Origin: Dictyostelium discoideum
Lineage: Eukaryota
NCBI GenBank assembly: GCA_000004695.1
Contig: CM000151.3
Span: 6,368,001-6,432,000, forward strand
Direction: 5' to 3'
Length of the DNA stretch: 64,000 bases
Program-made: the position numbers and the translations under genes
Notes under the pieces: generated by a model
What the model was told of the DNA's origin: nothing
Seen by the model: only the letters and a program-made list of their open reading frames with translations
Databases searched by the model: none
Shown: piece after piece, positions 1-64,000 of the stretch
Layout of the letters: every line of letters starts with the position of its first letter
Position numbering within the stretch: position 1 is the stretch's first letter

Positions 1-3000
1 CTGTTACTTTAAATGATGTTATAACAGCAGGTGGCCCAGTAACACTTAATGGACAATTTTTAAATGTTGATACATCTCTAAGAGTTAAAATTCAAGATGT
101 AGATTGCCAAGTTTTAAGTGTAACACCTACTCAACTCCGATTTATTAGTCCACAGAAATCTTCAAGTGGTTCAAATACGTTTAGTTTAATTGTTGGTGGT
201 TTTGAATATACAGCAAATATTAATTATGTTTATGGCACTGCACCAATTTTTGATAACAAATATTCATGGAAAACAGTTGATGGTAAAAGTGTATTGGCTC
301 TTAGTGGTAAATATTTTTCACAATTTTCAAACAATATTATAAATGTTAATGGTAATGAATACACCGCAAGTATTACAAATGCAGCATTTGGTACTCAAAC
401 TTCCATTAGTCTTTTAAGTGATGTTCCAACAAATTCAATAGCTGTAGGAGCATCATTCCAGGTTTCAGTTAAAGTTGGAGGACAATCATCAGATACTAAA
501 AGTTTTAACTTTTTTAAACCTTCGGTTACTAAAACAACTTCATTATTAGATATTGGTGGTGTTGCAGTTTTCGAAGGTACATTTGGTATGGGTGAAGTTT
601 CTTCTATTAGGTCATTAACTATTGGTTCAATAACACCAGTTATACAAACTTTAAATACGACAGCTATTAAATTCCAATATTCCAGTCAAAATGCTGGTAC
701 ATATAATATGATTTTAAATATGGGAGGTTGTGAATCAATTACATCTATAACATATTCAACCACACCTGCACCAATTATTAGTAAATATACATGGCAACAA
801 TCTAGTAATATTTTAAATTTATTTGGTCAATGGTTTGGTTATTATGTTTCAAATTTGGTTTATATTAATAATGGTAATGCTAATACAATTCAAACAGCTA
901 CTCTTTCTTCTGGATATGATGTTCTTTCTTTATCACCATCTGTTTTACCTTCAATTGGTGATTCATTTACTGTTAAAGTTACAGTTAATGGTAGATCAAC
1001 AACATCAAATTTTGTTTATATTCAATCGGTTTCAATGACAACTCAATCATTAATTAAAACGGGTGGTATTGCAACATTTACAGGTTTATACACTGTTTCA
1101 AATCCAAATGTTGTATCACTTAAAATTGATGGTACTCAATGCCAAATATCAGTAATATCACCAAATTCTATTAAATTTAAATACCCTTCAAAAGCTATTG
1201 GTCAATATTCACTTTTAATTAATATTGGTGGTTTTGAATATACTACAACAGTTCAATATATAGATCCACCAACACCAACACTTTCAAATTCTTATAGATG
1301 GTCTAATACAGGAGAATTAATTTTCACTGGTACTGGAATAAGTTATGTAAATCAAAATCAATTAATTATTAATGGCGTTCCCTATGATGCTACTCTTGCA
1401 GTTGATTCTCAAGTACCAGGTTTTGATGATATTACATTTACATCTTCATCATTACCAACAACATTATTACAAGAAGACCAATTGTTTACTGTTCAAGTTT
1501 CAACAAATGGTTTGGTTTCAAACATAGTAACTTTTAACTTTATAAAAAAGATTATAATGAATGTTACTGATATCTATAGTATTTCTGGATATAAAGGTAG
1601 TGCTTATACAAATTTCACTGGTACATTTGGTACATCAAATACATCGATCGTATCATTAACTATTGATAATGTTCCATGCACAATTTATTCAATTTCACCA
1701 ACATCAATTGTTTTTTCAAATAATTTTAATATTAATTTAGGAAATTGTATTTTATTATTAAACATTGGAGGATTAGTTTATTCAACATCAATCAATGTTG
1801 TTGTGGTACCAAATCCAAAACTTTTAACAACTTATAATTGGATTTCAAATGATAATATGGTATTTTATGGTTCAACATTTTGTCATAATGCAGAAAATAT
1901 AGCTAATATTAATGGTGTAGGGTATGGAACATCATACGCCTATTCAATCAATGGTATTGATCAAATTTATTTTGATGTTAACCTTTTAATTTCATCATTA
2001 ACCATTGGTCAACCATTCACTGTTAAAGTTCATTCTGGTGTTGGATATTCAAATTTAGTTTCGTTTTTATATATAAAATCAATTTCAATCAATACTGTTG
2101 GTATTTATAATATTGATGGACTTGGAAGTTTATCTACAATTTTTTATGGCTCATTTAGTACATCAGATAGTAATTTTGTTTCATTATATATTGGAGAAGT
2201 TGAATGCACTATTAATTCAATTAGTCCAACTTTAATAAATTTTTCACACACTTCAAATTTTAAATTAGGTTCAAATGATTTACATATAAATATTGGAGGA
2301 TTTGAATATACTACAACAGTTTATGTTATGTCTGCACCAACCCCAATACTTTTAAATAGTTATTATTGGTCAGAGGATGATAATTTAATATTAAAAGGTT
2401 CAACATTTAATTATAAATCACAAAATAAAGTTAATATTAATAGTGTTGATTTTAATTCACCACCAGCTTTTTCAAATAATAGTATTGATCAAATTAAATT
2501 TAATGATAATTCAACAACTTCATCATTAACCATCGGTCAATCATTCACAGTTTATGTTAATAATGGTTTTGAAAATTCAAATTCAATAACATTTATATAT
2601 TTAAAATCAATTTCAATTAATACCCAAAGTTTAAATAATACTGGTGGTGATGCTACATTCTCTGGTGATTTTTATGTTTCAGATACATCTTTGGTTTCAC
2701 TTTTAATTGATAATGTTGACGTTCAAGTTACTCATATCTCTCCAAATAATATTTCATTCCAATATCCTGCAAAATCTAATGGTGAATATAATTTGTTTAT
2801 AAATATTGGTGGATTTGAATATTTAACAACTCTACAATATGTTACAAAACCAACCCCATCTCCTTCACAAACATCAGATTCTCAAACAACCGGATCTCAA
2901 ACAGCTGGAACTCAAACAACAGGTACCCAAACAACAACCACCCAAACAACGGGTACCCAAACAACAGGTACTCAAACAACAGGTACCCAAACAACAGGTA

Positions 3001-3215
3001 CCCAAACAACAGGTACTCAAACCACAGGTACTCAAACCACAGGTACCCAAACCACAGGTATTCAAACAACAGGTACCCAAACAACAGGCACACAAACATC
3101 TAGCAAACCAGATGAACCATCTGATGAAGAACACTTATCAGTTTCTTTTAAATTACCAATTTCGTTTATTTTAACACAATTCTCATTGTTTTTATTATTA
3201 TTGTTATTATTATAG
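1..3215 (+). CDS. 5'-partial gene for a large extracellular repeat protein (IPT/TIG-like beta-sandwich repeats, Tgr-like?) ending in a mucin-like (TQTTG)n tail and a hydrophobic C-terminus
   Basis: The frame is open from nt 3; the listed ORF 294..3215 starts at an internal TTG. At least four units of about 245 aa each contain two sub-repeats, '...SLTIGQxFTVKVxxNGxxSNxVTFxYIKSISINT...' and '...CxIxSISPxSIxFxYP....NIGGFEYTTTVxYv..P.P'. The tail has about 13 copies of TQTTG encoded by a 15-bp tandem repeat. The last 20 aa are hydrophobic (LPISFILTQFSLFLLLLLLL), a GPI-signal-like end. Confidence 0.6.
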   Translation, partial: VTLNDVITAGGPVTLNGQFLNVDTSLRVKIQDVDCQVLSVTPTQLRFISPQKSSSGSNTFSLIVGGFEYTANINYVYGTAPIFDNKYSWKTVDGKSVLALSGKYFSQFSNNIINVNGNEYTASITNAAFGTQTSISLLSDVPTNSIAVGASFQVSVKVGGQSSDTKSFNFFKPSVTKTTSLLDIGGVAVFEGTFGMGEVSSIRSLTIGSITPVIQTLNTTAIKFQYSSQNAGTYNMILNMGGCESITSITYSTTPAPIISKYTWQQSSNILNLFGQWFGYYVSNLVYINNGNANTIQTATLSSGYDVLSLSPSVLPSIGDSFTVKVTVNGRSTTSNFVYIQSVSMTTQSLIKTGGIATFTGLYTVSNPNVVSLKIDGTQCQISVISPNSIKFKYPSKAIGQYSLLINIGGFEYTTTVQYIDPPTPTLSNSYRWSNTGELIFTGTGISYVNQNQLIINGVPYDATLAVDSQVPGFDDITFTSSSLPTTLLQEDQLFTVQVSTNGLVSNIVTFNFIKKIIMNVTDIYSISGYKGSAYTNFTGTFGTSNTSIVSLTIDNVPCTIYSISPTSIVFSNNFNINLGNCILLLNIGGLVYSTSINVVVVPNPKLLTTYNWISNDNMVFYGSTFCHNAENIANINGVGYGTSYAYSINGIDQIYFDVNLLISSLTIGQPFTVKVHSGVGYSNLVSFLYIKSISINTVGIYNIDGLGSLSTIFYGSFSTSDSNFVSLYIGEVECTINSISPTLINFSHTSNFKLGSNDLHINIGGFEYTTTVYVMSAPTPILLNSYYWSEDDNLILKGSTFNYKSQNKVNINSVDFNSPPAFSNNSIDQIKFNDNSTTSSLTIGQSFTVYVNNGFENSNSITFIYLKSISINTQSLNNTGGDATFSGDFYVSDTSLVSLLIDNVDVQVTHISPNNISFQYPAKSNGEYNLFINIGGFEYLTTLQYVTKPTPSPSQTSDSQTTGSQTAGTQTTGTQTTTTQTTGTQTTGTQTTGTQTTGTQTTGTQTTGTQTTGTQTTGIQTTGTQTTGTQTSSKPDEPSDEEHLSVSFKLPISFILTQFSLFLLLLLLL
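2878..3095 (+). repeat. 15-bp coding tandem repeat (ggtacccaaacaaca)n, about 13-14 copies, encoding TQTTG Thr-rich linker
   Basis: Direct read of the sequence. All frames on both strands are open across it, which produced the spurious ORFs 2839..3174, 2842..3099 and 2874..3134. Confidence 0.85.
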
Positions 3216-3454
3216 TAAATAAAAATTTATTTTTGTTTAAAATTTAATCTATCAATTTAAAATGCTTAAATTGGATGATTATAAAATAGTTGTTCATTTT
3301 TATAAAAGTAATTGAACGTTTTAATTTTTTTTTTTTTTTTTTTGTAATTAAATATTAATTAATATTAACTCACCACAATAAAAATATATATTCGAATAAA
3401 ATAAATAAATAAATAAATTTTATTTTTATATATACATTAATTTAATAGAATTCC

Positions 3455-3486
<32 letters not shown>

Positions 3487-3492
<6 letters not shown>

Positions 3493-4986
3493 AAAGAAAA
3501 TAAAATTTATAAATATAATCAAAATTATTAAATTGAAACCAAAATTAATAATTGGAGAATTACTTGGGTTTTCACCAGAATCAGGACCTTGATAATCCAA
3601 GTAAACGAATTGTGGAGTTGAATCAATAGTGAGTTTAACTTTATTATTACTTGATGAGATGGTTTGTTTTATATTTTGATAGTTGTAAACAGAAGCGAAA
3701 TCTGCATCCAATTCGATTTCAATCGGGGTTGTATCTTCATCAGTTTTAAAGTTTGTAGAGTTTACCCAAATTAAATAACATGTTGAGCTTGGATTGCTAT
3801 ATGCATAAACAATGACACCACTTGGTAAACCTTTAAGAGATTTTGAAGAATCTAATGTTTTATCAAACAAATGGTGATCCCAAGTAACTAAAGATTTAGA
3901 GGAATCTTTAAGAACTGCTTTATCCTTTGCAAGTGTTTGATAGTCATAGAATAAACCCATATTTGAAAAAGCATCGGTACCAGAATTTGTATCACCCAAT
4001 ATAAAGATATGATTTTGACATACTCCTACCAATGTTGAAATAGTTGGTAATTTTAAGAAATAATTACGAGCCAAAGCAGAACTACCATAATAACCAGTAC
4101 CAGATTTAGTTGCAACACCAGTTTCAGTTACTATCCAAACTGATGGATTGAAGTTATATTTATTTGTTACTTTTCTGAAACTATTTTGTAAATCGGTATA
4201 TGCCAATAAGTATGCATCGGAATTTGTTTTTGAAGTACCATACATTGGATAGAAATGAGTTGAAATTGCATCAATATAATTCTTTCCAAATAAGGATGGA
4301 TTGGTTACAGAAGAGTTTTCACCATATCTTAATACAGCATCCAAGAATAATGGGTAACCTAAACCTCCGACAGTAATGAAACAAGTTGGATCAATTGATT
4401 TTGCAACTTCCCATGATATTCTTAATAAACGAACATATGTAAAAATATCACCTTGGAATCTTGCCAATTGGGCATTACTTGGTGGATTAGTTGCCCATGT
4501 TGAAACTACATTCCAATCGGAAACCCAATCTGGTTCATTATAGATTTCATAGATTTTAATATCACTCTTGTAAGTTGATACAATTTGTGATACACAATAT
4601 GCAAATTCATTAGCTTGATTGACTTTACCATTATCTAGCCAAATTGGTTGATAAATACTTGAAGGTACTGCTGAATCATCATTTTGATCAAAAGTTATAA
4701 ATGCTGTGAAATTACTTTGACCTGCTCTTTTTGAACTACCAAAACTATCATTATCATAAAGAATTTTATATCCCCATTGTTTGAAAAATGTGCATGGGAA
4801 TTTCATTCTTTGAGAACGAATTGATGCTTCCCCCATCAATGGTCCTAAATCTGAATTTGACCATCCACTTTTATATCCTGCATTTATACCATTTAAATAT
4901 TGTGGCCCATTATATGTACCACTTTCTGATAATACTATATTTATAAATAATATTGATAATAATAATAATATTTTTAAATTTTTCAT
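3487..4986 (-). CDS. Secreted glycoside hydrolase family 5 (cellulase/mannanase-like) protein with hydrophobic C-terminal (GPI-type) tail
   Basis: Single 499-aa ORF. N-terminal signal peptide MKNLKILLLLSILFINIVLS. GH5 hallmarks: 'IYEIYNEPDW' (NEP acid/base), 'STHFYPMY' (H-x-Y), 'WIVTETGVA' (nucleophile Glu in TExG). C-terminal hydrophobic stretch NLIILIIFINFIFFI. Confidence 0.55.
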
Positions 4987-5138
4987 TTTAAATCAAAAAA
5001 AAAAAAAACAAAACAAACAAAACAAAACAAATAAAATTATTGGTTTATGCTGAAAAAAAAAAAATAATAAAAAAAATAAAATTTTTTTTTTTTTTTTATT
5101 TGGAAAATGGTGATTGGTAGATTTGTATAAAAGATATT

Positions 5139-5175
<37 letters not shown>

Positions 5176-5736
5176 ATTTTTATTTTTTTTAAAGCAAAAA
5201 ATAATAATTTATTTGAAAATAAAAAATCTTTGCCAAAGGGTTTTACAATAATTTTGTTGTAATATTTTTTTTTTAACTTCCCTGTATCTAGCGTTCTTAA
5301 ATAAAATCTATTCTTTATTTTTTTTTTTTTTTTTTTTTTTTATAGTGATTAAATTTGATTTTATGAAAATAAAAATTTTATGGGGTGAGGACCTTTACAT
5401 TAAAAAAAGTTGGGCAGGCCTTAACTAAAATCCATTCAATTTTTATCTTATTATATACCAATATAAAATGTTTATTATTTGTGGGTTCAAAAAAAAAAAA
5501 AAAAAAAAAAATAATAATCAAAAATAAATCAGGTTCTCAAAGAGATATAAATTCTTCATTAATAATTTAATCTTTTAAAATTTTAAATAATAAAAATAAA
5601 CATCTATTTTTGCTAAAGACCTAAATCTAGATCTTGTAAATATTTGATATCTAAAAAAAAAAAAAAAAAGAGATACTCGTTTGTTGGGTCGGGTTTTTAT
5701 TATTCATTTTTTATTATTATTTATATACACATTCAA

Positions 5737-7785
5737 TTAACCAAGAGGATCTAAAAAACTTTGAATCAATGAATCACCATTAATTAATTTTGTTGTTAAA
5801 ATAATAAACTTCTTATTAGTTTGTTTACCCAAAAATCTTAAAGCTGAAATTTCTGAAAAAGTAACACCACCAACAAAAAATACCATTGAAACACCTGATT
5901 TTTCTATTGAATTTATATTATTACTATTATTTGTAACATCAGTATTTAATGTACCAGGAGAACCACTTGACGAAATTGGTGTATTATTACTATTTGTATT
6001 ATTATTTATATTATTTATATTATTATTATTATTATTATTTATATTATGATTATTATTATTATCATCATCATAATCATAATTTTCATTTTCATCATTATTT
6101 AAAGAAAGTGATGCAATTGAAGGCGCAGAACCAGAATGAACTATACCACTACCATTATTATTATTATTATTATTTAAAAAGAATAATTGATTTTCATCAA
6201 AAATTGGACCAGGTAATAATTTTAAAGTATTTTCAATTGATTTCCAACCAGTTTTAGAAGATGGTAAAGAATATTGAACCAATCTAATTAATAGTGGAGC
6301 ATAACCAGAGTAAACGTAAGAGAAATCAGAAGGATCAATTTCATTGACATCATCAATTATTAAATTTAAATCCTCTTTAATTTGTTGAAAATTACCAATT
6401 GGTTTTGAATCTGATTTTCTAATTTGAATAAGACCAACTTTTTCAAGTTGTGATAATTGAATTAACCATTCTATGCCATAGTTTGAGATGATTTTAGATT
6501 TAATGAATTCATAATCATTCAATGGTAAACCATTATTAGTTAAACTATACAATGATAATAATCTAAGTACTTTTAAAATTGGATCTTTAATAGTGATACA
6601 TTCTTGAATATATCTATCGGCTAAATAAATATCATCTGAACCTAATAATAACTTTTGTTCACAATCTAATCTATTTTGAAAATAAGTTGATGCAGTAATT
6701 TCATGAATTTTCTCTGCAATTCCAACATGAACATGTAAACAAAATTCCTCTTGCTTACTAGAGTTTACACGTTTCATTAAATCACGTAATGCTGTTAAAC
6801 TTTCTGATCCAGTTAATTGTTTCTTTTCATCATAATATTGTTGTTTAGCTTTTGAATTTAATACACCACCTGGTCCCATTAAACTTGAAAAATTCATATC
6901 TCTAACTTGTGAAAATATTTTATCACCACTATGTAATGGAAATGATGATTTTTTATTATAATACATTGATCCACTATTATTATTATTATTTCTTTTATTA
7001 TTTTGATTATTATTTTGATTATTATTTTGTTGTGATGAAATACTATCATTTAAAATTTGACTATCAATTAATAAAATATTATTATTAATTGAAAAATATT
7101 CATCAATTAAACCTTCATATGTTAGAGGTGTACATAATGGTGTAATTAAATCAATATCACGATCAATAAACATAATTGAATCAATTTCTTTTGAAATTTC
7201 TAAAGATCTAATTGAATTTTGATTATTTTGATTTAAATCTCTTTGTTTTTCATTTCTAAGTCTTGATAGAGTTTCAACGATTAGCTTTGAAACTTTACCT
7301 TTACCTTTAATTGTTGGAATTAAACCAAATATCGATTGAAGTTTCATTACTGATTTTGATATATCATATGCAATCGATTTATTATTCTCCATTAAATATT
7401 CTCTATAGGAATTTGGTGATTCAAATGATAGTACATCATTATCCAATGGTATTAAATCCATTGACATTGATGTAATCGTTGAAAAATTACCATAAACACC
7501 TTGTTCCTCTAATATTGAATCACAAATTGGATCTACTTTTGGTATATAAATCATTGAATAATTCTTTTTAACATAATCATATAAATGACCTCTAATATGT
7601 TCTGATATGAAATTCATATACTTTACATTTGGTCTAATTAAATAAATTATGTTCTTTGATTCAGTTTCTAATTTACCTGATTTTAATTCATAAATTTTAT
7701 CAATACCATTTTGTTTTAAAAATATTGGATCTAAAAATAAATTCATTAATCCAATAATTTTTGAATCAATAATTAATGATGTTAA

Positions 7786-7859
<74 letters not shown>

Positions 7860-8313
7860 TACTAATATTATTATTATTTAAAATATTATTATAATTTGTA
7901 CTATTTTGATTATTATTATTTTGATTATTTTGAGATGATAAATTTGGTGATAAATTTGGAGGTGTTGAATTATTAATTAAATTTAAATTATTAATTAATG
8001 ATTGTTCATTCCTTATAAAATCTAATGCATCAATAAAATTTAATTTATATTGTTCTCTTAATGGTTCAAAATTTAATATTGATGATACATCTGTAGTTTG
8101 ACTTAAAATAGTTGGTTTTGGTTGTACATTATTTGCATTTACATTTGGGTTATTATTTAATGGTACTGTTTTTCTATTAAAAAGATTATTAACGACACCA
8201 TTAATACCACTACTCTCTCTTTTCTCTTCACTTGTATTAATACTTTCTTTATTATTTTGACTATTTTGATTATTATTACTATTAATAATTGGTTTTTTTA
8301 ATTTATTAAACAT
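5737..8313 (-). CDS. vps33: Sec1/Munc18-family protein, Vps33-like, with long poly-Asn insertions
   Basis: Continuous 858-aa ORF. C-terminus '...VFFVGGVTFSEISALRFLGKQTNKKFIILTTKLINGDSLIQSFLDPLG' matches the Vps33 signature (GGxT[FY]SEIaALRFL ... LTT..ING.S). Central '...LTALRDLMKRV...CLHVHVGIAEKIHE' is Sec1-like. A coding (AAT)n microsatellite around 7790-7860 gives a run of 24 Asn. Confidence 0.6.
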
Positions 8314-8611
8314 TTTTTTTTTTTTTTTTTAATAATAAACCATTGATTATTTATTATCTTAATTGAGTGGTGGATTTATTTATAAATTTTTTTATTATTT
8401 TTTTTTTTTTCAGTGAATGAATTGTTTTGTTTTGTCAAAATTAAAAAAAAAAAAAAAAACAAAAGTTTTAAAAAAACTGTTGCTGATTATAAATTTTTAC
8501 TTGATTTTTCAATCAAAAAAAAAAAAAAAATTAAAAAAAATAAAAAAATAAAAAAAAAAAAGATATTTTAATTTTTGTTTTATTTTTATTTTTATTTTTT
8601 TATATTTTTGA

Positions 8612-9820
8612 TCACTTTCCTTCAAATTCAATAAAATGTTCGAAAAATGGTGGTAATGAAGAAGGAAATTTAATAGTTGGAGTAATTTCCCAATATGAAC
8701 AAACTCTAGGTGAAGAAGGATGATATTGAAAACATTTCATTTCATTATGACAAGTATCATCTTCACATGATTCAAATTCACATTGTTGACTTGTAGTATT
8801 ACAAAATTGATTGGATAAACATGTACCACCGAAACAAATGGGTGTATTATTTATACTTTGCAAATTTCTTTCAAATTCTATACAAACACCACTCCAACCG
8901 AACTTTCTACAAATCCAACCAGTTGGACAATTACCACATTCAAATATTTCATTAAAGAAATTAAATGATCCATATGGTATACATAATGCACTATTTAATG
9001 GATTATACGTTGAACATTCAAAACCGCTTGGACAACTATTATTTGATAATTCACATGAAACAGTTTGATTTGTTCTTTCAACTATAATTTCACCACTACC
9101 ATTATTATTATTATTACTATTATTATTGATTAAAACAGTTGTAGTTGTTAAATTCTCTATAACTTTAAAACATGATACTATACCAACTCCAATAAGTGGT
9201 AAACATTCAGTACCAACATCACATTGAACTATATCGCAACTAGTGGGTAGACATGTTTTGACATCGTTCACCATCCTACAAACATATCCATCAACACATG
9301 GTAAATCACATCTTGTTCTTCCAAATATTATTTTACTATTTATACTCTTTAAAAAATTGGTACAAACTGGTTCAGGTTGACAACATAATGATTCAGGTTC
9401 TTCACAATCTGCCACTGATTCATAAATACAATCAAATCCTTTACTTTCACAATTTAATTCTTTACAAGTTATATTTGGTATTGGTATAATTTCGTAACCT
9501 GGTATTTCATTAATATCACCCCATAGTTCATAGAATACACCAGTTTGAAGATTTCTTAAACAATTTTGAATCTCTAATTTTTTATTACTTATATAACCAA
9601 TTACTGTATCGATTTCTAAACATAATGAAACTTGTCCTGGACAACAACTTGTTAAAATTAATGACATACACATTGGATATGCCGCTAAACATAATTCTGA
9701 TGATAATGTTTCACATCCTGTTAAACAATTAATTTTTGATTTATTTTCAATCTCTATTATTATTAATATTATTATTATTATATATTTTATTATTTTAAAT
9801 TGTTTATTTATATTTATTTT

Positions 9821-9823
<3 letters not shown>
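8612..9823 (-). CDS. Secreted cysteine-rich protein (more than 45 Cys), unknown function
   Basis: ORF 8612..9892. The first 23 codons are poly-K read out of an oligo(A) tract. The likely start is the second ATG at 9821-9823 (MKININKQFKIIKYIIIIILIII, signal-like). Dense Cys spacing (CLTGCETLSSELC..CCPGQVSLC..CEEPESLCCQPEPVC...) suggests EGF/disulfide-knot-like extracellular modules. Confidence 0.5.
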
Positions 9824-9864
<41 letters not shown>

Positions 9865-10089
9865 TTTTTTGTTTTTTTATTTCAGATTCCATATATGGAA
9901 CAAGAAATAAATAAATAAAAATGACTATATATGGTTTAAATTTGAATTTGAATATTTATGTTTTTTATTTGGTCAAACCGTATAAAATAACAACAATATA
10001 CCATTATTTTTAACAGCTAAAATATTAATGAATGGTGAAATCATATTAATATTAATATTATTGTTGTTATGTCGCACCACACACCCCCC

Positions 10090-10147
<58 letters not shown>

Positions 10148-10380
10148 AAAAAAAACAAAAAAAAATAAATTAATATATAAATAAAAATAATAAAAAGGAA
10201 TACCTTAACCCATGGGAATATATTATAATAAATTAATTATTATGATAAAAGATTTGGATTTTTTAAAATAAATTCTAACATCGAAATATAAATATACTGT
10301 AAAGCCAATATAATAAATTTACATATTATTGTGTCTTTACTTAAAGTTGTGTGATTAATAATTTTATTAAACTCTTTTTT

Positions 10381-10456
10381 TTATTCTTATTTTTTTATTA
10401 TTATTATTATTATATTATTATTATTATTATATTATTATTATTATTATTATTGTTAT

Positions 10457-10494
<38 letters not shown>

Positions 10495-11252
10495 AGTAGT
10501 TGGTGTTATATGAGCAGTATGGTCTGAAGTGTTCCGGGATGTTTATGGTCATGAGTTTCGAGTTCCAGTTGTAGTGTTATCGTTGAATTTTATTTGGTTT
10601 CTTCTGTACCATATCGATTCCATAATGGCTCCTATAAGATTTGATGAGAATGGTGTGAGTAGTTTTCCGAGAACTTTTTCGCTCCATGGACCGCGGTAAG
10701 TGTTGTTAGAGTCTTTACAGACCTTTTGATAGATTGAGTCGATATCCTGTTTTATTGATTTGCATTCGAAGAAGATGTGCATAGACGACTCTTCTTCTTT
10801 ACATGAGTGGCAATTCTCCCCATGGTGTTTTGGAAGTGCCTTGAGTAGATACCTCCATGCTAAGTCTCTTCCTTTGATAGTTGTGATTGATCTGGCTTCT
10901 CTAAATGGTAGAATTGGGTGATTAATGTTCTTTTGAATCAGTTTTTGACCTGTTGTTGGCTGGTGTTTGTTCCATCCCTTGTATTTGATATCCATCATGT
11001 TTCTATAGATTACTTTTAATTTTTGTTTGTTTTTGTATTTGGGTTTGACTTGGTTTAGTTTGAGAGTTATTCGCTCTCTTGGGTGGTGCAACAACTTCCA
11101 GGCTTTCCAGCATTTGATGTGAATCCTTGATAGTGAGTTTTCTTTTTCCGACTTCCAGACTTCCATATGTGGAGGGCAGTTCTGGTCGTCTTTTTCTCTG
11201 AAGTATTGTTCGTATATCCATGCTTTCTGGGCATTGGATCTGGTTGCCATAT
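10381..11252 (-). mobile_element. 5'-truncated, internally deleted copy of a TRE5-type (TRE5-A-like) non-LTR retrotransposon, lying 43-45 bp upstream of tRNA-Ser
   Basis: About 97% identical to 12463..13560 of the full element (3' module plus the last ~230 codons of ORF2, ORF remnant 10549..11250). It carries a ~185-bp internal deletion relative to 12699-12883. Homology ends at 11252 and tRNA-Ser starts at 11295. Confidence 0.75.
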
Positions 11253-11294
11253 TCCAGAGATAAAATTTTATTTATTTAAATATTTATTCTTAAA

Positions 11295-11376
11295 AAACAT
11301 CAAAGACATCGTAGCAAAGTGGTCTAATGCGTCTGACTAGAAATCAGATCCCTTCGGGGGCGCAGGTTCGAACCCT
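11295..11376 (+). tRNA. tRNA-Ser (anticodon AGA)
   Basis: 82 nt. Acceptor gacatcg/cgatgtc, 3-bp D-stem (class II), anticodon stem tctga/tcaga with loop ct-AGA-aa, 13-nt variable arm (cccttcggggg), T-arm gcagg-ttcgaac-cctgc, discriminator G. A box tagcaaagtgg, B box ggttcgaaccc. Confidence 0.85.
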
Positions 11377-11480
11377 GCCGATGTCGACTATATCTTTTAT
11401 CCTTAATCCAATTTTTTTAATCAAGATATTGTTAATACCGCTTTTAGGTAAAAAAAAAAAAAATCAAGATATTGTTACAT

Positions 11481-12044
11481 ACCATCCATCTTCCAACATA
11501 TCAACCACATATCACATCAAAAAGGTAGAAATACACTATTCAGATTTTTCTCAAGGTCACTTCCTGGAATCAACTATGAACGTAACGTACCATGCAAAAT
11601 CTGTAACAATATAATCCGTGACCCATACACTCACCTTTTTATAGACTGTATGCAAGTAAAAGAAATAGAAAACATAATAATTTCAACATTCAACAATCTC
11701 TCATTATTCAAGATCAGAAATTGGGATCTCAATTCACTAGATATTAGCAAAACAAATAAAAAAGAAAGAATCTACCCAAATTTAATCGGCATAATTATAC
11801 ATCAACTATGGAGAATAATTTGTCACAAACTATTCAATCAAGACGAATCTAAATCTCCACCCTCATTTGATCCAACATTAATTGAAAAAGAACTAACCAA
11901 CTTAATTAAAATAGAGAAATTCATTTTAATAAAGAAGATCGAAAGGAATGAAACAATATACAAATTAAATAACAGAGACCAATTAATAATCAACTTCAAC
12001 ACATCATGGCATAACCCGAACACTCCAAACCCAATTCCATTATA

Positions 12045-12080
<36 letters not shown>
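11481..12080 (+). mobile_element. 3' fragment of a second non-LTR retroelement (TRE3-like?) ending in a 35-nt poly(A), about 105 bp downstream of tRNA-Ser
   Basis: ORF 11650..12045 (131 aa) ends just before the poly(A) at 12046-12080. Its segment '...IIIHQLWRIICHKLFNQDE' parallels the TRE5 ORF2 C-terminal '...IMESIWYRRNQIKFNDN'. The 5' boundary is uncertain. Confidence 0.4.
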
Positions 12081-12185
12081 AAGTAGTAGTAATCATAATA
12101 TAACCAAAAATATCAACATATAACAATATAAAAATTTAAAAATTTAAAAATCTAAAAATTTAAAAATGTAATAAAATATAACAAT

Positions 12186-12283
12186 ATACCGCTTTTAGGT
12201 AAAAAAAAAAAAAATCAAGATATTGTTACACCGCTTTTAGGTAAAAAAAAAAAATAATCAAGATATTGTTTACACCGCTTTTA

Positions 12284-12327
<44 letters not shown>

Positions 12328-12372
12328 ACCGCTTTTAGGTAAAAAAAAAAATCAAGATATTGTTCCTTTTTT
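12186..12372 (+). repeat. Tandem array (4-5 units) of accgcttttaggt-(A)10-38-atcaagatattgtt(ac). One more unit lies at 11437-11480 on the other side of the TRE3-like fragment
   Basis: Read directly from the sequence. The units look like extremely 5'-truncated poly(A) retroelement tails with a duplicated 14-bp target. Confidence 0.6.
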
Positions 12373-12425
12373 TTTTTTTTTAATAACATCACTCAATTTG
12401 AGTGTGTTCTAGGAGAGTTTATTTG

Positions 12426-12459
<34 letters not shown>

Positions 12460-12582
12460 CTTTTTTTCTTGTTATTCTTATTTTTTTTTTTTTTATTATT
12501 ATTATATTATTATTATTATTATTATATTATTATTATTATATTATTATTATTATTATATTATTATTATTATTATTATTGTTAT

Positions 12583-12616
<34 letters not shown>

Positions 12617-12621
<5 letters not shown>

Positions 12622-15600
12622 AGTAGTTGGTGTTATATGAGCAGTATGGTATGAAGTGTTCCGGGATTTTTATGGTCATGAGTTTCGAGTTCCAGTTGTG
12701 GCTGAATTTTTCGAGTCTTCTTTTTATTGATGCGGTCCGATTGATTGACTCTCGGTTATCAGTGCATCTTAGTTCTTGACGTAGTTGTTTTTCTACTATC
12801 TTTCTTGTTCTATCCCATTCGGCATCTCTCGCTTTTTTTATTTTATGAATTATTTGGTTCTCTGTTATTATTGTAGTGTTATCGTTGAATTTTATTTGAT
12901 TTCTTCTGTACCATATCGATTCCATAATGGCTCCTATCAGATTTGATGAGAATGGTGTGAGTAGTTTTCCGAGAACTTTTTCGCTCCATGGACCGTGGTA
13001 AGTGTTGTTGGAGTCTTTACAGACCTTTTGATAGATTGAGTCGATATTCTGTTTTATTGATTTGCATTCGAAGAAGATGTGCATAGACGATTCTTCTTCT
13101 TTACATGAGTGGCAATTCTCCCCATGGTGTTTTGGAAGTGCCTTGAGTAGATATCTCCATGCTAAGTCTCTTCCTTTGATAGTTGTGATTGATCTGGCTT
13201 CTCTAAATGGTAGAATTGGGTGATTAATGTTCTTTTGAATCAGTTTTTGACCTGTTGTTGGCTGGTGTTTGTTCCATCCCTTGTATTTGATATCCATCAT
13301 GTTTCTATAGATTACTTTTAATTTTTGTTTGTTTTCGTATTTGGGTTTGACTTGGTTTAGTTTGAGAGTTATTCGCTCTCTTGGGTGGTGCAACAACTTC
13401 CAGGCTTTCCAGCATTTGATGTGAATCCTTGATAGTGAGTTTTCTTTTTCCGACTTCCAGACTTCCATATGTGGAGGGCAGTTCTGGTCGTCTTTTTCTC
13501 TGAGGTATTGTTCGTATATCCATGCTTTCTGGGCATTGGATCTGGTTGCCATATTCCAGAGTTCCAGGCCTCCAATTTCATAGTCTCTTCTGCTCCTTTC
13601 TTTTGAGATAGCCCACCTGTCCCCTTTGAATAACATGTTGGCATTAACGTTCTCCAGTTTCTTTATGTCATTTATTTCGTTGATGTATAGTTGGAATGTT
13701 AGTTGGGACAGCAGGTATGATTTGAGGATTGTGATTCTACCTTTTAGCGTTGATGACACGCTCGAATAGCATTTTGTGAGGTTTTCCAGTTTGTTCACCG
13801 TATCATCTACTTTGCTTATTACACCTTTGCGGTTGAAGAAAAAGCCAAGATATCTTTCTTCTTCTTTCGCCCCAATTGTCTTATATTTGGTCTTTATCTT
13901 TGGGTTTTTAGTGATGCACACACATTTATTATCGTTTATTTTTGCTGCTGTGGCTTGGCAAAATTTTATAACTTTCATATCCATTTTATCTGCGTCATCT
14001 ATGTTACTGGCTAGTGTGACTGTGTCGTCTGCATATTGTCCAATCTTCATCGAATTGTTCTGATTGAGTTTTATGCCTATTATGGTATTGTCTTTTCTTA
14101 TTGATGTTGATAAGCATTCACATACTATAGCGAAGAGAGTTGGTGAAATTGGGTCGCCCTGTTTTGTACCTCTTCCTGCTCTGAAGGATTCAGAGAGTTG
14201 TCCATTTACCATGACCCTTATGTTGGTGTTCGTTAACATGCTTAGTATTGTGTTTGTTATTTTCCGAGGGAACTTTAGATGGTTTAGAGTCCTTATTAAC
14301 GCTTTATGAGATATTGAATCGAAGGCTTTTTCGAAGTCATAAAAGGTGATTATCGTGTTTCTATCACTCTTTTCCATTGCTAAATCCAAAGCTATAATGT
14401 TGTTGTGGAGTAGCCTTCCTGGTATAAAACCGTTCTGGTACTTTGAGATTATGTTTGGCAGGATTTTTAGTATTCTATTGTTGATTATTTTTGAGTAGAT
14501 TTTGTAGTCTACGTTGAGTAACGTTATTGGTCTTCTGTTTGAGATTTCCAAGACATCCCCTTTACCTTTGTATATTGATGTAAGGATACCGTTCTTGAAT
14601 TCTGTTGGAATTTCATTGTTTAAAAAGAAGTTGAATAGTTCTGTGAGGATTGGAATTAGTTTGTGTTGGTGGATTTTATAGAATGAAGATGTTATTCCAT
14701 CTTCTCCTGGTGATTTACCTTCTGCTATCTTTTCTATTGCTAGCTTAACCTCATATTCTTCGATTCTGTCTTCCATCTCTGTTAATTTTTTTTTATCTAT
14801 TGGTGGGTTCCAGGTGCTTAGAAGTTCTGTATGTGTTTCTTGGTCGCATTCTTTCTCTTTGAAGAGTGTCTCGTAATATTTTCTGAAGCAATCTGTTATT
14901 TCTTTTTGTTCTGTTTCGATTTCTCCATTGGATGGGTTCTTTATTCTGTGAATCTGGGAGCTCGAGTCTCTTTTTTTAAGAATAGATGTAAGGAGATTTG
15001 ATGCTATTTCTTTATTGTTGATGTAGTTGATTGAGCTTTTGATCATTCTGTCTATTCTTTCTTCTTCTTGAAGTATTGTTATTTCGTTCGATATTGTTTC
15101 TTTTTCATATTTGTTTTTTGTTTTTGTGTGTTCATTTGCTAGATTTGATAGCGTTTTTTTTCTCTCTAGTATTCTTTTCTTTTCTGTTGTAATGCATTGT
15201 TTTTTTATTTTTTTTTTGAACTTAATCCAGTATTCCGTTATGTTAAGGTTTTTTCTTTTGGTTTCCTGGTAGTGGTCGATTATTTTTTCTATCTTTTTTA
15301 TTGTTTTATCTTCTTTAATTATTATTGAGTTCATTTTCCATAGGGGTGATTTGTATATTTTTGTGAAATTTGGTATTTTGAAATCCATCACTACTATGTT
15401 ATGGTCTGATTTGTTTATTTTATCTATTATCTTGTACGAGTGATTGAGTTGGTGCATCTTTGTTGATAAGAATGTTCTATCGATTAGTTTATCTTTGAAG
15501 GTTGTTTTAGTTGTTGAATTTGGTAGTATTTCGGTGAGTCCTACTTCCATCATTAGGAATTCTATTGTTTCATTTTCTGTGAATTTTCTCTTATCGGATG

Positions 15601-16048
15601 ATCCATCTTTGAACTTGATTTTTGCATATTTGTTGATGTTAAAGTCACCAGTAACTATGTCTGCCTGTTCTAGATCTTCAAGGGAAATATTGTTTGAAAA
15701 CCATCCTTTTCTTCTGTCATATGAGGCTGGTGCATAGATGCAAATTATGTTGATTTCCATATTGTTTAGAATTGCAGTAAATTTTAAGATTCTGCCTTCT
15801 TTTTCTTCCAAGTTTTTAATTTCTATTTGTTCTAGGTGATTTATTGCCATTACTCCTTTTCCTCTTGCTTCTTTTCCTTTTCCTCCTGTTGAGTAATGGT
15901 TTTTGATTTGCGCTAGATTTTGATCCTTTTTTAGATTTGTTTCTGTTAGTATTGATATATCAGGTTTTATTAGGTTAATTGTATTTTTTGTCTGATTCAT
16001 GCTTTTGATTGTTGAGCAACCTTGGCAATTCCAGGTCATTATTTTTAT

Positions 16049-16098
<50 letters not shown>

Positions 16099-16125
16099 TT
16101 TTTTTTTTTTTTTTTTTTTTTTTTT

Positions 16126-16163
<38 letters not shown>

Positions 16164-16165
16164 AA
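12617..16165 (-). CDS. TRE5 ORF2: apurinic-like endonuclease plus reverse transcriptase, with C-terminal Cys/His motif
   Basis: 1182-aa ORF. The first 38 codons are poly-Lys from a ~110-nt internal oligo(A). The functional start is probably ATG at 16049-16051 (MIKIMTWNCQG...) or ORF2 is reached by frameshift from ORF1 (+1 frame relative to ORF1). Confidence 0.8.
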
Positions 16166-17522
16166 ATGAGACAGATGGAAGTATGTCTTGGAGTACTTTG
16201 GGCAATTTGTCTCTTAGTGCTGCTTCCATTAGATCTGATTCTTCCTTTGTTATTTTAGTTGGAGTTTTGTAAGGTGTTGATATTTCTTGGTGATTAGTTG
16301 TTGGGTTTGGAGATGAGTTGGATCTTTTTCTTTTTACTGTCTCTGGGGTTGCTGGAGATTCTGGATTTTGGATAGGTGACATTGTTTGTCTTTTTTTGAT
16401 TGAGGCTAACCTTGGGGTTTCCTTCTTTTTTTGGTTATTTATTTTTTCTTCAAAAATTCTGTTCTCTTCTTCATTTTCGAACATCTTTCTTACCACTTCT
16501 AATGCTTCTTCATCTTCAGTTAACTCCATTTTCCTTTTCTCTTTGCTGTCAACACTATATGTTACTGTTATTGGTGGGACACGAAGTACTTTTCTCTTTT
16601 CAATATTGTTTATTGTGTTTGTCGTTTCTGTCGTTGTGGTTGTTGTAGTTGCTCTAATTGTTGTGGGTTTTTTATTTTCAATTTCGTTTTCCTTTACTTT
16701 TTCGTTTTTGCTCTTGTCTTTGATGTTGTCATTATTGATTTCTTTATTATTTTCTTTTCTGTTTTCTATTTTGTTTTTGTTGTTATTTTTTGATTCGCTA
16801 GTGTTTTTATGATTGGATTCTTCTTTTGATTTTATGTTTATTCTTGTGTTTTCCTTTATCTCGGGATTTGGTAGTTCCGTGATTTTTGAATTTTCTGAGA
16901 TTTCGTCTTCGATTTCCTTATTTGTTTTTCTTTGATTTTTTGTTTCTTCTGTTGTAGTGAGGAATAGTATTGTTATGTGTTTACAATGTATTAGCTGGTC
17001 TTTGTGCTCTGGACTGATAATTGAGTTGAATGAGTGTATTATCAGGTTTTCACCTAAATTATCTAATTTGATTATTTCCAGTCCTTCTTCATGCAATGTT
17101 TTTTCTACTATGTCCATTGATTTTTCCCAGTTGAATGTTTTGAAGATCTTTTTTGGTTTTATTATTGCTCTGTGAACTCCTTTTAGTACTCCGTTGAAAA
17201 CGTTAGAGTACTTGATTACTTGAGTTCTGCAGTCAGTTAGGATTTTGAATTTATTCTTACTTATTATTATCTTATCATCTCCTTGTAAATGAATTTCCAA
17301 TTCTGCTTTTAAGTTGTTGGAAATCTCATCTGGGATATTGATCATGAATTTATATTGTTTTAGTTCAATTTGAGTGTGGTATATTGCTTCGCTTATTTTA
17401 TCAAGTGTTCTGTACGTATTTTTTAAATATTTGAACTTTGTTCTGAGTTCATTTGATTTCTTGATTTTATCTGCCAATGTTTCTGTTGATTCTGTCATTA
17501 TTGTATTTGCCAATTTATTCAT
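16158..17522 (-). CDS. TRE5 ORF1 (454 aa, basic and Lys/Glu/Asn-rich nucleic-acid-binding type)
   Basis: Sits just upstream of ORF2 within the same element. The stop TAA is followed directly by the oligo(A) tract. ORF2 overlaps it by 8 nt in another frame. Confidence 0.7.
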
Positions 17523-17599
17523 TTCTTTTTTTTCTTTAAAATCTTTATTCGACTTTAAAAATTTAAAATTCTGGAAATTCCCTGAAAGAATGTTTTCGG

Positions 17600-17671
<72 letters not shown>

Positions 17672-17674
<3 letters not shown>

Positions 17675-18930
17675 TCTTTTTTTTATATGAAAAATGAAAT
17701 AATCAAATAAAAAAAGTGTTGTTGTTGATGTTTTTTCTCTTACTGATTATTTTTTCCTTTTTTTTTCAATTTTGCTTCGCAAAATTTTCAAAAAAAAGAA
17801 AAAAATAAATTACAATAAAATAAAGAAATAAAGTAGTTTATTCTAAGTGTATTTTATTTTATTTTTTTTAAGTCTTTTTTTTATATGAAAAATGAAATAA
17901 TCAAATAAAAAAAGTGTTGTTGTTGATGTTTTTTCTCTTACTGATTATTTTTTCCTTTTTTTTTCAATTTTGCTTCGCAAAATTTTCAAAAAAAAGAAAA
18001 AAATAAATTACAATAAAATAAAGAAATAAAGTAGTTTATTCTAAGTGTATTTTATTTTATTTTTTTTAAGTCTTTTTTTTATATGAAAAATGAAATAATC
18101 AAATAAAAAAAGTGTTGTTGTTGATGTTTTTTCTCTTACTGATTATTTTTTCCTTTTTTTTTCAATTTTGCTTCGCAAAATTTTCAAAAAAAAGAAAAAA
18201 ATAAATTACAATAAAATAAAGAAATAAAGTAGTTTATTCTAAGTGTATTTTATTTTATTTTTTTTAAGTCTTTTTTTTATATGAAAAATGAAATAATCAA
18301 ATAAAAAAAGTGTTGTTGTTGATGTTTTTTCTCTTACTGATTATTTTTTCCTTTTTTTTTCAATTTTGCTTCGCAAAATTTTCAAAAAAAAGAAAAAAAT
18401 AAATTACAATAAAATAAAGAAATAAAGTAGTTTATTCTAAGTGTATTTTATTTTATTTTTTTTAAGTCTTTTTTTTATATGAAAAATGAAATAATCAAAT
18501 AAAAAAAGTGTTGTTGTTGATGTTTTTTCTCTTACTGATTATTTTTTCCTTTTTTTTTCAATTTTGCTTCGCAAAATTTTCAAAAAAAAGAAAAAAATAA
18601 ATTACAATAAAATAAAGAAATAAAGTAGTTTATTCTAAGTGTATTTTATTTTATTTTTTTTAAGTCTTTTTTTTATATGAAAAATGAAATAATCAAATAA
18701 AAAAAGTGTTGTTGTTGATGTTTTTTCTCTTACTGATTATTTTTTCCTTTTTTTTTCAATTTTGCTTCGCAAAATTTTCAAAAAAAAGAAAAAAATAAAT
18801 TACAATAAAATAAAGAAATAAAGTAGTTTATTCTAAGTGTATTTTATTTTATTTTTTTTAAGTCTTTTTTTTATATGAAAAATGAAATAATCAAATAAAA
18901 AAAGTGTTGTTGTTGATGTTTTTCCTCTTC
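17672..18930. repeat. 6.35 tandem copies of a 198-bp unit (TRE5 A-module-like 5' repeat, putative promoter region)
   Basis: Units begin at 17672, 17870, 18068, 18266, 18464, 18662 and 18860, and are almost identical. The array is preceded by a 75-nt oligo(dT) on the + strand at 17596-17671. Confidence 0.85.
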
Positions 18931-18976
18931 TATTGTTCCTTAATAAATTTGTAATATGAGTTATTTTTTCATCAAA

Positions 18977-19050
18977 GGGACTATAGTTTAGTTGGATATA
19001 ACGACCGGCTACGAACCGGTAGGTCTCAGGTTCGACCCCTGATGGTCTCG
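18977..19050 (+). tRNA. tRNA-Arg (anticodon ACG)
   Basis: 74 nt. Acceptor gggacta/tggtctc (two G-U pairs), anticodon stem accgg/ccggt with loop ct-ACG-aa, T-arm tcagg-ttcgacc-cctga, discriminator G. Confidence 0.7.
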
Positions 19051-19082
19051 TATATTTTTAATCGCCTTGTAATTGAGACATT

Positions 19083-19093
19083 GGTTCGATTCT
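19083..19093 (+). promoter_or_regulatory. External B box (ex-B, ggttcgattct) 33 bp downstream of tRNA-Arg
   Basis: 10/11 match to the Pol III B-box consensus GGTTCGANTCC, at the position typical for Dictyostelium ex-B boxes (an extra TFIIIC site). Confidence 0.5.
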
Positions 19094-19803
19094 GGTCAGC
19101 CCTAATCAATTTGAGGTTTGTGCAACGATAAAATAATCCAATTAATTTTCGAATAAAAGACCCCATACGATTTCCTGAAACAAATAATTAAATTAACTTT
19201 CAAATTTTATAGTATCCAAGAAACAATTCCCAAATCTAATCTCATTCGACCGATTACAATTTTTTTATCTGATTTATTAATATAATTTATTTAAATTTTA
19301 AAAACTAATATTTTAAAAAAAAAATGATAATTATAATAATAATAATAACTATATTTTACTACACTATATTTTAAAATTAAAATTCTTTTTTTGATAAATT
19401 AAAAAAGAATAACTATTTTACATTCCTGTATCGTTGCTTAGACAATAATCTTAGGATATATAATGAAGCAATGCCTTCTGCATGTAAACTTTTAAACAAT
19501 AATTAAAATAATAAAATATCTATTTTTCCAATTTAACATTTTTATTATAAAAAAAAACCTGTATCTTAGTTTTGAGAAATTAAAAATAATAATAATAATT
19601 ATAATAATAATAATAAAATGAATTTTCCTATATTTTAAATAAATAATAAAAAGTAATAAACAATTGTCTTTGTTTATTTTTTATTTTGTTTTAAAAAAAG
19701 TTTTATATTTTAAAAATTATTATATTCACTTTTTTTTTATTTTTTTTTTTTTTTATTTATTTATTTACTGTTATTACTTTTTTTTTTGTTTTTTTTAAAA
19801 AAT

Positions 19804-21569
19804 TTATAATTGATCATCATTATCTTGTGAAGATGGAGATAATCTAATTTCATCGTAAGGTGCAGCAGTTTTAGTTCTCATTCCTCTTGATTTTGCATGA
19901 GTTCTCCAAAGGAGGAAACCAACGACACCTAAAAGTATGGCAGTGATTGGAATGAAAATGGCGACAGCAATTTTAGCATCAGTATTTGGATCTTTATCAT
20001 TATCAGATTCAATACCACAACCACCTGGACAACCACAATCACCTGGCGAAGTTACACAAGAGGAAGTACAATAATCAGTTGAAGAACTTGAATTGGTAGC
20101 ACTATTATCCTCGAATAAATTTCTCGTATTGAAACGAGCGGTTGCATTACTACAATAGATTGCACCACCATTCTCTGAAGCTGAATTCATTGTAAAGTTT
20201 GCATCTCTAATGAAAAGTTGAGATTTAAAGTATGGCTCTGTATCCAATGCAAAAATACCACCACCTCTTGCTGCTTTATTTGATTGATAATTTGATTGTT
20301 GCATAAATATTCTAGAATCTAATAAATATGATCCACCACCATTCTCTGTTGCTTCATTTGAAATAAATGTTGCATTATAATATTGATTTGCCGAATTATT
20401 ATCAAATAATCCACTACCATTAATTGCTCTATAAAAAAAAATAAAAAAATAAATTATTAATTAAATATTAAATTTTTTATATTTTTTTGTATTATGCTTT
20501 TTTTTTTTTTTTTTTGTTCAAAACTTACTTATTTGAATCAAATAATAAATGATCCCAAGATACGGAAGTTATATCAGCAACGGCTAAAGTATATAAACCT
20601 CCACCAGATTTTAAAGCAGTATTTGAGATGAATTTATTGGAGGTCATTGTTAAATATTGATAAGCACAATAGACACCACCACCATTTATTGCATTATTAT
20701 TTTTAAAGATTGAATTTGTAATTTGAAGTTTAGCAGTACCAGATGGTAAATAAATAGCGCCACCATTACCAGCGGAAGCTTTATTATTTTCAAAGATACA
20801 ATTTTCAATATGAGCTGATGATTGTGAATTATAGAATAATGCACCACTTGTACCACCAACATTATCTTTGAATAAACAATTCTCGAATGATACTATGGTT
20901 GAACTAGTGGTGATAACAGATGCTTGACGGAAATCATCAGTTGAGAAACCACCATTTTTAAATTGTAAACCTCTTATTATGATTGGTGTTAATGCTGATT
21001 GGAAATAAATGATATATTCATTTGGTGAACTTCCAACAAATGTTGCATATCTATCAGTTGATGCCATTGGTAACAATGGTGAACTTTGATTGTATGTATA
21101 GCTGGCTTGTTCATCAATTGCTTGTATTAATATTGGGAATCTATAGAAAATATCACTAATTGTAATATATGTATTACTACCTGATCCTTTATATACTTTT
21201 TCATTATCATCTTTATCACTTGCTACAATATATATAACTCTTGTTATTGTTATATTCTTTGTATCGCATTCATTATTTATCATTGAAATTTTATCAATTG
21301 CTGATTTTAAATTTGAAAATGGGCTAAATAAAATTAATTTTAAAAAAAAATAAAAAAAAAAAAACTTAATATTTGTTTATGTCTTTATATTTTTTTTTTT
21401 TTTAAAAAAAAAATTTTGATTAATCTTACTTTGAAAAATTACCATTCTGAACCGTTGAATCTGCATCATATTTAACCCACCAAATACAAGTACTATTATA
21501 TGTTTGTGTTGATGCAACTTCTATTAATATATAAATACTAAATATTATAAACAAAATGAATTTTAATTT

Positions 21570-21572
<3 letters not shown>
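19804..21572 (-). CDS. Type I membrane protein composed of parallel beta-helix (PbH1-like) repeats; three exons
   Basis: Exons 21572..21431 (signal peptide MKLKFILFIIFSIYILIEVAS..., donor GTAAGA), 21323..20528 (acceptor TTTATTTAG, donor GTAAGT) and 20428..19804 (acceptor TTTTTATAG). Introns are 107 and 99 bp and phases are consistent. Repeats N-x-x-x-GG(A/G)(I/L)Y and x-NN-A-x-x-GG occur about 10 times. A Cys cluster, a TM segment (IAVAIFIPITAILLGVVGFLLW) and a short cytoplasmic tail follow. Confidence 0.6.
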
Positions 21573-21622
<50 letters not shown>

Positions 21623-22837
21623 TATAATATTTAAATGCGTGTATTTATTATAATTAAAAAAAAAAAAAAAAATTTATTGATAAATAGCTGCGAAAAAATA
21701 TTTTAATGTTAAAATAGAAGATATTTTAATAATTAACACTATTATTTTATTATTTTATTATTTTATTTTTGAATGCCAAAAAAAAATAAAAAAATTGAAT
21801 TAGTAAAAAAAAAAATTATAAAAAAAAAAAATTAATAAATTAAAAATAAATATTTATTCTTAATGTGTATAAAAATAAAGTGAATGGTGGTGAGTTTTTT
21901 TGTTAACGATGGGTTATGTGTGGGGAAAAAAAAAATTGAAAAAAATAAAAAAAATTTAAAAATAAATAAAAAAAAAAAAATAAAAAAAAAAAGTTTTTTT
22001 GGTTGTTTAAAAAAAAAAAAAAAGTTATCGAGATTATAAATAGATATTTTATAAACAGTTGGTTTATACCTTTTTATTTATCATATATTTGAACTTCTTA
22101 TTTTAAAAAGAAAAAAAAAAAATAATAAAAGATTTAAATAATAATAAAATAAAAAAAAAAAATTTTAAAAAAAAAAAAAAAATAAAAAAAAAAAATAGGA
22201 AAAAAAATTTAAAAATAAAAAAAAAAAAAATGGTTTTAAAACCAGGTTTTAATCACTTTTTTTTTTATAATTATTTTAAGCAAAAAATCACTTTTTTTCT
22301 TTTTTTCTTTTTTTTTCTTTTTGTAAAAGGAAAAACCATAAAAAAAAAAAAAAAAAAAAAAAATATTAAAAGAAAAAGTGATTTTTTTTTTTTTTGATTA
22401 CTAAAAAAGAAAGAAAAAACATTTTTGGGAATAACAAACAAAAACATAAACCCATTCTAAATAATCAAAAATAAAAAGAAATTATACATTACATACCAAT
22501 CATTAATTTTTGTCTGAATCACAAAATAAAAAAATAAAAAAAAAAAAAAAAAAAACAATAAAAGATTTAAATAATAGAATTTTTAAATAAATCTTAGTTA
22601 TTATAAAATAAAGTAATGATTAATCATTTTGTATTTAAACAAAAAACAAATTAAAAAATGAAATGTTTTTTTATTTTTTTTTTTTTTTTATTTTTATTTT
22701 TTATTTTTTTTTATTTTTTTTTTTTTTGTCAAAAAACGAAATATTAATCGTTTTTTTTTTTTTTTTTATTTTTTTTTTATTTTTATTTTTACTTTTTTAA
22801 CTAATATTTCTTACATTCCATTTCTTTTCAAACTAAA

Positions 22838-23480
22838 ATGGAACATTCAAAAATTCAAGAATATAAAGAGAGTGGATTCGTTTTTGATTCATCAAAATCA
22901 TTTAGTATTGATGAAATTGATGGTAAAGAATTATGGTTAATTAAAATTCCAAGAGATGTAAGTCAATATTTTTTTTTTTTCATATTTTACATTCAGATAA
23001 ACACACACACACACACATATCCTTTATTTAAATTATCTTCTTCAAATTGGGAGTATTGTTATTATAATTTTTTAACTTTTTTTTTTATTTCTTTTTTATT
23101 TATTTTTAGTTACCATATGAATCATTACCAAATAAAATACAAGTATCAGATTTAAATAAAGTTAATGTTAAATCAATTGATATTAATAAAAAGAAATTTA
23201 CAATTCATCAAGATGATACTGAACAAATTCAAGGATTATTTAATGTTTGGTCAAAGAATTCAAATAATGGTAAAATGGGATTAGGTAAACCATTCACTAA
23301 ATTCATTCAAATTGATGAATCAGTAAATTTACCAAAAGAACAAGTTGAACCAAAACCACTTCCAAAACCAAAACAACAACATGATCTCTTAAAAGGACGT
23401 TATGATCCACCAGGTTCTTCTGGTTGTATGTAATCAATAATTATTTATTATTTATTATTTATTATTTAATCATAATCATA

Positions 23481-23555
<75 letters not shown>

Positions 23556-24148
23556 GTATTTTTATTAATAAATGTTTATGTATATATGTATATTATTATC
23601 ATACTACAATTACTACAGTTTTAGAGAAATTAGGAAAAGAAAGTAAAAATAAAAATATAAAAATTAATAAACCAACTAAACCAACAACAACAACAAAAAC
23701 AACAACTACAACAACAACAACATCAAAAACAGCAGAAAAAGAAAATAAAAAAGAAAATAAAAAAGAAAAAGAAAATAAAAAAGAAGTTAAAAAACAAGAA
23801 TCTGAATCTGAATCAGAGTCAGAAGATAAAAAGAAATCATCTAAAAATGATAAGAAATCATCTAAAAAAGATAAGAAATCATCTAAAAAACAAGAATCAT
23901 CATCAGAAGAGGAATCATCAGATGAATCATCATCAGAAGAAGAGAAAAAGACTAAGAAATCAAAGAAATCTTCATCATCTAAAAAAGAAGAAACTAAAAA
24001 AGAAGAATCCAAAAAATCAAAGAAATCATCATCTAAAAAAGAAAAATCAGATTCAGAATCTGAACCAGAGAAAAAGAAAAAAGAAAAAAGAAAGAAAGAT
24101 GATTCATCTGAAAATAATGAACAATCTAAAAAGAAACATAAAAAATAA
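22838..24148 (+). CDS. RNA polymerase I subunit RPA34 (A34.5/PAF49)-like protein: N-terminal domain plus long K/S/E-rich tail; three exons
   Basis: Exons 22838..22957 (donor GTAAGT), 23110..23425 (acceptor TATTTTTAG, donor GTATGT) and 23619..24148 (acceptor CTACAG). '...ELWLIKIPRD' and '...KKFTIHQDDTEQIQGLF' resemble yeast A34.5 'VWLIKFPSNV' and 'DYKIMDDTDIESSL'. The tail is (KKSSKK/EESS/KKEK)n. The antisense ORF 23599..24156 is rejected. Confidence 0.45.
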
Positions 24149-24231
24149 ATAATCATTCCACATTCAACATTGTTAATAATATAAACAACAACTCTTTTTT
24201 TTTTATTTTTTTATTTTTTATTTTTATTTTT

Positions 24232-25080
24232 TTATAATTTTGAAATTGGATGACCATGTCTACCTAAACCATTATTAAATGAAATTGAACCATTTAAACC
24301 TTGATTTAAGAATGATTTTAAACCAAGTTGATATTCATTAAATAAAGCATCATTTAAATTTAAACTCCATTGATCTAATGATGATTTTCTATCAGATTTT
24401 AAAGTTTGTTGAGGATTTGAAATGATTTGTTTTGCTAATGTAATTGAGTGAGCCATTAGTTGATCTTTTGATTCAACGATTCTATTTACAAGCCCAATTT
24501 GAAATGCTTCATTACTGTCCACAGCTCTACCTGTTAATATTAAATCCATTGCTCTTGATTGACCAATTAATCTTGGTAATCTAATTGTACCACCATCAAT
24601 AAGTGGTACACCCCATCTTCTACAAAATACTCCAAATGTAGATGACTTGGTTGCAACTCTTAAATCACACCATAATGCTAGTTCAAGACCACCAGCAACA
24701 CAATACCCATCTATACTACAAATTACAGGTTTGCTTAATTGTAATCTTGTGCATCCCAATGGTGCATAATCAGTTTCTTTTGGAGATAAAATTTTATTAC
24801 CTGATTCAATACCTTTTGGTATCTCTTTTAAATCTGCACCAGAACAAAAATTATCACCATTTCCACATAGTATACTTATTAATAAATTATCATCTTTATC
24901 AAATTCTTTAAAAATATTATATAAATCATCTGCTGTCTCTTTATTAATTGAATTCCTACTTGAATTTCTATTAATTTTTATTATTAATATATTTTTATCA
25001 ATAATTTCTATTAAAATATTATTATCATTTTTATTTATTGGTATCATTTTTTTTTTTTTAAATTTTTTTTTCATAGTCAA
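24232..25080 (-). CDS. Enoyl-CoA hydratase/isomerase (crotonase) family protein with C-terminal PTS1 (-SKL)
   Basis: 'ILCGNGDNFCSGADLKE' and 'CVAGGLELALWCDLRVA' are crotonase-fold motifs. The protein ends ...HPISKL. The start may be the third Met (MIPINK..., 25047) because the leading MTMKKKFKKKK derives from an A-tract. Confidence 0.65.
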   Translation of the reverse strand: MTMKKKFKKKKMIPINKNDNNILIEIIDKNILIIKINRNSSRNSINKETADDLYNIFKEFDKDDNLLISILCGNGDNFCSGADLKEIPKGIESGNKILSPKETDYAPLGCTRLQLSKPVICSIDGYCVAGGLELALWCDLRVATKSSTFGVFCRRWGVPLIDGGTIRLPRLIGQSRAMDLILTGRAVDSNEAFQIGLVNRIVESKDQLMAHSITLAKQIISNPQQTLKSDRKSSLDQWSLNLNDALFNEYQLGLKSFLNQGLNGSISFNNGLGRHGHPISKL

Positions 25081-25085
25081 AAAAA

Positions 25086-25125
<40 letters not shown>

Positions 25126-25247
25126 TTAATTAAATTATTGATATATATTTTGTAAAGAAATTAAAAATCAAAAATAAAGAAAACAAAAAATAAATAAAGA
25201 ATACAAAAAAAAAAAAAAAATTATTTGTGGAAATTTAATTTTACCTC

Positions 25248-25281
<34 letters not shown>

Positions 25282-25402
25282 AATAAATTTCTTTTTAAAT
25301 TTCTTTTTTAAAAATAAAATCAAAAAAAAACAAAGAATACAAAAAAAAACGAATTATTTGTGGTAATTAAATTTTACAACCTTTTTATTAATTATAAATT
25401 CA

Positions 25403-25451
<49 letters not shown>

Positions 25452-25549
25452 AAAAAAGAAAAAAATTTAATTATTTAATTAAATTATTGGCATATATATT
25501 GAAGTTTTTTTTTTTTTTTTTTTATTAATTTTATTTATAATTATAATAA

Positions 25550-26969
25550 TTAACAATAACCTAAATCATTAACATTATTATTATTAGTATTGTTATTATT
25601 AATATTATTATTATTATTATCATTTATTGAAATTGAAATTAAAGATTTATTTTCATGTTCGAGATCAAGTTGTTTTAATTTACTATCCCAATCATCTTGA
25701 GTTAAATCAATTTTAATTATAGGTGGTGAAGAAACTATTGGAGTGATTGAATCAGCTGAATGATAAACATCAATATTACTATTTGAATCACCAAATGTTT
25801 TTGCATAATAAGTTGGTGAAGAATTAAGAGATGATGATAATGAATTTAAATGATTATTATTATAATTATTATTATTATTATTAATTAAAGGTGAATTTAT
25901 TGGTGAAACATTACTTGATGATCTATTATAGGTTAAGCCAATTTCTTTAAGTTTTTCAATTATTATTGAGAAATCTTTTGGTCTATTTAATGGATTTCTA
26001 TCCCAACATTGTGTTATTAATTCTTTAAATTTTAAAGGTACATTAAATGGTATTTGTGGACGATAATTTTGTTTTGGATCAGAAACCATTGATGCCATCT
26101 CTTTTGGTGAATAAATTGTATTTGGTGGTGCATATGAAAACATTTGCCAAACTAATAAACCAAATGAATAGATATCGGATTTTTCATTAATTGGAGAACC
26201 ATTTAAATTCTCTGGTGCCATATAATGTATTGAACCACCTCTTAATTTCTTTGATTCACTTTGATTTGATGATAAACCAAAATCACAAACTTTTGCTGTG
26301 AATTCATTTGAACCGTATAATTGATTTGGTAATATCTCTCTCTTGAAATCTAATAATACATTATTTGAAGTTAAATCACGATGAATTATATGTTGTTTAT
26401 GTAGATATAGTATACCTTTAGCTATATCAGTTAAAAGTTTAACACGTAAATGTGGATTGTTTTCCAAAACTTTATGATTATTCATAAGGAATTGAGTTAG
26501 GTTACCACCAGACATCCATTCTGAAACTATACAATGATTGGTTTCCTTCTCACCATATTTTATACATGCAGCCATGAATTGAACTATATTTGGATGTCTT
26601 AAATTCGATAGAATCAATACTTCATGATAGAATGTATCACAAACTGTAATGGCTTCACAATGAGCTTTCTTTACAAATTTAATTGCAACTTCAGTCTCAT
26701 TCAATAAACCTTTTTTTACATCTCCAAAATTACCTGCTCCGCCTTCTGAATCATCTTTATCAAATTCTAACTCTTCAAATTCAATCTCCCATTTTGGTTT
26801 TTCATATTGTGGTGCAAATTTAGCTGGAAATCTTGATGATAAATAATTATCTTTTTCATTTTCAATTTCTTCAAAATCGTCATCATCTTTAAATTTTGGT
26901 TCAACACCATAATTTTTACTTTTATTTGGTCCAATTATATGTACCTTTTTTTTTTTTTTTTTTTAAAAA

Positions 26970-27014
<45 letters not shown>

Positions 27015-27411
27015 TATTAATAAATTATTTATTATTATTAATATTTATTAAAATTAAATAATTACAATTAATTTATGACTTAATAATTCTTCCATATAAG
27101 ATCTTTTTTTTGGATCAATAACTAAACAATGATTTAAAAAATCTTTTAAAGTATCAGATAAATGATCTGGTATAATTGGTATACCATTTAATTTTTGAGA
27201 TAAATCACCACCAGCCATTTCAATTATTGTACAACCTAAACTCCAAACATCTGATTTTCTAGTTGCTCTATAATTTCTCTTAACTTCTGGTGCCATATAA
27301 TTGAATGTACCAATGATTGCAAATGAACTTTGTTTATATTGTTCATTTAAATAAGTTGAAATTCCACTACCACTACCATTTAAATCATTATTATTATTAA
27401 TATTATTAATA

Positions 27412-27488
<77 letters not shown>

Positions 27489-28094
27489 TGGATTATTATT
27501 ATTATTTGTAGTCTCATTTAAATATTGTTCAAATTGTTTTTTATTTTGAATTGTTGATGCACCAAAATCAATTAATTTTAAATTCTTATTCTTATCTAAT
27601 ACTAAATTTGCAGTTTTAATATCCCTATGAATTACATGATGTTTATGAAGGAATGATAATGTCTCAACTAAATCAGCAATCATTGATATTATTCTACTCT
27701 CTTTAAATCTACCTTGTTTTTTGGTTTTTAATATATTTGCTAAATTTTCACCTTCAATATATTCCATATAAATATAAATAAAATTATCATCTTCTGCATG
27801 TGAATAATATCTTGGTATATTAAATAATCTAATTTTTTCTAAAATATCGGTTTCATTTCTTTTCTATACAAATTTAAAATTATTTAATATTTAATAATTT
27901 AATAATTTATTTTTATTTTTATTTTTTAAATGGCAACATACAAATTTATCTTTACTAATTATTTTAATTGCAACGTAATCAACTTGTTCATTTAATATAA
28001 ATCCATTTTTTTTTCTACATTTTATAACTCTACCATATTGACCTTCACCAATAAAAGAAATTTCTTCCCAATCATCTTTATTATGATAATGCAT
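25550..28094 (-). CDS. Putative dual-kinase protein (about 781 aa): N-terminal STE-like Ser/Thr kinase domain fused to C-terminal TKL-like kinase domain; three exons
   Basis: Exons 28094..27942 (GEGQYGRV, VAIK; donor GTATGT), 27863..27066 (HRDIKTANLVLD, DFGAS, GTFNYMAPE; donor GTAATT after ...SHKLI) and 26944..25550 (acceptor (A)nAG; GGAGNFGDV, VAIK, HRDLTSNN, DFGLS, HYMAPE). All junctions are phase 0. The downstream kinase has no ATG of its own. If intron B is not spliced, these are two genes, 27054..28094 and a start-less 25550..26944. Confidence 0.5.
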
Positions 28095-28211
28095 TTTTTA
28101 TTATTTTTATAATATATAAAATATTTATATATATTTTTTGTAATATTACAAATTATTATTTTTTTTTTTTTTTTTGCTCTTTTGTTTTGTTTATTTTAAT
28201 TTTTAATTTTT

Positions 28212-28247
<36 letters not shown>

Positions 28248-28681
28248 ATAAACTTCTTCTGAGTGGTTTGTAAAAAGACGGTTTATTGGTCTATTTTTAG
28301 CTACTATATAAAACAAATAAATATTATTCAACAAATAATATAATATATTATTTGAATAAAATATTAAAAAATATTAAAAAACATAAAAAAAAAAAAACAT
28401 AAAAAAAAAAAAAAAATAAGACGAACGTTAACAACTGATCTTTTTTTTTTTTTCATAATTTTTTTTTTATTTTTTATTTTTTTTTTGTGTTTTAGAAAAT
28501 ATCTTTTTTTTTTTTTTTTTACCCATCCCTTTCTCAGAAAATAACTTTTTTAAACCTTTTTGTTTTTAAATCAATGCTATCCCAAAAAAAAAAAAAAAAA
28601 AAATAATATATTATTTTCTCTTTTTTTTTTTTAAATTTAATAATATATTTAATAATTTAAAAATTTTAATTAATATAAATA

Positions 28682-28736
<55 letters not shown>

Positions 28737-28809
28737 AAAAATCAAACAAAATATTTATTTATTTTTATTTTAATTTTTTTTTTTTTTTATTATTATTTTT
28801 AATTTATAT

Positions 28810-29964
28810 TTACAAAAATCCTGAATTATAAAATCCACTACCATAGGTTGATGAGTCATCTGATGTAGAATAACTAGAATTACCAGAGTTGGAAATTGAA
28901 ATTGTAGAAATTGTTGTAGTGATAGCTGTTGAAGAAATTGTTGATGCATTTGAATTATCTTGGAAATAAATTTGATTTATATCTTTTAATTTATCAATTA
29001 TTTCAGAGAAATCTTTTGGTCTATTTAATGGATTTCTATCCCAACATTGTGTTATTAATTCTTTAAATTTTAAAGGTACATTAAATGGTATTTGTGGACG
29101 ATAATTTAATTTTTCATCAGAAACCATTGATGCCATCTCTTTTGGTGAATAAATTGTATTTGGAGAGGCATATGAAAACATTTGCCAAACTAATAAACCA
29201 AATGAATAGATATCAGATTTTTCATTAATTGGAGAACCATTTAAATTCTCTGGTGCCATATAATGTATTGAACCACCTCTTAATTTCTTTGATTCACTTT
29301 GATTTGATGATAAACCAAAATCACAAACTTTTGCTATAATTTCATCAGAATCATAAAATTGTTCATCATTATTACTACTATTATTATTTAATAATTTCTT
29401 TTTTCTAAAATTTAATAATACATTATTTGAAGTTAAATCACGATGAATTATACCTTGTCTATGAGAATAAAGCATACCTTTTGCAATATCTAATAAAATT
29501 TTAACACGTAAATGTGGATTAATTTCTAGAATTTTACGTTCATTTGAAATGAATTGTGAAAGGTTACCACCAGACATCCATTCTGAAACTATACAATGAT
29601 TCACTTCTTTATTGTCAAATTTAATACATGCAGCAATGAATTGAACTATATTTGGATGTCTTAAATTCGATATTATCAATACTTCATGATAAAATGTATC
29701 ACAAACTGTAACATTTTCACCATGAGCTTTCTTTATTAATTTAATTGCAACTTCAGTCTCATTATAATATCCTTTCTTTACAACACTAAAAAATCCATCA
29801 CCACCAACTGTATCATCTTTATTAAATTTTAATTCATTAAATTCAATTTCCCATTTTGGTTTTTCAAATCTTGGTGCAAATCTTTCTGGAAATTTTGAAG
29901 ATAAATAATCATTATTAAATTTTGGTTCAATATTATTTTCTCTATTTTTATTTTGTCCAACCAT
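28810..29964 (-). CDS. TKL-like protein kinase (paralogue of the C-terminal domain of the upstream dual-kinase gene), copy 2 of a ~2.9-kb tandem duplication
   Basis: 384-aa ORF with its own ATG. Motifs VAIK, HRDLTSNN, DFGLS, HYMAPE. The glycine loop is degenerate (GGDGFFSVV). Positionally conserved GT..AG sites mean it could also be spliced in-frame to the upstream remnant. Confidence 0.6.
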   Translation of the reverse strand: MVGQNKNRENNIEPKFNNDYLSSKFPERFAPRFEKPKWEIEFNELKFNKDDTVGGDGFFSVVKKGYYNETEVAIKLIKKAHGENVTVCDTFYHEVLIISNLRHPNIVQFIAACIKFDNKEVNHCIVSEWMSGGNLSQFISNERKILEINPHLRVKILLDIAKGMLYSHRQGIIHRDLTSNNVLLNFRKKKLLNNNSSNNDEQFYDSDEIIAKVCDFGLSSNQSESKKLRGGSIHYMAPENLNGSPINEKSDIYSFGLLVWQMFSYASPNTIYSPKEMASMVSDEKLNYRPQIPFNVPLKFKELITQCWDRNPLNRPKDFSEIIDKLKDINQIYFQDNSNASTISSTAITTTISTISISNSGNSSYSTSDDSSTYGSGFYNSGFL

Positions 29965-30031
29965 TGATGACTTTTTTTTAATAAATAAATAAATTAATAA
30001 ATTATTATTATTATTATTATATTTTTTTTTA

Positions 30032-31048
30032 TTAATAAATAATAATAAAACCTACAATTAATCTATGAGTTAATAATTCTTCCATATGTGATCTTTTATT
30101 TGGATCAATTATTAGACAACGTTTTATAAAATCAACCATAATCTCTGAAACATGATTTGGTATAATTGGAATACCATCAAATATTTTCTTTGGATTACCA
30201 CCAACAATTTCAAGAACTGTACATCCTAAACTCCAAACATCTGATTTTTTAGTTGATCTATGTAATTTTTTAACTTCTGGTGCCATATAAGTATGAGTAC
30301 CAGTGATTGCAAATGAACTCTCTTTACAAATATTATCACCATCATCTTGTTGTTGGTCAATAATTGATGAACCAAAATCAATTAATTTTAATACTCCATT
30401 CTTATCCAATATAATATTTGATGGTTTAATATCTCTATGAAGAATTTGATGTTTATGAAGGAATGAAAGTGTTTCAGTTAGGTCTGCAATCATTGAAATA
30501 ATTTCAGACTCTTTAAATCTTAATTGTTTTTTATCTTTAAAATATTACATTGTTTTTTTTTCATTTTTAATAAATTTGCTAAATTTTCACCTTCAATATA
30601 TTCCATATAAATATAAATATAATTATCATCTTCTGCATGTGAATAATATCTTGGTATATTAAATAATCTAATTTTTTCTAAAATATCGGTTTCATTTCTT
30701 TTCTATACAAATTTAAAATTATTTAATATTTAATAATAAAATTTAAAAATAAAATTTAAAAAAATAAATTATAAAATTAAAATATTAAAATATAAAATAT
30801 AAAATATAAATATAAAATATTAGTTTAAATTTATTTTTTGAAAAAAATAAAATAAAAATAAATAACTTTTATAATGATTTTTGATAACTTACAAAAAACT
30901 TTTTATTTATTATTTTAACAGCTACAATATCAACTTTTTCATTTTCTATCAAACCATTCTTCTTTCTACATTTAAGTACTCTACTTTTTGAATTACAAGA
31001 TCCAATAGATGAAATTTCTTCCCATTCTTCTTTTTTGTGAGAATTCAT
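30032..31048 (-). pseudogene. Decayed copy of the N-terminal (STE-like) kinase domain of duplication unit 2
   Basis: Exon A' 31048..30890 has a degenerate G-loop (GSCNSKSRV). In exon B' (from 30702), a 26-nt insertion relative to unit 1 around 30505-30535 causes a frameshift and a stop. HRD/DFG/APE motifs remain downstream (ORF 30032..30493). Confidence 0.4.
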
Positions 31049-31181
31049 TTTTTTTTTTTTTTTTTTTTTTTTTCCCCTCAACAAAAAAAAATAATTATTA
31101 GTTTTATATACAAATAAAAATAAAATTGAATTTCACGAAAGTGAAGTTAATCTATTTTTGTGATGGCAAAGGTGAAATAAA

Positions 31182-31215
<34 letters not shown>

Positions 31216-32231
31216 AAAATAAAATAAAAATAAAAATTAAAGTATGGAACCTTTGTCCTAAAAAAAAAAATAAAATAAAAAATAAAATAAAAAATAAAAT
31301 AAAAAAAAAAAATTTCATCATGATTACAACACGACAAATTCAATGAAAGTAAGTTTTTTTTTTTTTATTTTTCTTGATGTCATTCCAAACTTCTTCAAAA
31401 AGATCATTAAATAAAAGGTTCCTCAGAGTGAAAAAATTATAATAAATTTTAATTATTATTTAGCTTTATTATTTATCTTTTTGAGTATGTTAATATTAAT
31501 CTAAAAAATATAATATAATTTTTTTTTTTTTTATTTTTTTTTTTTTTTCAATTTTTTTTTTTCTTGAAATGTATTATAATTATTTAATAATGAACTTAAC
31601 AGATTTGTGAGTTGTGTGTGTTGAATGTGTGGTAGGTTTGTGATTTTTTGTTTTTAATTTTTTTCTTTTTTTCTTTTATTAAACCATCCAAATCCCGTCA
31701 CATAAAAAAAAAAAAAAATTTTATTTTTTCTCTTTTTTTTACAAACCAAAATATCTTTTTTTATTTTTTGAAATTAAAATTTTAAATATAGGTGCCATTT
31801 GAGAAGCCAAATTGACGTTTCAGAAAAAAATTGGAATTTTATTCTCTTTAAAAAAAAAAAAAAAGAATTTCAAAAACACTATTAATAACTTTTTTTTTTT
31901 CATCTTTATCATTCTATTAATTAAGTTTAAACCACACTCACACACACTCACACACCCACTTCCATCTTTGTTAAAAAAAAAAAAAATTAAATAAAATTAA
32001 AAAAAAAATAAAAATAGAAAAATAAAAATAGAAAAATAAAAATAGAAAAAAAAAAATAAAACATATTTTAATTAAATTATTTTTTTTTAAATAAGCCTTT
32101 TTTTTTATTTTTTTCATTTTTTTTATTTTCTATTTTTATATTTATTTATTTTTTTTTCTTTTAAACAAAAATAAAAATAAAAATAACAAATAAATTAACA
32201 CAATAGTTTAATAAATATATAAATAAATAAA

Positions 32232-32487
32232 ATGGGAATTATAAATACAAAAAAAAGAAAACAAAATAGAAATAATGGTAGTTTTAATAATATAATAAAT
32301 ACAATGGAAACAAATATATCAAGTTATACAAGTGATGATTTTTTAGATTTCTATGAAGGATCACTCAATGAAATGGATTTTGGAGATTATTCAAGTACTA
32401 CAAGTTTAAATAGTGGTCTTGTTGACTTTGAAAATATAAATTTAAATATTTTATTTGATGATAATAGTAGAAAAAGTATTAAAACTT

Positions 32488-32531
<44 letters not shown>

Positions 32532-32842
32532 TTTAATAATAATAGTAATAATAATAATAATATAAATGAATGGAAGTGTTCATCCATATTTGTAACATAT
32601 AATATACGGATTAAAAAATATGAATGTACAAAATCAATCGTTGAAGAAGTAAAGGGAAGAATATCATGTTTTAAAAAATCATTATCAATTGAACCATTAG
32701 ATATATCACAATTTGAGTTCAATATGAATCAAAATGATCTTTTTTCAAATATTTTATCAAAAGAAATTCAATCATTAATTGTATTAAATTTATCAATTTA
32801 TGATTTACTCTCATTATTCAGTAAGTAAAATATTAATAAATT

Positions 32843-32930
<88 letters not shown>

Positions 32931-33363
32931 TAATTTATTAATCTTTTATTTATTTTATAAAATAGGAGTAAATAAATATTGGTATGAATTTGGACAAAAT
33001 AACAGTTTCTGGAAAAGTTTAACATTGAGAGATTGTGAGAAATGGAATAATAAAGATTTGGTTAAATTAAAGATTAAAAATGGTCAACCATTCTTTGGTG
33101 ATAATAATAATAAAAAAGAGAATTATAACAATTCATCATGGAAAGATTTTTATAAACAAATGACCAGATTAAAAATGTGTAAACAATGTAATATAATTTT
33201 TAGAGAATATAGTAATTCAAATAGCGCTTGTAATTATCATTCAGATATTAGAGATTTAATTCATTCTCGTGGTGCTCTACCTTCTGGAATGTATTGGAGT
33301 TGTTGTTTATCAAAACCAAAAAATAGTATTGGTTGTACAACAAAGTGTCATGAGGAAGAATAA
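32232..33363 (+). CDS. F-box-like protein with N-terminal MGxxxT (myristoylation-type) start and C-terminal Cys/His-rich region; two exons
   Basis: Exons 32232..32820 (donor GTAAGT) and 32966..33363 (acceptor AAAATAG; phase 1). The intron is 145 bp and contains an (A)50 tract. F-box-like segment spans the splice: 'EIQSLIVLNLSIYDLLSLF|RVNKYWYEFGQNNSFWKSL'. C-terminal CKQC...CNYH...CCLSKPKNSIGCTTKCH. Confidence 0.5.
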
Positions 33364-33715
33364 AAAATTAATATCCCCTTCCATATATATATATAAATAA
33401 TATAAAAAAAAAAAAAAAATTAAATATAATATAAATTTAATTAATTTTTGGAAAAATAAAAATAAATAATTAATTTTTTAAATGTATAAATAATTTTATG
33501 TTTTTTTGGTGTAGTTATTTTTAACTTTTATTTCAATTTATTTTTTTTATTCAAAAAATAATAATAATAATTAAATTTTTTAAAAAAAAAACAATAAATA
33601 AAAAAAAACAGATAATACATTTATTTTTTAAATATTTTTTACATTTATATAAATTCTAAAAAAAATTAATAATTATTTCTAAATAATTATTTAAATATTT
33701 GTGTGATGGTTGGAA

Positions 33716-35027
33716 TTAACAAAAATTAATTAAATTTCTAATTTCTGGGGTAGTATTAACTGGTCTAATACATATTTTTTCAACCTTTACAATGAACTCA
33801 TTCCAATTTTCATTACCCAAATCGAAATCTGAATTACTATTGATTAATGGAGTTGTAATTTGTTTTTGTTGTTTTTGAGAAACAAATGACATTGAAAAAG
33901 ACATCATTTTGAATGATTGTGATATTTGTTTTTTTAATTCATTAAAATCGGCAACACTTGAAAGATCAATTGTTTTACTTTCGCCACCTTCAATTGAACA
34001 ACAAACATTGTTTACAGTTTTTTGTTTTTTTGTTGGTGATGAAACTGGTGAAATTGTAGTAGTTGTTGGTGATGGTGATGTTGATAATGATGATGAGTTG
34101 TTATTATTATTTAAATTTTCAATCTTTTTTTCAAAATCAATATCACAATCACTATCAATATTAAAACCATAACTGAAATTTGAATTTATATTGTTATTAT
34201 TATTGTTATTATTGTTATTGTTATTGTTATTATTATTATTTTGAAAAGTTGGGGTTGTTGATCTTGTTGTTGTAGTTGTTGTGGTTGTTGTTGGTGGTGG
34301 TGGAATATTATTTGGTTTGGTTTGTGATGGATGATATTGTTGTTGCATATGTTTTGATAATATACTATTATTTAAATTATTTATATTTAACATATTAATA
34401 TTTGAATTTGCATTATAAAATTGTGGCGGATAAGTAATTGATTGTTGAGATTGTTGAATATTAAAAGGTGCTTGATTATTAACAAAACCATTAACGGTTG
34501 CCGATGGCTTAAAAAATGAAAAAGGTTCAGGTTTAACAATTTGTTGTTGGTTATTTACAAAGGTATTGATTGAGGTACTGTATCTTTCGTCCAAAGGGTA
34601 TTCGGTTGCTAACCTTTTTTTATTATTATTATTTACAGATGTAGAAGTTGTAGTGGTTCTACTATTACCATAGTTGTTATTATTGTTGTTAAAACTGTTG
34701 AAACTGTAATAACTCGATGATTGGCTATTCAAGGATGCTCTACTTGCCATATTTAAATAAGTTATATAATTTAATTCTTCAAAAGTTGGTTTTTTTTGTG
34801 GACCTAAAAAATAACAAAAAATAAAAATAAAAATCAATTAATAATTTTAATTTAATAATTTAAATGATTAAAAATTTTAATACTTACTAATATTTGAATT
34901 TGAATTTGAATTATTATTATTGCTATTACTATTATTATTATTATTATTATTGTTATTATTATTGGTATTATTATTGTTGTTATTATTATTATTATTAGAA
35001 TTATTATTATTATTATTATTATTATTA

Positions 35028-35072
<45 letters not shown>

Positions 35073-36154
35073 GAGTTATTATTATTATTATTATTATTAT
35101 TATTTTCATTTATTTTAGTATCGAAATCATTTTCATCATAAATTGAACCCATTGGAGAAGAAGGAACAGTTGGACTATCATATGATGATGATTGGGACTT
35201 ATAATCAGAATCAGAACTGAAAATATCAGGAGATGTATAATCTTGTTGGGTAGAGTATGGCGATGCCTTTTTTTCATTGGATGGAGTTGGATTTGAATAA
35301 CTATTGAATGTAGGAATTGGAGTTTGTCTACTATTTTGTTGATTACCAGTGACTGGTGCAGTTGTTGTTTGATAATTAAAGTATTGATTGTATAATGGTT
35401 GATTAGTTGGTATCGATTGTCCTTGTGACAATTGGAATAAGGTTTGAGATGATGTAATATTTTGGTTACCTCTATTTTGTGAATTATTGTTATATGTTGA
35501 TGAAGATGATGATGATGATGATGACGATGTCGATGATGAAGAAGAAGAAGATGATGATGAATCATCTGATGTAAGTGTAGATGTTGGAGATGAAATGGCA
35601 GAACTATTCGTTGAAGATGATGAATTATGTAATAAGCTTGAACTATTAAAATTAAAATGAGTACCAAATGGTGATGGTTGAATACTTAAAGAAGTTGGAG
35701 TTGAAGAAGCACTTGGAATTGGAGATGATAATGATAAGGTACTAATATTCATATTTGAATTATTATTATTAATATTATTGTTATTGTTATTTACATTTGA
35801 TGAACCAGGTGAGCATAATGATGGTGTTGAACTATTTGAAGATGGTGAGAATGGTCTTGGAAAATATGGTTGAAAGAAATTATTTGAACCTGGGAAGGGT
35901 GGATTTAAATCTTCTTTTTGTGTAACTTGAATAATAATCTTATCACCTTGTCTAATGTATGGAATATCGGACTTAATAAAATTCTCTTCAATATATGAAA
36001 TATTTGTACCCAATCTTTCATGATTATTTGCAATCCATTCACCCAATGCAACATTTACCAATTTAACATGATTTAATGCGACCAATCCATGAAGTGGTGA
36101 AGAGTTACCATTTAAATTTGGTGAAGATATTGGTGATGGTGGTGATTGTTGAAA

Positions 36155-36226
<72 letters not shown>

Positions 36227-36742
36227 AATATTATTATTGTTATTATTATTATTACTCAATTTTGTATTAAAATCAGATGTAATTCCAATATTAAAATTAG
36301 AATTTTGTTGATTTGTCAAAATATTATTAATATTATTGTTATTGTTATTAATATTATTAATATTATTATTATTATTATTATTTAATTGTATTATTGATGA
36401 TTGAGAGCAATTTTTTAATTGATTATTGTTAATTAATTCGTTATTATTATTATTATTATTATTTTGAACTGATTTTGACCAATTTATAGAATGAAATGAA
36501 CTTAAACGAGTTTTTGATTTTTCGGATATTAACAAACGGAAACCTTGATATTTTTTGGTTAGACGATTAAATCTTCCACGAAGAGTTGACAAATTAACAT
36601 GAAACAAAGCGGCTAAGGTTCTATCTGGAAAATAAATTGGCTCGTTTTCGGAATTACAAAAATATTGGATTTGAGAGATTTCTCCAGTATTTGATAATTC
36701 AATGTCAAATTCTTTGACATAATATTCTCTATGTTTTTCCAT
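33716..36742 (-). CDS. Large low-complexity (N/S/T/Q-rich) protein of unknown function, about 980 aa; two exons
   Basis: Exon 1 36742..34888 (donor GTAAGT) and exon 2 34803..33716 (acceptor TTTTTTAG); intron 84 bp, phase 1, and the frames join exactly. N-terminal globular region MEKHREYYVKEFDIELSNTGEISQIQYF... Central '...HVKLVNVALGEWIANNHERLGT...'. Several homopolymeric Asn/Ser/Thr runs. Confidence 0.5.
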
Positions 36743-37872
36743 TTTTTATTTTTATTTTATTTTATTTAATTATTTTAATTTTTTTTTTTTTAGATTGAAA
36801 GGAAATTGACCAAAAATTAAGGAAATATATAACTTCGAGAAAGTTTAATAAAAATCAATAGTGATTAATGGTGGAGTCGTGGATTTAAAAAAAAAGCACG
36901 TGAGTTTTTTTGTTTGGTAAATAAAAAATAAATTTTTTTTTTTCCTTTTACTTGTAACTTTTTTTTTAAAAATAAAAATAAAAATAAAAATTAATATTTA
37001 TTTATTTTTGTATACAAATAATAAATTATTTTAAATTTTGGGGTGTATTAAAGGATAGTTAATAGTGTAGTAGGGGAGATTTGTAGGAGAAAAAAAAATA
37101 TGTGGGTGGTGGGGTAATAATGGTGTTGTTTTTTTTTAATTTTTTTGTTTTTTTTTAATGTTATGTGGAAAATACTACTACTACTACTATTGGGTACATA
37201 TTAAATTTTTAAAAAATCATATTATCAGATCAATATATTATAATATCAATATAAAAAAAAAAAAAAATAATAAAAAAAAATTTTATTTGGGGTGTGTAAT
37301 AAAAAAATAATTGCAATTATTATACAGAAATATGGATAAATTAAAAAGCCTTGCCAACCCAAATAAAATTTTGAAAAAAAAAAAAAAAAAGAATTTGATT
37401 GATTTTTAATTTGTCATATACAAACAATAACAATAATTCAACCAACATAATAAAAAGTATAACAATAACACAACAACATAAAAACGAATAAATTATTATT
37501 ATAATTATTTTAAATTTTTTTTTTTTAATGACGTAAACAACAGATTTTAGTTTTTTCATTTTTTTAATGGCGTTGTTTGTGTGGTGTAGTGTGGTGTGAT
37601 GTGGGAGTGGGAAATTTTAAAAAACAGAACTTGTTTTTTTTATTTATTATTTATTTATTTATTTTAATTGATTTTTTTTTTGGCCTATTTAATAAGTACA
37701 ATCAAAAGAAATTGGATACATTTATAATATGGTAATATTGAACCACACTATTCAAATGAATAGTTTTTTTAATTAATGCAAACAACATCTAATATTTCAA
37801 AAAAAAAAAAAAATAAAAAATAAAAAATGAAAAAATAAAAATAGGAATTAGATAAAAACAAAAAACAAAAAA

Positions 37873-37916
<44 letters not shown>

Positions 37917-38008
37917 CTGTTGTATTGGAATGTGTCATGATTTTATTAAAATTTCAAAAAAAAAAGGGTTTTGTTTTTTGTAGTTATTGTTTTTGTTGTT
38001 GTTGGTAG

Positions 38009-38039
<31 letters not shown>

Positions 38040-38376
38040 GTTGTTATTTTGGTTGTTGTGGTAGTGGTGTGGTGGTGGTGTTGTTGTTTATTGTATTATG
38101 AAAATTATAGTGAATTCTATTAAAATTATATTAACCAAAATATATAATAATAGATGAATAGGTGCTACTATTAATAAAAAATCGTATTGTACGTTTATTT
38201 TAACATTTTGATTATCGATATCATTTTTATTTTTTTTTACATTTATTTTTTTTAATTGACATTTTGTAACCCCCACCAACCACACTTATCAAATTTAATA
38301 ATGACAAAATGTAATTTTTCAAATAAAGAAAAATAATTACCCAAAAAAAAAATGTATACATATCTATTTAACAATA

Positions 38377-38429
<53 letters not shown>

Positions 38430-41146
38430 ATTACAATTTTATAAAAAAAATATTAATTTAAATAAAAAGATAAACTATTATCTTATCTACTTAATTTTTT
38501 TTTTTAAAAAAAAAAAAAAACAAAAAATTGTATTTTAAAAAATAAACCATGAATAAACCATAACTGATTAATTATTCAAATATAATTAATTGAAATAAAG
38601 GTTTTGGAGTGAGGGCAAGTGTGTGAGTGTGGGTTTAGTGTATTATGATAACGAATATGATGTATTAAATTGTGAAGTTGTTTATGGAAAATGTATTATT
38701 ATTATTTTTTTTTAATTTTTTTTTTTATTTTTTTTTTTTGTTGTTATTTATTATTATTATTATTGTTGATGTTGTAGGTTATTGTTGTTGTTGATTTTGA
38801 TGATGTCGATGATGTTTTTGATGTTTTCCTTATTATTGATTTGTGGTTTTTTTTTTTTTTTAAATTTTATGATTTTAAAAATTATAAAATACAATATTTT
38901 TTACACATCATCACCATCCATCATCCATCATCCACCCATTAAAATAATATTATTATAATTAATTTTTTAAATTTTCAAACCATTTTCCACAATTTATTTT
39001 AAATTTATTAACATCAACAAATAAATATTTATTATACGTTTTTCAAACAGAAAAACAAAACAATTAAAATTTTAAAAATAATTTTACATTTTCATCACTT
39101 TACAAAAAAAAAAAAAAATTAAAAAATAAAAAAAAAAAAAATTAAAATTTAAATGTAAATAAATTTTAATTAAATATATACAAACATTTTTTTAATATAT
39201 ATATATTTATATATATATATATATATATATAAATATATATATATAAATATAGTTATTGTTATTATTCTCTTATTTATTTTTTTAATATTATTATTATTAT
39301 TTTTTTTTTTTTTTAATTTTTTTTAATTTTTATGTTGAATTTAGATATTAAAATAAATTAAAAACCAAATTGTTTTAGTTGTTGTTTAGTTGTGTGTAAT
39401 TGCTGTTTATTTAATTATTATATTGAAAAACAAAAAAAAAAAAAAAAAAGAAAAGTTTTTTTTTATTAATTAAGAAAAAAAAATAAAAAAAAGTAAAAAA
39501 AAAATTAAAAAATTAAAAAAAAAATAAACTTGCAACAATGATTTTTAATTGTGATAAAATAATTTCCTAAAATGATTGAATTTTCAAAAGGGTTTTTAAA
39601 TGATGTGTTTAATAACAGTTATAAAAAATTAATAAAAAAAAAAAAAAATCATTTTATTAAATAAACTTCCCTTTTTCACCCAATTCATTTTTTTTTTTTT
39701 TTTTCCTTTTTTAATTTTACAAAAATTTAATATCATTTATTTCAAGTACTATTTTTAGTCAAATAAATAAAATCTGTTGGTGAAAAAAATAAATATATAT
39801 AAAAAAATAAATAATAATGGTATGATAAGAAAAAAAATAATAAATTAAATCTACAAAAAATATAATCAATCACATATCTTTTTTTTGTGAATGTATGTAT
39901 GGTAATCGGAAATTCAATCACTTACTTTACAACATCCTTGTTGTATTAATTTTTTTAATTATTTTTTTTTTATTTTTTTTTTTTTCTTTTTATAGTGATC
40001 CTTTTTAATTTAAATTAATAAATAAAAATAAATACAAAGACTAATTAAATTTAAATACAAATTAAAAATTAATTTAGAAAGAGAAGTATATAAAATATTG
40101 TTAAAAAAAGAAATATAAAAAAAAAAAAATAATAAAAACAATAAAAAAGAATTGAAAAAAAAAAAATAAAAAAAAAAAAAAAAAATATAAACGAGTTTGA
40201 TGTTTATTTTTTTTTTACAAAAATTAGTAATTTGATCAGATTGAACGAGAATTTTTAAAAAATTGCAAATAAAATTAATTCATATGAAAATATGTCATCT
40301 ATAAATTTTATTAGAAACAAATTTTATTTGATTCAGAAAAAAAAAAAAAATAAAAAATAAAAAAAAATTAAAAAAACTTATTTTCACTCAAACCATTAAA
40401 AAAATCTGCAAATATAAAAAAATAAAATATAATAAAAAAACTAATACTTTGCTTTCAATTAATAATTATGTCTCTTTTGAATTATTTATTTTGTTTTTTT
40501 CTAATCTCTTTTTTTCTATTTTTTTTTATTTTTTTTCTTTTTCTTTTTTTATTTCCTTTTTTTTTTTTTTTTTATCTTTTACTTTTATAAAATATTTAAT
40601 TTGTTATTGTAAAAATGTCATAAATGAATCTGATATATCGATGTGTGTATTAAAATTTTCAAAATTATTTTTGATTTGAGTAACCATCTTTTTGTTTTTC
40701 TAATTTAAATAAAAAATAAATATATATTATGGTGGGAGGGGGGTTAGATATTATTACAAATTTAATAAAAATTAAAAAAATTTAAAATCAAAAAAATCAA
40801 ATCATAAATAAATAAAAAAATAAATTACTCTATTTGATTTTTTATTTGTAGTTTCTCTTTTTAATTTATTCCAAAACAATTGAAAATTTGTACATATTAT
40901 TTCATCTATTCTATTTTCTTTTCTTAATGAACAAAAAACAGAAAAAACTGTTCTGAGTACTATATTTACATTAATCTCCTTATTACCTTCAAACCATTCA
41001 TCAATAAACCATTGAGTTACTCTTTTCTTTCTATAATTTGTTGATTGTATAATTCCATTAATATGCCCAATTGAAATGTTTAAAAAATTCTATATTTAGA
41101 TATATATATATTAATATATTATTAATATATTATTAATATATTTTAT

Positions 41147-41503
41147 TTATTTTTTTTTTTTTTTTTTACAAACTTTTTCACAAATCAATCTTAGTTCAAT
41201 AAGAGTTAATGTTGGTTTTGGTGGAGAGTGAACATTTTTATTTACATTTGATGAATTTGGCATTGGTAAAACATCATTTGAATCTACACCAAACATTTTT
41301 TTATTTTCTGTAACTGGTGTTAAACAATATTGAAATGGGGAATTTGGGATTGGTGTTGTAAATATATTTGTGTTATTTTTATTATTATTATTATTATTAT
41401 TTAATGGGGTTGTAAAAACATTTTTAAAATTTTTATTGGGAAATGGTGTTAAATTAACACTTGGAATATTTAAAGATGAATTATTTGATTCTTGGTTTTC
41501 CAT
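41147..41503 (-). CDS. Small Asn-rich hypothetical ORF (118 aa); possibly exon 1 of a split gene continuing at about 41080-40875
   Basis: ORF only. A downstream in-frame segment NFLNISIGHINGIIQSTNYRKKRVTQWFIDEWFEGNKEINVNIVLRTVFSVF... follows an AG (tatag) at about 41082 but would need a weak GTTTGT donor. Confidence 0.2.
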   Translation of the reverse strand: MENQESNNSSLNIPSVNLTPFPNKNFKNVFTTPLNNNNNNNKNNTNIFTTPIPNSPFQYCLTPVTENKKMFGVDSNDVLPMPNSSNVNKNVHSPPKPTLTLIELRLICEKVCKKKKKK

Positions 41504-41859
41504 TTTTTATTTTTTATTTTTTATTTTTTATTTTTTATTTTTTTTTTTTATTATTTGTTGAATAGAAATTAATTGTTTAACAAATAAAATAATTATATAA
41601 AAATAAATGAATAACAAAAAAAAACAAAAAACTTAAATAAAGAATTTGTTTTAAAATTTAAATAAAAAATAAAAAATAAAAAATAAAAATAAAAAAAAAG
41701 ATTTACAATTTATATCTTAATTTTACTAAATAAAATGATTTATTTAAAAAAAGTTAGATATCATTAATTTTAAATGAAAAACCAATTAAAATAATAATTC
41801 ATTGAAGTATGATTAAGGAAATCAATGAATTTATTTATTTATTTATTTCCATTTTCTTC

Positions 41860-41894
<35 letters not shown>

Positions 41895-42070
41895 GTGTTA
41901 TACATAAATTGTTTTTTATTATTATTATTATTATTATTTTTCGTTTTGATTTTACTTTATAGGAAATTCCAAATATGGATAAGTATTATTTTAAAAAATT
42001 GATAGATAATTTACTATTAAGGATCATCCAAATTATTTTTATTATTATTAATAATTCTAATAAATTATTT

Positions 42071-46915
<4,845 letters not shown>

Positions 46916-47074
46916 ACTATTTTTTGTATGAAAGTAGTGATACTATTGATTTAATATAAATTGATTGTAATGTTTTTTTTTTTAAAATTTTTTTTTTTTT
47001 TGTTTTTTTTCTTCTTTTTTTTTTTTCTTTTTTTTATTAATTCTTTTGGGTGGTGCAAATCGTCGCTCTCGTTA

Positions 47075-47111
<37 letters not shown>

Positions 47112-47270
47112 TTTTTTTTCATAAAAATTTTATTTTTTTAATTTTAATTTTTTTTTTTTTGGTGATTTTTTTTGGATAAAATAAATTAAAAAAATTTAAT
47201 CTACAGTTGTTTCCGTTTCCATATATTTTGAAAATTATTAATAATCACTTTTTATATATTTTTTAAACAC

Positions 47271-47308
<38 letters not shown>

Positions 47309-47535
47309 TTTTTATTTCATTTTTTTATTTCCCAAAAAAGAATTTTTTATTAATTTATTAATTTATTTATTTATTTTTCTTTTTTAAATGATGGGGTGAA
47401 ATTTAATACAAATTGAATCAAAATGGGGGTTGGTTTTTTTTTTTAAAATTTTTTTTTTTTTTTTTTTGATTTTTATTTTTTTATTTTTTAATTTCTTTTA
47501 TTTATTCATATAAATTTTAATATTAAAATTAAAAT

Positions 47536-48900
47536 ATGAAATTAAATTATTTAATTTCTATATTATTATTTTTAATAATAAATTATTCATCATTTGTAAG
47601 TAGTATAAACATTTTTAAAGATATCAATATAATCTATGATCATTTAAAGGATGACATAAAAGAGATTATTGTTGATGCAACTACAACAGTGAATCATGTA
47701 GAATACTTTATTGATATAGTGAATAGCAATGGATACCCATGTGAGCATCATTCAGTTATAACAGAAGATGGTTATATATTGGGTGTATTTAGAATTCCAT
47801 ATTCTTATAACAATAATCAAAATCTTAATAATAAAACTAGACAACCAATTCTATTGCAACATGGTTTATTAGACTCATCGATAACATGGATAGTTAATAA
47901 TGCAAATCAATCACTACCATTCATATTATCAGATATGGGATACGATGTATGGATGGGTAATAACCGTGGTAATACATTTAGTATCAATCATACTAGATTG
48001 GATGTAAAGAGTAGAGAATTTTGGGAATTCTCATTCGATGATATGGGTTGGTACGATCTACCATCAATGGTTGATTATATCATTCAAGTTAGTGGTGTCG
48101 ATGAAATTGGTTATGTGGGTCATAGTGAAGGTACAATGCAAGCCTGGATATCCTATTCAGAGATCAAAGGTTTCGATAAGAAAGTGCCAATTTACATGGG
48201 ACTTGGTCCGGTTGGTAATGTCTCCCACATTACAAATGTTGCATTAAAGACAATGGCCACCTTTAGAATTGATGATCTCTTTAGAATTTTCGGAACCAAA
48301 CAATTCTTACCATCTCCAAAATTATTACGTGGAATTTTCATTAGTTTCTGTATTGATTGCCCTTTATGTTGTGAAGATGTAGTAGAATGGTTATGTGGTC
48401 CACATAAAGGTGCCTTCAATCAATCAAGAATGCCATTTGTAAGTGGTAATGAACCTGGTGGTACTGTAAGTTGATTTTATTTTATTTTTTCAATAAATTA
48501 TAATTAATAAATAAACAATTAACTAATTATTTTAAAAAAGTCACTTAGAAATATGGTCCATTTCACTCAATTAGTAAATTCAAAACAATTTCAACATTAT
48601 GATTATGGAGTTATTGGTAATTTATTACATTATGGTCATGAAAAACCACCATTAATTAATGTTGAAAATATACCACCAACTGTAAAGATTGCATTATTCT
48701 CTGGTACAAAGGATGAATTGGCAGACACAATAGATGTAAAGCAATTAGTATCACTCTTACCTCCTGAAACAATACTCTCTTGGGACATAATTGAAAATTA
48801 TGCTCATTTAGATTTTGTTTGGGCAATAGATGCTAATATTTTAGTTTATCCAAAAATTTTAAATTTTTTCAATAATTTCTTTAATCAATCAAAATCATAA
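47536..48900 (+). CDS. Secreted/lysosomal acid lipase (AB-hydrolase lipase family, gastric/lysosomal lipase-like); two exons
   Basis: Exons 47536..48465 (donor GTAAGT) and 48541..48900 (acceptor AAAAAG), phase 0. Signal peptide MKLNYLISILLFLIINYSSFVSS. 'HGLLDSS..W', nucleophile elbow GHSEG, C-terminal 'YAHLDFVWA' (catalytic His). Confidence 0.7.
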
Positions 48901-49307
48901 TTTTAAGGAGAGGGAAAAAAAAAAAGAAAAAAAAAAAAAAAAAAAAATTAAAGAAATCGTATGATATTTTCATATGATATGTATATAGTGTATAAAATGT
49001 AATCTAAAAAAAAAGGTGTACTATTATTATTATTTGTTGTTTTTTTTTTTTTTATTGTTTAATATATTTCAAAACTTTATTTTTTTTTTTATAAATTGAT
49101 TTATTTAATAATTCTTTTTTTTTTTTTTTTTTGTGTGTATACATTTTAATCACTCGTAATATTATATTACTATATTCTATATTTTTAAATATTTAATTTA
49201 GTTTTTCTTGACTAAAAGTTCTTTTTGGAGTAATTCTGAATTTAAAATGACTAAAGTTTTTTGTATGGATTTTTTATATTTTAAAATAAAAAGGAGTGTT
49301 AATAATA

Positions 49308-49544
49308 TTATATTTGAGTGTGATGTGGCGTTATATTATGATAATAATAAATAATAAATTTGTGATAATTACTGGTTGATGATTCTTTGCCATTTTGGTA
49401 CATGACAGTATTTGAAATGAAACCTTCTCTATTTTTAGCAGCAGCTCTGAATGGTTCTTTTAAACAATTACGGACATGAGTACCGCAAATGTTAGCGTAT
49501 TGTAAATAAGTGATACCAGCAGCTCTCCAATATTGACCAGCCAT
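49308..49544 (-). CDS. atp5e: Mitochondrial ATP synthase epsilon subunit (ATP5E/Atp15-like); C-terminus uncertain
   Basis: [40 protein letters not shown]... aligns with human [27 protein letters not shown] and yeast AWRKAGISYAAYLNVAAQAIRSSLK...YKNGTAAS. A possible GTAATT donor after ...GKESST would give a shorter, different C-terminus. Confidence 0.55.
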
Positions 49545-50176
49545 TTCTTTGATTGATTTTGTATGTGTGTGAAATTTATTGATTTGAAAAAAAAAAAAAA
49601 AATTTTGAAAAAATTGAAAAAAAAAAAAAATTAAAAAAAAATAAAAAAATAAAAAAAAATAAAAAAAAAATTAAAAAAACAAAAAAAAACTTTCGAAAAA
49701 GGTAATACGAAAACAATGAACTTTAATAATTGTTAAAGTATGAAATAATAATAATTTTTAAATGAATCAAATGAAAAAATTCCTCTTTTTTTTTTTTTAT
49801 TTTTTTATTTAAGATATATATTTTGAATTAATTTTTAGTAAAAACAATAATTTTTAAAAAAATAAAATAGATCATTTTTTTTTTTTATTTTTTCATTTTT
49901 TTTTTTTTTGTTTATTTGCTCTTTATTTTTTTTATTTTATTCAAAAATAATTATTAAACAATTCTTTGATTTCTATATTTTTTTTTTTTATTATTTATTC
50001 ACTTTTATTTTTTATTTTTTATTTTTTATTTTTTATTTTTTTTTTTAAATTTTCATTTTCACTATTTTTTTTTTTTTTTTTTTTTGTGATCTGCACACAT
50101 ACTCAGTTTACAATACAAATTAAAAAAAAAAAAAAGATTTTTTTTTTGTTTTTTTTTTTGTAGATACACATAAAAA

Positions 50177-50595
50177 ATGAATAAGATATTATCAATATTT
50201 TATGTTTTTAGTTTATTTGTATTTGTAGTATTTGGTATTTATGAAGAAGAGATTGGAAAAAGAGATTGGTCAATTAGAAATATAGGTCAATATGAAAATA
50301 GTTTATATTTCCCATATGATGATACAATCTTAGTTCATTCTAAATTATTAAATAAACTCGATAATACTGAAGATACAACTACAACAACAACCACAACAAC
50401 ATCACATGTTATCAGTCTTTTAAATTCATCAAATGGCGTACAAAGATGGAGACAATTATTACCAATTCAAGAACAAACTTTTCAAACTTTAACATTTAAT
50501 AGTTTTGATAATGATTGTATGTAATTTAATAATATGAATACATATAATAATATAATATAATATATATCATTTAATTTATTTACTAATAGTATTTA

Positions 50596-50630
<35 letters not shown>

Positions 50631-53294
50631 GATTTTTTAACATTAACAAATAATAAAATTATTAGATATTGGAATAGAAATAATGGTGAATTATTATGGA
50701 GCTATGATACAAGTTTAGCAGTTGAAGGTAATTGTAATATTGCAGATATTATAAATAAAGATGGTATTATTAGAATATTATGTGATCAAGCAATTCTATT
50801 TATAAAGAGAGAGAAACAAGTTATAATATTATCAAATATAAATATTGATAATGGTATTGAATTGAAATCATTAAATTTACAAAATCTTTATTCAATCTCT
50901 AATAATAGTGATCAAATTAAATTTATAGAATTTGATTCAAAATTTAAAATTTTAACAACAACAAATAATAAAATTCAAAAATTATCAAATCCAATTCAAT
51001 CAAATCAATTAATAATAAATGAAAATCATTTAATAAATAAACAAATTTTAGTAATTTTAACAAAATCTTTTAATTTAGATATTATTAATATTAATAATAT
51101 TAATAATAATGAAGAATCAAAGATTTTCAATACAAATTTAAATAAAATTTTACCAAAAGATAATGAACAACAAGATTTAGAAATTAAATCAATTTCATCA
51201 ATTTCAAATAATAATCAATTTATAATTATTTTATCAAATGGTAATCATTTATTAGTTGAATTTAATATTGAAAATAATTCATTAGAAATTGTTAAATCAA
51301 TTAAAAGAACAAATATAATTAAAACTTCATCTACTGCCACTGCTACTACATCATCATCATCATCAATGAATTTATTAATTTATTTAATTAGTGGTAATGA
51401 AATTGAAGATGGTGAATATTCAATTGAAGTTGTGAATGGTGGTTTAATTGGTAGTGAAAAACTTTCAAGTATTTCAAAGAGATTTAATGGTTTCATTGAA
51501 AAGGTTACTAGTTTCAATGGATACATTTTAATTTCAATGTCAGATTGGTCAATCCACATGTTTAAATTAAATGGTGCAGTTGTTGAATCATTATGGTCAA
51601 GAGAAGAATCATTATCATTCATTCTATCAACTGAAATCATTGATTATCCATTACCTGATATTTCAAAATTAGCTCAACTTCAATATGAATTCAATGAAAC
51701 TGATGGTTTTTTCACTCATTTTTCAAAAAGAATTTCAACTCAAATTTCTGATATTTTTGGACTAACTACTACCACTGCTACCACTACTACCACCACTACT
51801 ACTACTGAAGAAAATGAACAAATTAAAAAAATTATAATTGTTACAACAAAATCAGGAAAAGTACTTGGATTAAATAGTAAAGATGGTAGTGTATTATGGT
51901 CAATTTTATATTTAAATTTTAATGATAAATTAAATGTAATGAAGGTTTATATTACAAAGAAAACAGTTTATGAATCACCAGAGGTTGCAATTATATTCCC
52001 ATTGTTGAATCAAGAGCCAAAGAGTTTAATTAGTTTTATTAATCCATTGGATGGAAAGGAGCGTAGTTATCGTATTATCAATCATAAGTTATTACATACA
52101 AATGTTCTCTCTCAATGGTCTGATCCAATAACTCATGCACAAATGATGTATTGGGTAATCAATTATCCAGTGGATCATCCATCACCAATGGTTACACTAT
52201 ATCCATGGAATGATAAAACTAGAAAACAATGGTCACGTTTAAAACAATACTATTTCTATTTAATTGATAAAGATCAGTCAGAGATTAAAGGTTACGGTAT
52301 CGAATCATTGGCAGATGGTAAACATGGTGGTATTAAATCAATTCCAACTTGGAATATTAAATTCAACAATGCCAAAATCATTGCCACCTCTTCAATGAAC
52401 CCTCATGAAATCATTCAATCTCCTGCTATCATTTTAGGTAATCGTGACCTTTTACCAAAGTATATCAATAGAAATATGATAACCATAGCCACTTTGGATG
52501 ATCAATCTAGTGTAGGTGCTGCTGCATCAGCAGTATCAGTGTTAACTATAACCTTGGTAGATTCAATCACTGGTGAAATTATTAAATCATTCAAACATCA
52601 ACATTCTTCAAATAAGATATCATTGGTTCAAACAGAGAATAGTGTAGTTTACTCTCATTATGATATAATGTCACAAACTCAATTGATTTCATCGATTGAT
52701 ATATTTGAGAGAAATATAGATTGGAAGACAGAGACAGTTTCAAGCTTTAATTCCACCACTGCCACTTTATCAGGTCAATTATCAGATCAATTAATAATTA
52801 AACATAAATCATTCGTTTTCGCTCACGGTCTTATTAAAACACTATCATTATCAATCACTGACAGAGGTATCACATCAAAACATATACTCGTTGGTTTAAC
52901 CAATGGTCAAATCTTACCAATAGATAAGAAATTCATAAATGCTCGTCGTCCATATCCAAGTGAAGTTACACCAAATGATGCTGAAGAACAATTGATTCCA
53001 TATAAACCAATACTTCAATTCCCACCTTGGTTATTTACAACCTATAATTCAACTGTACAAGGTTTAACAACTATCACTAGTACTGGAACTGATTTAGAAT
53101 CAACTTCTCTAGTTTTCGCTTATGGTCAACCAGATGTTTTCTGTGTCTTAATCACACCTTCACTTCCTTATGATATTCTCTCTGATCAATTCAATCATAT
53201 CTCTTTAATAGTAACATCTTTAACTCTTTTAATTTTAGCATTTGTCGCTAAAAATTATAAAAATTCTTTATTATTATCTAAAAAATGGAAATAA
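50177..53294 (+). CDS. emc1: ER membrane protein complex subunit 1 (EMC1) homologue, about 1000 aa; two exons
   Basis: Exons 50177..50516 (donor GTATGT) and 50632..53294 (acceptor AAAAAG), phase 1. Signal peptide. N-terminal 'YEEEIGKRDWSIRNIGQ...LNSSNGVQRWRQLL' matches the EMC1 'YEDQVGKFDWRQQYVGK...LNSRTGEILWRHV' region. The C-terminus has a TM segment. Confidence 0.6.
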
Positions 53295-53443
53295 AACATT
53301 TTCTCTAAACAAATAAAATTAAATAAAAAAAAAAAAAATAAAAAAATAAAAAATATAAAAAATAAAAAGGTTTTTTTTTTTTGGTTTTATTTTTACACAC
53401 TAAACTAACTTATAAAATATATATTTTACATAATATTATAATT

Positions 53444-54214
53444 TTAATCCCACATTCCTTTTTTAGGTTGTTGAGAATTTATTTTATTTATTTTTGAATT
53501 TCTATTGATTGATGAACTTTTACTTTCATTATCTTCGTTATTACTTTTTGAGAATTTATTATTATTATAATTGTTATTATTATTATTATCATATGGTTTA
53601 TATCTAAATGAATTATTATTATTTTGAGCACTAATATAAGAGTTTTGTTTTTTATTTTTATCTATTAAAATATTCTCTAAATGATTTTTAGTCATTGATG
53701 ATACATCTTTTGATTTTTGTAATTCTTTTGTTTTTTGTTGTTGTTGTTGTGATTTTGATTTTTTATCATCTTTATTATCTAACATATAAAATGGTGAGTT
53801 ATTTTTACTATTTACACTTTGATTTGGATCATTTGAATTTTGTTTAATATCTGTATATTTCTTTAACATTTCAGATGTATCATTATCTTGTTTTGAATAT
53901 TTTTCAAAATGTGGTGAACATGATAACATTGAATTAATTATATTTGTAACTTCTATTGATTTTACAAAAATTTCAATATTTTCTTTTGGTTGTTGTGGTT
54001 GTTGTTGCTGTTGTAGTTGTTTTTCTTGTTGTGTTTCAGTTGTTGTTTCTATTATATTTGTTTTTTTTTTATTTTTAATTGGTTTTTGTTGTTTTATTAT
54101 ATTTGTAGATGGTTCTAATACTGATTCTGATTGTGCTGATCCTGAAATTGATGAAGATGTACCTATATCTTCATTTTCAATTTTATTGTTATTATTATTA
54201 ATTGGTTTTTTCAT
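53444..54214 (-). CDS. Hypothetical low-complexity (N/K/Q-rich) protein, 256 aa
   Basis: ORF only. poly-Q/N tracts; no recognisable domain. Confidence 0.35.
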   Translation of the reverse strand: MKKPINNNNNKIENEDIGTSSSISGSAQSESVLEPSTNIIKQQKPIKNKKKTNIIETTTETQQEKQLQQQQQPQQPKENIEIFVKSIEVTNIINSMLSCSPHFEKYSKQDNDTSEMLKKYTDIKQNSNDPNQSVNSKNNSPFYMLDNKDDKKSKSQQQQQKTKELQKSKDVSSMTKNHLENILIDKNKKQNSYISAQNNNNSFRYKPYDNNNNNNYNNNKFSKSNNEDNESKSSSINRNSKINKINSQQPKKGMWD

Positions 54215-54460
54215 TTTTCTTTTTTTTTTTTTGGTTTTTTGGTTTTTGGCTTTTTTTTTTTTTTTTTTTTTTTATATGGGTTGAATGGAATAATTTAATA
54301 AAAAGAGTGTGAAAAAAGAGAGAAAAAAAAGAGATTTTATTTATCTATGTTTTTAAAAATAATTTTATAAACAAAACGAACGAATTAATTTTTTTTTTTT
54401 TTTTTTTTTTATTTTTTTTTATTTTAAAAAATCCCAGAATTGACCGTTTTGTAATGAAAA

Positions 54461-54492
<32 letters not shown>

Positions 54493-54562
54493 ATTTTAAA
54501 TTTTTTTTTTTTTTTTTTTTTGATTAGTTATTAAACAATTATTCAATCAAAAAAAAAAAAAA

Positions 54563-56587
54563 ATGATTTCTTTAATTAAGAAATCAAATAAAAATTTAAT
54601 TTCAAATACTAGTTTAAATTTAATAAATAGATTTACAACTACAACTCCAACTCCAACAACATCAACATCAAATAATAATGAAATTATTAAATCAAATAAA
54701 TTTATAAATATTTTTAGATCAAATTTATTTATACCATTTCAAAATGATCAAAAGATTGGTAGTGATATGTTAGAGAGTCAATTATTAATGCAAAAAGGTG
54801 GATTAATTAGAAGATTATCAGCAGGTACATATTCAACTTTACCATTAGCTCAAAAGGTTATGGAAAATATAATAAAGATAATTGATGAAGAGATGGAAAA
54901 AGTTGGTGGTCAAAAAATGTCAATGCCAAAAATGTTACCAAGAGAACTTTGGGAAAAAACTGGTAGATGGGATTCAGCAGGTGACGATTTAATAAAATTA
55001 AAGGATAGAAAAGGTGAAGAGTATTGTTTAGCACCAACTCATGAAGAGGTTATAACAACCATAGTTGCCAATGAGTCATTGTCAAATAGTAGTTTTCCAA
55101 TTAAATTATATCAAATCGGTGAGAAATATCGTGATGAGGTTAGACCAAGATTTGGATTATTAAGAGGTCGTGAATTTACAATGAAAGATATGTACTCTTT
55201 CGATACAAGTAAAGAAGCTGCTGAAATCACCTATTATCAAGTTAAACAAGCCTATCATAACATTCTTGAAAGATTAGAATTACCCTATGCTTGTGTTGAA
55301 GCTGATTCTGGTAATATTGGTGGTAACATGTCTCACGAATTTCAAGTATTAGCCAATGTTGGTGAAGATTCTTTAATCTATTGTAAAAATTGTAATTATC
55401 ATGCAAATATTGAAAAAGCAAAAGGTTTACCATCAACAAATATTAAAAATTTAAAAAAACAAAAATCAATTTTAAATAAACAAATTAATCAAGAAATTAA
55501 TAATAATAACACCAATGATAATCAAGAAATTAATATAAAAATTAAAGAAATTGAAAATGAAATTAAAAATTTTAAAAATATTAAATTATCAATTATGAAA
55601 ATTACAACATTACCTTCAAATTCTGATAAAGAAATTGAAGAAATAGCTCTCATTATAAATAAATTAAATGATAATTTTAATCAATATAGTATTAAACCAA
55701 ATTATAATGATATTAAACAAACTCAAGTTTTATCACCTGAAGAATATAAAAAATATCGTTCAATTATTATGAAAGGAATTGAAAGTAAAAATGTTGATAA
55801 TAATAGCGATAAATTATTATCATTTGAAGAAATTATTAAACATAAATTATTTATTGATGGATCAGTTGAATTTGATGAAGAATCAATTTATAAACCATTG
55901 AAATCATTATTAAAGAAATTATTAAAGAGAGATTTAAGTAGAAAAGATGATTTGATTTTATCAATGAATCGTGGTCAAAATTTCAGAGAAGCTATTAAAG
56001 GTGATCTTTGTGTACAACCTGTTTGTGATGGTAAATCATTATTGGATACAAAGAGGGGTATCGAAGTTGGCCATATTTTTTATTTAGGTACTAAATATTC
56101 TTCAAAATTGGGTGCTTATTATACTGGAGCTGCTCAACAAAGAATTCCATTGGAAATGGGTTGTTTTGGTATTGGTGTATCACGTTTATTAGCTACTATT
56201 GTTGAAACTTTTAGTAAGGAAGAAACTGGTTTCATTTGGCCACAACAAGTTGCACCTTATCAAATTATCATTGTTCCAAAACATCTTAAATCTCAATTAT
56301 CACTTGCTGAATCAGTCTCTGAACAACTTCAAACTGAAATTCCATATTTAAAATCACGTATTATCATTGAAGATCGTTCTAAAGCTCATTTCGCTCAAAA
56401 AGTTTTAGAATCAAAATTCATGGGTATTCCTTACTTTTTAGTAATTGATAATAATAATAAATCAATTGAACTTGGTGAATCATCAACAAAAGTTAATTCT
56501 TTCAAAATTGAATATAAATCTGAAACTCCAACTTTAATTCAAAATCAATTTGATTTAATTAATTATTTTAAAAATAAATTTAATTAA
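54563..56587 (+). CDS. Prolyl-tRNA synthetase, bacterial/mitochondrial type (class II aaRS), probable mitochondrial import
   Basis: 'SAGTYSTLPLAQKV...PKMLPRELWEKTGRW...CLAPTHEEVIT...YQIGEKYRDEVRPRFGLLRGREFTMKDMYSFD' are class II motifs 1-2 of ProRS. C-terminal anticodon-binding region. The N-terminus is S/T/N-rich and presequence-like. A large Asn/Lys-rich insertion lies between the catalytic core parts. Confidence 0.75.
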   Translation: MISLIKKSNKNLISNTSLNLINRFTTTTPTPTTSTSNNNEIIKSNKFINIFRSNLFIPFQNDQKIGSDMLESQLLMQKGGLIRRLSAGTYSTLPLAQKVMENIIKIIDEEMEKVGGQKMSMPKMLPRELWEKTGRWDSAGDDLIKLKDRKGEEYCLAPTHEEVITTIVANESLSNSSFPIKLYQIGEKYRDEVRPRFGLLRGREFTMKDMYSFDTSKEAAEITYYQVKQAYHNILERLELPYACVEADSGNIGGNMSHEFQVLANVGEDSLIYCKNCNYHANIEKAKGLPSTNIKNLKKQKSILNKQINQEINNNNTNDNQEINIKIKEIENEIKNFKNIKLSIMKITTLPSNSDKEIEEIALIINKLNDNFNQYSIKPNYNDIKQTQVLSPEEYKKYRSIIMKGIESKNVDNNSDKLLSFEEIIKHKLFIDGSVEFDEESIYKPLKSLLKKLLKRDLSRKDDLILSMNRGQNFREAIKGDLCVQPVCDGKSLLDTKRGIEVGHIFYLGTKYSSKLGAYYTGAAQQRIPLEMGCFGIGVSRLLATIVETFSKEETGFIWPQQVAPYQIIIVPKHLKSQLSLAESVSEQLQTEIPYLKSRIIIEDRSKAHFAQKVLESKFMGIPYFLVIDNNNKSIELGESSTKVNSFKIEYKSETPTLIQNQFDLINYFKNKFN

Positions 56588-57311
56588 AATAAAATAATAA
56601 TTAAAAAAAAAAAAAAAAAAAAAAAAAAGTTTTAATTCTTTTATTCTATTTGTTTTTTTTATTTACAAATCAATTTGATTTAATTAATTATTTTAAAAAT
56701 AAATTTAAAATAAAATAAAATAATAATAATCATAATAATAATAATAAAAATAAAAAATAAAAATAAAATAAATAAATAAAAAGTTACTATATGTAAACTT
56801 TTATATCTAATTTAAATTTTATTTTTGATTACTTTATACTTGTCTGAAGAGAAGAAAAAAAAAATAAAAAAATAAAAAAAATAAAAAAAATAAAATAAAA
56901 TAAAAACACAGTAATATGTAAATACAACCCAAAAATCAAATACATATCTGTGTAACATTTTTTAGGAATCTTACAATTTAATGGCACTTAAAAGTAGATG
57001 GATCAAATTTCCAAAAAATTAAAAAAAAAAATAAAAATAAAAAAAAAAAATATGAAAAAATTTATCCACTTTTTTTTTTTATCAAATGATTTATTTGAAA
57101 ATTTTCATGAAAATTTTCTATATTTAGAATCATCGGTTTGATGTAATAAAAACCCATGGGTGCAAACATTTCAATAAAATACAAAAAAAAATAAAATAAA
57201 AAATATAATAAAAAAAAAAGTTACTATATGTAAACTTTTATATCCATTTAAAAAACTCAAAATTTTTAATTTTATATTGTCACCCATGTCAAATCCGATA
57301 ATTAAAAAAAT

Positions 57312-57347
<36 letters not shown>

Positions 57348-57498
57348 AAATCAAATCAAAATAATTATAAAAAAAATAATTAAAAAAAAAATTTAAAAAT
57401 AAAATTAATTATAAAAATATTATTGATGAGCGGTTTTGATTGAAAAAAAAAAAAAAAAAAAACAATTCATGTAAAATGAAAAAACCAATTTTTATAAT

Positions 57499-57538
<40 letters not shown>

Positions 57539-58105
57539 TTTTTTTCAAATTAAAAAAAAAAAAAAAAATATTTATTTATTTATTAATTCAAATTTCATAT
57601 AAATAATATTAATAAAAAAAATCTTTATTTTTGATTTTCTTTATTCTTATTTGTAATTGTATATAATAGTAAAAAAAAAAAATTCTCAGATTTGTAAGTC
57701 CTTCCCTTTTTTTTTTTTTTTATTTTTTTTTTTTTCCAAAAATAAAAAATAAAATAAAATAAATTAGATTTCACAACAATGAACAACAAAATACAAAAAA
57801 AAAAAAAAAAAAAAGAAGAGAAAAGAATAAATAAAGGAAACAAAAAAATCTTCTAGTTGAAGATATTAAATAAATTTTTTATTTAAACATTTGACAAAAA
57901 AAAATAATAAAAAATTTATCAAAAAAAATAATTAAAAGAAAGAATAAAAAAAAAAAAAAATAATAACCAAAAAAAAAAGAAAAAAAAAAAAGAAATATAT
58001 TACATGTGGAAAAAAAAAAAAAAAAAAAAACTAAAAAAAAAAATAGATAAAAAGATATATAATAGATAGTGTTCGTTTATCAACCACTTTATTCAAGTTA
58101 TGATT

Positions 58106-58138
<33 letters not shown>

Positions 58139-58412
58139 GCAAAACAAAAATTATTTTTTTTCAGTTTTTTTTTTCATAAAAAAAATTTGATTTTTTATTT
58201 TTATTTTTTTTATTTTTTTTATTTTTTATTTTTTTTTTTATTTTTTTTTTTTTTTTTATAAATTTTTTTTTTTTTTTTTCATTTTAGAAATCTTTTTTAA
58301 CAACCCAACTTTTTTTTTTCATTATCCCCTGTTGTACTATTAAAAAATTTATTATTATTTTTCAAATTTCTCCAATTCTTTGTATTAAATTTTCCTCAAC
58401 CATAAAATAAAA

Positions 58413-58486
58413 ATGGTAAATTTTTATAATTAATATAAAACCTTTAAATAAATAATTAAAAGTTTTAAATAAAAAAATAAACAATT

Positions 58487-58550
<64 letters not shown>

Positions 58551-59239
58551 ATATATAAAAGAATAATAGAAAATAAATAAATAAATAGATAATAAAAATA
58601 AATAACAGTAATAGCAGTAATGATATGATGATGATGATAATAATAAAAATAAATAATAAGAATAATAAAAATAAATCCAAATGATAATTTTATTTAGTTA
58701 ATAATTTTTATTTTTTTTTTTTTTTTTTTATATATATAATATTAATAGGCCTCAACCAAAAGAAGATTAAACAGAGAAGAATCATCTGTAGTTTTAGGTG
58801 AAGAACAAGTTGCTGAATTAAAAGAAGCTTTTGAACTCTTTGATAAAGATAGAACTGGTTTCATTAAAAAGGATGCCTTAAAAACCACCTGTAAACAATT
58901 TGGTGTTTTTGTTATGGAAGATCAATTAGATGCCATGTTTGCTGAAGCTGATACCACCAAATCTGGTGCTATTGGTTTCCCAGAATTTATGTCAATGATG
59001 TCCCGTCGTATGAAACAAGTATGTATTTTTTAACTCAATCACTCAAAATATTACATAATAATCCTGTAACTGAATCAGTTACAATTTCCATATTTCTTTT
59101 TTTTTGAACTTTTTTTTTTTTTTTTGAAAATTTTTTCAACCAAAAAAAAAAAAAACCCAACCCACATTTTTCAAATAATTAAAACTTTCCTTGTGACAAA
59201 AAAAAAAAATTGGGAAAAAAAAATTTTGGGAAAAAAAAA

Positions 59240-59275
<36 letters not shown>

Positions 59276-59552
59276 AGGAACTAACAAAAAAAATTTTTTT
59301 TTTTATTTTTTTCCTTCTTTTATCATTTTTTAATTTTAGACTTCAAATGAACAAATTTTAATGAACGCTTTTAAAACTTTTGATCCAGAAGGTAATGGTT
59401 ACATCTTAACAAAAGATTTATCTAAAGCCTTAACAACTTTGGGTGATAAATTAACTGAAGCAGAGTTACAAGAATTGTTATCAATTTCAGAAAACGAACA
59501 AAAGCAAGTTAAATATGACCTTTTCGTTAATACTCTCTTCAGTAAAAAATAA
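58413..59552 (+). CDS. mlcR: Myosin regulatory light chain (EF-hand, 161 aa); three exons with an ATG-only first exon
   Basis: Exon 1 58413..58415 (ATG followed by GTAAAT), exon 2 58749..59018 (acceptor ATTAATAG, donor GTATGT), exon 3 59340..59552 (acceptor AATTTTAG). The product MASTKRRLNREESSVVLGEEQVAELKEAFELFDKDRTGFIKKDA...TSNEQILMNAFKTFDPEGNGYILTKDL...LFSKK is a calmodulin-fold protein consistent with D. discoideum mlcR. Confidence 0.7.
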
Positions 59553-59906
59553 AGTGATTATTAAATAGTGGAAAAAAAAAAAAAGTATGTTAAAAACGTT
59601 TAGGGAGAAGAAATTAAATAAAAAAAAAAAAAAATATATAAAAAAAACAAAAAAAAAAAAAATCTATATTTAAATAAAACCCTGAATATGTAAAAATATA
59701 TTTTTTTAAAAATGTCTAATGACATTTCTTTTTTTTTTTCCATTTTTTTTTGATTTAAAGAATATGGTTCTAAATAATTCGTAAATGAAAAATCAAAAAA
59801 AATATCTTTTTTTTTTTTAAACAATTTTTTTTTTTTATTTTTCACTGTTTTGTTTGCATTTTTTTTTTTTTTTTGTTGAGTTTAAAAAATCTTAAATAAA
59901 TTAATA

Positions 59907-60684
59907 ATGATTAAAATTATTTTTACCTTTATTTTATTATCTGTTTTATTGTATCTTTCTGAATCAAAATTTGCAAATTTTTTACCCCACTCAAATAATG
60001 ATTGTAGTGATGGAAATCCATATGGTAATGTTCATAATTATTAACCCTTTCAAATTTATTTTTTTATTTTTTTATTTTTTTTGTTTGGAGCTAATTCAAA
60101 GGGTTTTTAATTAAATAGGTATAGGTTATTCAATACAATTAAATATATGTATATCAGCTATTTCAAGTAATCTTTTTTTAAAATTAGGAAATAGCAATAA
60201 TAGTAGTAGTAGTAGTAGTAGTAGTAGTAATGATGATAATGATAATTTATTGATAGTAGAACAATATGAAGGTGGTGAATGTTCACAAGAAAATCCAACC
60301 ACAACTAGTTATTTTAAATTGGATAGTAATAAAAATACTTGTATTACAACACCATATTTTCAAGAATTAAATAGTACAACAAGTCCACCAATTCTTTATT
60401 CAAAGGTTGTTATTAGTGATATACCAATTTTTCCCAAAAATTCAATTGTTTTTGGTCAATTTGAACAACAATGTATCTCAAATAATCTATTATATTCATA
60501 TTCTTTTTCAAATGGTTTGAAGCTTATTGAAGATAGTGCTAATAATATAACAGATACCTATATTTGTTCAAAGAACAGACCAGCCTTACAATATTGCATT
60601 GCTGGAAAATGTATTATAAAAAAAATTGAAGAGAAATGTATTGGTACAACTGACTTGAAAATTAGTGCATTTTGTCAAAATTAA
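59907..60684 (+). CDS. Small secreted Cys-containing protein (about 205 aa) with poly-Ser tract; two exons
   Basis: Exon 1 59907..60024 (signal peptide MIKIIFTFILLSVLLYLSESK; donor GTAATG) and exon 2 60188..60684 (acceptor AAAATTAG), phase 1. 10 Cys, no recognisable family. Confidence 0.45.
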
Positions 60685-60754
60685 TTAAATAAAGAAAAAA
60701 TTATATTGATTATTATTTATTATTAATTATAAACTATTATTATAATTTTACCAT

Positions 60755-60786
<32 letters not shown>

Positions 60787-60865
60787 TGTTCAGTATTAGT
60801 TGAGTTTTAATTTTTTTTTTATTTGTAATATTTTCTTAAAATTTTTAAAAATTTTTATTGCAGTA

Positions 60866-60984
<119 letters not shown>

Positions 60985-61265
60985 TATTTAAAAAATTAAC
61001 AATTAATTTTATAAAAATTAATTTTCATTTCCTTGATTTATCAACTAAAAGAAATCAGAATTTCATAACCAAATTTTTTAGATGTATTAGTGGTGTTAAT
61101 CTCTGATTATTATTTAAACTTATTTTTTTTTTAAATTATAAATAAATTATTTTGAAAAATTTTATCTTTTTTCTGTTTTATTTTTTTTTTTAAATTAATT
61201 AATTTTTTTTTCCTAAACAGTTTTAAAGAAAAAAAAAAAAAATAAAATAAAAAGAATTAATCAAA

Positions 61266-62461
61266 ATGAAATATATACATCATATATTCATAATTTTATT
61301 AATTTTTGTGTTTGCAAGTCTAAATAAAGTAGAGGCTGGTAATTTCCTTTTTCCACCAGTTCCAAGTTTGTATTTTGCATTTATATTAAAATTAAAGTTT
61401 TATTTTAAAAATTATTATTAATTTTTTTTTTTATTATAAAAAAAATAGCTAAACCACCGAAAACTCCTAAACCTGTAAGACCAACTTCTTCTCCATTAGG
61501 ACCTCCTGAAAAAAATGATGAAAATTATGGTACACCAGTCAATGGTGATAGACCAAAATGGATTGAAAGATCAGCACATTTATTAACCAATATACTTAGA
61601 ATTGATCCACAAGGATATAAAAAAATGTTTTTTACAGGAGGAGAAACTATGTATAATGTTTTATCTAAAGGTGGAATATATCAACCAATGCATCCATTAT
61701 ATTATAGAAGAGATCTTGATAAATCAGCATTGTCTCATTCAGAAGATATGTCATCAACACCTTGCTTCCAACATCCATCATGTAATGGAACTGATACAGA
61801 TACTCGTTTACGTTACTTTTACACTGGATGTGGTGACCCAAATCAAGACGAAAGTAGTTATGGTGAAAATATTTTAAAAGGAATGAAAACTGCTAAAGAT
61901 TCAATCAATTATTGGATATGTGAAAATTGGCCTATAGGAAATGGAATTTGTGTTTCTGATGGATCAAATGATGGCCATAGAAGTAATCTATTAAATAGTG
62001 ATTTTTATTCGATTGGAATAGCATCAAAATTAAGTAATGTTGATTCATTAGTTTATTGGACTCAAGATTTTGATAGTTCAATTTGTCCAATGGATATCGC
62101 AGATTTACCAATTCATAGTGGCTCTCATATCTTTTCAGATGATAAATCATCTTGTACATTTGGTGTAACATTTTTTTCAGAGAGGAAATCCATTACATCA
62201 GTAATGGGAAAGGTTTATATCAATTATAATACAGAAATAACTGAAGAACCATTTGTTTTTGATTTAACCTTGAAAATTGGATCGACAACAAAAGGTGTTT
62301 ATTTTTATGACACTTCAAACTTTTCAAAAAATGATTCTTATTATTTTGAATTTACAATTCTGGATAATTCTAAATCAATAACCTATAGATATCCACAGAA
62401 AGGATATTTAAGATTAATTGATGAATCAATTTTAGATGAACCATCTTGGGTTAAAGTTTAA
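61266..62461 (+). CDS. Secreted protein (about 370 aa), possibly CAP/SCP-like; two exons, first-exon donor ambiguous
   Basis: Exon 1 starts at ATG 61266 (signal peptide MKYIHHIFIILLIFVFASLNKVEA) and ends at 61338 (GTAATT) or 61365 (GTTTGT). Exon 2 61449..62461 (acceptor AAAATAG), phase 1 for either donor. 'YWICENWPIGNG' resembles the CAP C-N-x-x-P-x-GN motif (weak). Confidence 0.45.
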
Positions 62462-62682
62462 AATAAATTTTTAAAGTTTTTTTTTATTTATTTTTTAAAA
62501 AAAATTTATTTTATATATTTTAAATTATAATTTAATAATAACATTTATTTTATTTTAATTTATTATTATTATTATTATTATTATAATTTAAATTTGATAT
62601 AAGAAAATAATTATTCTATTTTTCAGAATTTATATATTTGGAAATCAAATTGATGTTGGTTAAAATTAATTAATTCAATTAT

Positions 62683-63233
62683 TTATTTTTTAATAGTTTC
62701 ATCATCAATATCTTCTTCTATAATTTCATCATCATTTTCAATATCAAATTCATCACTGGTTTGATCATTTCCTTCTTCTTCTTGTTGTTGATTAATTAAT
62801 GGTTTTGATTTAATTAATTTATCTCTTAATTTATTTTCAATTTCTACTAAAAGATTTGGTTGAGTCTTTTCTAAAAGGTATTTAGTCTTTTCCCTACCTT
62901 GGTCTAATTTAATATCGTTATAACTATACCAAGATCCCATTTTATCTATAATTCCTTCTGCAACTGCAAGATCAATGATTTCACCAGTTTTATTTATACC
63001 AGATTGGAAATCAATATCAAAAATTGCCTCTTTAAATGGTGGTGCTAATTTATTTTTTACAACTTTTGCTTTTACTTGTGATGCAATAATATCATCTCCT
63101 TTTTTAACTGTTCCAACTTTTCTAATATCAATTCTAATTGATGAAAAAAACTATTCCAAAAAAAAAAAAAAAAAACAATAAATTAAAAAAAATAAAAAAT
63201 AAAAAAAATATTAATTATTTATAAATAAATATA

Positions 63234-63277
<44 letters not shown>

Positions 63278-63903
63278 ACCTTTAAAGCATTACCACCAGA
63301 AGTTACTTCAGGATTACCAAACATAACACCAATTTTCATACGAATTTGATTTATAAAAATTAAAACACAATTTGAATCTTTTAATGTTGGAGATAATTTA
63401 CGTAAGGCTTGTGACATTAAACGAGCTTGTACACCAAGATGAGAATCACCCATTTCACCTTCGATTTCAACTCTTGGAACCAAAGCTGCAACACTATCAA
63501 CAACGATAACAGACATTGTTTTTGAACGAAGTAAAGAATCAACGATTTCTAATGCTTGTTCACCATTGTCAGGTTGAGAAACGAATAGTTCATCTAAATT
63601 TACACCTAAACGTGCAGCCCATTGTGGGTTTAGTGCATGTTCAGCATCGATAAAAGTACAATTTCCTCCAGCTTTTTGAGCTTGAGCAATGACATGTAAT
63701 GCTAAAGTTGTTTTACCACTACTTTCAGGTCCAAATATTTCAGTGACTCTACCTTTTGGTAAACCTCCTACTCCTAATGCAATATCTAATCCCATTGATC
63801 CTGATGGTATAACTTCAACTTTTTGAGTTGAAAATTGGGACCCTAATTTCATTAATGTACCTTTACCAAAACTTTTCTCTAATTCTTTTAAAACATTCTC
63901 CAT
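62683..63903 (-). CDS. recA: Bacterial-type RecA recombinase (mitochondrial RecA homologue); two exons, N-terminal presequence exon probably beyond the window end
   Basis: Exon 63903..63289 (Walker [10 protein letters not shown]; '...[27 protein letters not shown]', donor GTAAAT) and exon 63150..62683 (acceptor GGAATAG; '[13 protein letters not shown]...[20 protein letters not shown]...'). The intron is 138 bp. The frame stays open upstream of the first ATG to a TAA at the window edge, with a TATATAG acceptor-like site near 63985, so the true 5' end is probably outside the window. Confidence 0.75.
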
Positions 63904-64000
63904 TGATGATGAAGATGCTGATTTTTTACTTGTTTTACTTGTTTCAATTTCTCCATCTTCATCATCTTCATCTTTCTTTGATTTCTCTATATAATGTTAA

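Follow-up and report, generated by a model that had tools for sequence, protein, structure and literature searches.

Stacked TRE5-B-like and TRE3-like retrotransposons at a tandem tRNA-Ser/tRNA-Arg pair of Dictyostelium discoideum

Non-LTR retrotransposons that settle beside tRNA genes are the closest described systems to the locus analysed here. TRE5 elements integrate at 47+/-3 bp with their 5' end toward the tRNA gene's 5' end (PMC5391098). The TRE3 elements (TRE3-A to TRE3-D) lie downstream of tRNA genes and in the same orientation, usually at about 100 bp within a published range of 14-305 bp, and carry a poly(A) tail and target-site duplications. Co-occupancy by TRE3 and TRE5 has been published for 13% of tRNA genes, and external B boxes have been described as well (PMC5911963). 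The literature already describes targeted TRE5/TRE3 integration, tandem insertions and pairs of elements that occupy a single tRNA gene, so that the present finding is an ordinary one, to which an array of micro-insertions and an unstable 198-bp 5' repeat (6.4 vs 9.4 units) add minor new details.

The window, a stretch of 64,000 nucleotides, matches D. discoideum AX4, chromosome 2, next to DDB_G0276203, whose product as encoded in the window is identical to that of AX4 (403/403 residues). Two plus-strand tRNA genes, tRNA-Ser(AGA) at 11305-11386 and tRNA-Arg(ACG) at 18977-19050, were called by both ARAGORN and Rfam RF00005 (61.5 and 57.9 bits, respectively), confirming the two genes expected from a sequence-only reading, which had placed the start of tRNA-Ser at 11295 instead of 11305. 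Also on the plus strand are the internal B box of tRNA-Ser (11365-11375, B-box pattern) and an external B box, GGTTCGATTCT, at 19083-19093 (pattern search, 0 expected by chance), located 33 bp 3' of tRNA-Arg and kept in three other isolates (L003, L006 and L007). These isolates have a tRNA-Ser sequence identical to that of the window and both tRNA genes intact, with no insert between them and an empty spacer of 69, 84 and 81 bp, respectively. The two genes are a native tandem pair, 69-84 bp apart, and the entire 7.6 kb that separates them here is therefore inserted DNA. Strain ACTFIT (L008, L010) carries the same insertions at 99% identity. It also follows from the native pairing that a single ~20-bp piece of spacer serves both as the “TRE3 site of tRNA-Ser” and as the “TRE5 site of tRNA-Arg”.

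The largest insert is a full-length TRE5-B-like element of 6548 bp on the minus strand (12382-18929), characterised by Pfam, translations and TRF; it had been given as 12463-18930, with a 3' end off by 81 bp. Its 3' UTR (12382-12616) includes (TAA)n and A runs and a predicted terminal hairpin at about 12385-12408 (-8.5 kcal/mol, z -3.3). It is followed by ORF2 (12617-16051, 1144 aa), with endonuclease, reverse transcriptase and a Cys/His motif (Pfam matches Exo_endo_phos, and RVT_1 at 5e-37), an A-rich inter-ORF spacer (16052-16157), ORF1 (16158-17522, 454 aa and 52.8 kDa by translation) and a unique 5' UTR (17523-17602). Both ORFs are open. An A69 run (17603-17671) then overlaps the TRF start of a 198-bp tandem repeat (about 17654-18929), which counts 6.4 units here and 9.4 at the same locus in another assembly. 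The poly(A) tail, 13-15 nt long, appears as a plus-strand T run at 12369-12381; the whole T run spans 12367-12381, its first two T possibly being part of the target-site duplication. This duplication, TATTGTTCC, is found just twice in the 64 kb, once per junction of the element: on the left at 12358-12366, within 12352-12368, and on the right, followed by TT, at 18931-18939 in the native spacer. Between the element and tRNA-Arg, 18930-18976 comprises one extra nucleotide (G in the element sense) and 46 bp of native spacer; the 46-bp flank previously proposed thus holds, but the repeat array ends at 18929 rather than about 18930 and the gap is 47 bp. A copy 99.7% identical to this element, with the same element end and tail and a target-site duplication CAATATTAAT, is present in L002, and ORF1 is identical in L009 and L010. 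Two independent full copies are located 41 bp from the 5' end of tRNA-Ala (L002) and 40 bp from that of tRNA-Asp (L009); all three elements are head-to-head with their tRNA gene, have an extra 5' G and begin at nearly the same point within the 198-bp unit.

Upstream of tRNA-Ser lies a dead TRE5-B-like copy on the minus strand (10375-11259; blastn against the full copy, 3' limit by local alignment). Two blastn blocks relate it to the full element, 10569-11259 matching 12871-13561 (98.7% identity over 691 bp) and 10381-10572 matching 12507-12699 (96.4% identity); they are separated by a 172-bp internal deletion with TTGT microhomology at the junction, which is private to this copy, other truncated AX4 copies being without it. 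The copy is 5'-truncated within ORF2, of which a 233-aa remnant ORF is left (10549-11250), and it has lost the terminal ~95 nt, including the 3' hairpin, either by internal priming or by a later deletion, while the (TAA)n/A-rich tail region is kept. No unambiguous target-site duplication was found for this copy. The flank shared with the empty-site strains begins at “agataaaat”, and 45 bp (11260-11304) separate the element from tRNA-Ser. The homology had been said to end at 11252, where blastn extends it to 11259; the previous estimate of a 43-45 bp gap nevertheless comes out right, because the errors on the homology end and on the tRNA start cancel. Both TRE5-type elements are on the minus strand with their 5' ends facing the tRNA, in accordance with the head-to-head arrangement first noticed, and this orientation together with distances of 45 and 46-47 bp fits the published TRE5 behaviour (PMC5391098).

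Between the two genes lies a 5'-truncated, 735-bp TRE3-like element on the plus strand (11480-12214). By frame analysis, it encodes the 188-aa C-terminus of ORF2 (11479-12045) with a CCHC-type motif (C-x2-C...H...C), followed by an A35 run (12046-12080), a 107-bp AT-rich 3' UTR, the terminal ACCGCTTTTAGGT and an A14 tail (12201-12214). The poly(A)-terminated fragment formerly recognised at 11481-12080 is thus real and of the plus strand, but it runs 134 bp further, to 12214, because A35 is internal to the element. The homologues found (49-65% identity) were confined to D. dimigraforme and D. citrinum. The same succession of stop, internal poly(A), UTR and ...CACCGC..hairpin..AGGT(A)n, with 15-bp target-site duplications, is seen in L001 and L011; L012 has the same 3' architecture and a 15-bp repeat (one mismatch) on the 5' side only. 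The relatives in L011 and L012, in the same orientation, have their targets at +44..58 and +38..52, respectively, from a tRNA 3' end, and a further copy, in L001, is also downstream of a tRNA. The element shares with TRE3 its non-LTR nature, its position downstream of a tRNA gene in the same orientation, a target inside the published range, a poly(A) tail and a target-site duplication, here of 13-16 bp. It differs by only ~26% protein identity to the TRE3-type copy that lies, in L002, downstream of tRNA-Ala, by a target (+35..47) nearer the gene than usual and by the reduction to ACCGCTTTTAGGT of the 3' terminal hairpin of its sister-species relatives; it is named TRE3-like by behaviour and elimination. 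At present 93 bp separate the fragment from tRNA-Ser, instead of the ~105 bp proposed, and its original target is 35-47 bp after the gene, the larger distance being due to an earlier micro-insertion.

This micro-insertion belongs to an array. The native spacer (34 bp) and a first copy of the target, TCAAGATATTGTT (11421-11433), occupy 11387-11433 and are similar in sequence to the empty L006 and L007 spacers. They are followed on the plus strand by “aat”, ACCGCTTTTAGGT and A14 (11434-11463), then by a second target copy (TCAAGATATTGTT and aca, 11464-11479), which forms the long insert's left target-site duplication. Beyond that insert, 12215-12351 comprises target copy 3 (12215-12227), a plus-strand micro-insertion of ACCGCTTTTAGGT and A12TAA, target copy 4 with one extra T (12258-12270) and, up to 12351, two further plus-strand micro-insertions, one with A40, the other introduced by a “c” and ending with A11; target copy 5 (TCAAGATATTGTT) and native spacer follow at 12352-12368. 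A perfect 45-bp repeat links 11435-11479 with 12186-12230. Each of the four micro-insertions comprises the terminal 13-15 nt of the TRE3-like 3' end and poly(A), and both the 3' end motif and the target motif occur five times, vs 0.03 and 0.66 expected. This motif excess, the identity of the two TRE5-type copies and the confinement of TATTGTTCC to junctions exclude a chance origin.

Severely 5'-truncated or abortive products of target-primed reverse transcription, and template jumping, are familiar from LINE-like elements, L1 and R2 among them. The inserts of the window similarly hold barely more than a 3' end and poly(A) between target-site duplications, and one junction shows two abutting 3' ends with no target copy; the difference from L1 and R2 is that one Pol III-defined target here bears a stack of several such inserts, with regenerated target copies between them. 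We infer that they are separate abortive events, in which case the “three independent events in 9 kb” of the sequence-only reading become about seven, if each micro-insertion counts separately. A possible but less favoured explanation is that the five ACCGCTTTTAGGT(A)n units derive from one 5'-truncated insert and its target-site duplication, amplified as a 42-44-bp minisatellite by replication slippage or unequal crossing-over. TRF indeed reports an array of 42-44 bp with 83-94% matches, the four micro-inserts share one starting nucleotide, as a single-unit tandem duplication would give, and the 198-bp array shows that repeat number does change at this locus (6.4 vs 9.4 units). However, the 5' junctions of the five units differ (aat, aca, ac, tac, c), as do their tails (14, 14, 12+TAA, 40, 11), one target copy has an extra T, one unit has no target copy and resembles template jumping rather than slippage, and a micro-insert is also present on the opposite side of the 735-bp insert. 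Moreover, the layout of target copy, 2-12 nt with poly(A) and target copy recurs at unrelated D. dimigraforme loci in two element families (L012 6405-6448, L001 ~6990-7050).

The distances and orientations support the proposal of position- and orientation-specific, Pol III-guided TRE5/TRE3-type integration at two tRNA genes; probably, TRE5-B-like and TRE3-type non-LTR retrotransposons reading the Pol III complex inserted at two sites of the Ser-Arg pair. The ancestral state would have been the tRNA-Ser(AGA)/tRNA-Arg(ACG) tandem with a ~86-bp spacer, where the Pol III transcription complex, not the DNA sequence, would be recognised. By analogy with the TRE5-A literature, this may involve contact of ORF1 with TFIIIB, dependence on the B box and TFIIIC, and target-primed reverse transcription. 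The first site, 45 bp upstream of tRNA-Ser, would have received the TRE5-type insert, 5' end facing the tRNA, that is now dead. The second would be a ~20-bp stretch of the spacer, 35-47 bp after tRNA-Ser, where a TRE3-type family inserts, and, counted from tRNA-Arg, 38-46 bp upstream, the TRE5 position just past the TFIIIB footprint. Here the full-length TRE5 element would have inserted head-to-head with tRNA-Arg, duplicating TATTGTTCC, and the TRE3-type family at least once in the tRNA orientation as the 735-bp 3' fragment, with four more inserts of 13-15 nt and poly(A), regenerated TCAAGATATTGTT targets separating each.

The full element is not TRE5-A and, by elimination and behaviour, is most likely TRE5-B, with which it shares two ORFs, endonuclease, reverse transcriptase and Cys/His domains in ORF2, head-to-head integration ~40-47 bp upstream of tRNA genes, the lack of a 3' B-module and of a TRE5-A-type C-module, and an ORF1 distant from that of TRE5-A. 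It departs from the 5971-bp TRE5-B consensus by its 6548 bp and its 198-bp unit x6.4 (9.4 elsewhere). That it represents a TRE5-type family outside the described A, B and C is unlikely: the assignment proceeds by elimination only, the element measures 5558 bp when stripped to 1.4 repeat units vs the consensus, and one full-length TRE5-B is published for AX4 vs at least three full-length copies in another assembly, but variable repeat units and homopolymers explain the length differences, an exhaustive D. discoideum repeat catalogue reports only TRE5-A, B and C, and the published TRE5-B properties all fit (PMC3159450).

The plus-strand TRE3-like inserts could alternatively have been aimed at the region upstream of tRNA-Arg, at 40-52 bp from the 5' end of that gene, as their target is equidistant from both genes and has 7-8 nt in common with the TRE5 target. 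We consider this improbable: a strict head-to-head orientation is the rule for TRE5-type insertions (PMC5391098), and the present inserts point the opposite way. In L011 and L012, the relatives are found 38-58 bp downstream of a tRNA gene that is not followed by a second one.

The minus-strand elements might be classic DRE, TRE5-A, as the earlier term “A-module-like” hinted. TRE5-A is the most abundant TRE5 (102 copies published), and the window element shares its 47+/-3 bp geometry with the 5' end toward the tRNA 5' end (PMC5391098), target-site duplications, the extra 5'-junction nucleotide, a ~200-bp promoter-like 5' module (198 bp here, 200 bp for the published A-module), a hairpin predicted at the 3' terminus and homology in the N-terminal domain of ORF1. 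It differs in every TRE5-A marker tested, markers that are all found in an L008 fragment and P0074. Four published TRE5-A primers have no match in the window at up to 4 mismatches, whereas Rep-108 fits the L008 fragment at 26/27 positions; residue 10 of ORF1 is Thr vs the published Ile; the 3' UTR is without the duplicated B-module; and bases T15, C26, A35 and C38 of the C-module score 1/4 at the true 3' end and at most 3/4 at any offset within 6 nt, vs 4/4 in L008. The true TRE5-A ORF1 (P0074) is only 37% identical over 150 aa and otherwise diverged, which fits the ~25% published for TRE5-B ORF1 (PMC3159450). With primers, residue 10, B-module and C-module all failing, a TRE5-A identity is extremely improbable and refuted for practical purposes. 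Genuine TRE5-A pieces, absent from the window, are located in the related loci L002 (~10440-10760) and L008 (20970-21424).

Both tRNA genes that the sequence-only reading had presented as landing pads of retrotransposons were called by two independent methods, as tRNA-Ser(AGA) at 11305-11386 and tRNA-Arg(ACG) at 18977-19050 on the plus strand (ARAGORN; Rfam tRNA model, 61.5 and 57.9 bits, respectively), and the 64-kb window contains no third tRNA gene. They are surrounded by AT-rich repeats and three blocks of raised G+C. The product of an ORF at 8612-9892 agrees with DDB_G0276203 of D. discoideum AX4 (chromosome 2) in all its residues (403 of 403), so that the window corresponds to this reference genome or to a lineage nearly identical with it. 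Orthologous loci were fetched via this neighbouring gene. The isolates ACTFIR (locus L006) and ACTFIW (L007), labelled D. discoideum, and ACTFIY (L003), labelled 'cf. discoideum', display a tandem tRNA-Ser/tRNA-Arg pair with no insert in its spacer of 84, 81 and 69 bp, respectively, whereas strain ACTFIT (L008 and L010) harbors all the insertions of the window at 99% identity. The comparison with other isolates, previously proposed as a check, thus uncovered a presence/absence polymorphism, with spacers either empty or filled; rebuilt without its inserts, the spacer of the window measures 86 bp. In D. citrinum (L004) and D. dimigraforme (L005), tRNA-Ser is followed by an external B box and tRNA-Arg is absent; in the D. 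discoideum lineage, the place where these two loci have the external B box of tRNA-Ser is taken by tRNA-Arg, followed by an external B box of its own (19083-19093). The empty spacers of ACTFIR and ACTFIW present 11-bp tandem duplications (CCAGATTTCTT x2; CAGATATTCTT x2) 10-35 bp upstream of tRNA-Arg, which could be due to simple slippage or represent target-duplication footprints without retained insert.

A complete non-LTR retrotransposon (12382-18929, minus strand) adjoins tRNA-Arg, with 5' repeats, two ORFs, a 3' hairpin and a tail. It begins with a 198-bp repeat present in 6.4 units with 99% matches (about 17654-18929, minus; TRF), separated from ORF1 by a short unique 5' UTR which includes an A69 run. 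On the same strand, ORF1 (16158-17522) encodes 454 aa (52.8 kDa) and ORF2 (12617-16051) 1144 aa, the latter with an endonuclease/exonuclease/phosphatase-type N-terminus (Exo_endo_phos over residues 43-255, 18.4 bits, under the Pfam cut-off), a reverse transcriptase domain (RVT_1, Pfam, E = 5e-37) and the Cys/His motif ENCHSCKEEESSMHIFFEC. The 235-bp 3' UTR (12382-12616, minus strand) combines A runs and (TAA)n with a terminal hairpin whose predicted fold, computed without the last 3 nt of the true 3' end, reaches -8.5 kcal/mol (z = -3.3), and the poly(A) tail is 13-15 nt long. The two ORFs, the ORF2 domains and the poly(A) tail agree with a TRE5 element. The spacer between the ORFs (16052-16157, ~106 nt) is nearly pure A (A33 C A27 C A47) and ORF2 has its own ATG immediately after it; at the same locus in ACTFIT, the inter-ORF spacer reads A42 C A27 (L010, ~4364-4435).

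The 3' end of this element, previously placed at 12463, had to be moved to 12382, as shown by an independent copy in L002, from another D. discoideum assembly, which extends past the (TAA)n and terminates in ...CTCCTAGAACACACTCAAATTGAGTGATGTTATT + poly(A), the flanks of the two copies diverging beyond. The motif TATTGTTCC(+TT) abuts both ends of the element (12358-12366 and 18931-18939), occurs nowhere else in the 64 kb and is its target-site duplication. At the 5' end, the window has 6.4 units of the 198-bp repeat and the same insertion of ACTFIT 9.4 (L010, 1029-2898), compared with only ~1.4-1.5 units in the full-length copies of L002 (4170-4461) and L009 (2614-3001), the latter from the same assembly as the L002 copy. 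The difference between 6.4 and 9.4 units reflects either a real instability of the putative promoter array or an assembly collapse. A literature search on 'A-modules' returned nothing on repeat number, and the fact that two assemblies give different unit numbers for one insertion is a minor new observation; an unstable array would bear on the putative promoter copy number of a putatively active element.

The 5' end had been described as A-module-like, which hints at TRE5-A, and this identity was revised to a most likely TRE5-B, since all the TRE5-A markers taken from the literature fail. Four published primers for TRE5-A ORF1 and ORF2 (PMC4559204) find no site in the window even when four mismatches are allowed, and ORF1 carries Thr-10 in place of the Ile found at position 10 of TRE5-A ORF1 (PMC3159450). 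The hallmark of TRE5-A is a 290-bp B-module that includes the start of ORF1 and recurs in the 3' UTR; no such duplication was found in the full element, whose 3' UTR has only 235 bp, the best match between its 5' and 3' parts covering 14-25 nt with E of at least 0.003. Of the four mutagenised positions of the C-module (T15, C26, A35 and C38, numbered from the 3' end; PMC3159450), the element retains one when its true 3' end is taken as the origin, and no offset within 6 nt raises this above three. As a positive control, a TRE5-A fragment of ACTFIT (L008, 20970-21424, minus) gave four out of four at offset 0, an ORF starting with MKITNNTTNI and agreement with primer Rep-108 in all but one of 27 positions; the protein used as true TRE5-A ORF1 (P0074, MKITNNTTNI...) likewise has Ile-10, and its coding sequence includes the sites of both Rep-108 and Rep-109. 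In ACTFIT, this TRE5-A 3' end (B-module, then C-module) is located outside the window, ~1.1 kb to its left, and near its position ACTFIR and ACTFIW have a tRNA-Gln gene.

By alignment, ORF1 of the full element is a distant paralogue of P0074, with 37% identity over 150 aa and 32% over 62 aa, the remainder being unalignable; the 76 identical residues represent ~17-20% of 375-454 aa, versus ~25% published for TRE5-B. TRE5-B has been described as sharing the integration preference of TRE5-A without a 3' B-module or a C-module and with an ORF1 25% identical to that of TRE5-A (PMC3159450), while all that is known of TRE5-C is a consensus of 879 bp, which has a C-module (PMC5006619, PMC3159450). The TRE5-type targeting of the full element, its distant ORF1 and the absence of both a 3' B-module and a C-module correspond to this description of TRE5-B, which is therefore, also by elimination of TRE5-A and TRE5-C, the most likely identity of the element. 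It has both ORFs open and is the best TRE5-B candidate; a single full-length TRE5-B is mentioned in the literature for AX4.

The copy adjoining tRNA-Ser (about 10375-11259, minus) is a dead TRE5-B-like element which, by blastn against the full copy, shows 98.7% identity to 12871-13561 and 96.4% to 12507-12699 and lacks the terminal ~95 nt. A 172-bp deletion with a TTGT microhomology at its junction separates the two homology blocks. The idea that it marks a subfamily, on the model of the BC deletion of TRE5-A.2, was rejected: other truncated AX4 copies do not have the deletion, which is therefore private to this copy. The search for a target-site duplication around the truncated copy retrieved only an imperfect and unconvincing AT-rich 9-mer.

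The distance of 45-46 bp and the head-to-head orientation previously read from the sequence were confirmed. The gap measures 45 bp between the truncated copy and tRNA-Ser (11260-11304) and 47 bp between the full copy and tRNA-Arg, the latter made of one extra nucleotide and a 46-bp flank, and both elements, on the minus strand, direct their 5' end toward the 5' end of a plus-strand tRNA gene. Two further full-length copies stand head-to-head with tRNA-Ala (L002) and tRNA-Asp (L009), at 41 and 40 bp, respectively, and the same layout is retrieved in ACTFIT (L010). All three independent copies start within three nucleotides of one given position in the 198-bp unit, each with an extra G before it. 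Upstream of tRNA genes, most TRE5-A insertions have been reported at 47±3 bp (80% of tagged-element insertions, 85% of trap insertions and 59% of the reference-genome copies), with a strict orientation, target-site duplications and extra nucleotides at the 5' junction (PMC5391098). The published upstream distances are 37-90 bp for TRE5-A and 34-82 bp for TRE5-B (Table 1, PMC5006619), and ~50 bp, within a range of 34-95, for TRE5 as a whole (PMC5006619). The distances and orientation observed in the window, as well as the target-site duplication of the full copy, agree with this behaviour. Upstream of the same tRNA-Ser, ACTFIR (L006, ~9440-9575, plus) and ACTFIW (L007, ~9350-9480, plus) carry a different short TRE5 fragment, at a distance of 27 bp; over its last 62 nt, this fragment shows 78% identity with the C-module of TRE5-A, a figure equal to that published for TRE5-C. 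Since these isolates carry a TRE5-C-like fragment and not the insertions of the window, this landing pad was hit independently by another family; the occurrence of different TRE5 families at one tRNA-Ser across isolates is a further minor novelty.

Downstream of tRNA-Ser lies a 735-bp TRE3-like non-LTR fragment (11480-12214, plus), whose frame, open from 11480, encodes 188 aa of an ORF2 C-terminus with a C-x2-C...H...C motif. Its sole database relatives (49-65% identity) come from D. dimigraforme and D. citrinum and are unnamed; every name given by the protein database was 'hypothetical protein'. The loci of three relatives share the same order of stop codon, internal poly(A) of ~30 nt, AT-rich UTR of 100-150 nt, ...CACCGC-hairpin-AGGT and poly(A). 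Because the relatives share an internal poly(A) before the UTR and the real tail, the A35 run of the window (12046-12080), at which the fragment was formerly ended, is not its end: it is followed by 107 bp and then by ACCGCTTTTAGGT + A14, up to 12214. Two of the relatives (L001 6852-6898 and L011 7092-7138) display a ~45-nt 3' hairpin (-15 kcal/mol, z from -3.4 to -4.5) closed by ACC/GGU, of which the 3' end in the window (11437-11449 and 12188-12200) retains only the closing ACC...GGU and a 7-nt loop; the micro-insertions of the spacer consist of this end.

The TRE3-like fragment is flanked on both sides by TCAAGATATTGTT(aca). Target-site duplications of 15 bp occur in L001 and L011, and in L012 only the 5' side has a 15-bp repeat, in which one position is mismatched. 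The fragment had been located ~105 bp downstream of tRNA-Ser; its downstream position on the plus strand is upheld, while the present gap is 93 bp, including an earlier 43-bp micro-insertion unit, and the target itself lies at +35..47 from the 3' end of tRNA-Ser. The targets of the relatives are also downstream of a tRNA gene and in the same orientation, at +44..58 in L011 and +38..52 in L012; in L001, one copy follows a tRNA gene on the minus strand, on its downstream side, and another does not fit. TRE3 elements integrate in the same orientation 40-150 bp downstream of tRNA genes, with 14-305 bp seen in the genome (PMC5006619, PMC5911963). In position and orientation, the fragment and its relatives thus behave as TRE3-type elements; at protein level, the fragment shares only ~26% identity with the TRE3-type copy that L002 has downstream of tRNA-Ala.

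In the rebuilt 86-bp spacer, the TRE3-type target TCAAGATATTGTT is located 35-47 bp after tRNA-Ser, i.e. 40-52 bp before tRNA-Arg, and overlaps by seven nucleotides the TRE5 target-site duplication TATTGTTCC, located 38-46 bp before tRNA-Arg. This geometry is unusual, in that a single ~86-bp spacer is targeted both as the downstream side of the first tRNA gene and as the upstream side of the second. The filled spacer contains five occurrences of the 13-bp target (0.66 expected) and five of ACCGCTTTTAGGT + poly(A) (0.03 expected), arranged in six units. From left to right, a copy of the target is followed by aat + 13 nt + A14 in the first unit, by the 735-bp TRE3-like fragment in the second, by ac + 13 nt + A12TAA in the third and, after a copy with one extra T, by ac + 13 nt + A40 in the fourth; the fifth consists of c + 13 nt + A11, and the sixth is a last copy of the target, which continues into the native spacer. 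Counting every micro-insertion separately, the three independent events initially proposed become about seven.

The micro-insertions are interpreted as the result of serial target-primed reverse transcription aborted with extreme 5' truncation, each event regenerating the target, and one junction resembles a template jump. We put forward, tentatively, that the stack records repeated abortive events at one Pol III-defined position and that the spacer is a hotspot shared by TRE3 and TRE5. The TRE3-type machinery would be placed from the upstream tRNA and the TRE5-type from the downstream one, with nicks within the same ~20 bp. The amplification of a single unit by slippage, which would account for every unit beginning at the identical nucleotide, is a less likely alternative, given that junctions and tail lengths vary among the units and that similar micro-inserts lie between repeated targets at unrelated D. 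dimigraforme loci, for both element families (L012 6405-6448 and L001 about 6990-7050). If abortive reverse transcription is the correct reading and such arrays are common beside Dictyostelium tRNA genes, they would provide an unrecognised and countable footprint of integration starts versus completions; this array bears on the frequency at which target-primed reverse transcription is aborted. In L012 (6405-6448), 'ag' + A13 stands between two copies of CCTTTAT(T/A)ATAATGG, and in L001 (about 6925-7050), GACCAAGGTTAT + A15 stands between copies of TGTTATTTTTTT, the 12 nt of GACCAAGGTTAT being equal to the end of a neighbouring TRE5-B-like 3' fragment.

In D. discoideum, at least one TRE is present at 61% of tRNA genes, TRE5 and TRE3 are both present at 13%, and TRE-TRE tandems result from sequential hits. 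The integration of TRE5 and TRE3 at tRNA genes, tandem insertions and the double occupancy of one tRNA gene are already published for this genome. The Pol III-guided pattern recognised in the sequence-only reading was therefore right in substance and is known biology; its boundaries, its TRE5-A-like identity, its number of events and the tandem-pair context are what changed. The mechanism itself (ORF1-TFIIIB contact, B box/TFIIIC dependence and target-primed reverse transcription) is presumed by analogy with the literature on TRE5-A. The target shared by TRE3 and TRE5 in one spacer and the micro-insertion stack are minor new elements, and the locus, with empty and filled alleles among sequenced isolates and clean target-site duplications, constitutes a useful worked example.

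A comparable reuse of a target is observed upstream of tRNA-Ala in L002, where a TRE5-A 3' fragment ending in a C-module (10412-10770) directly follows the TRE5-B-like copy and lies between occurrences of the same target (CAATATTAAT / CAATATTAT), forming a TRE5-B-like/TRE5-A tandem which reuses the target CAATATTA. Inside the (TAA)n tail of this TRE5-B-like copy, an insertion of ~750 bp (9470-10226) with terminal inverted repeats (CACAGCGAAGAAAAA ... TTTTTCTTTGCTGTG) contains the B-box-like GAGTTCGAAGCC and looks like a small DNA transposon.

Follow-up and report, generated by a model that had tools for sequence, protein, structure and literature searches.

An array of very short, oligo(A)-tailed units downstream of a tRNA-Ser gene of Dictyostelium discoideum is probably a stack of serial TRE3-type target-primed insertions into one tRNA-directed nick site, which would have aborted at the base of the element's 3′ terminal stem and to which a template jump or, alternatively, an insertion into a tail would have been added once. 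TRE3 elements are the 3′ type of the tRNA-gene-targeted retroelements of D. discoideum; TRE3-A was formerly called Tdd-3. The array lies in an AT-rich stretch of 64,000 nucleotides (hereafter referred to as the window; G+C 22.6%), which is of D. discoideum AX4, as positions 8615–9823 match the AX4 protein DDB_G0276203 with 100% identity.

Two repeats make up the array (Table 1). Exact copies of ACCGCTTTTAGGT start at 11437, 12188, 12230, 12274 and 12328, and exact copies of ATCAAGATATTGTT (hereafter referred to as the 14-mer) at 11420, 11463, 12214, 12257 and 12351; all ten are on the + strand and fall between tRNA-Ser (11305–11386) and the 3′ end of a TRE5 element (12367). With up to two mismatches allowed, 0.40 matches to ACCGCTTTTAGGT were expected, and five or more were obtained in none of 100 shuffles. 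The block common to the units is 15 nt long, A[C/T]ACCGCTTTTAGGT, and not 13. Its AT variant (ATACCGCTTTTAGGT; at 11435 and 12186) occurs in micro-unit 1 and in a 0.7-kb TRE3-type fragment, and its AC variant (ACACCGCTTTTAGGT; at 12228, 12272 and 12326) in micro-units 2–4. From left to right, the order is 14-mer, A, ATACCGCTTTTAGGT with A13–14, 14-mer, the 0.72-kb fragment ending in CAAT-ATACCGCTTTTAGGT with A13–14, 14-mer, ACACCGCTTTTAGGT with A12-T-AA, 14-mer, T, ACACCGCTTTTAGGT with A39–40, (A)CACCGCTTTTAGGT with A10–11, 14-mer, CC and the T15 of TRE5. The A runs thus read 13–14, 13–14, A12-T-AA, 40 and 10–11, and the fillers at the junctions differ among the units (A, none or T). TRF detected a 44-bp period (2.6 copies, 94% matches) at 12188–12301.

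The original prediction described five micro-units, each consisting of a 13-nt retroelement terminus with its tail and followed by a 14-bp direct repeat. The five exact 13-mers are there, but they belong to only four micro-units plus one longer copy: the repeat at 12186–12213 marks where the 0.7-kb TRE3-type fragment itself ends, tail included. A 14-mer does not follow every unit, as 12272–12325 runs directly into the next 15-mer; the A run of micro-unit 3 counts 40 residues instead of the 38 given before, and its final A is common to micro-unit 4, with no 14-mer after it. The 14-mer at 11420–11433, which retains the original left flank TTTTTTTA, had been overlooked. Because this copy is present to the left of micro-unit 1, the 14-mer can be read as a flanking target duplication. 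The array does end at the TRE5 3′ terminus, as had been claimed, with the last 14-mer, CC and then T15 at 12367.

Table 1. Positions of the features at the tRNA-Ser/tRNA-Arg locus of the window and at related loci of sister species.
Sequence	Feature	Position	Strand	Remark
Window	Truncated TRE5 copy (5′ end missing)	10372–11259	−	Upstream of tRNA-Ser
Window	tRNA-Ser(AGA)	11305–11386	+	ARAGORN
Window	B box of tRNA-Ser	11365–11375	+	Presumed targeting landmark for downstream TRE3-type insertions
Window	14-mer copy 0, ATCAAGATATTGTT	11420–11433	+	Leftmost target-site copy; 34–47 nt past the tRNA-Ser 3′ end
Window	Micro-unit 1	11435–11462	+	ATACCGCTTTTAGGT + A13(14); 1-nt filler A before it, at 11434
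Window	14-mer copy 1	11463–11476	+	
Window	TRE3-type copy, 5′-truncated	11477–12213	+	Translation; homologues; homology to TRE5 ORF2 C-terminus
Window	ORF2 C-terminal zinc-finger region in TRE3-type copy	11479–12045	+	
Window	Internal A33 in TRE3-type copy	12047–12079	+	
Window	3′ UTR of TRE3-type copy	12080–12200	+	Ends in ATACCGCTTTTAGGT
Window	Tail A13(14) of TRE3-type copy	12201–12213	+	
Window	14-mer copy 2	12214–12227	+	
Window	Micro-unit 2	12228–12256	+	ACACCGCTTTTAGGT + A12-T-AA
Window	14-mer copy 3	12257–12270	+	Followed by 1-nt T at 12271
Window	Micro-unit 3	12272–12325	+	ACACCGCTTTTAGGT + long A tail
Window	Micro-unit 4	12326–12350	+	(A)CACCGCTTTTAGGT + A10(11)
Window	14-mer copy 4, rightmost	12351–12364	+	Retains original right flank CC
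Window	TRE5 target duplication, left copy, TATTGTTCC	12358–12366	.	Overlaps 14-mer copy 4 by 7 bp
Window	Full-length TRE5-type non-LTR element	12367–18930	−	
Window	T15 tail of TRE5	Starts at 12367	−	Abuts array
Window	ORF2 of full-length TRE5	12617–16165	−	RVT_1 and endonuclease domains
Window	ORF1 of full-length TRE5	16158–17522	−	454 aa
Window	198-bp 5′ module repeats of full-length TRE5	17654–18929	−	
Window	TRE5 target duplication, right copy, TATTGTTCC	18931–18939	.	
Window	tRNA-Arg(ACG)	18977–19050	+	Target of full-length TRE5; ARAGORN
L001	Target duplication			ATCAAAAAAAGATG
L001	Hairpin 3′ terminal module	3350–3398		
L001	Hairpin 3′ terminal module	1802–1851	−	
L002	Target duplication			TAGTAAAACTTTTTT
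L002	Hairpin 3′ terminal module	3590–3638		
L037	Target duplication			TCCTTTGATCAAT
L037	Hairpin 3′ terminal module	4057–4105		

The longer copy links the 15-mer to a retroelement. Its coding part (11479–12045) specifies 188 amino acids up to a stop codon, followed by A33, a 121-nt A/T-rich UTR, the 15-mer and the tail. The closest database proteins are unnamed products of D. dimigraforme, D. citrinum and D. firmibasis (46–65% identity), and the C-terminal 188 residues align to residues ~946–1065 of the TRE5 ORF2 in the window (BLASTP E = 1e-4; hhalign against the TRE5 ORF2 C-terminus, probability 81%, E = 1.3e-5). On the strength of these database relatives and of the zinc-finger-region alignment to TRE5 ORF2, we take the fragment to be the tail of a TRE-class ORF2 other than TRE5; TRE3 likewise has an ORF2 C-terminal zinc-finger region homologous to that of TRE5. 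The endonuclease and reverse transcriptase parts are missing through 5′ truncation. A Pfam search of the 188-residue fragment gave no match, and a profile search with six TRE3-like C-termini retrieved only three further unnamed dictyostelid proteins, none of them named TRE3 or bearing a reverse transcriptase. Exact matches to the products of the TRE3 ORF remnant, the TRE5 ORF2, the neighbouring 426-aa ORF and DDB_G0276203 were absent from the index searched, which apparently does not include the AX4 assembly.

We obtained the loci of four related proteins (L001, L002, L037 and L038). Three of them have a TRE3-like architecture, and L001 adds a UTR-only copy on the other strand, which brings the number of copies to four; L038 contains a partial ORF remnant only, with no recognisable 3′ end. 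In the four copies, which come from D. dimigraforme and D. citrinum, the ORF2 stop is followed by a long A run, ~130 nt of UTR, ACACCGC-(~37 nt)-[C/T]AGGT and a tail of A11–22, and the tails directly abut 13–15 bp duplications of the 5′-junction sequence. For three of the four, a tRNA gene, or a tRNA-like sequence uncalled by ARAGORN, lies upstream in the same orientation (tRNA-Lys for L002 and tRNA-Pro for L037); no tRNA gene was found adjoining the longer L001 copy.

The ~37-nt insert of the relatives is a strong predicted hairpin (−15.4 kcal/mol, z = −5.1), and its outermost predicted pairs, ACC/GGT, are the two ends kept in the AX4 13-mer; the terminal module is conserved as a hairpin, for which RNAalifold gave 16 pairs, 3 of them with compensatory changes, from only 4 sequences. 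The AX4 copies, A[C/T]-ACC-GCTTTTA-GGT, retain both ends of the relatives' terminal module but lack this hairpin, and the mini-stem that they could form alone is weak (−2.1 to −3.4 kcal/mol, z = −0.6 to −1.8). The micro-units start within 1–2 nt of the terminal stem base. There is good, though indirect, reason to regard the 15-mer as the genuine 3′ end of a TRE3-type subfamily of D. discoideum, the basis being this one fragment and relatives at ~58% protein identity. The original proposal of a poly(A) retroelement whose 3′ end is the 13-mer was borne out to this extent: it ends the fragment in the window, and both of its halves match element termini of the sister species. In metagenome contigs, ACCGCTTTTAGGTAAAAAAA had 30 matches, all with exactly seven A; they fall into two or three conserved coding contexts of marine bacteria and are unrelated; a scan of viral contigs gave 0 matches to it.

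Among the few sister-species loci, we spotted by eye two pairs of tailed units of 12–15 nt. At L001 3462–3550 (D. dimigraforme, GCA_054859025.1), just 3′ of a TRE3-like copy, GACCAAGGTTATT-A25-TTGTTATTTTTTT is followed by GACCAAGGTTAT-A14-TGTTATTTTTTT, that is, a 12-nt terminus with a tail and a repeated flank, of other terminal sequence. At L002 3699–3759 (D. citrinum, GCA_054859145.1), ~60 bp 3′ of the TRE3-like copy that lies downstream of tRNA-Lys, TGGATTTCCAGTAAT-A18 runs straight into TGGATTTCCAGTAATC-A12; no duplication separates them, which resembles the junction 12325/12326. Given these two similar-looking pairs, stacked tailed micro-units may be common in dictyostelids.

With regard to the origin of the 14-mer, we retrieved the orthologous locus from four other assemblies by way of the neighbouring gene (L003, L004, L005 and L006). 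The D. discoideum locus L004 is 99.5% identical to the window over 15.7 kb, and its array equals that of AX4 base for base save for two A runs (A33 to A27 and A40 to A33). The number of units is the same in AX4 and L004, the only other carrier of the array; being near-identical (99.5%), the two are not independent samples. L005 and L006 represent D. discoideum strains ~92–95% identical at the locus, and L003 is from D. cf. discoideum; their tRNA-Ser and tRNA-Arg genes are 84, 81 and 69 bp apart in L005, L006 and L003, respectively, and the spacers of all three contain no TRE5, no TRE3 fragment and no micro-unit. Removal of all insertions from the window rebuilds an ancestral spacer of 86 bp, in which ATCAAGATATTGTT-CC-TTAATAAA aligns with the single-copy spacer of the empty alleles. 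This alignment identifies the 14-mer as native DNA duplicated by the insertions and not as element sequence. Empty orthologous sites, the search for which had been proposed with the original prediction, were thus found in silico, the 14-mer fitted its assigned role of a single-copy native target, and the array proved to be lineage-specific.

The retrieved loci had two further features. The empty alleles L005 (9256–9280) and L006 (9168–9192, both − strand) carry an 11-bp tandem duplication, CCAGATTTCTT twice and CAGATATTCTT twice, ~10–31 bp upstream of tRNA-Arg in a spacer that is otherwise single-copy. The alignment of L004 to the window stops inside the TRE5 ORF2 region (L004 1–4336 against the window beyond 15765), and there is no tRNA-Arg in this 21-kb locus; either L004 and AX4 differ structurally within or beyond TRE5, or the repeat was assembled differently.

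The array and the full-length TRE5 element share one short spacer. The ancestral site lay 34–47 nt downstream of tRNA-Ser and 41–54 nt upstream of tRNA-Arg within the 86 bp. Published windows place TRE3 40–150 bp past a tRNA gene and in its orientation, and TRE5 ~44–54 bp upstream of one and in the opposite orientation (PMC5911963). All five TRE3-type copies are on the + strand like tRNA-Ser, and their target, which begins 34 and ends 47 nt beyond this gene, falls at the lower limit of the published TRE3 window or slightly short of it. The 5′ end of the full-length TRE5 is 46 nt upstream of tRNA-Arg, and this element would have made independent use of the overlapping site TATTGTTCC. The array and TRE5 abut because the TRE3 window and the TRE5 window, the latter ~47 bp upstream of tRNA-Arg, coincide on the same few bases of the spacer; the abutment follows from geometry and has no special significance.

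The TRE5 elements themselves showed two peculiarities. Adjoining the 5′ end of the full-length copy (17654–18929) are ~6.4 head-to-tail modules of 198 bp, 99–99.7% identical, which look like an unusually long array of the A-module, the promoter module of TRE5-A, of ~200 bp (PMC3159450). The truncated copy on the − strand (10372–11259) matches the full copy at 12507–12699 and 12871–13561 with 96–98.7% identity; 12700–12870 and the final ~140 nt of that copy are missing from it, and it ends in A9 at an internal A-rich position, as if it had been primed or polyadenylated upstream of the normal terminus.

The array can probably be explained as follows. All insertions would have entered one 14-bp staggered-nick site in the orientation of tRNA-Ser, each of them duplicating ATCAAGATATTGTT. 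The bottom strand would be nicked at ...CTTGAT^TAAAAAAA, an L1-like T/A site; T/A-type nick sites are favoured by the APE-class endonucleases of L1-like elements. After an insertion, the left 14-mer would keep the original upstream flank, the nick context and the distance to the B box, and could be hit again as a still valid target. Since only the left 14-mer keeps the nick context and the B-box distance, later hits would go to the left, so that the oldest insertions would stand on the right and micro-unit 1 would be the youngest. The variants, which read AC, AC, AC, AT and AT from right to left, fit this order without proving it. In four events, reverse transcription would have got no further than ~15 nt beyond the tail, a point that coincides with the 5′ base of the element's terminal stem (ACC...GGT), and in one it would have extended for 0.7 kb. 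The fixed start of all four micro-units suggests a preferred stop at the stem base, where the enzyme presumably binds to initiate. The junction 12325/12326, which lacks a 14-mer, may reflect a jump of the reverse transcriptase to another poly(A) template or, alternatively, an insertion into an earlier A tail that duplicated A only.

Three other readings were considered and rejected. Microhomology of the 14-mer end (GTT) with the element was examined as a cause of the fixed truncation, and none that was consistent was found. The octamer AACAATAT in the TRE3 UTR (12180–12187), directly 5′ of the 13-mer, is perfectly reverse-complementary to the octamer that ends the 14-mer, ATATTGTT (for example, 12220–12227), and a match of this length arises by chance in ~1–2% of random or shuffled 40-mers; twin priming through this pair predicts inversions by its geometry, and none is present. 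TRE5 machinery was dismissed as the source of the micro-units, since it inserts in the opposite orientation.

Several points stand against serial insertion. Four truncations at the same nucleotide (within 1 nt) are not expected of random 5′ truncation, and a preferred stop has to be postulated; for four or five events to leave the same 14-bp duplication, both nicks must have fallen at the same positions each time; and micro-units 2–4, all of the AC variant, could derive from one founder by duplication. The weak mini-stem of the AX4 version and the single D. discoideum fragment behind the assignment of the terminus count against it as well. That both nicks were used again is plausible because the relatives show a narrow stagger of 13–15 bp. 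The two 15-mer variants, the differing fillers and the differing tails argue for separate events. As to the two origins offered in the original prediction, repeated hits and amplification, these differences argue for at least three independent insertions, while the AC-type units could partly be duplicates. Local duplication may in any case have contributed to the array. As a full account, it would reduce the true insertions to two or three (an AC-type micro-unit, the 0.7-kb fragment and possibly micro-unit 1) and ascribe the rest to unequal sister-chromatid exchange or replication slippage, followed by small mutations, by which a T would have been inserted at 12271, one A of a tail changed to T and one 14-mer lost. 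Such amplification would agree with the common AC variant and start point of micro-units 2–4 and with the 44-bp, 94%-matching array that TRF detected. Direct repeats of 14–15 bp spaced ~43 bp apart, as present here, are a good substrate for slippage, and the A runs do differ between AX4 and L004 (33 against 27 and 40 against 33). It still requires two independent micro-insertions with the same stop, as micro-unit 1 is AT-type and lies beyond the fragment; tails and junction fillers differ among the units, and the number of units is the same in L004, a weak test at 99.5% identity over 15.7 kb. We consider this account possible but on the whole rather unlikely.

The identical duplication boundaries of all units could also be obtained in one complex event, in which a single tethered TRE3 ribonucleoprotein went through several rounds of abortive priming, short cDNA synthesis and template switching, with the RNA 3′ end alternating with the single-stranded 14-nt target overhang, so that several units arose together. 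The R2 reverse transcriptase is reportedly capable of end-to-end template jumping (Bibillo and Eickbush, 2002/2004), and the junction 12325/12326 resembles such jumping in that two template 3′ ends are joined head to tail with no target sequence between them; D. citrinum L002 3699–3759 also pairs tailed 15-nt units without a duplication between them. Only one of the four junctions is of this kind, however, and the others have the full target duplication. The presence of both AT and AC variants calls for two or more template RNAs, units of different age or origin are suggested by the A12-T-AA tail and the additional T, and no mechanism is known by which a target overhang, once filled in, could be copied anew. 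A single event is, in our judgement, improbable. An ordinary minisatellite of no retroelement origin, neighbouring the TRE3 fragment by chance, would share with the array the ~43 bp period, the high identity of the units and the variable homopolymers, and the region is AT-rich and repeat-rich, with many low-complexity TRF arrays nearby. Here, however, the units consist of a retroelement terminus, a tail on every unit and a target duplication; the 15-mer is continuous with the 3′ UTR of the fragment and agrees with the termini conserved among related elements, the 14-mer occurs once, as native spacer, in the empty alleles, and the whole block is missing from three other assemblies. Nor are the units uniform, as variant, filler, tail and presence of the 14-mer vary from junction to junction and one unit lies 0.75 kb away beyond the longer copy. 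Judged by these comparisons, the minisatellite explanation is in effect refuted and retains a very small probability.

Serial insertion, which we prefer, relates the array closely to known TRE biology. Established features of these elements include the targeting of TRE3, truncation at the 5′ end, tails of oligo(A), duplication of the target and the clustering of several TREs at a single tRNA gene, and tandem copies of Tdd-3 were reportedly described by Marschalek et al. in 1990. Like the array, TRE3 is of the non-LTR type with an oligo(A) tail, lies downstream of a tRNA gene with which it shares its transcriptional orientation, makes target duplications of 13–15 bp and undergoes 5′ truncation. 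The array differs from it in that four of the five copies consist of 15 nt plus a tail and that one target duplication is common to all. Four independent de novo integrations of TRE5-A occurred at one rDNA position (PMC3159450), where, as in the array, a protein-guided choice reuses the same nucleotide position; in the array, in contrast, successive events are kept side by side in one allele, with the target regenerated and the history readable as a stack. No description of stacked 15-nt-terminus copies with a common duplication was found in the papers covered by the search. The array represents an unusually clean, extreme case of an established process and does not define a new element type.

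The evidence for target-primed reverse transcription usually comes from 5′-truncated copies that are long and heterogeneous. Here, one allele would hold the record of successive events at the same nick site, with both nicks reusable with nucleotide precision; truncation clusters at one position beside the terminal stem of the element, and TRE3 and TRE5 have both used a tRNA-Ser/tRNA-Arg spacer that is only 86 bp long. The main value of the locus would be that of a natural record of abortive reverse transcription and of nick-site precision. If the fixed stop is general, micro-units would provide a simple genomic assay of abortive retrotransposition in a compact genome; if it is not, the array is a tidy, ordinary case of the known clustering of TREs at tRNA genes. 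A more speculative proposal, about which we are doubtful, is that the TRE3 reverse transcriptase has an initiation–elongation checkpoint at the terminal stem base, failure of which would leave ~15 nt plus a tail, sealed with a normal duplication, and would regenerate the target and thereby lead to reiterated micro-insertions. If such a checkpoint exists, micro-unit stacks would read out abortive target-primed reverse transcription and could gauge the frequency of initiation and the precision of nicking genome-wide in dictyostelids.

What the first reader, a model, noticed from the sequence alone, without database searches (positions are those of the whole stretch)
19804..21572. Three-exon gene for a signal-peptide, parallel beta-helix repeat, TM protein: an adhesin/lyase-like extracellular fold on a membrane anchor
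Ten or more repeats of the NxxxGG(A/G)(I/L)Y / xFxxNxA type, typical of right-handed beta-helix (pectate-lyase-like, PbH1) domains, are followed by a Cys-rich stalk, a single TM helix and a 45-aa cytoplasmic tail. Such architectures are characteristic of bacterial autotransporters and polysaccharide lyases. Here the gene is clearly eukaryotic, with two AT-rich introns and canonical GTAAG donors.
Basis: partly seen in the sequence, partly recalled or inferred. Interest (0 to 1): 0.5.

Follow-up and report, generated by a model that had tools for sequence, protein, structure and literature searches.

The report
Membrane-anchored Pmp-type beta-helix protein gene
This is a real, already annotated but unstudied social-amoeba gene (Dictyostelium discoideum DDB_G0276193) for a cell-surface protein whose outer part is a rigid beta-helix rod of the kind bacteria such as Chlamydia use as adhesins; it is conserved in all social amoebae and is an interesting but not surprising member of a known kind.

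Summary
On the minus strand, three exons (21572-21430, 21323-20529, 20428-19804) joined across two GTAAG...TAG introns give a 520-aa protein. It is identical to the annotated D. discoideum AX4 protein DDB_G0276193 (XP_643297.1, Q552D1), a hypothetical protein.

An exhaustive HMM search found single full-length orthologs across Dictyostelia. Intron positions and phases, one neighbour gene and native codon usage are conserved, so any bacterial origin predates the dictyostelid radiation, and no donor is identifiable.

Constraint is strongest in the TM helix and in a tail motif, [YF]D[ED]I[RKH]L. dN/dS is 0.05 there and 0.46 at the distal tip.

The best reading is a surface binding or adhesion receptor coupled to sorting machinery, parallel to the Trichomonas Pmp-like proteins. 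An anchored glycan-active enzyme is not excluded. It is a new member of a known kind, of modest interest.

The parts
21430..21572 (-). Exon 1 (143 nt): ATG at 21572-21570, signal peptide (aa 1-21 = 21572-21510) and start of the mature ectodomain; ends in phase 2 inside codon 48
   Evidence: product identical to XP_643297.1; hydropathy
21324..21429 (-). Intron 1, 106 nt, GTAAGA...TTTAG, 7.5% GC, phase 2
   Evidence: same alignment column and phase in D. purpureum and in four close relatives
20529..21323 (-). Exon 2 (795 nt): aa 48-313. Carries the N-terminal cap (CxWW strand, helix 53-62, C29/C67), the irregular first turns of the beta-helix (to aa ~170, ending at 20957) and Pmp rungs 1-5
20429..20528 (-). 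Intron 2, 100 nt, GTAAGT...TATAG, 8% GC, phase 2. It interrupts the FDSN|K|A rung motif, which only the spliced mRNA restores
   Evidence: N312 and A314 invariant in 14 orthologs
19804..20428 (-). Exon 3 (625 nt including TAA 19806-19804): remaining Pmp rungs, Cys cluster, TM helix and cytoplasmic tail
20092..20956 (-). Pmp-type repeat region, aa 171-425 (spans intron 2): 8 FxxNxA...GG[AGS][ILVFS] rungs plus one terminal FxxNxA, period 25-31 aa
   Evidence: Pfam PF02415 and TIGR01376 above cutoff; shuffle test and rung register; pLDDT about 85-98
20014..20076 (-). Five-Cys cluster, aa 431-451 (DYCTSSCVTSPGDCGCPGGCG); all five Cys invariant in 14 dictyostelid orthologs
   Evidence: 57% identity to non-group-4 species against 36% for the rungs
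19909..19977 (-). Transmembrane helix, aa 464-486 (AKIAVAIFIPITAILLGVVGFLL); invariant I466, F471, P473, T475, L478, L479, G480, L485
   Evidence: KD 2.7; AF2 helix 471-491; 71% identity across Dictyostelia; dN/dS 0.05 for TM plus tail
19807..19908 (-). Cytoplasmic tail, aa 487-520 (34 aa): basic membrane-proximal stretch (+4), conserved motif, acidic end, invariant C-terminal Leu
19840..19857 (-). Tail motif YDEIRL (aa 504-509), family consensus [YF]-D-[ED]-I-[RKH]-L. It fits YxxPhi in 12 of 14 orthologs; D505, I507 and L509 are invariant
21573..21615 (-). A43 homopolymer directly 5' of the ATG (T43 on the + strand): AT-only leader or promoter-proximal tract

Best explanation
The locus is the D. 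discoideum chromosome-2 gene DDB_G0276193. It encodes a type I membrane glycoprotein. SHOWN or strongly supported: a cleavable-looking signal peptide, and an ectodomain that is one continuous right-handed parallel beta-helix. The helix has an N-terminal cap helix, several irregular turns and then 8-9 regular Pmp-type rungs, in which the FxxN and GG[AG][ILV] motifs are buried structural elements. A five-Cys cluster closes the C-terminal end, followed by a short linker, one TM helix and a 34-aa cytosolic tail. The gene is single-copy, is present in all major dictyostelid groups and is under purifying selection. INFERRED: the beta-helix is a rigid rod, roughly a dozen turns long, that presents a binding surface to the outside. 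Its membrane-distal N-terminal part evolves fastest and is the likeliest ligand-facing end. The unusually conserved TM helix (with Pro and Gly) and the tail motif [YF]D[ED]I[RKH]L plus an acidic C-terminus couple the protein to conserved partners. The likeliest partners are adaptor or sorting machinery (YxxPhi-type signal), so the protein would cycle between the surface and endosomes. It would therefore act as a binding or adhesion receptor for prey bacteria, substratum, matrix or other cells, parallel to the Trichomonas Pmp-like proteins. The ligand is unknown.
Confidence: 0.5

Rival explanations
1. It is a membrane-anchored carbohydrate-active enzyme (lyase, hydrolase or epimerase). The beta-helix would form a substrate groove acting on bacterial capsule, amoebal matrix or slime sheath, or cell-wall polysaccharide.
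Confidence: 0.2
2. The beta-helix part was acquired from bacteria by horizontal transfer and then fused to a eukaryotic stalk, TM and tail. This concerns origin and is compatible with either functional reading.
For: The Pmp repeat superfamily is huge, with 57,667 library proteins at E<=1e-3. The named hits are mostly bacterial (Deltaproteobacteria, Planctomycetota, Caldilineaceae, TA06, bacterium HR16 'PmpB'), and one top hit sits in a clearly bacterial operon context. Outside Dictyostelia only the repeat region matches, profile positions about 140-450. The two C-terminal-module patterns have no relative in 185,579 prokaryotic species genomes. The same scenario is proposed for trichomonad Pmps (PMC6701047).
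Against: No donor lineage is identifiable: the best outside matches are 23-31% identical over about half the protein. They include eukaryotes, namely an animal-like contig with retrotransposon, Ig and Death domains, Pythium, and EukProt and EGF-containing proteins. The gene is in all dictyostelid groups, has two conserved phase-2 introns, a conserved neighbour and fully native codon usage (GC3 0.14, RSCU r = 0.97). Repeat-only similarity is a poor basis for phylogeny. Other Amoebozoa were not specifically examined.
Confidence: 0.3
3. It is an intracellular (Golgi or endosomal) type I membrane protein acting as a cargo chaperone or sorting factor, like yeast Psg1, rather than a surface receptor.
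For: Pfam Psg1 (PF14610) matches residues 301-492 at E 2.5e-4, and 6 of 14 orthologs match at E<=0.01. The conserved TM and tail are typical of proteins whose function depends on trafficking.
Against: The score of 21.3 bits is below the curated cutoff of 30.1. The match spans the Asn/Ser/Thr-rich rungs plus the TM, so composition may be driving it, and 8 of 14 orthologs do not match. The beta-helix ectodomain has no counterpart in the Psg1 description.
Confidence: 0.07
4. It is an artefact: the three ORF pieces are not one gene, or the segment is bacterial contamination or a pseudogene.
For: No transcript data could be consulted here.
Against: There is an exact match to the reference annotation on the 8.48-Mb chromosome record. 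The reading frame runs continuously across both junctions in 14 species, and a rung motif is reconstituted by splicing. Intron positions and phases are conserved in six genomes. dN/dS is 0.24 overall and below 0.5 in every region. Codon usage is native.
Confidence: 0.02

Closest known systems
Trichomonad Pmp-like surface proteins (e.g. TVAG_140850, TVAG_249300; Handrich et al. 2019, PMC6701047)
   Same: They are eukaryotic type I membrane proteins with N-terminal FxxN/GGA[ILV] Pmp repeats, and the bacterial autotransporter part is replaced by a single C-terminal TM domain. The short tail carries an endocytic-type motif and acidic residues. Similarity to the bacterial proteins is restricted to the repeats.
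   Different: The trichomonad family is greatly expanded, whereas the dictyostelid gene is single-copy per genome. The trichomonad C-terminal signatures ATPITK and NPx[YWF] are absent here. Instead there is a five-Cys cluster, a highly conserved Pro/Gly-containing TM and [YF]D[ED]I[RKH]L, so the C-terminal modules look independently acquired. Adhesion is shown experimentally for Trichomonas and is untested here.
Chlamydial polymorphic membrane proteins (PmpA-I; Pfam PF02415, TIGR01376)
   Same: The repeat type is the same and scores above the curated cutoffs. Paired FxxN and GG[AG][ILV] motifs with an Asn ladder form beta-helix rungs, as in the AF2 analyses of Pmps (PMC10715098). Non-canonical GGGx variants are used in the same way.
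   Different: There is no Pmp middle domain and no autotransporter beta-barrel; no such Pfam hit appears at E<=10. The protein is anchored by an alpha-helical TM in a eukaryotic membrane and exported via a eukaryotic signal peptide. The rungs have short turns rather than long omega-loops, with period 25-31.
Acinetobacter baumannii Rhombotarget A (RbtA; PDB 9CDV/9CDU)
   Different: It is bacterial, identity is about 14-16%, and it belongs to a different anchoring system. NCBIfam found nothing but POMP_repeat in the amoebal protein, and the amoebal C-terminal module has no prokaryotic relative.
Pectate-lyase-like right-handed parallel beta-helix enzymes (AlgE4 A-module, PL6/PL9 lyases, GH28/GH87/GH110, phage tailspike depolymerases)
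   Different: There is no family-level sequence match and no recognisable catalytic motif. The AX4 protein itself does not hit PF13229, and identity is 9-16%.

Membership tests
Pmp-type beta-helix repeat proteins (Pfam PF02415 Chlam_PMP / TIGR01376 POMP_repeat) | Repeat HMM score above the curated cutoff | tested here: met
   PF02415 31.0 bits against 20.6; TIGR01376 36.4 bits against 15; 14 of 14 orthologs match, best E 7.4e-18
Pmp-type beta-helix repeat proteins (Pfam PF02415 Chlam_PMP / TIGR01376 POMP_repeat) | Multiple paired FxxN and GGA[ILV] (or non-canonical GGGx) tetrapeptides at regular spacing | tested here: met
   9 FxxN in the repeat region; 2 strict GGA[ILV] plus 4 GGG[VLSI]; 7 strict pairs and one variant; period 25-31 aa; 0 of 20,000 shuffles reach this
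Pmp-type beta-helix repeat proteins (Pfam PF02415 Chlam_PMP / TIGR01376 POMP_repeat) | Repeats form rungs of a right-handed beta-helix | tested here: met
Chlamydial Pmp autotransporters (type V secretion) | C-terminal autotransporter beta-barrel domain | tested here: not met
   No autotransporter Pfam hit at E<=10. The C-terminus is a single hydrophobic alpha-helix plus a 34-aa tail
Chlamydial Pmp autotransporters (type V secretion) | Pmp middle domain between the repeats and the barrel | tested here: not met
   No such Pfam hit at E<=10. A 21-aa five-Cys cluster occupies this position
Trichomonad Pmp-like TM proteins (PMC6701047) | N-terminal Pmp repeats plus a single C-terminal TMD in a eukaryote | tested here: met
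Trichomonad Pmp-like TM proteins (PMC6701047) | Conserved ATPITK motif before the TMD | tested here: not met
   Absent from all 14 dictyostelid orthologs
Trichomonad Pmp-like TM proteins (PMC6701047) | NPx[YWF] motif and acidic cluster in the cytoplasmic tail | tested here: not met
   No NPx[YWF] in any ortholog. Acidic residues are present (DNDD), but the conserved motif is [YF]D[ED]I[RKH]L. The architecture is shared but the family signature is not
Pectin-lyase-like beta-helix superfamily (PbH1 / Pfam Beta_helix PF13229) | Right-handed three-sheet parallel beta-helix fold | tested here: met
Pectin-lyase-like beta-helix superfamily (PbH1 / Pfam Beta_helix PF13229) | PF13229 / PbH1 HMM match | tested here: inconclusive
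   Not matched by the AX4 protein at E<=10. Matched by 4 of 14 orthologs, best E 1.2e-8, and listed in the precomputed annotations of the D. citrinum and D. dimigraforme orthologs
Pectin-lyase-like beta-helix superfamily (PbH1 / Pfam Beta_helix PF13229) | Catalytic residues of a lyase, hydrolase or epimerase family in a groove | not testable with these tools
   Model coordinates and residue-level structural alignments are not returned. Only the list of conserved polar residues is available
Rhombosortase targets (GlyGly-CTERM proteins such as RbtA) | GlyGly-CTERM sorting signal | tested here: not met
   NCBIfam scan at E<=10 returned only POMP_repeat. The C-terminus is TM plus a 34-aa charged tail
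Yeast Psg1 / Ykl077w family (PF14610) | HMM score above the gathering threshold | tested here: not met
   21.3 bits against a cutoff of 30.1; 6 of 14 orthologs at E<=0.01, none reported above the cutoff

The most novel reading that the evidence does not exclude
Before the radiation of Dictyostelia, a bacterial Pmp-type beta-helix was captured and grafted onto a lineage-specific Cys-cluster/TM/tail module. The result would be a single-copy, deeply conserved surface receptor whose membrane-spanning and cytosolic parts, not its repeats, carry the most constrained function. That function could be partner binding within the membrane or regulated sorting or shedding. The receptor would mediate recognition of prey bacteria or of matrix glycans. 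It would be a second, independent eukaryotic 'domestication' of the Pmp adhesin scaffold, convergent with Trichomonas.
Probability: 0.2. Interest if true: 0.5.

Novelty: new member of a known kind. Interest (0 to 1): 0.25.

Why it matters
If the functional inference is right, social amoebae carry a conserved, single-copy version of a surface scaffold best known from chlamydial and trichomonad adhesins, in a genetically tractable organism. That would allow direct tests of how Pmp-type beta-helices bind ligands, and of how a bacterial-style adhesin scaffold is wired to eukaryotic sorting. The extreme conservation of the TM helix and the [YF]D[ED]I[RKH]L tail motif points to an unidentified partner worth finding. 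As it stands, the gene is an annotated hypothetical protein whose domain content is already in public databases, so the finding is useful but not surprising.

Tried and rejected
1. 'Orthologs restricted to group-4 Dictyostelium', as suggested by both word-indexed searches, is rejected. The exhaustive HMM search found full-length orthologs in all dictyostelid groups, so the restriction was a sensitivity artefact.
2. The search for the Cys-cluster/TM/tail module on other proteins (profile A4) returned nothing, not even the family itself. A local control gives 128-151 bits on family members, so one search is uninformative. Among the 299 proteins fetched at that point, only family members carry the module.
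3. The prokaryote genome scan used only the two C-terminal patterns. It found 179 pattern matches and no relative. It says nothing about the repeats.
5. Single-sequence phmmer against the PDB found nothing significant. The profile found RbtA.
6. There is no paralog elsewhere in the window.
7. The Psg1 match is below the cutoff and inconsistent across orthologs.
8. Literature searches for DDB_G0276193, Q552D1, XP_643297 and EAL69396 gave no papers. 'Dictyostelium' plus 'polymorphic membrane protein' retrieved only unrelated uses of the phrase.
9. Recent HGT or contamination is rejected on introns, synteny and codon usage.
10. AF2 over-prediction of beta-solenoids was considered. It is judged unlikely here because the repeats are diverged, PF02415 models are reported to be consistent across methods, and a related crystal structure exists.
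11. A class III PDZ ligand at the C-terminus is rejected: only the terminal Leu is invariant, and the -2 position varies.

Full report
**Observation.** The window is very AT-rich: 12-38% GC in 1-kb windows. Reading the minus strand of 19780-21620 and splicing 21572-21430, 21323-20529 and 20428-19804 gives a 1563-nt ORF of 520 aa plus TAA. Both introns (106 and 100 nt) begin GTAAG, end TAG and are 7.5-8% GC, against 23-34% GC in the exons. Left unspliced, both donors run straight into an in-frame TAA (ORF list). The product is identical over its whole length to D. discoideum AX4 DDB_G0276193 (XP_643297.1, EAL69396.1, UniProt Q552D1). NCBI calls it 'hypothetical protein' and UniRef calls it 'Right handed beta helix domain-containing protein'. 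It lies on an 8,484,197-bp record.

**Anatomy.** Hydropathy shows two hydrophobic segments only, residues 1-21 and 464-486.
- The first has the basic, hydrophobic and small-polar layout of a signal peptide. That character is kept in all orthologs although the sequence is only 17% identical.
- All ten N-glycosylation sequons lie N-terminal of the second segment. The first 12 tail residues carry +4 net charge. This argues for type I topology.
- Residues 171-425 hold 9 FxxNxA motifs, eight of them followed by a GG[AGS]x turn, with a period of 25-31 aa. None of 20,000 shuffles of the ectodomain reached the observed counts.
- Residues 431-451 contain five Cys in the pattern C-x3-C-x6-C-x-C-x3-C.

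**Family and fold.** Pfam Chlam_PMP (31 bits, cutoff 20.6) and TIGR01376 POMP_repeat (36.4 bits, cutoff 15) are the only significant family matches. The generic Beta_helix model PF13229 is not hit by the AX4 protein, but 4 of 14 orthologs hit it, and all 14 hit Chlam_PMP.

An AF2 model built from a 37-sequence alignment has pTM 0.77. It shows a continuous beta-strand solenoid from about residue 30 to 425, with pLDDT about 85-98 over the rungs and an N-terminal cap helix at 53-62. Residues 427-476 and 490-520 are disordered, and there is a helix at 471-491.
- Foldseek against the PDB returns only right-handed beta-helix proteins at E<=1e-3, led by Acinetobacter Rhombotarget A.
- A profile of the orthologs finds one PDB sequence only, Rhombotarget A, at E 1.3e-5. 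That protein is a cell-surface beta-helix protein of unknown function (PMC12643943).

AF2 is known to over-predict solenoids for near-perfect repeats. For PF02415, however, four prediction methods are reported to agree (bioRxiv 10.1101/2024.10.30.621056), and the repeats here are well diverged.

**Phyletic distribution.** The two word-indexed searches found full-length relatives only in group-4 species: 84-93% identity in the D. discoideum complex and 48% in D. purpureum. The next hits were 23-31% identical over about half the protein.

The exhaustive profile search corrected this. Single-stretch, full-length matches of 280-355 bits exist in Polysphondylium violaceum, Cavenderia fasciculata, Synstelium polycarpum, Heterostelium album, Acytostelium subglobosum, Tieghemostelium lacteum and one unnamed EukProt species. 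Each species contributes one sequence.

Everything else among the 57,667 hits at E<=1e-3 matches only profile positions about 140-450, mostly as giant multi-repeat proteins. The nearest outside proteins include:
- a gene in a compact bacterial neighbourhood;
- named bacterial MAG proteins;
- a gene on an animal-like contig with a retrotransposon Pol and Ig and Death domains;
- Pythium and EukProt proteins.

**Gene history.** Both introns sit in the same alignment column and the same phase (2) in D. purpureum and in four close relatives. Intron 2 splits the FDSN-K-A rung motif, whose N312 and A314 are invariant in 14 species. The upstream RNA-pol-I-A34-like neighbour is conserved with D. purpureum. 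GC3 is 0.14 and the RSCU correlation with neighbouring genes is 0.97. Recent transfer or contamination is excluded. An ancient acquisition of the repeat domain remains possible but unproven. The two C-terminal-module peptide patterns have no relative in 185,579 prokaryotic species genomes, which is consistent with a eukaryotic origin for that module.

**Where the constraint lies.** The table compares D. discoideum with the seven non-group-4 species for identity. dN/dS values are Nei-Gojobori estimates among five close taxa.

| Region | Identity | dN/dS |
|---|---|---|
| N-terminal part | 24% | 0.46 |
| Rungs | 36% | 0.19 |
| Cys cluster (identity) / stalk 426-463 (dN/dS) | 57% | 0.09 |
| TM helix | 71% | 0.05 (TM plus tail) |
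| Tail core | 68% | 0.05 (TM plus tail) |
| Whole protein | n/a | 0.24 |

- The juxtamembrane linker is only 10% identical.
- Invariant TM residues include P473, T475, L478, L479 and G480.
- The tail motif [YF]D[ED]I[RKH]L has D505, I507 and L509 invariant. It reads as YxxPhi (YDEI) in 12 of 14 species.
- The C-terminal Leu is invariant.
- Ten Cys are conserved: C29 (13 of 14), C67, C197, C223, C405 and the five of the cluster. This fits disulfide stapling of both caps, which is an inference.

**Mechanism.**
- Shown: a secretory-pathway type I membrane protein gene with a Pmp-type beta-helix ectodomain. It is single-copy, pan-dictyostelid and under purifying selection.
- Inferred: the rod displays a binding surface whose distal end evolves fastest. 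The TM helix and tail interact with conserved partners, most simply adaptor or sorting complexes.

The nearest described analogue is the trichomonad Pmp-like family. Those proteins combine Pmp repeats with a TMD and tails bearing endocytic motifs and an acidic cluster, and their expression raised adhesion (PMC6701047). In chlamydial Pmps the FxxN and GGA motifs are buried scaffold elements and surface loops are proposed to bind ligands (PMC10715098).

The dictyostelid protein lacks the trichomonad ATPITK and NPx[YWF] signatures. It also lacks the chlamydial middle and autotransporter domains. It therefore shares the architecture and the repeat class but is not a member of either family proper. 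An enzymatic role cannot be excluded from the fold alone, but no sequence evidence supports one.

**Verdict.** The gene and its domain content are already in public databases, and no publication mentions it. What this analysis adds:
- the pan-dictyostelid orthogroup;
- the conserved intron and synteny evidence;
- the gradient of constraint pointing to the TM helix and tail;
- the link to Rhombotarget A;
- the parallel with Trichomonas.

It is a new member of a known kind, of modest interest.

Noticed in passing
window 18977-19050 (+) and 11305-11386 (+); ORFs 12617-16165 (-) and 16158-17522 (-): There are two tRNA genes, Arg-ACG and Ser-AGA. tRNA-Arg lies about 750 bp beyond the stop codon of the Pmp-like gene. 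Between the two tRNAs lie two long ORFs, one with a reverse-transcriptase domain (RVT_1, 128 bits), in a stretch with strong AT skew of -0.3 to -0.6. This looks like a tRNA-gene-targeted non-LTR retroelement of the Dictyostelium TRE type; that naming is from general knowledge and was not tested.
   Followed up: partly
P0155 = XP_004350918.1 (Cavenderia fasciculata), residues 1-427 against 428-940: The C. fasciculata ortholog is annotated as the C-terminal half of a 940-aa 'ubiquitin-like domain-containing CTD phosphatase 1'. The ortholog part starts with its own Met and signal peptide (MKFILSLLLLL...), so the deposited model is very probably two neighbouring genes fused.
   Followed up: partly
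P0122 / P0123 (KAM9964826.1, KAM9966328.1; wild D. discoideum strains) against window 21572-21525: The 504-aa models of two other D. discoideum strains start at the position of AX4 residue 17 (I17M, E18D) and so lack most of the signal peptide. This is either a start-codon annotation difference or a polymorphism. Otherwise the strains differ from AX4 at 11-13 positions, mostly in the N-terminal part.
   Followed up: no
window 62698-63948 (-) against D. purpureum L005 8345-9466: A very conserved gene (up to 87% identity in tblastx) lies directly downstream of the Pmp-like gene in D. purpureum but about 43 kb away in D. discoideum. On the D. discoideum side the tRNA and retroelement occupy the adjacent position. 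This points to a rearrangement or insertion since the two species split.
   Followed up: no
protein residues 301-492 (window ~20466-19891, minus strand): There is a sub-threshold match to Pfam Psg1/Ykl077w (E 2.5e-4, 21.3 bits against a cutoff of 30.1), seen in 6 of 14 orthologs. It may be compositional (Asn/Ser/Thr-rich segment plus TM), but it recurs.
   Followed up: partly
window 21573-21615: A run of 43 consecutive T (A43 on the coding strand) abuts the ATG. The leader is therefore pure A immediately upstream of the start codon.
   Followed up: no
window 294-3215 (+), 5737-8313 (-), 8612-9892 (-), 42071-46045 (-), 50862-53294 (+), 54563-56587 (+): Other large ORFs in the window carry TIG/IPT, Sec1, Dicty_spore_N (spore-coat N-terminal), protein kinase, EMC1_C and class II aminoacyl-tRNA synthetase domains. 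None is related to the Pmp-like gene, and the window holds no paralog of it.
   Followed up: no
L003 5001-7544 (metagenome contig ERZ26694059): An 847-aa secreted Pmp-repeat protein with a Thr/Ser-rich C-terminal stalk lies on an apparently animal contig, next to a retrotransposon Pol and Ig and Death domain genes. Pmp-type beta-helix ectodomains are therefore scattered more widely in eukaryotes than the Trichomonas literature suggests.
   Followed up: no

Follow-up and report, generated by a model that had tools for sequence, protein, structure and literature searches.

The STE–TKL two-kinase gene zakA (ZAK1) of Dictyostelium discoideum, its inter-domain intron and its tandem paralogue zak2

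The role of ZAK1 in signalling from extracellular cAMP and cAR3 to GSK3 is textbook Dictyostelium biology, and the kinase itself was reportedly cloned in 1999. ZAK1 is a tyrosine kinase that is activated by extracellular cAMP via cAR3 (PMC3135261, PMC5941370, PMC1420674) and that raises GSK3 activity through tyrosine phosphorylation at Y214/Y220 (PMC3135261, PMC5941370). The action of ZAK1 on GSK3 favours the prespore fate over the stalk or basal-disc fate (PMC3135261, PMC5941370), and zak1-null cells present a developmental phenotype with less tyrosine phosphorylation of GSK3 (PMC3135261). A second kinase, DPYK4, which is the same protein as ZAK2 (PMC3135261), activates GSK3 in the complementary cell type (PMC3135261, PMC5941370, PMC1420674).

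Both proteins belong to a small class in which one polypeptide carries two protein kinase domains, and nine such dual-ePK-domain proteins have been counted in Dictyostelium (PMC1420674). Two domains per polypeptide are likewise found in DPYK3, FNIPK-E and IfkA/GCN2 of Dictyostelium and in JAK, RSK and GCN2 of animals. The combinations differ, however. In JAK and GCN2 an active kinase is accompanied by a pseudokinase, whereas both domains of ZakA are predicted to be active; RSK unites an AGC with a CAMK domain, while ZakA unites an STE with a TKL domain; and FNIPK-E and the Dicty9 family represent tandem duplications of a single class, in contrast to the two different classes present in ZakA. 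In the Dictyostelium kinome paper, ZakA and DPYK4 are described as fusions of STE and TKL kinase domains (PMC1420674). Table S2 of Goldberg et al. 2006 lists ZakA/ZAK1 (DDB0185184) as 'dual-domain', with the classes STE/Dicty3/NZAK and TKL/CZAK, and rates both of its domains as active on the basis of the motif pairs VAIK/VAIK, HRDIKTAN/HRDLTSNN and DFG/DFG (PMC1420674).

The locus studied here lies in a 64,000-nucleotide stretch of AT-rich Dictyostelium DNA, referred to below as the window, in whose coordinates all positions are given. An earlier note, made from the letters alone, had proposed that three exons on the minus strand form one gene encoding an STE-like and then a TKL-like kinase domain. 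The gene model is as follows.

27942..28094, minus strand: zakA exon 1, 153 nt, with the ATG at 28094, codons 1-51
27864..27941, minus strand: zakA intron 1, 78 nt, GTATGT..TAG, 9% GC, phase 0
27066..27863, minus strand: zakA exon 2, 798 nt, codons 52-317, the remainder of the N-terminal STE-like (NZAK) domain
27386..27512, minus strand: low-complexity, mostly poly-Asn stretch, about 40 residues long, inserted between DFG and APE in the activation segment of the N-terminal ZakA kinase domain
26945..27065, minus strand: zakA intron 2 (inter-domain), 121 nt, GTAATT..AAG, 2.5% GC, phase 0
25550..26944, minus strand: zakA exon 3, codons 318-781 and the TAA at 25552..25550
25949..26740, minus strand: ZakA TKL kinase domain, aa 386-649, from Pfam and motifs

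Of the motifs of the N-terminal kinase domain, the Gly-loop GEGQYG and the VAIK lysine fall in exon 1, and HRDIKTAN, DFG and APE in exon 2, whose protein sequence ends ...EELLSHKLI. The 3' end of exon 2 at 27066 reads ...CATAAATTAATT (HKLI), with the codons GAA GAA TTA TTA AGT CAT AAA TTA ATT, and is followed directly by GTAATT; reading through this site adds VII before a stop at 27056..27054. Beyond it, intron 2 contains a (TA)n run and an A run, with stops in the reading frame of exon 2. The frame reopens in phase 0 at 26944 as VHIIGPNKSKNYGVEPKF... and continues for 464 codons to the TAA. Exon 3 comprises a linker, the C-terminal TKL (CZAK) kinase domain and a Ser/Asn-rich tail, and it lacks a start codon of its own: a scan of the downstream frame from the preceding stop to 26704 for ATG, GTG and TTG returned none, and the earliest in-frame ATG is Met441 (26575), which lies beyond the VAIK lysine. 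When the three exons are joined, they form a single open frame of 781 aa.

The exons 28094..27942, 27863..27066 and 26944..25550 of the earlier note were reproduced, as was every sequence statement it made about the GTAATT donor after ...EELLSHKLI and the AG acceptor in phase 0 at 26944. Its observation that the downstream kinase exon has no ATG also holds, and so does the homology it had seen between the start of exon 3 and a Met-containing N-terminus of the paralogue, which begins MVGQNKNRENNIEPKF at the homologous place. The similarity between zakA and zak2 ends, as had been claimed, exactly at the donor (LI|VII* versus LI|VGFIIIY*). With regard to the inter-domain segment itself, the criteria used for Dictyostelium introns were GT..AG ends, a length of 60-250 nt, less than 15% GC, lack of conservation, frame-free length and conserved coding flanks (PMC1420674), and positions 27065..26945 show the expected pattern for all of these, including the length free of frame constraint. 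Splicing of intron 2 is predicted from the sequence, with support from the curated model and the comparative evidence.

The identity of the locus rests on the curated entry. Residues 1-399 of the model, the part that the comparison covers, are identical to ZakA/ZAK1 DDB0185184 (Table S2, PMC1420674), and this identity crosses both splice junctions, including ...EELLSHKLIVHIIGPNKSK... (SHKLI|VHIIGPNKSK). An exact look-up of the 781-aa model and of the 384-aa stand-alone paralogue ORF in a protein collection gave no match for either, a result that is uninformative either way. The locus is, with a probability of about 0.96, zakA (ZAK1) of D. discoideum, one gene of three exons encoding a 781-aa polypeptide with an STE and a TKL domain. 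The polypeptide of about 781 aa with two kinases that the earlier note had envisaged thus has its counterpart in a single curated dual-domain kinase, and the comparison with the Dictyostelium kinome leads to the same Table S2 entry through the 399 matching residues; an annotation as two genes had been named as a possible refutation, and the curated entry is one protein. What does not survive is the implied novelty, as ZakA is already catalogued as 'dual-domain' (PMC1420674): the two-kinase architecture is real but already known, and it is not a discovery. The value of the locus is that of a calibration point, where raw sequence alone gave the correct exon–intron model and the domain classes of an unusual gene.

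A Pfam search of the joined 781-aa model found two separate kinase domains. Residues 1-317 taken alone have Pkinase as their best profile, with 166 bits against a gathering cut-off of 31.7, and carry the motifs GEGQYG (16-21), VAIK (41-44), HRDIKTAN (130-137), DFG (150-152) and APE (242-244). These intact motifs suggest that the N-terminal STE-like domain may be catalytically competent. The nearest solved chains include NEK2, the STE20 kinases MST3 and MST4, and MEK1; as NEK2 is not an STE kinase, the label 'STE-like' is approximate. The C half scores best with PK_Tyr_Ser-Thr (PF07714), with 184 bits against a cut-off of 23.1, and carries GAGNFG, VAIK (403-406), HRDLTSNN (505-512), DFG (538-540), APE (560-562) and CWDRNP (630-635). 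Its nearest solved structures are CTR1, MLK4, TNNI3K and Roco4 (E 1e-36 to 1e-28). The plant Raf-like CTR1 and the MLK, TNNI3K and Roco4 domains, all of the TKL group, share with the ZakA C domain the HRDLxxxN catalytic loop and the CW motif of subdomain XI, but each of these proteins has a single kinase domain and different accessory domains, and the similarity is confined to the catalytic core. The order STE-like then TKL-like agrees with both the Table S2 classification and the nearest solved structures.

The poly-Asn insert of the N domain varies in length and composition between D. discoideum strains. The D. citrinum and D. firmibasis orthologues have almost none of it, and the insert is specific to D. 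discoideum.

In the mechanism proposed for the locus, splicing out the 121-nt phase-0 intron would join the two halves and leave a conserved linker of about 70 residues, and an active-looking STE-group domain (NZAK, aa ~10-317) would stand in one chain with a TKL-group domain (CZAK, aa ~386-649). Lacking a separate initiation codon, the TKL half would be made intact only within the fusion.

The tandem paralogue zak2 lies upstream of zakA in the window and shows the same layout. Its features, together with those of the flanking genes, are given below.

28810..31048, minus strand: zak2 (DPYK4), tandem paralogue upstream of zakA, same two-kinase layout
31048..30893, 30702..30591, 30534..30056 and 29970..28810, minus strand: zak2 curated exons
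30535..30590, minus strand: 56-nt GT..AG 'intron' of the curated zak2 model, 14% GC
30055..29971, minus strand: zak2 inter-domain intron, 85 nt, phase 0
24232..25080, minus strand: enoyl-CoA hydratase-like ORF, immediately downstream of zakA
32232..33363, plus strand: ORFs at the position, upstream of zak2, where an F-box-like gene is called in other genomes

The zak2 model in the window reproduces 399 residues of the DPYK4 entry DDB0229958 (Table S2, PMC1420674). Like zakA, zak2 has the two-kinase architecture, an inter-domain intron at the same position and in phase 0, and a product that activates GSK3. At the amino-acid level the paralogues are 68% identical over the N domain and 82% identical over the TKL domain. 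The Gly-loop of the zak2 N domain is degenerate (IGSCNSKSR; 'lacks G52'), whereas that of ZakA is intact. Additionally, zak2 lacks the poly-Asn insert, has a shorter tail than zakA, and carries a Met in its linker exon.

The comparison was extended to eight gene copies, one zakA and one zak2 from each of four genomes: that of the window, a second D. discoideum strain, D. citrinum and D. firmibasis. Fused two-kinase proteins are found in the second D. discoideum assembly (779 aa, 97% identical), in D. citrinum (739 and 653 aa) and in D. firmibasis (651 aa), all of them being automated predictions. A phase-0 GT..AG spacer is present at the homologous inter-domain site in all eight copies, with the following lengths.

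zakA inter-domain spacer: window 121 nt, second D. discoideum strain 105 nt, D. citrinum 113 nt, D. firmibasis 82 nt
zak2 inter-domain spacer: window 85 nt, second D. discoideum strain 168 nt, D. citrinum 319 nt, D. firmibasis 75 nt

These spacers, of 75-319 nt, have lengths in all residues modulo 3 and a GC content of 1-8% in the six measured. They do not align with one another, whereas conservation of the coding sequence on either side extends as far as the donor and begins again at the acceptor. To judge from the sequences, the recurrence of this layout in eight copies from four genomes is more than would be expected by chance.

The (TA)n microsatellite and the A run of the inter-domain zakA intron vary within the species, with 121 nt here and 105 nt in the other strain (L003:7042-7146). 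The zak2 inter-domain intron contains an (ATT)n/(ATA)n run, with lengths of up to 168 nt and 319 nt elsewhere.

An in-frame stop occurs 3-15 codons past the donor in each of the six copies that were translated, so that retention of the intron would yield a complete N-terminal kinase. This raises the possibility that a regulated STE-only kinase of 320 aa ending in VII* is made alongside the fused protein, which would still predominate. Early stops are nonetheless expected by chance at 1-8% GC, and the read-through peptides are not conserved, which makes such an isoform improbable.

The same stop, three codons past the proposed donor in zakA, could also be read as the end of a gene. The locus would then consist of two head-to-tail genes, an STE-like kinase ending at 27056..27054 (...HKLIVII*) and a TKL kinase starting from a non-AUG codon or from Met441. 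The homologous exon of zak2 in D. discoideum and D. citrinum does have a Met as its third codon. However, every zakA copy, like D. firmibasis zak2, has Ile at the matching codon, which indicates that the zak2 Met is not a conserved start; there is no ATG at this place in any of the four zakA copies or in D. firmibasis zak2, and no zakA copy has an ATG ahead of the catalytic lysine of the TKL domain. As for Met441, a product starting there aligns only to positions 72-258 of the 258 positions of PF07714, and it would therefore be devoid of the Gly-loop and the VAIK lysine, as well as of helix C. Furthermore, the 62 codons from the acceptor on are under purifying selection, the spacer resembles a Dictyostelium intron in every property and an intergenic promoter region of the usual size in none, and the curated protein is a single dual-domain kinase. 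For lack of a usable start codon, and given the selection on the linker and the intron signature of the spacer, the division into two genes was rejected as very improbable.

Selection was estimated from the orthologue comparisons, in which Ka/Ks is 0.05-0.19 for the N domain, 0.08-0.19 for the linker from the acceptor on (0.10-0.16 among zakA orthologues only) and 0.04-0.18 for the TKL domain (0.04-0.07 among zakA orthologues only, three species), and reaches 0.18-0.49 in the low-complexity tail. Both kinase domains and the linker are under purifying selection. These values bear on a further reading of the missing start codon, in which the TKL unit would be a decaying pseudogene that has lost its ATG through a change to ATA, and the in-frame join a coincidence. 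It is true that zakA has ATA where the paralogue has ATG, and that a phase match by chance has a likelihood of one in three. Notwithstanding, the frame of 464 codons is open with all catalytic motifs intact, the Ka/Ks of the TKL domain is as low as stated across three species, and the phase-0 join is kept in eight copies despite intron lengths in all residues modulo 3. The developmental phenotype and reduced GSK3 tyrosine phosphorylation of zak1-null cells (PMC3135261) also speak against it, and with Ka/Ks, intact motifs and a published knockout phenotype on the other side the pseudogene was rejected, its probability being next to nil. The comparative results fit one spliced coding sequence, not two genes or a dead copy.

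With regard to the history of the pair, D. discoideum, D. citrinum and D. firmibasis all have an F-box gene, zak2, zakA and an enoyl-CoA hydratase gene in this order, and the arrangement shared with D. citrinum and D. firmibasis dates the zak2–zakA tandem to before these species separated. The fusion, like the inter-domain intron, is older than the duplication into zakA and zak2. Earlier comparative work, based on the genomes available at the time, had listed zak1 and zak2 for D. discoideum only (PMC4931340), but the pair is also present in D. citrinum and D. firmibasis. The best match in D. purpureum in a protein search has one kinase domain only, at 39% identity, and the family looks confined to close relatives of D. 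discoideum.

The curated zak2 model contains a feature of its own in the N-terminal kinase domain. The 56 nt of its second intron (30535..30590) are coding sequence in the second D. discoideum strain, in D. citrinum and in D. firmibasis, and the curated intron removes 19 codons. Just 3' of it, in the same domain, the window lacks one base between 30534 and 30533, which is G in the second D. discoideum strain and T in D. citrinum and D. firmibasis. At this site the window reads AAAGAT-AAAAAAC, the second D. discoideum strain AAAGATGAAAAAAC and D. citrinum AAAGATTAAAAAAC, as compared over L003:3408-3540, L001:3417-3550 and L002:6359-6490. The A run is equal in length in the four genomes, and a homopolymer miscount is therefore unlikely. 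Unspliced, zak2 of the window shifts frame and then meets a stop, and the curated 56-nt intron restores the frame; the second D. discoideum strain has an intact ORF of 653 aa without this intron.

The 56-nt intron is either a recent conversion of coding sequence to intron or a bogus intron that masks a frameshift. It is possible, though on the doubtful side, that the frameshift is rescued by a splice arising from coding sequence, or that the N kinase is truncated if this splice is absent. If the splice is real, zak2 would offer a recent strain-level rescue of a frameshift through the change of coding sequence into intron. If it is absent, the N kinase of ZAK2 would be truncated in the laboratory strain, and the TKL half would need the internal Met of the linker exon.

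The two paralogues also share stretches of exact identity in the window. Positions 27898..27735 of zakA and 30737..30574 of zak2, which run from the end of intron 1 into exon 2, contain exact blocks of 117 and 46 nt, and the last 35 nt of intron 1 are identical in the two genes. In the TKL domain, 26297..25968 of zakA and 29335..29006 of zak2 contain exact blocks of 120, 47, 48 and 102 nt. The Ks of the D. discoideum paralogues is 0.26-0.38, which is not above the Ks of the species orthologues. The long identical blocks, together with a Ks no higher than that of the orthologues, suggest that gene conversion may have taken place between the tandem zakA and zak2 genes in D. discoideum. In D. citrinum, the corresponding stretch of exon 2 differs between the paralogues, with KVNETS in one and KRNETD in the other.

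Follow-up and report, generated by a model that had tools for sequence, protein, structure and literature searches.

The zak2/zakA tandem kinase genes of Dictyostelium discoideum: an old pair with patchy gene conversion and a probable one-base error in the AX4 reference

Two tandem genes with two kinase domains each

The window, by which we mean the whole stretch of 64,000 nucleotides of D. discoideum DNA analyzed here, carries on its minus strand two head-to-tail paralogous units whose ATG codons are spaced 2,954 nt apart and whose repeats are offset by 2,810-3,062 nt. They are the known D. discoideum genes zak2 (DPYK4), upstream, and zakA (ZAK1), downstream, with coding sequences (CDSs) that are 80% identical in nucleotides and 71% identical in amino acids. 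An initial annotation had proposed that a whole two-kinase gene was duplicated in tandem, and that duplication is real. The gene models are as follows.

31048-28810, minus strand: zak2 (the second copy of the initial annotation), a gene model of three exons
31048-30893, 30702-30056 and 29970-28810 (including the stop codon), minus strand: exons of zak2
30892-30703 (190 nt) and 30055-29971 (85 nt), minus strand: introns of zak2
28094-25550, minus strand: zakA (the first copy), three exons with an intact open reading frame (ORF) of 781 aa
28094-27942, 27863-27066 and 26944-25550, minus strand: exons of zakA
27941-27864 (78 nt) and 27065-26945 (121 nt), minus strand: introns of zakA

The introns of both genes have GT..AG ends, are all in phase 0 and occupy matching positions, and the three-exon models put both kinase domains in frame in one polypeptide. 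What had been taken for breaks between ORFs are these introns, each unit being a single gene. The extent previously given for the second copy, 28810-31084, does hold the paralogous unit, but the start codon is the ATG at 31048 and not the TTG at 31084; similarly, an open ORF of 384 aa does contain the distal TKL-like domain, but its ATG at 29964 is only an internal methionine, exon 3 beginning at 29970.

When the 56-nt intron of the public AX4 model is applied to the window, the translation of zak2 is an exact match to the 635-aa protein P0022 (UniProt Q552C6, 'Dual specificity protein kinase zak2'; DDB0229958). The translation of zakA matches ZakA (DDB0185184) in Table S2 of the kinome paper over part of the entry; this is the GSK3-activating tyrosine kinase ZAK1, with no substantive difference, and P0001 and P0002 are its orthologues. 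Both ZAK proteins are reported to phosphorylate GSK3 on tyrosine downstream of the cAMP receptors (PMC3135261, PMC5941370) and thereby to help set the choice between prespore and prestalk fates, with complementary, cell-type-specific roles for ZAK1 and ZAK2 in GSK3 activation (PMC3135261). The locus is an ordinary and already known one, textbook Dictyostelium signalling through ZAK1 and ZAK2 acting on GSK3 with no new kind of biology, and what is newly gained from it is a small annotation correction.

Each gene encodes an N-terminal STE-like and a C-terminal TKL kinase domain, and the kinome paper places those of zak2 in the classes STE/Dicty3/NZAK and TKL/CZAK (Table S2, PMC1420674). Among kinases of known structure, the N-terminal domain is closest to MEK1, ASK1, PAK6 and MST3 of the STE group, while the motif HRDLTSNN of the TKL-type C-terminal domain is found in both genes. 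Pfam Pkinase/PK_Tyr_Ser-Thr matches form two stretches in zak2 and three in zakA, the third probably arising from a split of the N-terminal domain by a poly-Asn insert. This insert, which lies between DFG and APE, is specific to D. discoideum and is lacking in D. citrinum and D. firmibasis.

The frameshift in zak2 exon 2 and the public gene model

Exon 2 of zak2 is out of frame in the window, and the following features describe the lesion and its surroundings.

about 30576-30547, minus strand: zak2-specific in-frame segment of 27 nt (NLLKMKKKQC), previously described as an insertion
30532-30527, minus strand: A6 run in exon 2, the actual frameshift site (A7 in assembly L004)
30522-30520, minus strand: premature TAA, reached in the upstream frame owing to the missing base
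30590-30535, minus strand: 56-nt pseudo-intron of the public AX4 zak2 model, which restores the frame and codes for GENLANLLKMKKKQCNILK

The second copy does run into a stop, at the TAA listed above, as had been noticed. The frameshift itself had been ascribed to an insertion of 26 nt at 30505-30535, coordinates that are off by about 20-40 nt; it stems from the absence of one A, and the extra segment, 27 nt long, is in frame. This segment forms an internal repeat (NLLKMKKKQ, then NILKIKKQ) and is coding and in frame in all five of the other genomes (L001-L005); the count of 26 nt in the window reflects the A that the run at 30532-30527 lacks. At the lesion site the window reads TTAAAGAT-AAAAAAC, where L004 has ...GATAAAAAAAC, L005 and L001 have ...GATGAAAAAAC, D. 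citrinum has ...GATTAAAAAAC and D. firmibasis has ...AACTTAAAAAAC, and the site of the A-run is GAAAAAA or TAAAAAA in the other genomes. Only the window carries the 1-nt frameshift, which is absent from L004 and four other genomes. The lesion is a one-nucleotide difference in the A-run, A6 versus A7. With one A added, the window CDS becomes nucleotide-identical to that of L004, which encodes an intact 654-aa protein, and no other difference separates the two. Resequencing that turned the second copy into an intact dual-kinase gene had been named as what would refute the earlier view; this independent assembly does so in spirit, though through the addition of one base and not the removal of 26. 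Programmed frameshifting or transcriptional slippage at the run was considered and dismissed, the run being only 6 nt long and the other genomes needing no such device.

The public model skips the lesion by means of the 56-nt pseudo-intron, and the database protein has 635 aa instead of 654 aa because this false intron masks the missing A. The protein is without 19 residues (GENLANLLKMKKKQCNILK) that every other genome encodes and all orthologues conserve; they align with a segment of MEK1 that we take as the end of the hinge and helix αD, and probably constitute helix αD of the first kinase domain. Dictyostelium introns have been described as less than 15% GC and 60-250 nt long (PMC1420674), and a segment of 56 nt with 14.3% GC that codes for a conserved peptide was not accepted as a typical one. 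Other GT..AG candidates spanning the frameshift, checked by hand (14, 30 and 38 nt), are too short, out of frame or stop-creating. That the AX4 model is nevertheless right, with a genuine, very short intron at 30590-30535 and a 635-aa protein as the real product in AX4, could be imagined if coding sequence had turned into intron in compensation for the deletion, and the GT..AG ends and a GC content just below the quoted limit would agree with it. Against this, the segment falls short of the quoted length range, its GC content is three times the 4.7% of the two real introns of zak2, and it encodes a peptide under purifying selection; the same splice would break the frame in all other genomes, where the intact CDS is 1,965 nt, because 56 is not a multiple of 3, and it would remove the probable helix αD from the kinase fold. 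We regard this possibility as scarcely credible, and the true product of zak2 is most probably a protein of 654 aa, like P0019.

The same symptom, a frameshift that an automated or curated model hides with an 'intron' coding for conserved sequence, is known from the D. discoideum kinase pseudogenes with bogus introns (Goldberg et al. 2006, PMC1420674). Those pseudogenes differ from zak2, which has a single 1-nt lesion and no other damage, is under strong purifying selection, and has intact orthologues as well as an intact, near-identical copy in a laboratory lineage; zak2 is a better fit to the genome-sequence-error category of the same paper than to a pseudogene.

Age, selection and gene conversion

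In three assemblies labelled D. discoideum, in D. citrinum and in D. firmibasis, zak2 is followed by zakA, and the pair is flanked by an F-box-like gene on one side and an ECH_1 enoyl-CoA hydratase gene on the other, the order and the neighbours being the same in all. The duplication predates the split of D. discoideum, D. citrinum and D. firmibasis. The N-terminal domain of zak2 is under purifying selection, orthologue comparisons giving a dN/dS of 0.07-0.16, and its C-terminal domain gives a similar 0.10-0.19; such ratios average over long branches and are blind to constraint lost only in recent decades. Both copies are maintained by purifying selection.

30977-31003, minus strand: degenerate glycine-rich loop (GSCNSKSRV) of the zak2 N-terminal domain, conserved among orthologues

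Whereas zakA has two complete kinase domains with a canonical G-loop in each (GEGQYGRV in the N-terminal domain), the corresponding loop of zak2 does read GSCNSKSRV, and the Pfam Pkinase match to this domain begins at profile position 19. The loss of the G-loop had been read as a sign of decay, but the variant GSC[NY][ST]KSRV is kept in all zak2 orthologues examined. VAVK, HRDIKPSN, DFG and APE are likewise kept in the N-terminal domain of all orthologues, only the glycine-rich loop being degenerate. Judged by its residues, the domain would not be a pseudokinase, as the VAIK lysine, the HRD aspartate and the DFG aspartate are all present. On the evidence of the alignments, the altered loop and the extra 9-residue repeat are lineage-wide conserved features and not decay.

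The view that the first domain of the second copy is decaying, having lost its G-loop and received a 26-nt insertion while an independent ORF preserves the distal TKL domain, has in its favour the non-canonical loop and the out-of-frame exon of the window alone; the kinome paper, too, lists the first domain of zak2 as 'partial kd, lacks G52' with the code 'aq' (Table S2, PMC1420674). That rating was applied to the 635-aa model, 19 residues short through the pseudo-intron, and may derive from their absence. All six other orthologue sequences examined (five further genome loci and a second D. citrinum protein) share the loop variant and the extra segment, with the segment in frame in every one, and the low dN/dS and the retained catalytic motifs of the same domain speak against decay, as does the age of the duplication. 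We therefore find this view very improbable. The second copy had further been placed midway through subfunctionalisation or pseudogenisation. Functional divergence fits the literature on ZAK1 and ZAK2 (PMC3135261), but pseudogenisation is not supported, the only disabling lesion being the 1-nt difference in the A-run, which is absent from the laboratory-lineage assembly. Nor does an unprocessed pseudogene fit the dN/dS of 0.07-0.19 across both domains and the lack of further lesions relative to L004.

The near-identical block of 170 bp that had been noticed between the two copies is real, extends to 190 nt, and is one of two tracts of unusual similarity.

30553-30742, minus strand: tract 1 in zak2, made up of ~40 nt at the 3' end of intron 1 and the 5' part of exon 2
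27714-27903, minus strand: tract 1, partner in zakA
29022-29337, minus strand: tract 2 in zak2; within the TKL domain it covers the DFG motif, the activation segment and some of the C-lobe
25984-26299, minus strand: tract 2, partner in zakA

Tract 1 (repeat family D15, 96% identity) crosses the boundary between intron 1 and exon 2. In its codons 52-94 the paralogues have a dS of 0.00, compared with 0.43 elsewhere, and its intron portion is 95% identical between the paralogues in D. discoideum versus 60-68% in D. citrinum and D. firmibasis. In tract 2 (repeat family D8, 95% identity) the paralogue dS is 0.066, against 0.43 in the rest, and concerted-type and orthology-type sites stand at 9:1, compared with 9:171 elsewhere (Fisher p=6e-10). 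The dS between orthologues in the same tracts is 0.13-0.31, with one zakA comparison at 0.81, and species-specific variants within the tracts are common to both paralogues. Both tracts are the product of interlocus gene conversion between zak2 and zakA, which is why the block noticed earlier and the second tract exist. As in the concerted evolution of other tandem paralogues, the tract dS is near zero and below that of the orthologues, the paralogues share species-specific variants, and one tract reaches into an intron. Unlike gene-wide concerted evolution, conversion here is patchy, most of the sequence showing clean orthology with 171 fixed differences between the paralogues.

Reference error or mutation in AX4

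Over 14.3 kb, L004 and the window differ by 3 mismatches and, apart from the A-run of zak2, by nine indels, all of them in intergenic homopolymers of 12 nt or more and in each case shorter in L004; the difference in zak2 is in the opposite direction, L004 having the longer run. By elimination among the strains of PMC12745789, L004, a near-identical laboratory-lineage assembly, would be AX2-214, the remaining D. discoideum isolates of that project being described as diverged from AX4. The look-ups of the exact ORFs of the window (153 aa, 384 aa and 781 aa) in read-derived contigs (Logan and others) gave no match. We infer that the A was most probably lost from the AX4 reference through an error of base-calling or assembly.

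The AX4 (or AX3/AX4) laboratory lineage may instead truly carry the deletion, as a very young frameshift allele of zak2 that would truncate the protein after about 112 residues and, barring translation restart downstream, would be a null or a hypomorph, which is to say pseudogenisation at its very first step. The window reads A6, the public AX4 model was built around the A6 sequence, and the run is short; Sanger base-calling is usually reliable in runs of 6-7 nt, which we count in favour of a real deletion. A difference between backgrounds in this pathway is conceivable as well, GSK3 phenotypes differing between DH1 and AX2 (PMC5941370). The gene shows no second lesion, however, and its repaired CDS is nucleotide-identical to that of the laboratory-lineage assembly. 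Discrepancies between the window and L004 occur about once per kb, and all the others are tied to homopolymers; being this frequent and of this kind, most must be assembly errors and not mutations. Several frameshift errors in kinase genes of the AX4 reference are on record, four kinase genes having been corrected for genome-sequence errors in the kinome paper, which also describes bogus introns hiding frameshifts (PMC1420674), and ZAK2 null phenotypes and kinase activity have been reported (PMC3135261). We consider a real deletion unlikely. The same low probability attaches to the corollary that A6 is real in AX4, possibly in the whole AX3-derived lineage, which would make the reference strain in widest use a spontaneous zak2 frameshift mutant while AX2 is intact. 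Better supported than a real A6 is that recurrent conversion keeps ZAK1 and ZAK2 nearly identical in the activation segment and some of the C-lobe of their TKL domains.

The explanation that we favour, and hold as a whole to be probable, is that of a known and old pair without decay, marked by conversion tracts and by an A6 that is most probably a reference error. A two-kinase gene duplicated before the split from D. firmibasis and both copies have been kept by purifying selection; gene conversion has repeatedly homogenised parts of them, the second tract covering the part of the TKL domain that would face the substrate. The AX4 reference is one A short, with A6 for A7, giving rise to the apparent frameshift in zak2, and the public gene model hides the missing A with a false 56-nt intron.

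It follows that the reference zak2 protein (Q552C6, 635 aa) probably has 19 residues too few, and the 654-aa form is advisable for constructs, CRISPR guides and structural models based on the AX4 sequence. If A6 were real, it could contribute to the reported strain-background differences in the GSK3 pathway (DH1 versus AX2). The patchy conversion between zak2 and zakA is a small and apparently unreported observation that cautions against dating their duplication by sequence divergence alone, and homogenisation of the second tract would preserve a common substrate interface for GSK3 in the two kinases.

The zak2-zakA tandem pair

The window, with a GC content of ~20% and ORFs rich in poly-Asn as is typical of Dictyostelium, carries two kinase units on the minus strand, flanked by genes that are syntenic in all genomes compared:

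28094-27942, 27863-27066 and 26944-25550, minus strand: exons of zakA (copy 1), read with GT..AG introns of 78 and 121 nt, all phase 0
31048-30893, 30702-30056 and 29970-28810, minus strand: exons of zak2 (copy 2), same architecture, with introns of 190 and 85 nt positioned as in zakA
24232-25080, minus strand: enoyl-CoA hydratase gene (ECH_1/ECH_2), downstream of zakA
32232-33363, plus strand: two-exon F-box-like gene in divergent orientation upstream of zak2, its apparent intron containing a long poly-A tract (~32840-32925)

The zakA CDS is intact (2,346 nt, 781 aa), joining both kinase domains in one three-exon gene, and the zak2 CDS as it stands in the window (1,964 nt) is out of frame and meets a TAA at 30522-30520. 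The two CDSs share 80% nucleotide and 71% protein identity. The initial annotation had proposed a tandem duplication containing a near-identical block, and both are borne out by the repeat finder, which lays out the units in parallel at offsets of 2,810-3,062 nt and places the block at 27714-27903 versus 30553-30742 (190 nt, 96%).

The two copies are a known, ancient and functional tandem pair. A protein search with copy 1 gave its orthologues in D. discoideum, D. citrinum and D. firmibasis together with 651-653-aa orthologues of copy 2, and the AX4 protein Q552C6 / XP_643302 ("Dual specificity protein kinase zak2", 635 aa) falls in the latter cluster. Copy 1 agrees, over part of the entry, with ZakA (DDB0185184) of kinome Table S2, where ZakA is rated "kd/kd" and DPYK4 (zak2; DDB0229958) is listed as STE/Dicty3/NZAK + TKL/CZAK, "partial kd/kd", "lacks G52" (PMC1420674). 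Each protein has two kinase domains by Pfam; among solved structures, the N-terminal domain is closest to the STE-group kinases MEK1, ASK1, PAK6 and MST3. ZakA and DPYK4 have been described as dual-domain kinases born from an STE/TKL domain fusion (PMC1420674), and ZAK1 and ZAK2 (= DPYK4) activate GSK3 by phosphorylating it on tyrosine and have cell-type roles that complement each other (PMC3135261, PMC5941370).

The gene order F-box-like gene, zak2, zakA, ECH_1 enoyl-CoA hydratase gene recurs at every orthologue locus retrieved (three further D. discoideum-labelled assemblies, D. citrinum and D. firmibasis), so the duplication predates the D. discoideum / D. firmibasis split, which has been likened to the human-mouse distance (PMC12745789). 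Earlier comparative work did not find Zak1 and Zak2 in D. purpureum or beyond (PMC4931340, PMC5941370).

Constraint on the zak2 kinase domains

The first kinase domain of zak2 had been thought to be decaying, with loss of its G-loop, a view contradicted by the orthologues, all of which keep the G-loop variant GSC[NY][ST]KSRV as well as VAVK, HRD(IKPSN), DFG and APE. Nei-Gojobori dN/dS between orthologues, computed per domain, is 0.07-0.16 for the zak2 N-terminal and 0.10-0.19 for the zak2 C-terminal domain, and 0.05-0.07 (0.24 in the closest pair, on very few sites) and 0.03-0.07 for the respective zakA domains. The zak2 N-terminal domain thus evolves somewhat faster than its zakA counterpart, yet is clearly constrained, and the supposed signs of decay are conserved characters of zak2.

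The G-loop of the zak2 C-terminal TKL domain (29779-29805, minus strand) is likewise slightly non-canonical, GGDGFFSVV (GxGxxS) against GGAGNFGDV in zakA, and is conserved in all zak2 orthologues. Exon 2 of zakA encodes a ~40-residue poly-Asn tract (AAT repeats; 27387-27506, minus strand) between DFG and APE of the N-terminal kinase domain; its length differs from one D. discoideum strain to another and zakA of D. citrinum and D. firmibasis lacks it, which makes it a repeat expansion of the D. discoideum lineage inside the activation segment.

The zak2 frameshift and the public gene models

A 26-nt insertion had been held responsible for the frameshift in zak2, but the extra segment relative to zakA is a 27-nt in-frame internal repeat (NLLKMKKKQ / NILKIKKQ), and the orthologues read through it without a break (...GENLANLLKMKKKQCNILK[I/M/L]KKQ[L/F]RFKE...). 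The window is instead one A short in an A-run at 30532-30527 (A6), and the frameshift is a single-base discrepancy in the reference sequence; with one A added, zak2 becomes a 1,965-nt ORF (654 aa) identical at every nucleotide to the CDS of L004, one of the three further assemblies.

DNA at the zak2 A-run (gap = absent A)
Window: TTAAAGAT-AAAAAACAATTAAG
L004: TTAAAGATAAAAAAACAATTAAG
L005 and L001 (the other two D. discoideum-labelled loci): ...GATGAAAAAAC...
D. citrinum: ...GATTAAAAAAC...
D. firmibasis: ...AACTTAAAAAAC...

These three assemblies derive from Nanopore plus Illumina reads (Holland et al. 2025), and that study describes its D. discoideum strains as "genetically diverged from AX4" with a single exception, the laboratory strain AX2-214 (PMC12745789). 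By elimination L004 is probably AX2-214; over 14.3 kb it has 3 mismatches to the window, with a 4.2-kb portion 100% identical, and L005 and L001 show about 2.4% mismatches. The comparison with L004 over 22785-37095 shows, for this locus, how often the Sanger-era reference and an assembly from Nanopore plus Illumina reads disagree: besides three substitutions, one of them a synonymous TCT/TCA in zakA at 28056, each of the nine other indels falls in an intergenic A/T homopolymer of 12 nt or more that is longer in the window by 1-12 nt.

At ~1 per kb between two derivatives of one isolate, these discrepancies far exceed plausible mutational divergence, so most must be assembly errors. Together with the frame-preserving and phylogenetically supported state A7 and with the frameshift errors that the kinome authors found and corrected in four kinase genes of this reference (PMC1420674), this makes a reference error the probable source of A6. 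The zak2 indel stands apart in being coding, in lying in a short run and in having its longer form in L004; no other indel shares any of these traits. A real deletion of the A in the AX4 lineage is unlikely. Read-derived contigs looked up by exact ORFs gave no match.

The window yields the public 635-aa AX4 protein (...MEYIE|DKKQLRF...) exactly once 30590-30535 is spliced out. This "intron" is false and hides the frameshift: at 56 nt it is under the 60-250 nt quoted for Dictyostelium, its GC is 14.3% versus 4.7% in the two real zak2 introns, it is in-frame coding sequence for the conserved GENLANLLKMKKKQCNILK, and its removal would destroy the frame in every other genome, as 56 is not divisible by three. 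In the MEK1 alignment the GENLANLLKMKKKQCNILK residues pair with "GGSLDQVLKK", which, going by general kinase architecture, should be where the hinge ends and helix αD lies; the zak2-specific insertion comes next. The "partial kd" rating was assigned to the 635-aa sequence and may be partly due to the residues absent from it, although Table S2 itself mentions only "lacks G52" (PMC1420674).

The deposited zak2 proteins of the diverged isolates, P0018 (L005:6001-8216) and P0021 (L001:6981-9286), omit VAVKIINKKFF, catalytic lysine included, with the intron-1 donor set at an in-frame GT further upstream (GTAGCT, codon 41). They are probably annotation artefacts, since the conserved donor position, GTGAGT rather than GTAAGT in these strains, yields 652-653-aa proteins colinear with all other orthologues.

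Gene conversion between zakA and zak2

A sliding comparison revealed two tracts in which paralogues within a genome are at least as similar as orthologues. The first covers codons 52-94 and the last ~40 nt of intron 1; its paralogue dS in the window is 0.00 versus 0.43 across the rest of the kinase regions, and the stretch within intron 1 reaches 95% identity between paralogues in the window, compared with 60-68% in D. citrinum and D. firmibasis. D. discoideum zak2 has KRNETD, as in zakA, where D. citrinum and D. firmibasis zak2 have KVNET[SN], which points to a zakA-to-zak2 conversion in the D. discoideum lineage. The second (codons 555-659) takes in the DFG motif and activation segment of the TKL domain together with part of its C-lobe, with a paralogue dS of 0.066 in the window and 0.14-0.32 in other genomes. 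Concerted-type sites number 9 versus 1 fixed paralogue difference in codons 560-680 and 9 versus 171 elsewhere (Fisher p = 6e-10), and one site of the tract has three different states, each common to both paralogues within a genome. Here AX-lineage zak2 has PQIPFNVPLKFKELI, as zakA does, and the diverged isolates have PQITNNVPLEFKEFI, indicating a recent extra conversion. The near-identical block is thus a gene-conversion tract and not the leftover of a young duplication.

Away from these two obvious tracts the D. discoideum paralogues have a dS of 0.43 and those of D. citrinum and D. firmibasis 0.75-0.79, suggesting either that the D. discoideum lineage underwent further, less conspicuous conversion or that rates differ. 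No report of zakA/zak2 gene conversion turned up in the literature searched. The annotation correction, by which zak2 is most probably 654 aa and not 635 aa, is a useful outcome, and the conversion between zakA and zak2 is a modest observation of concerted evolution.
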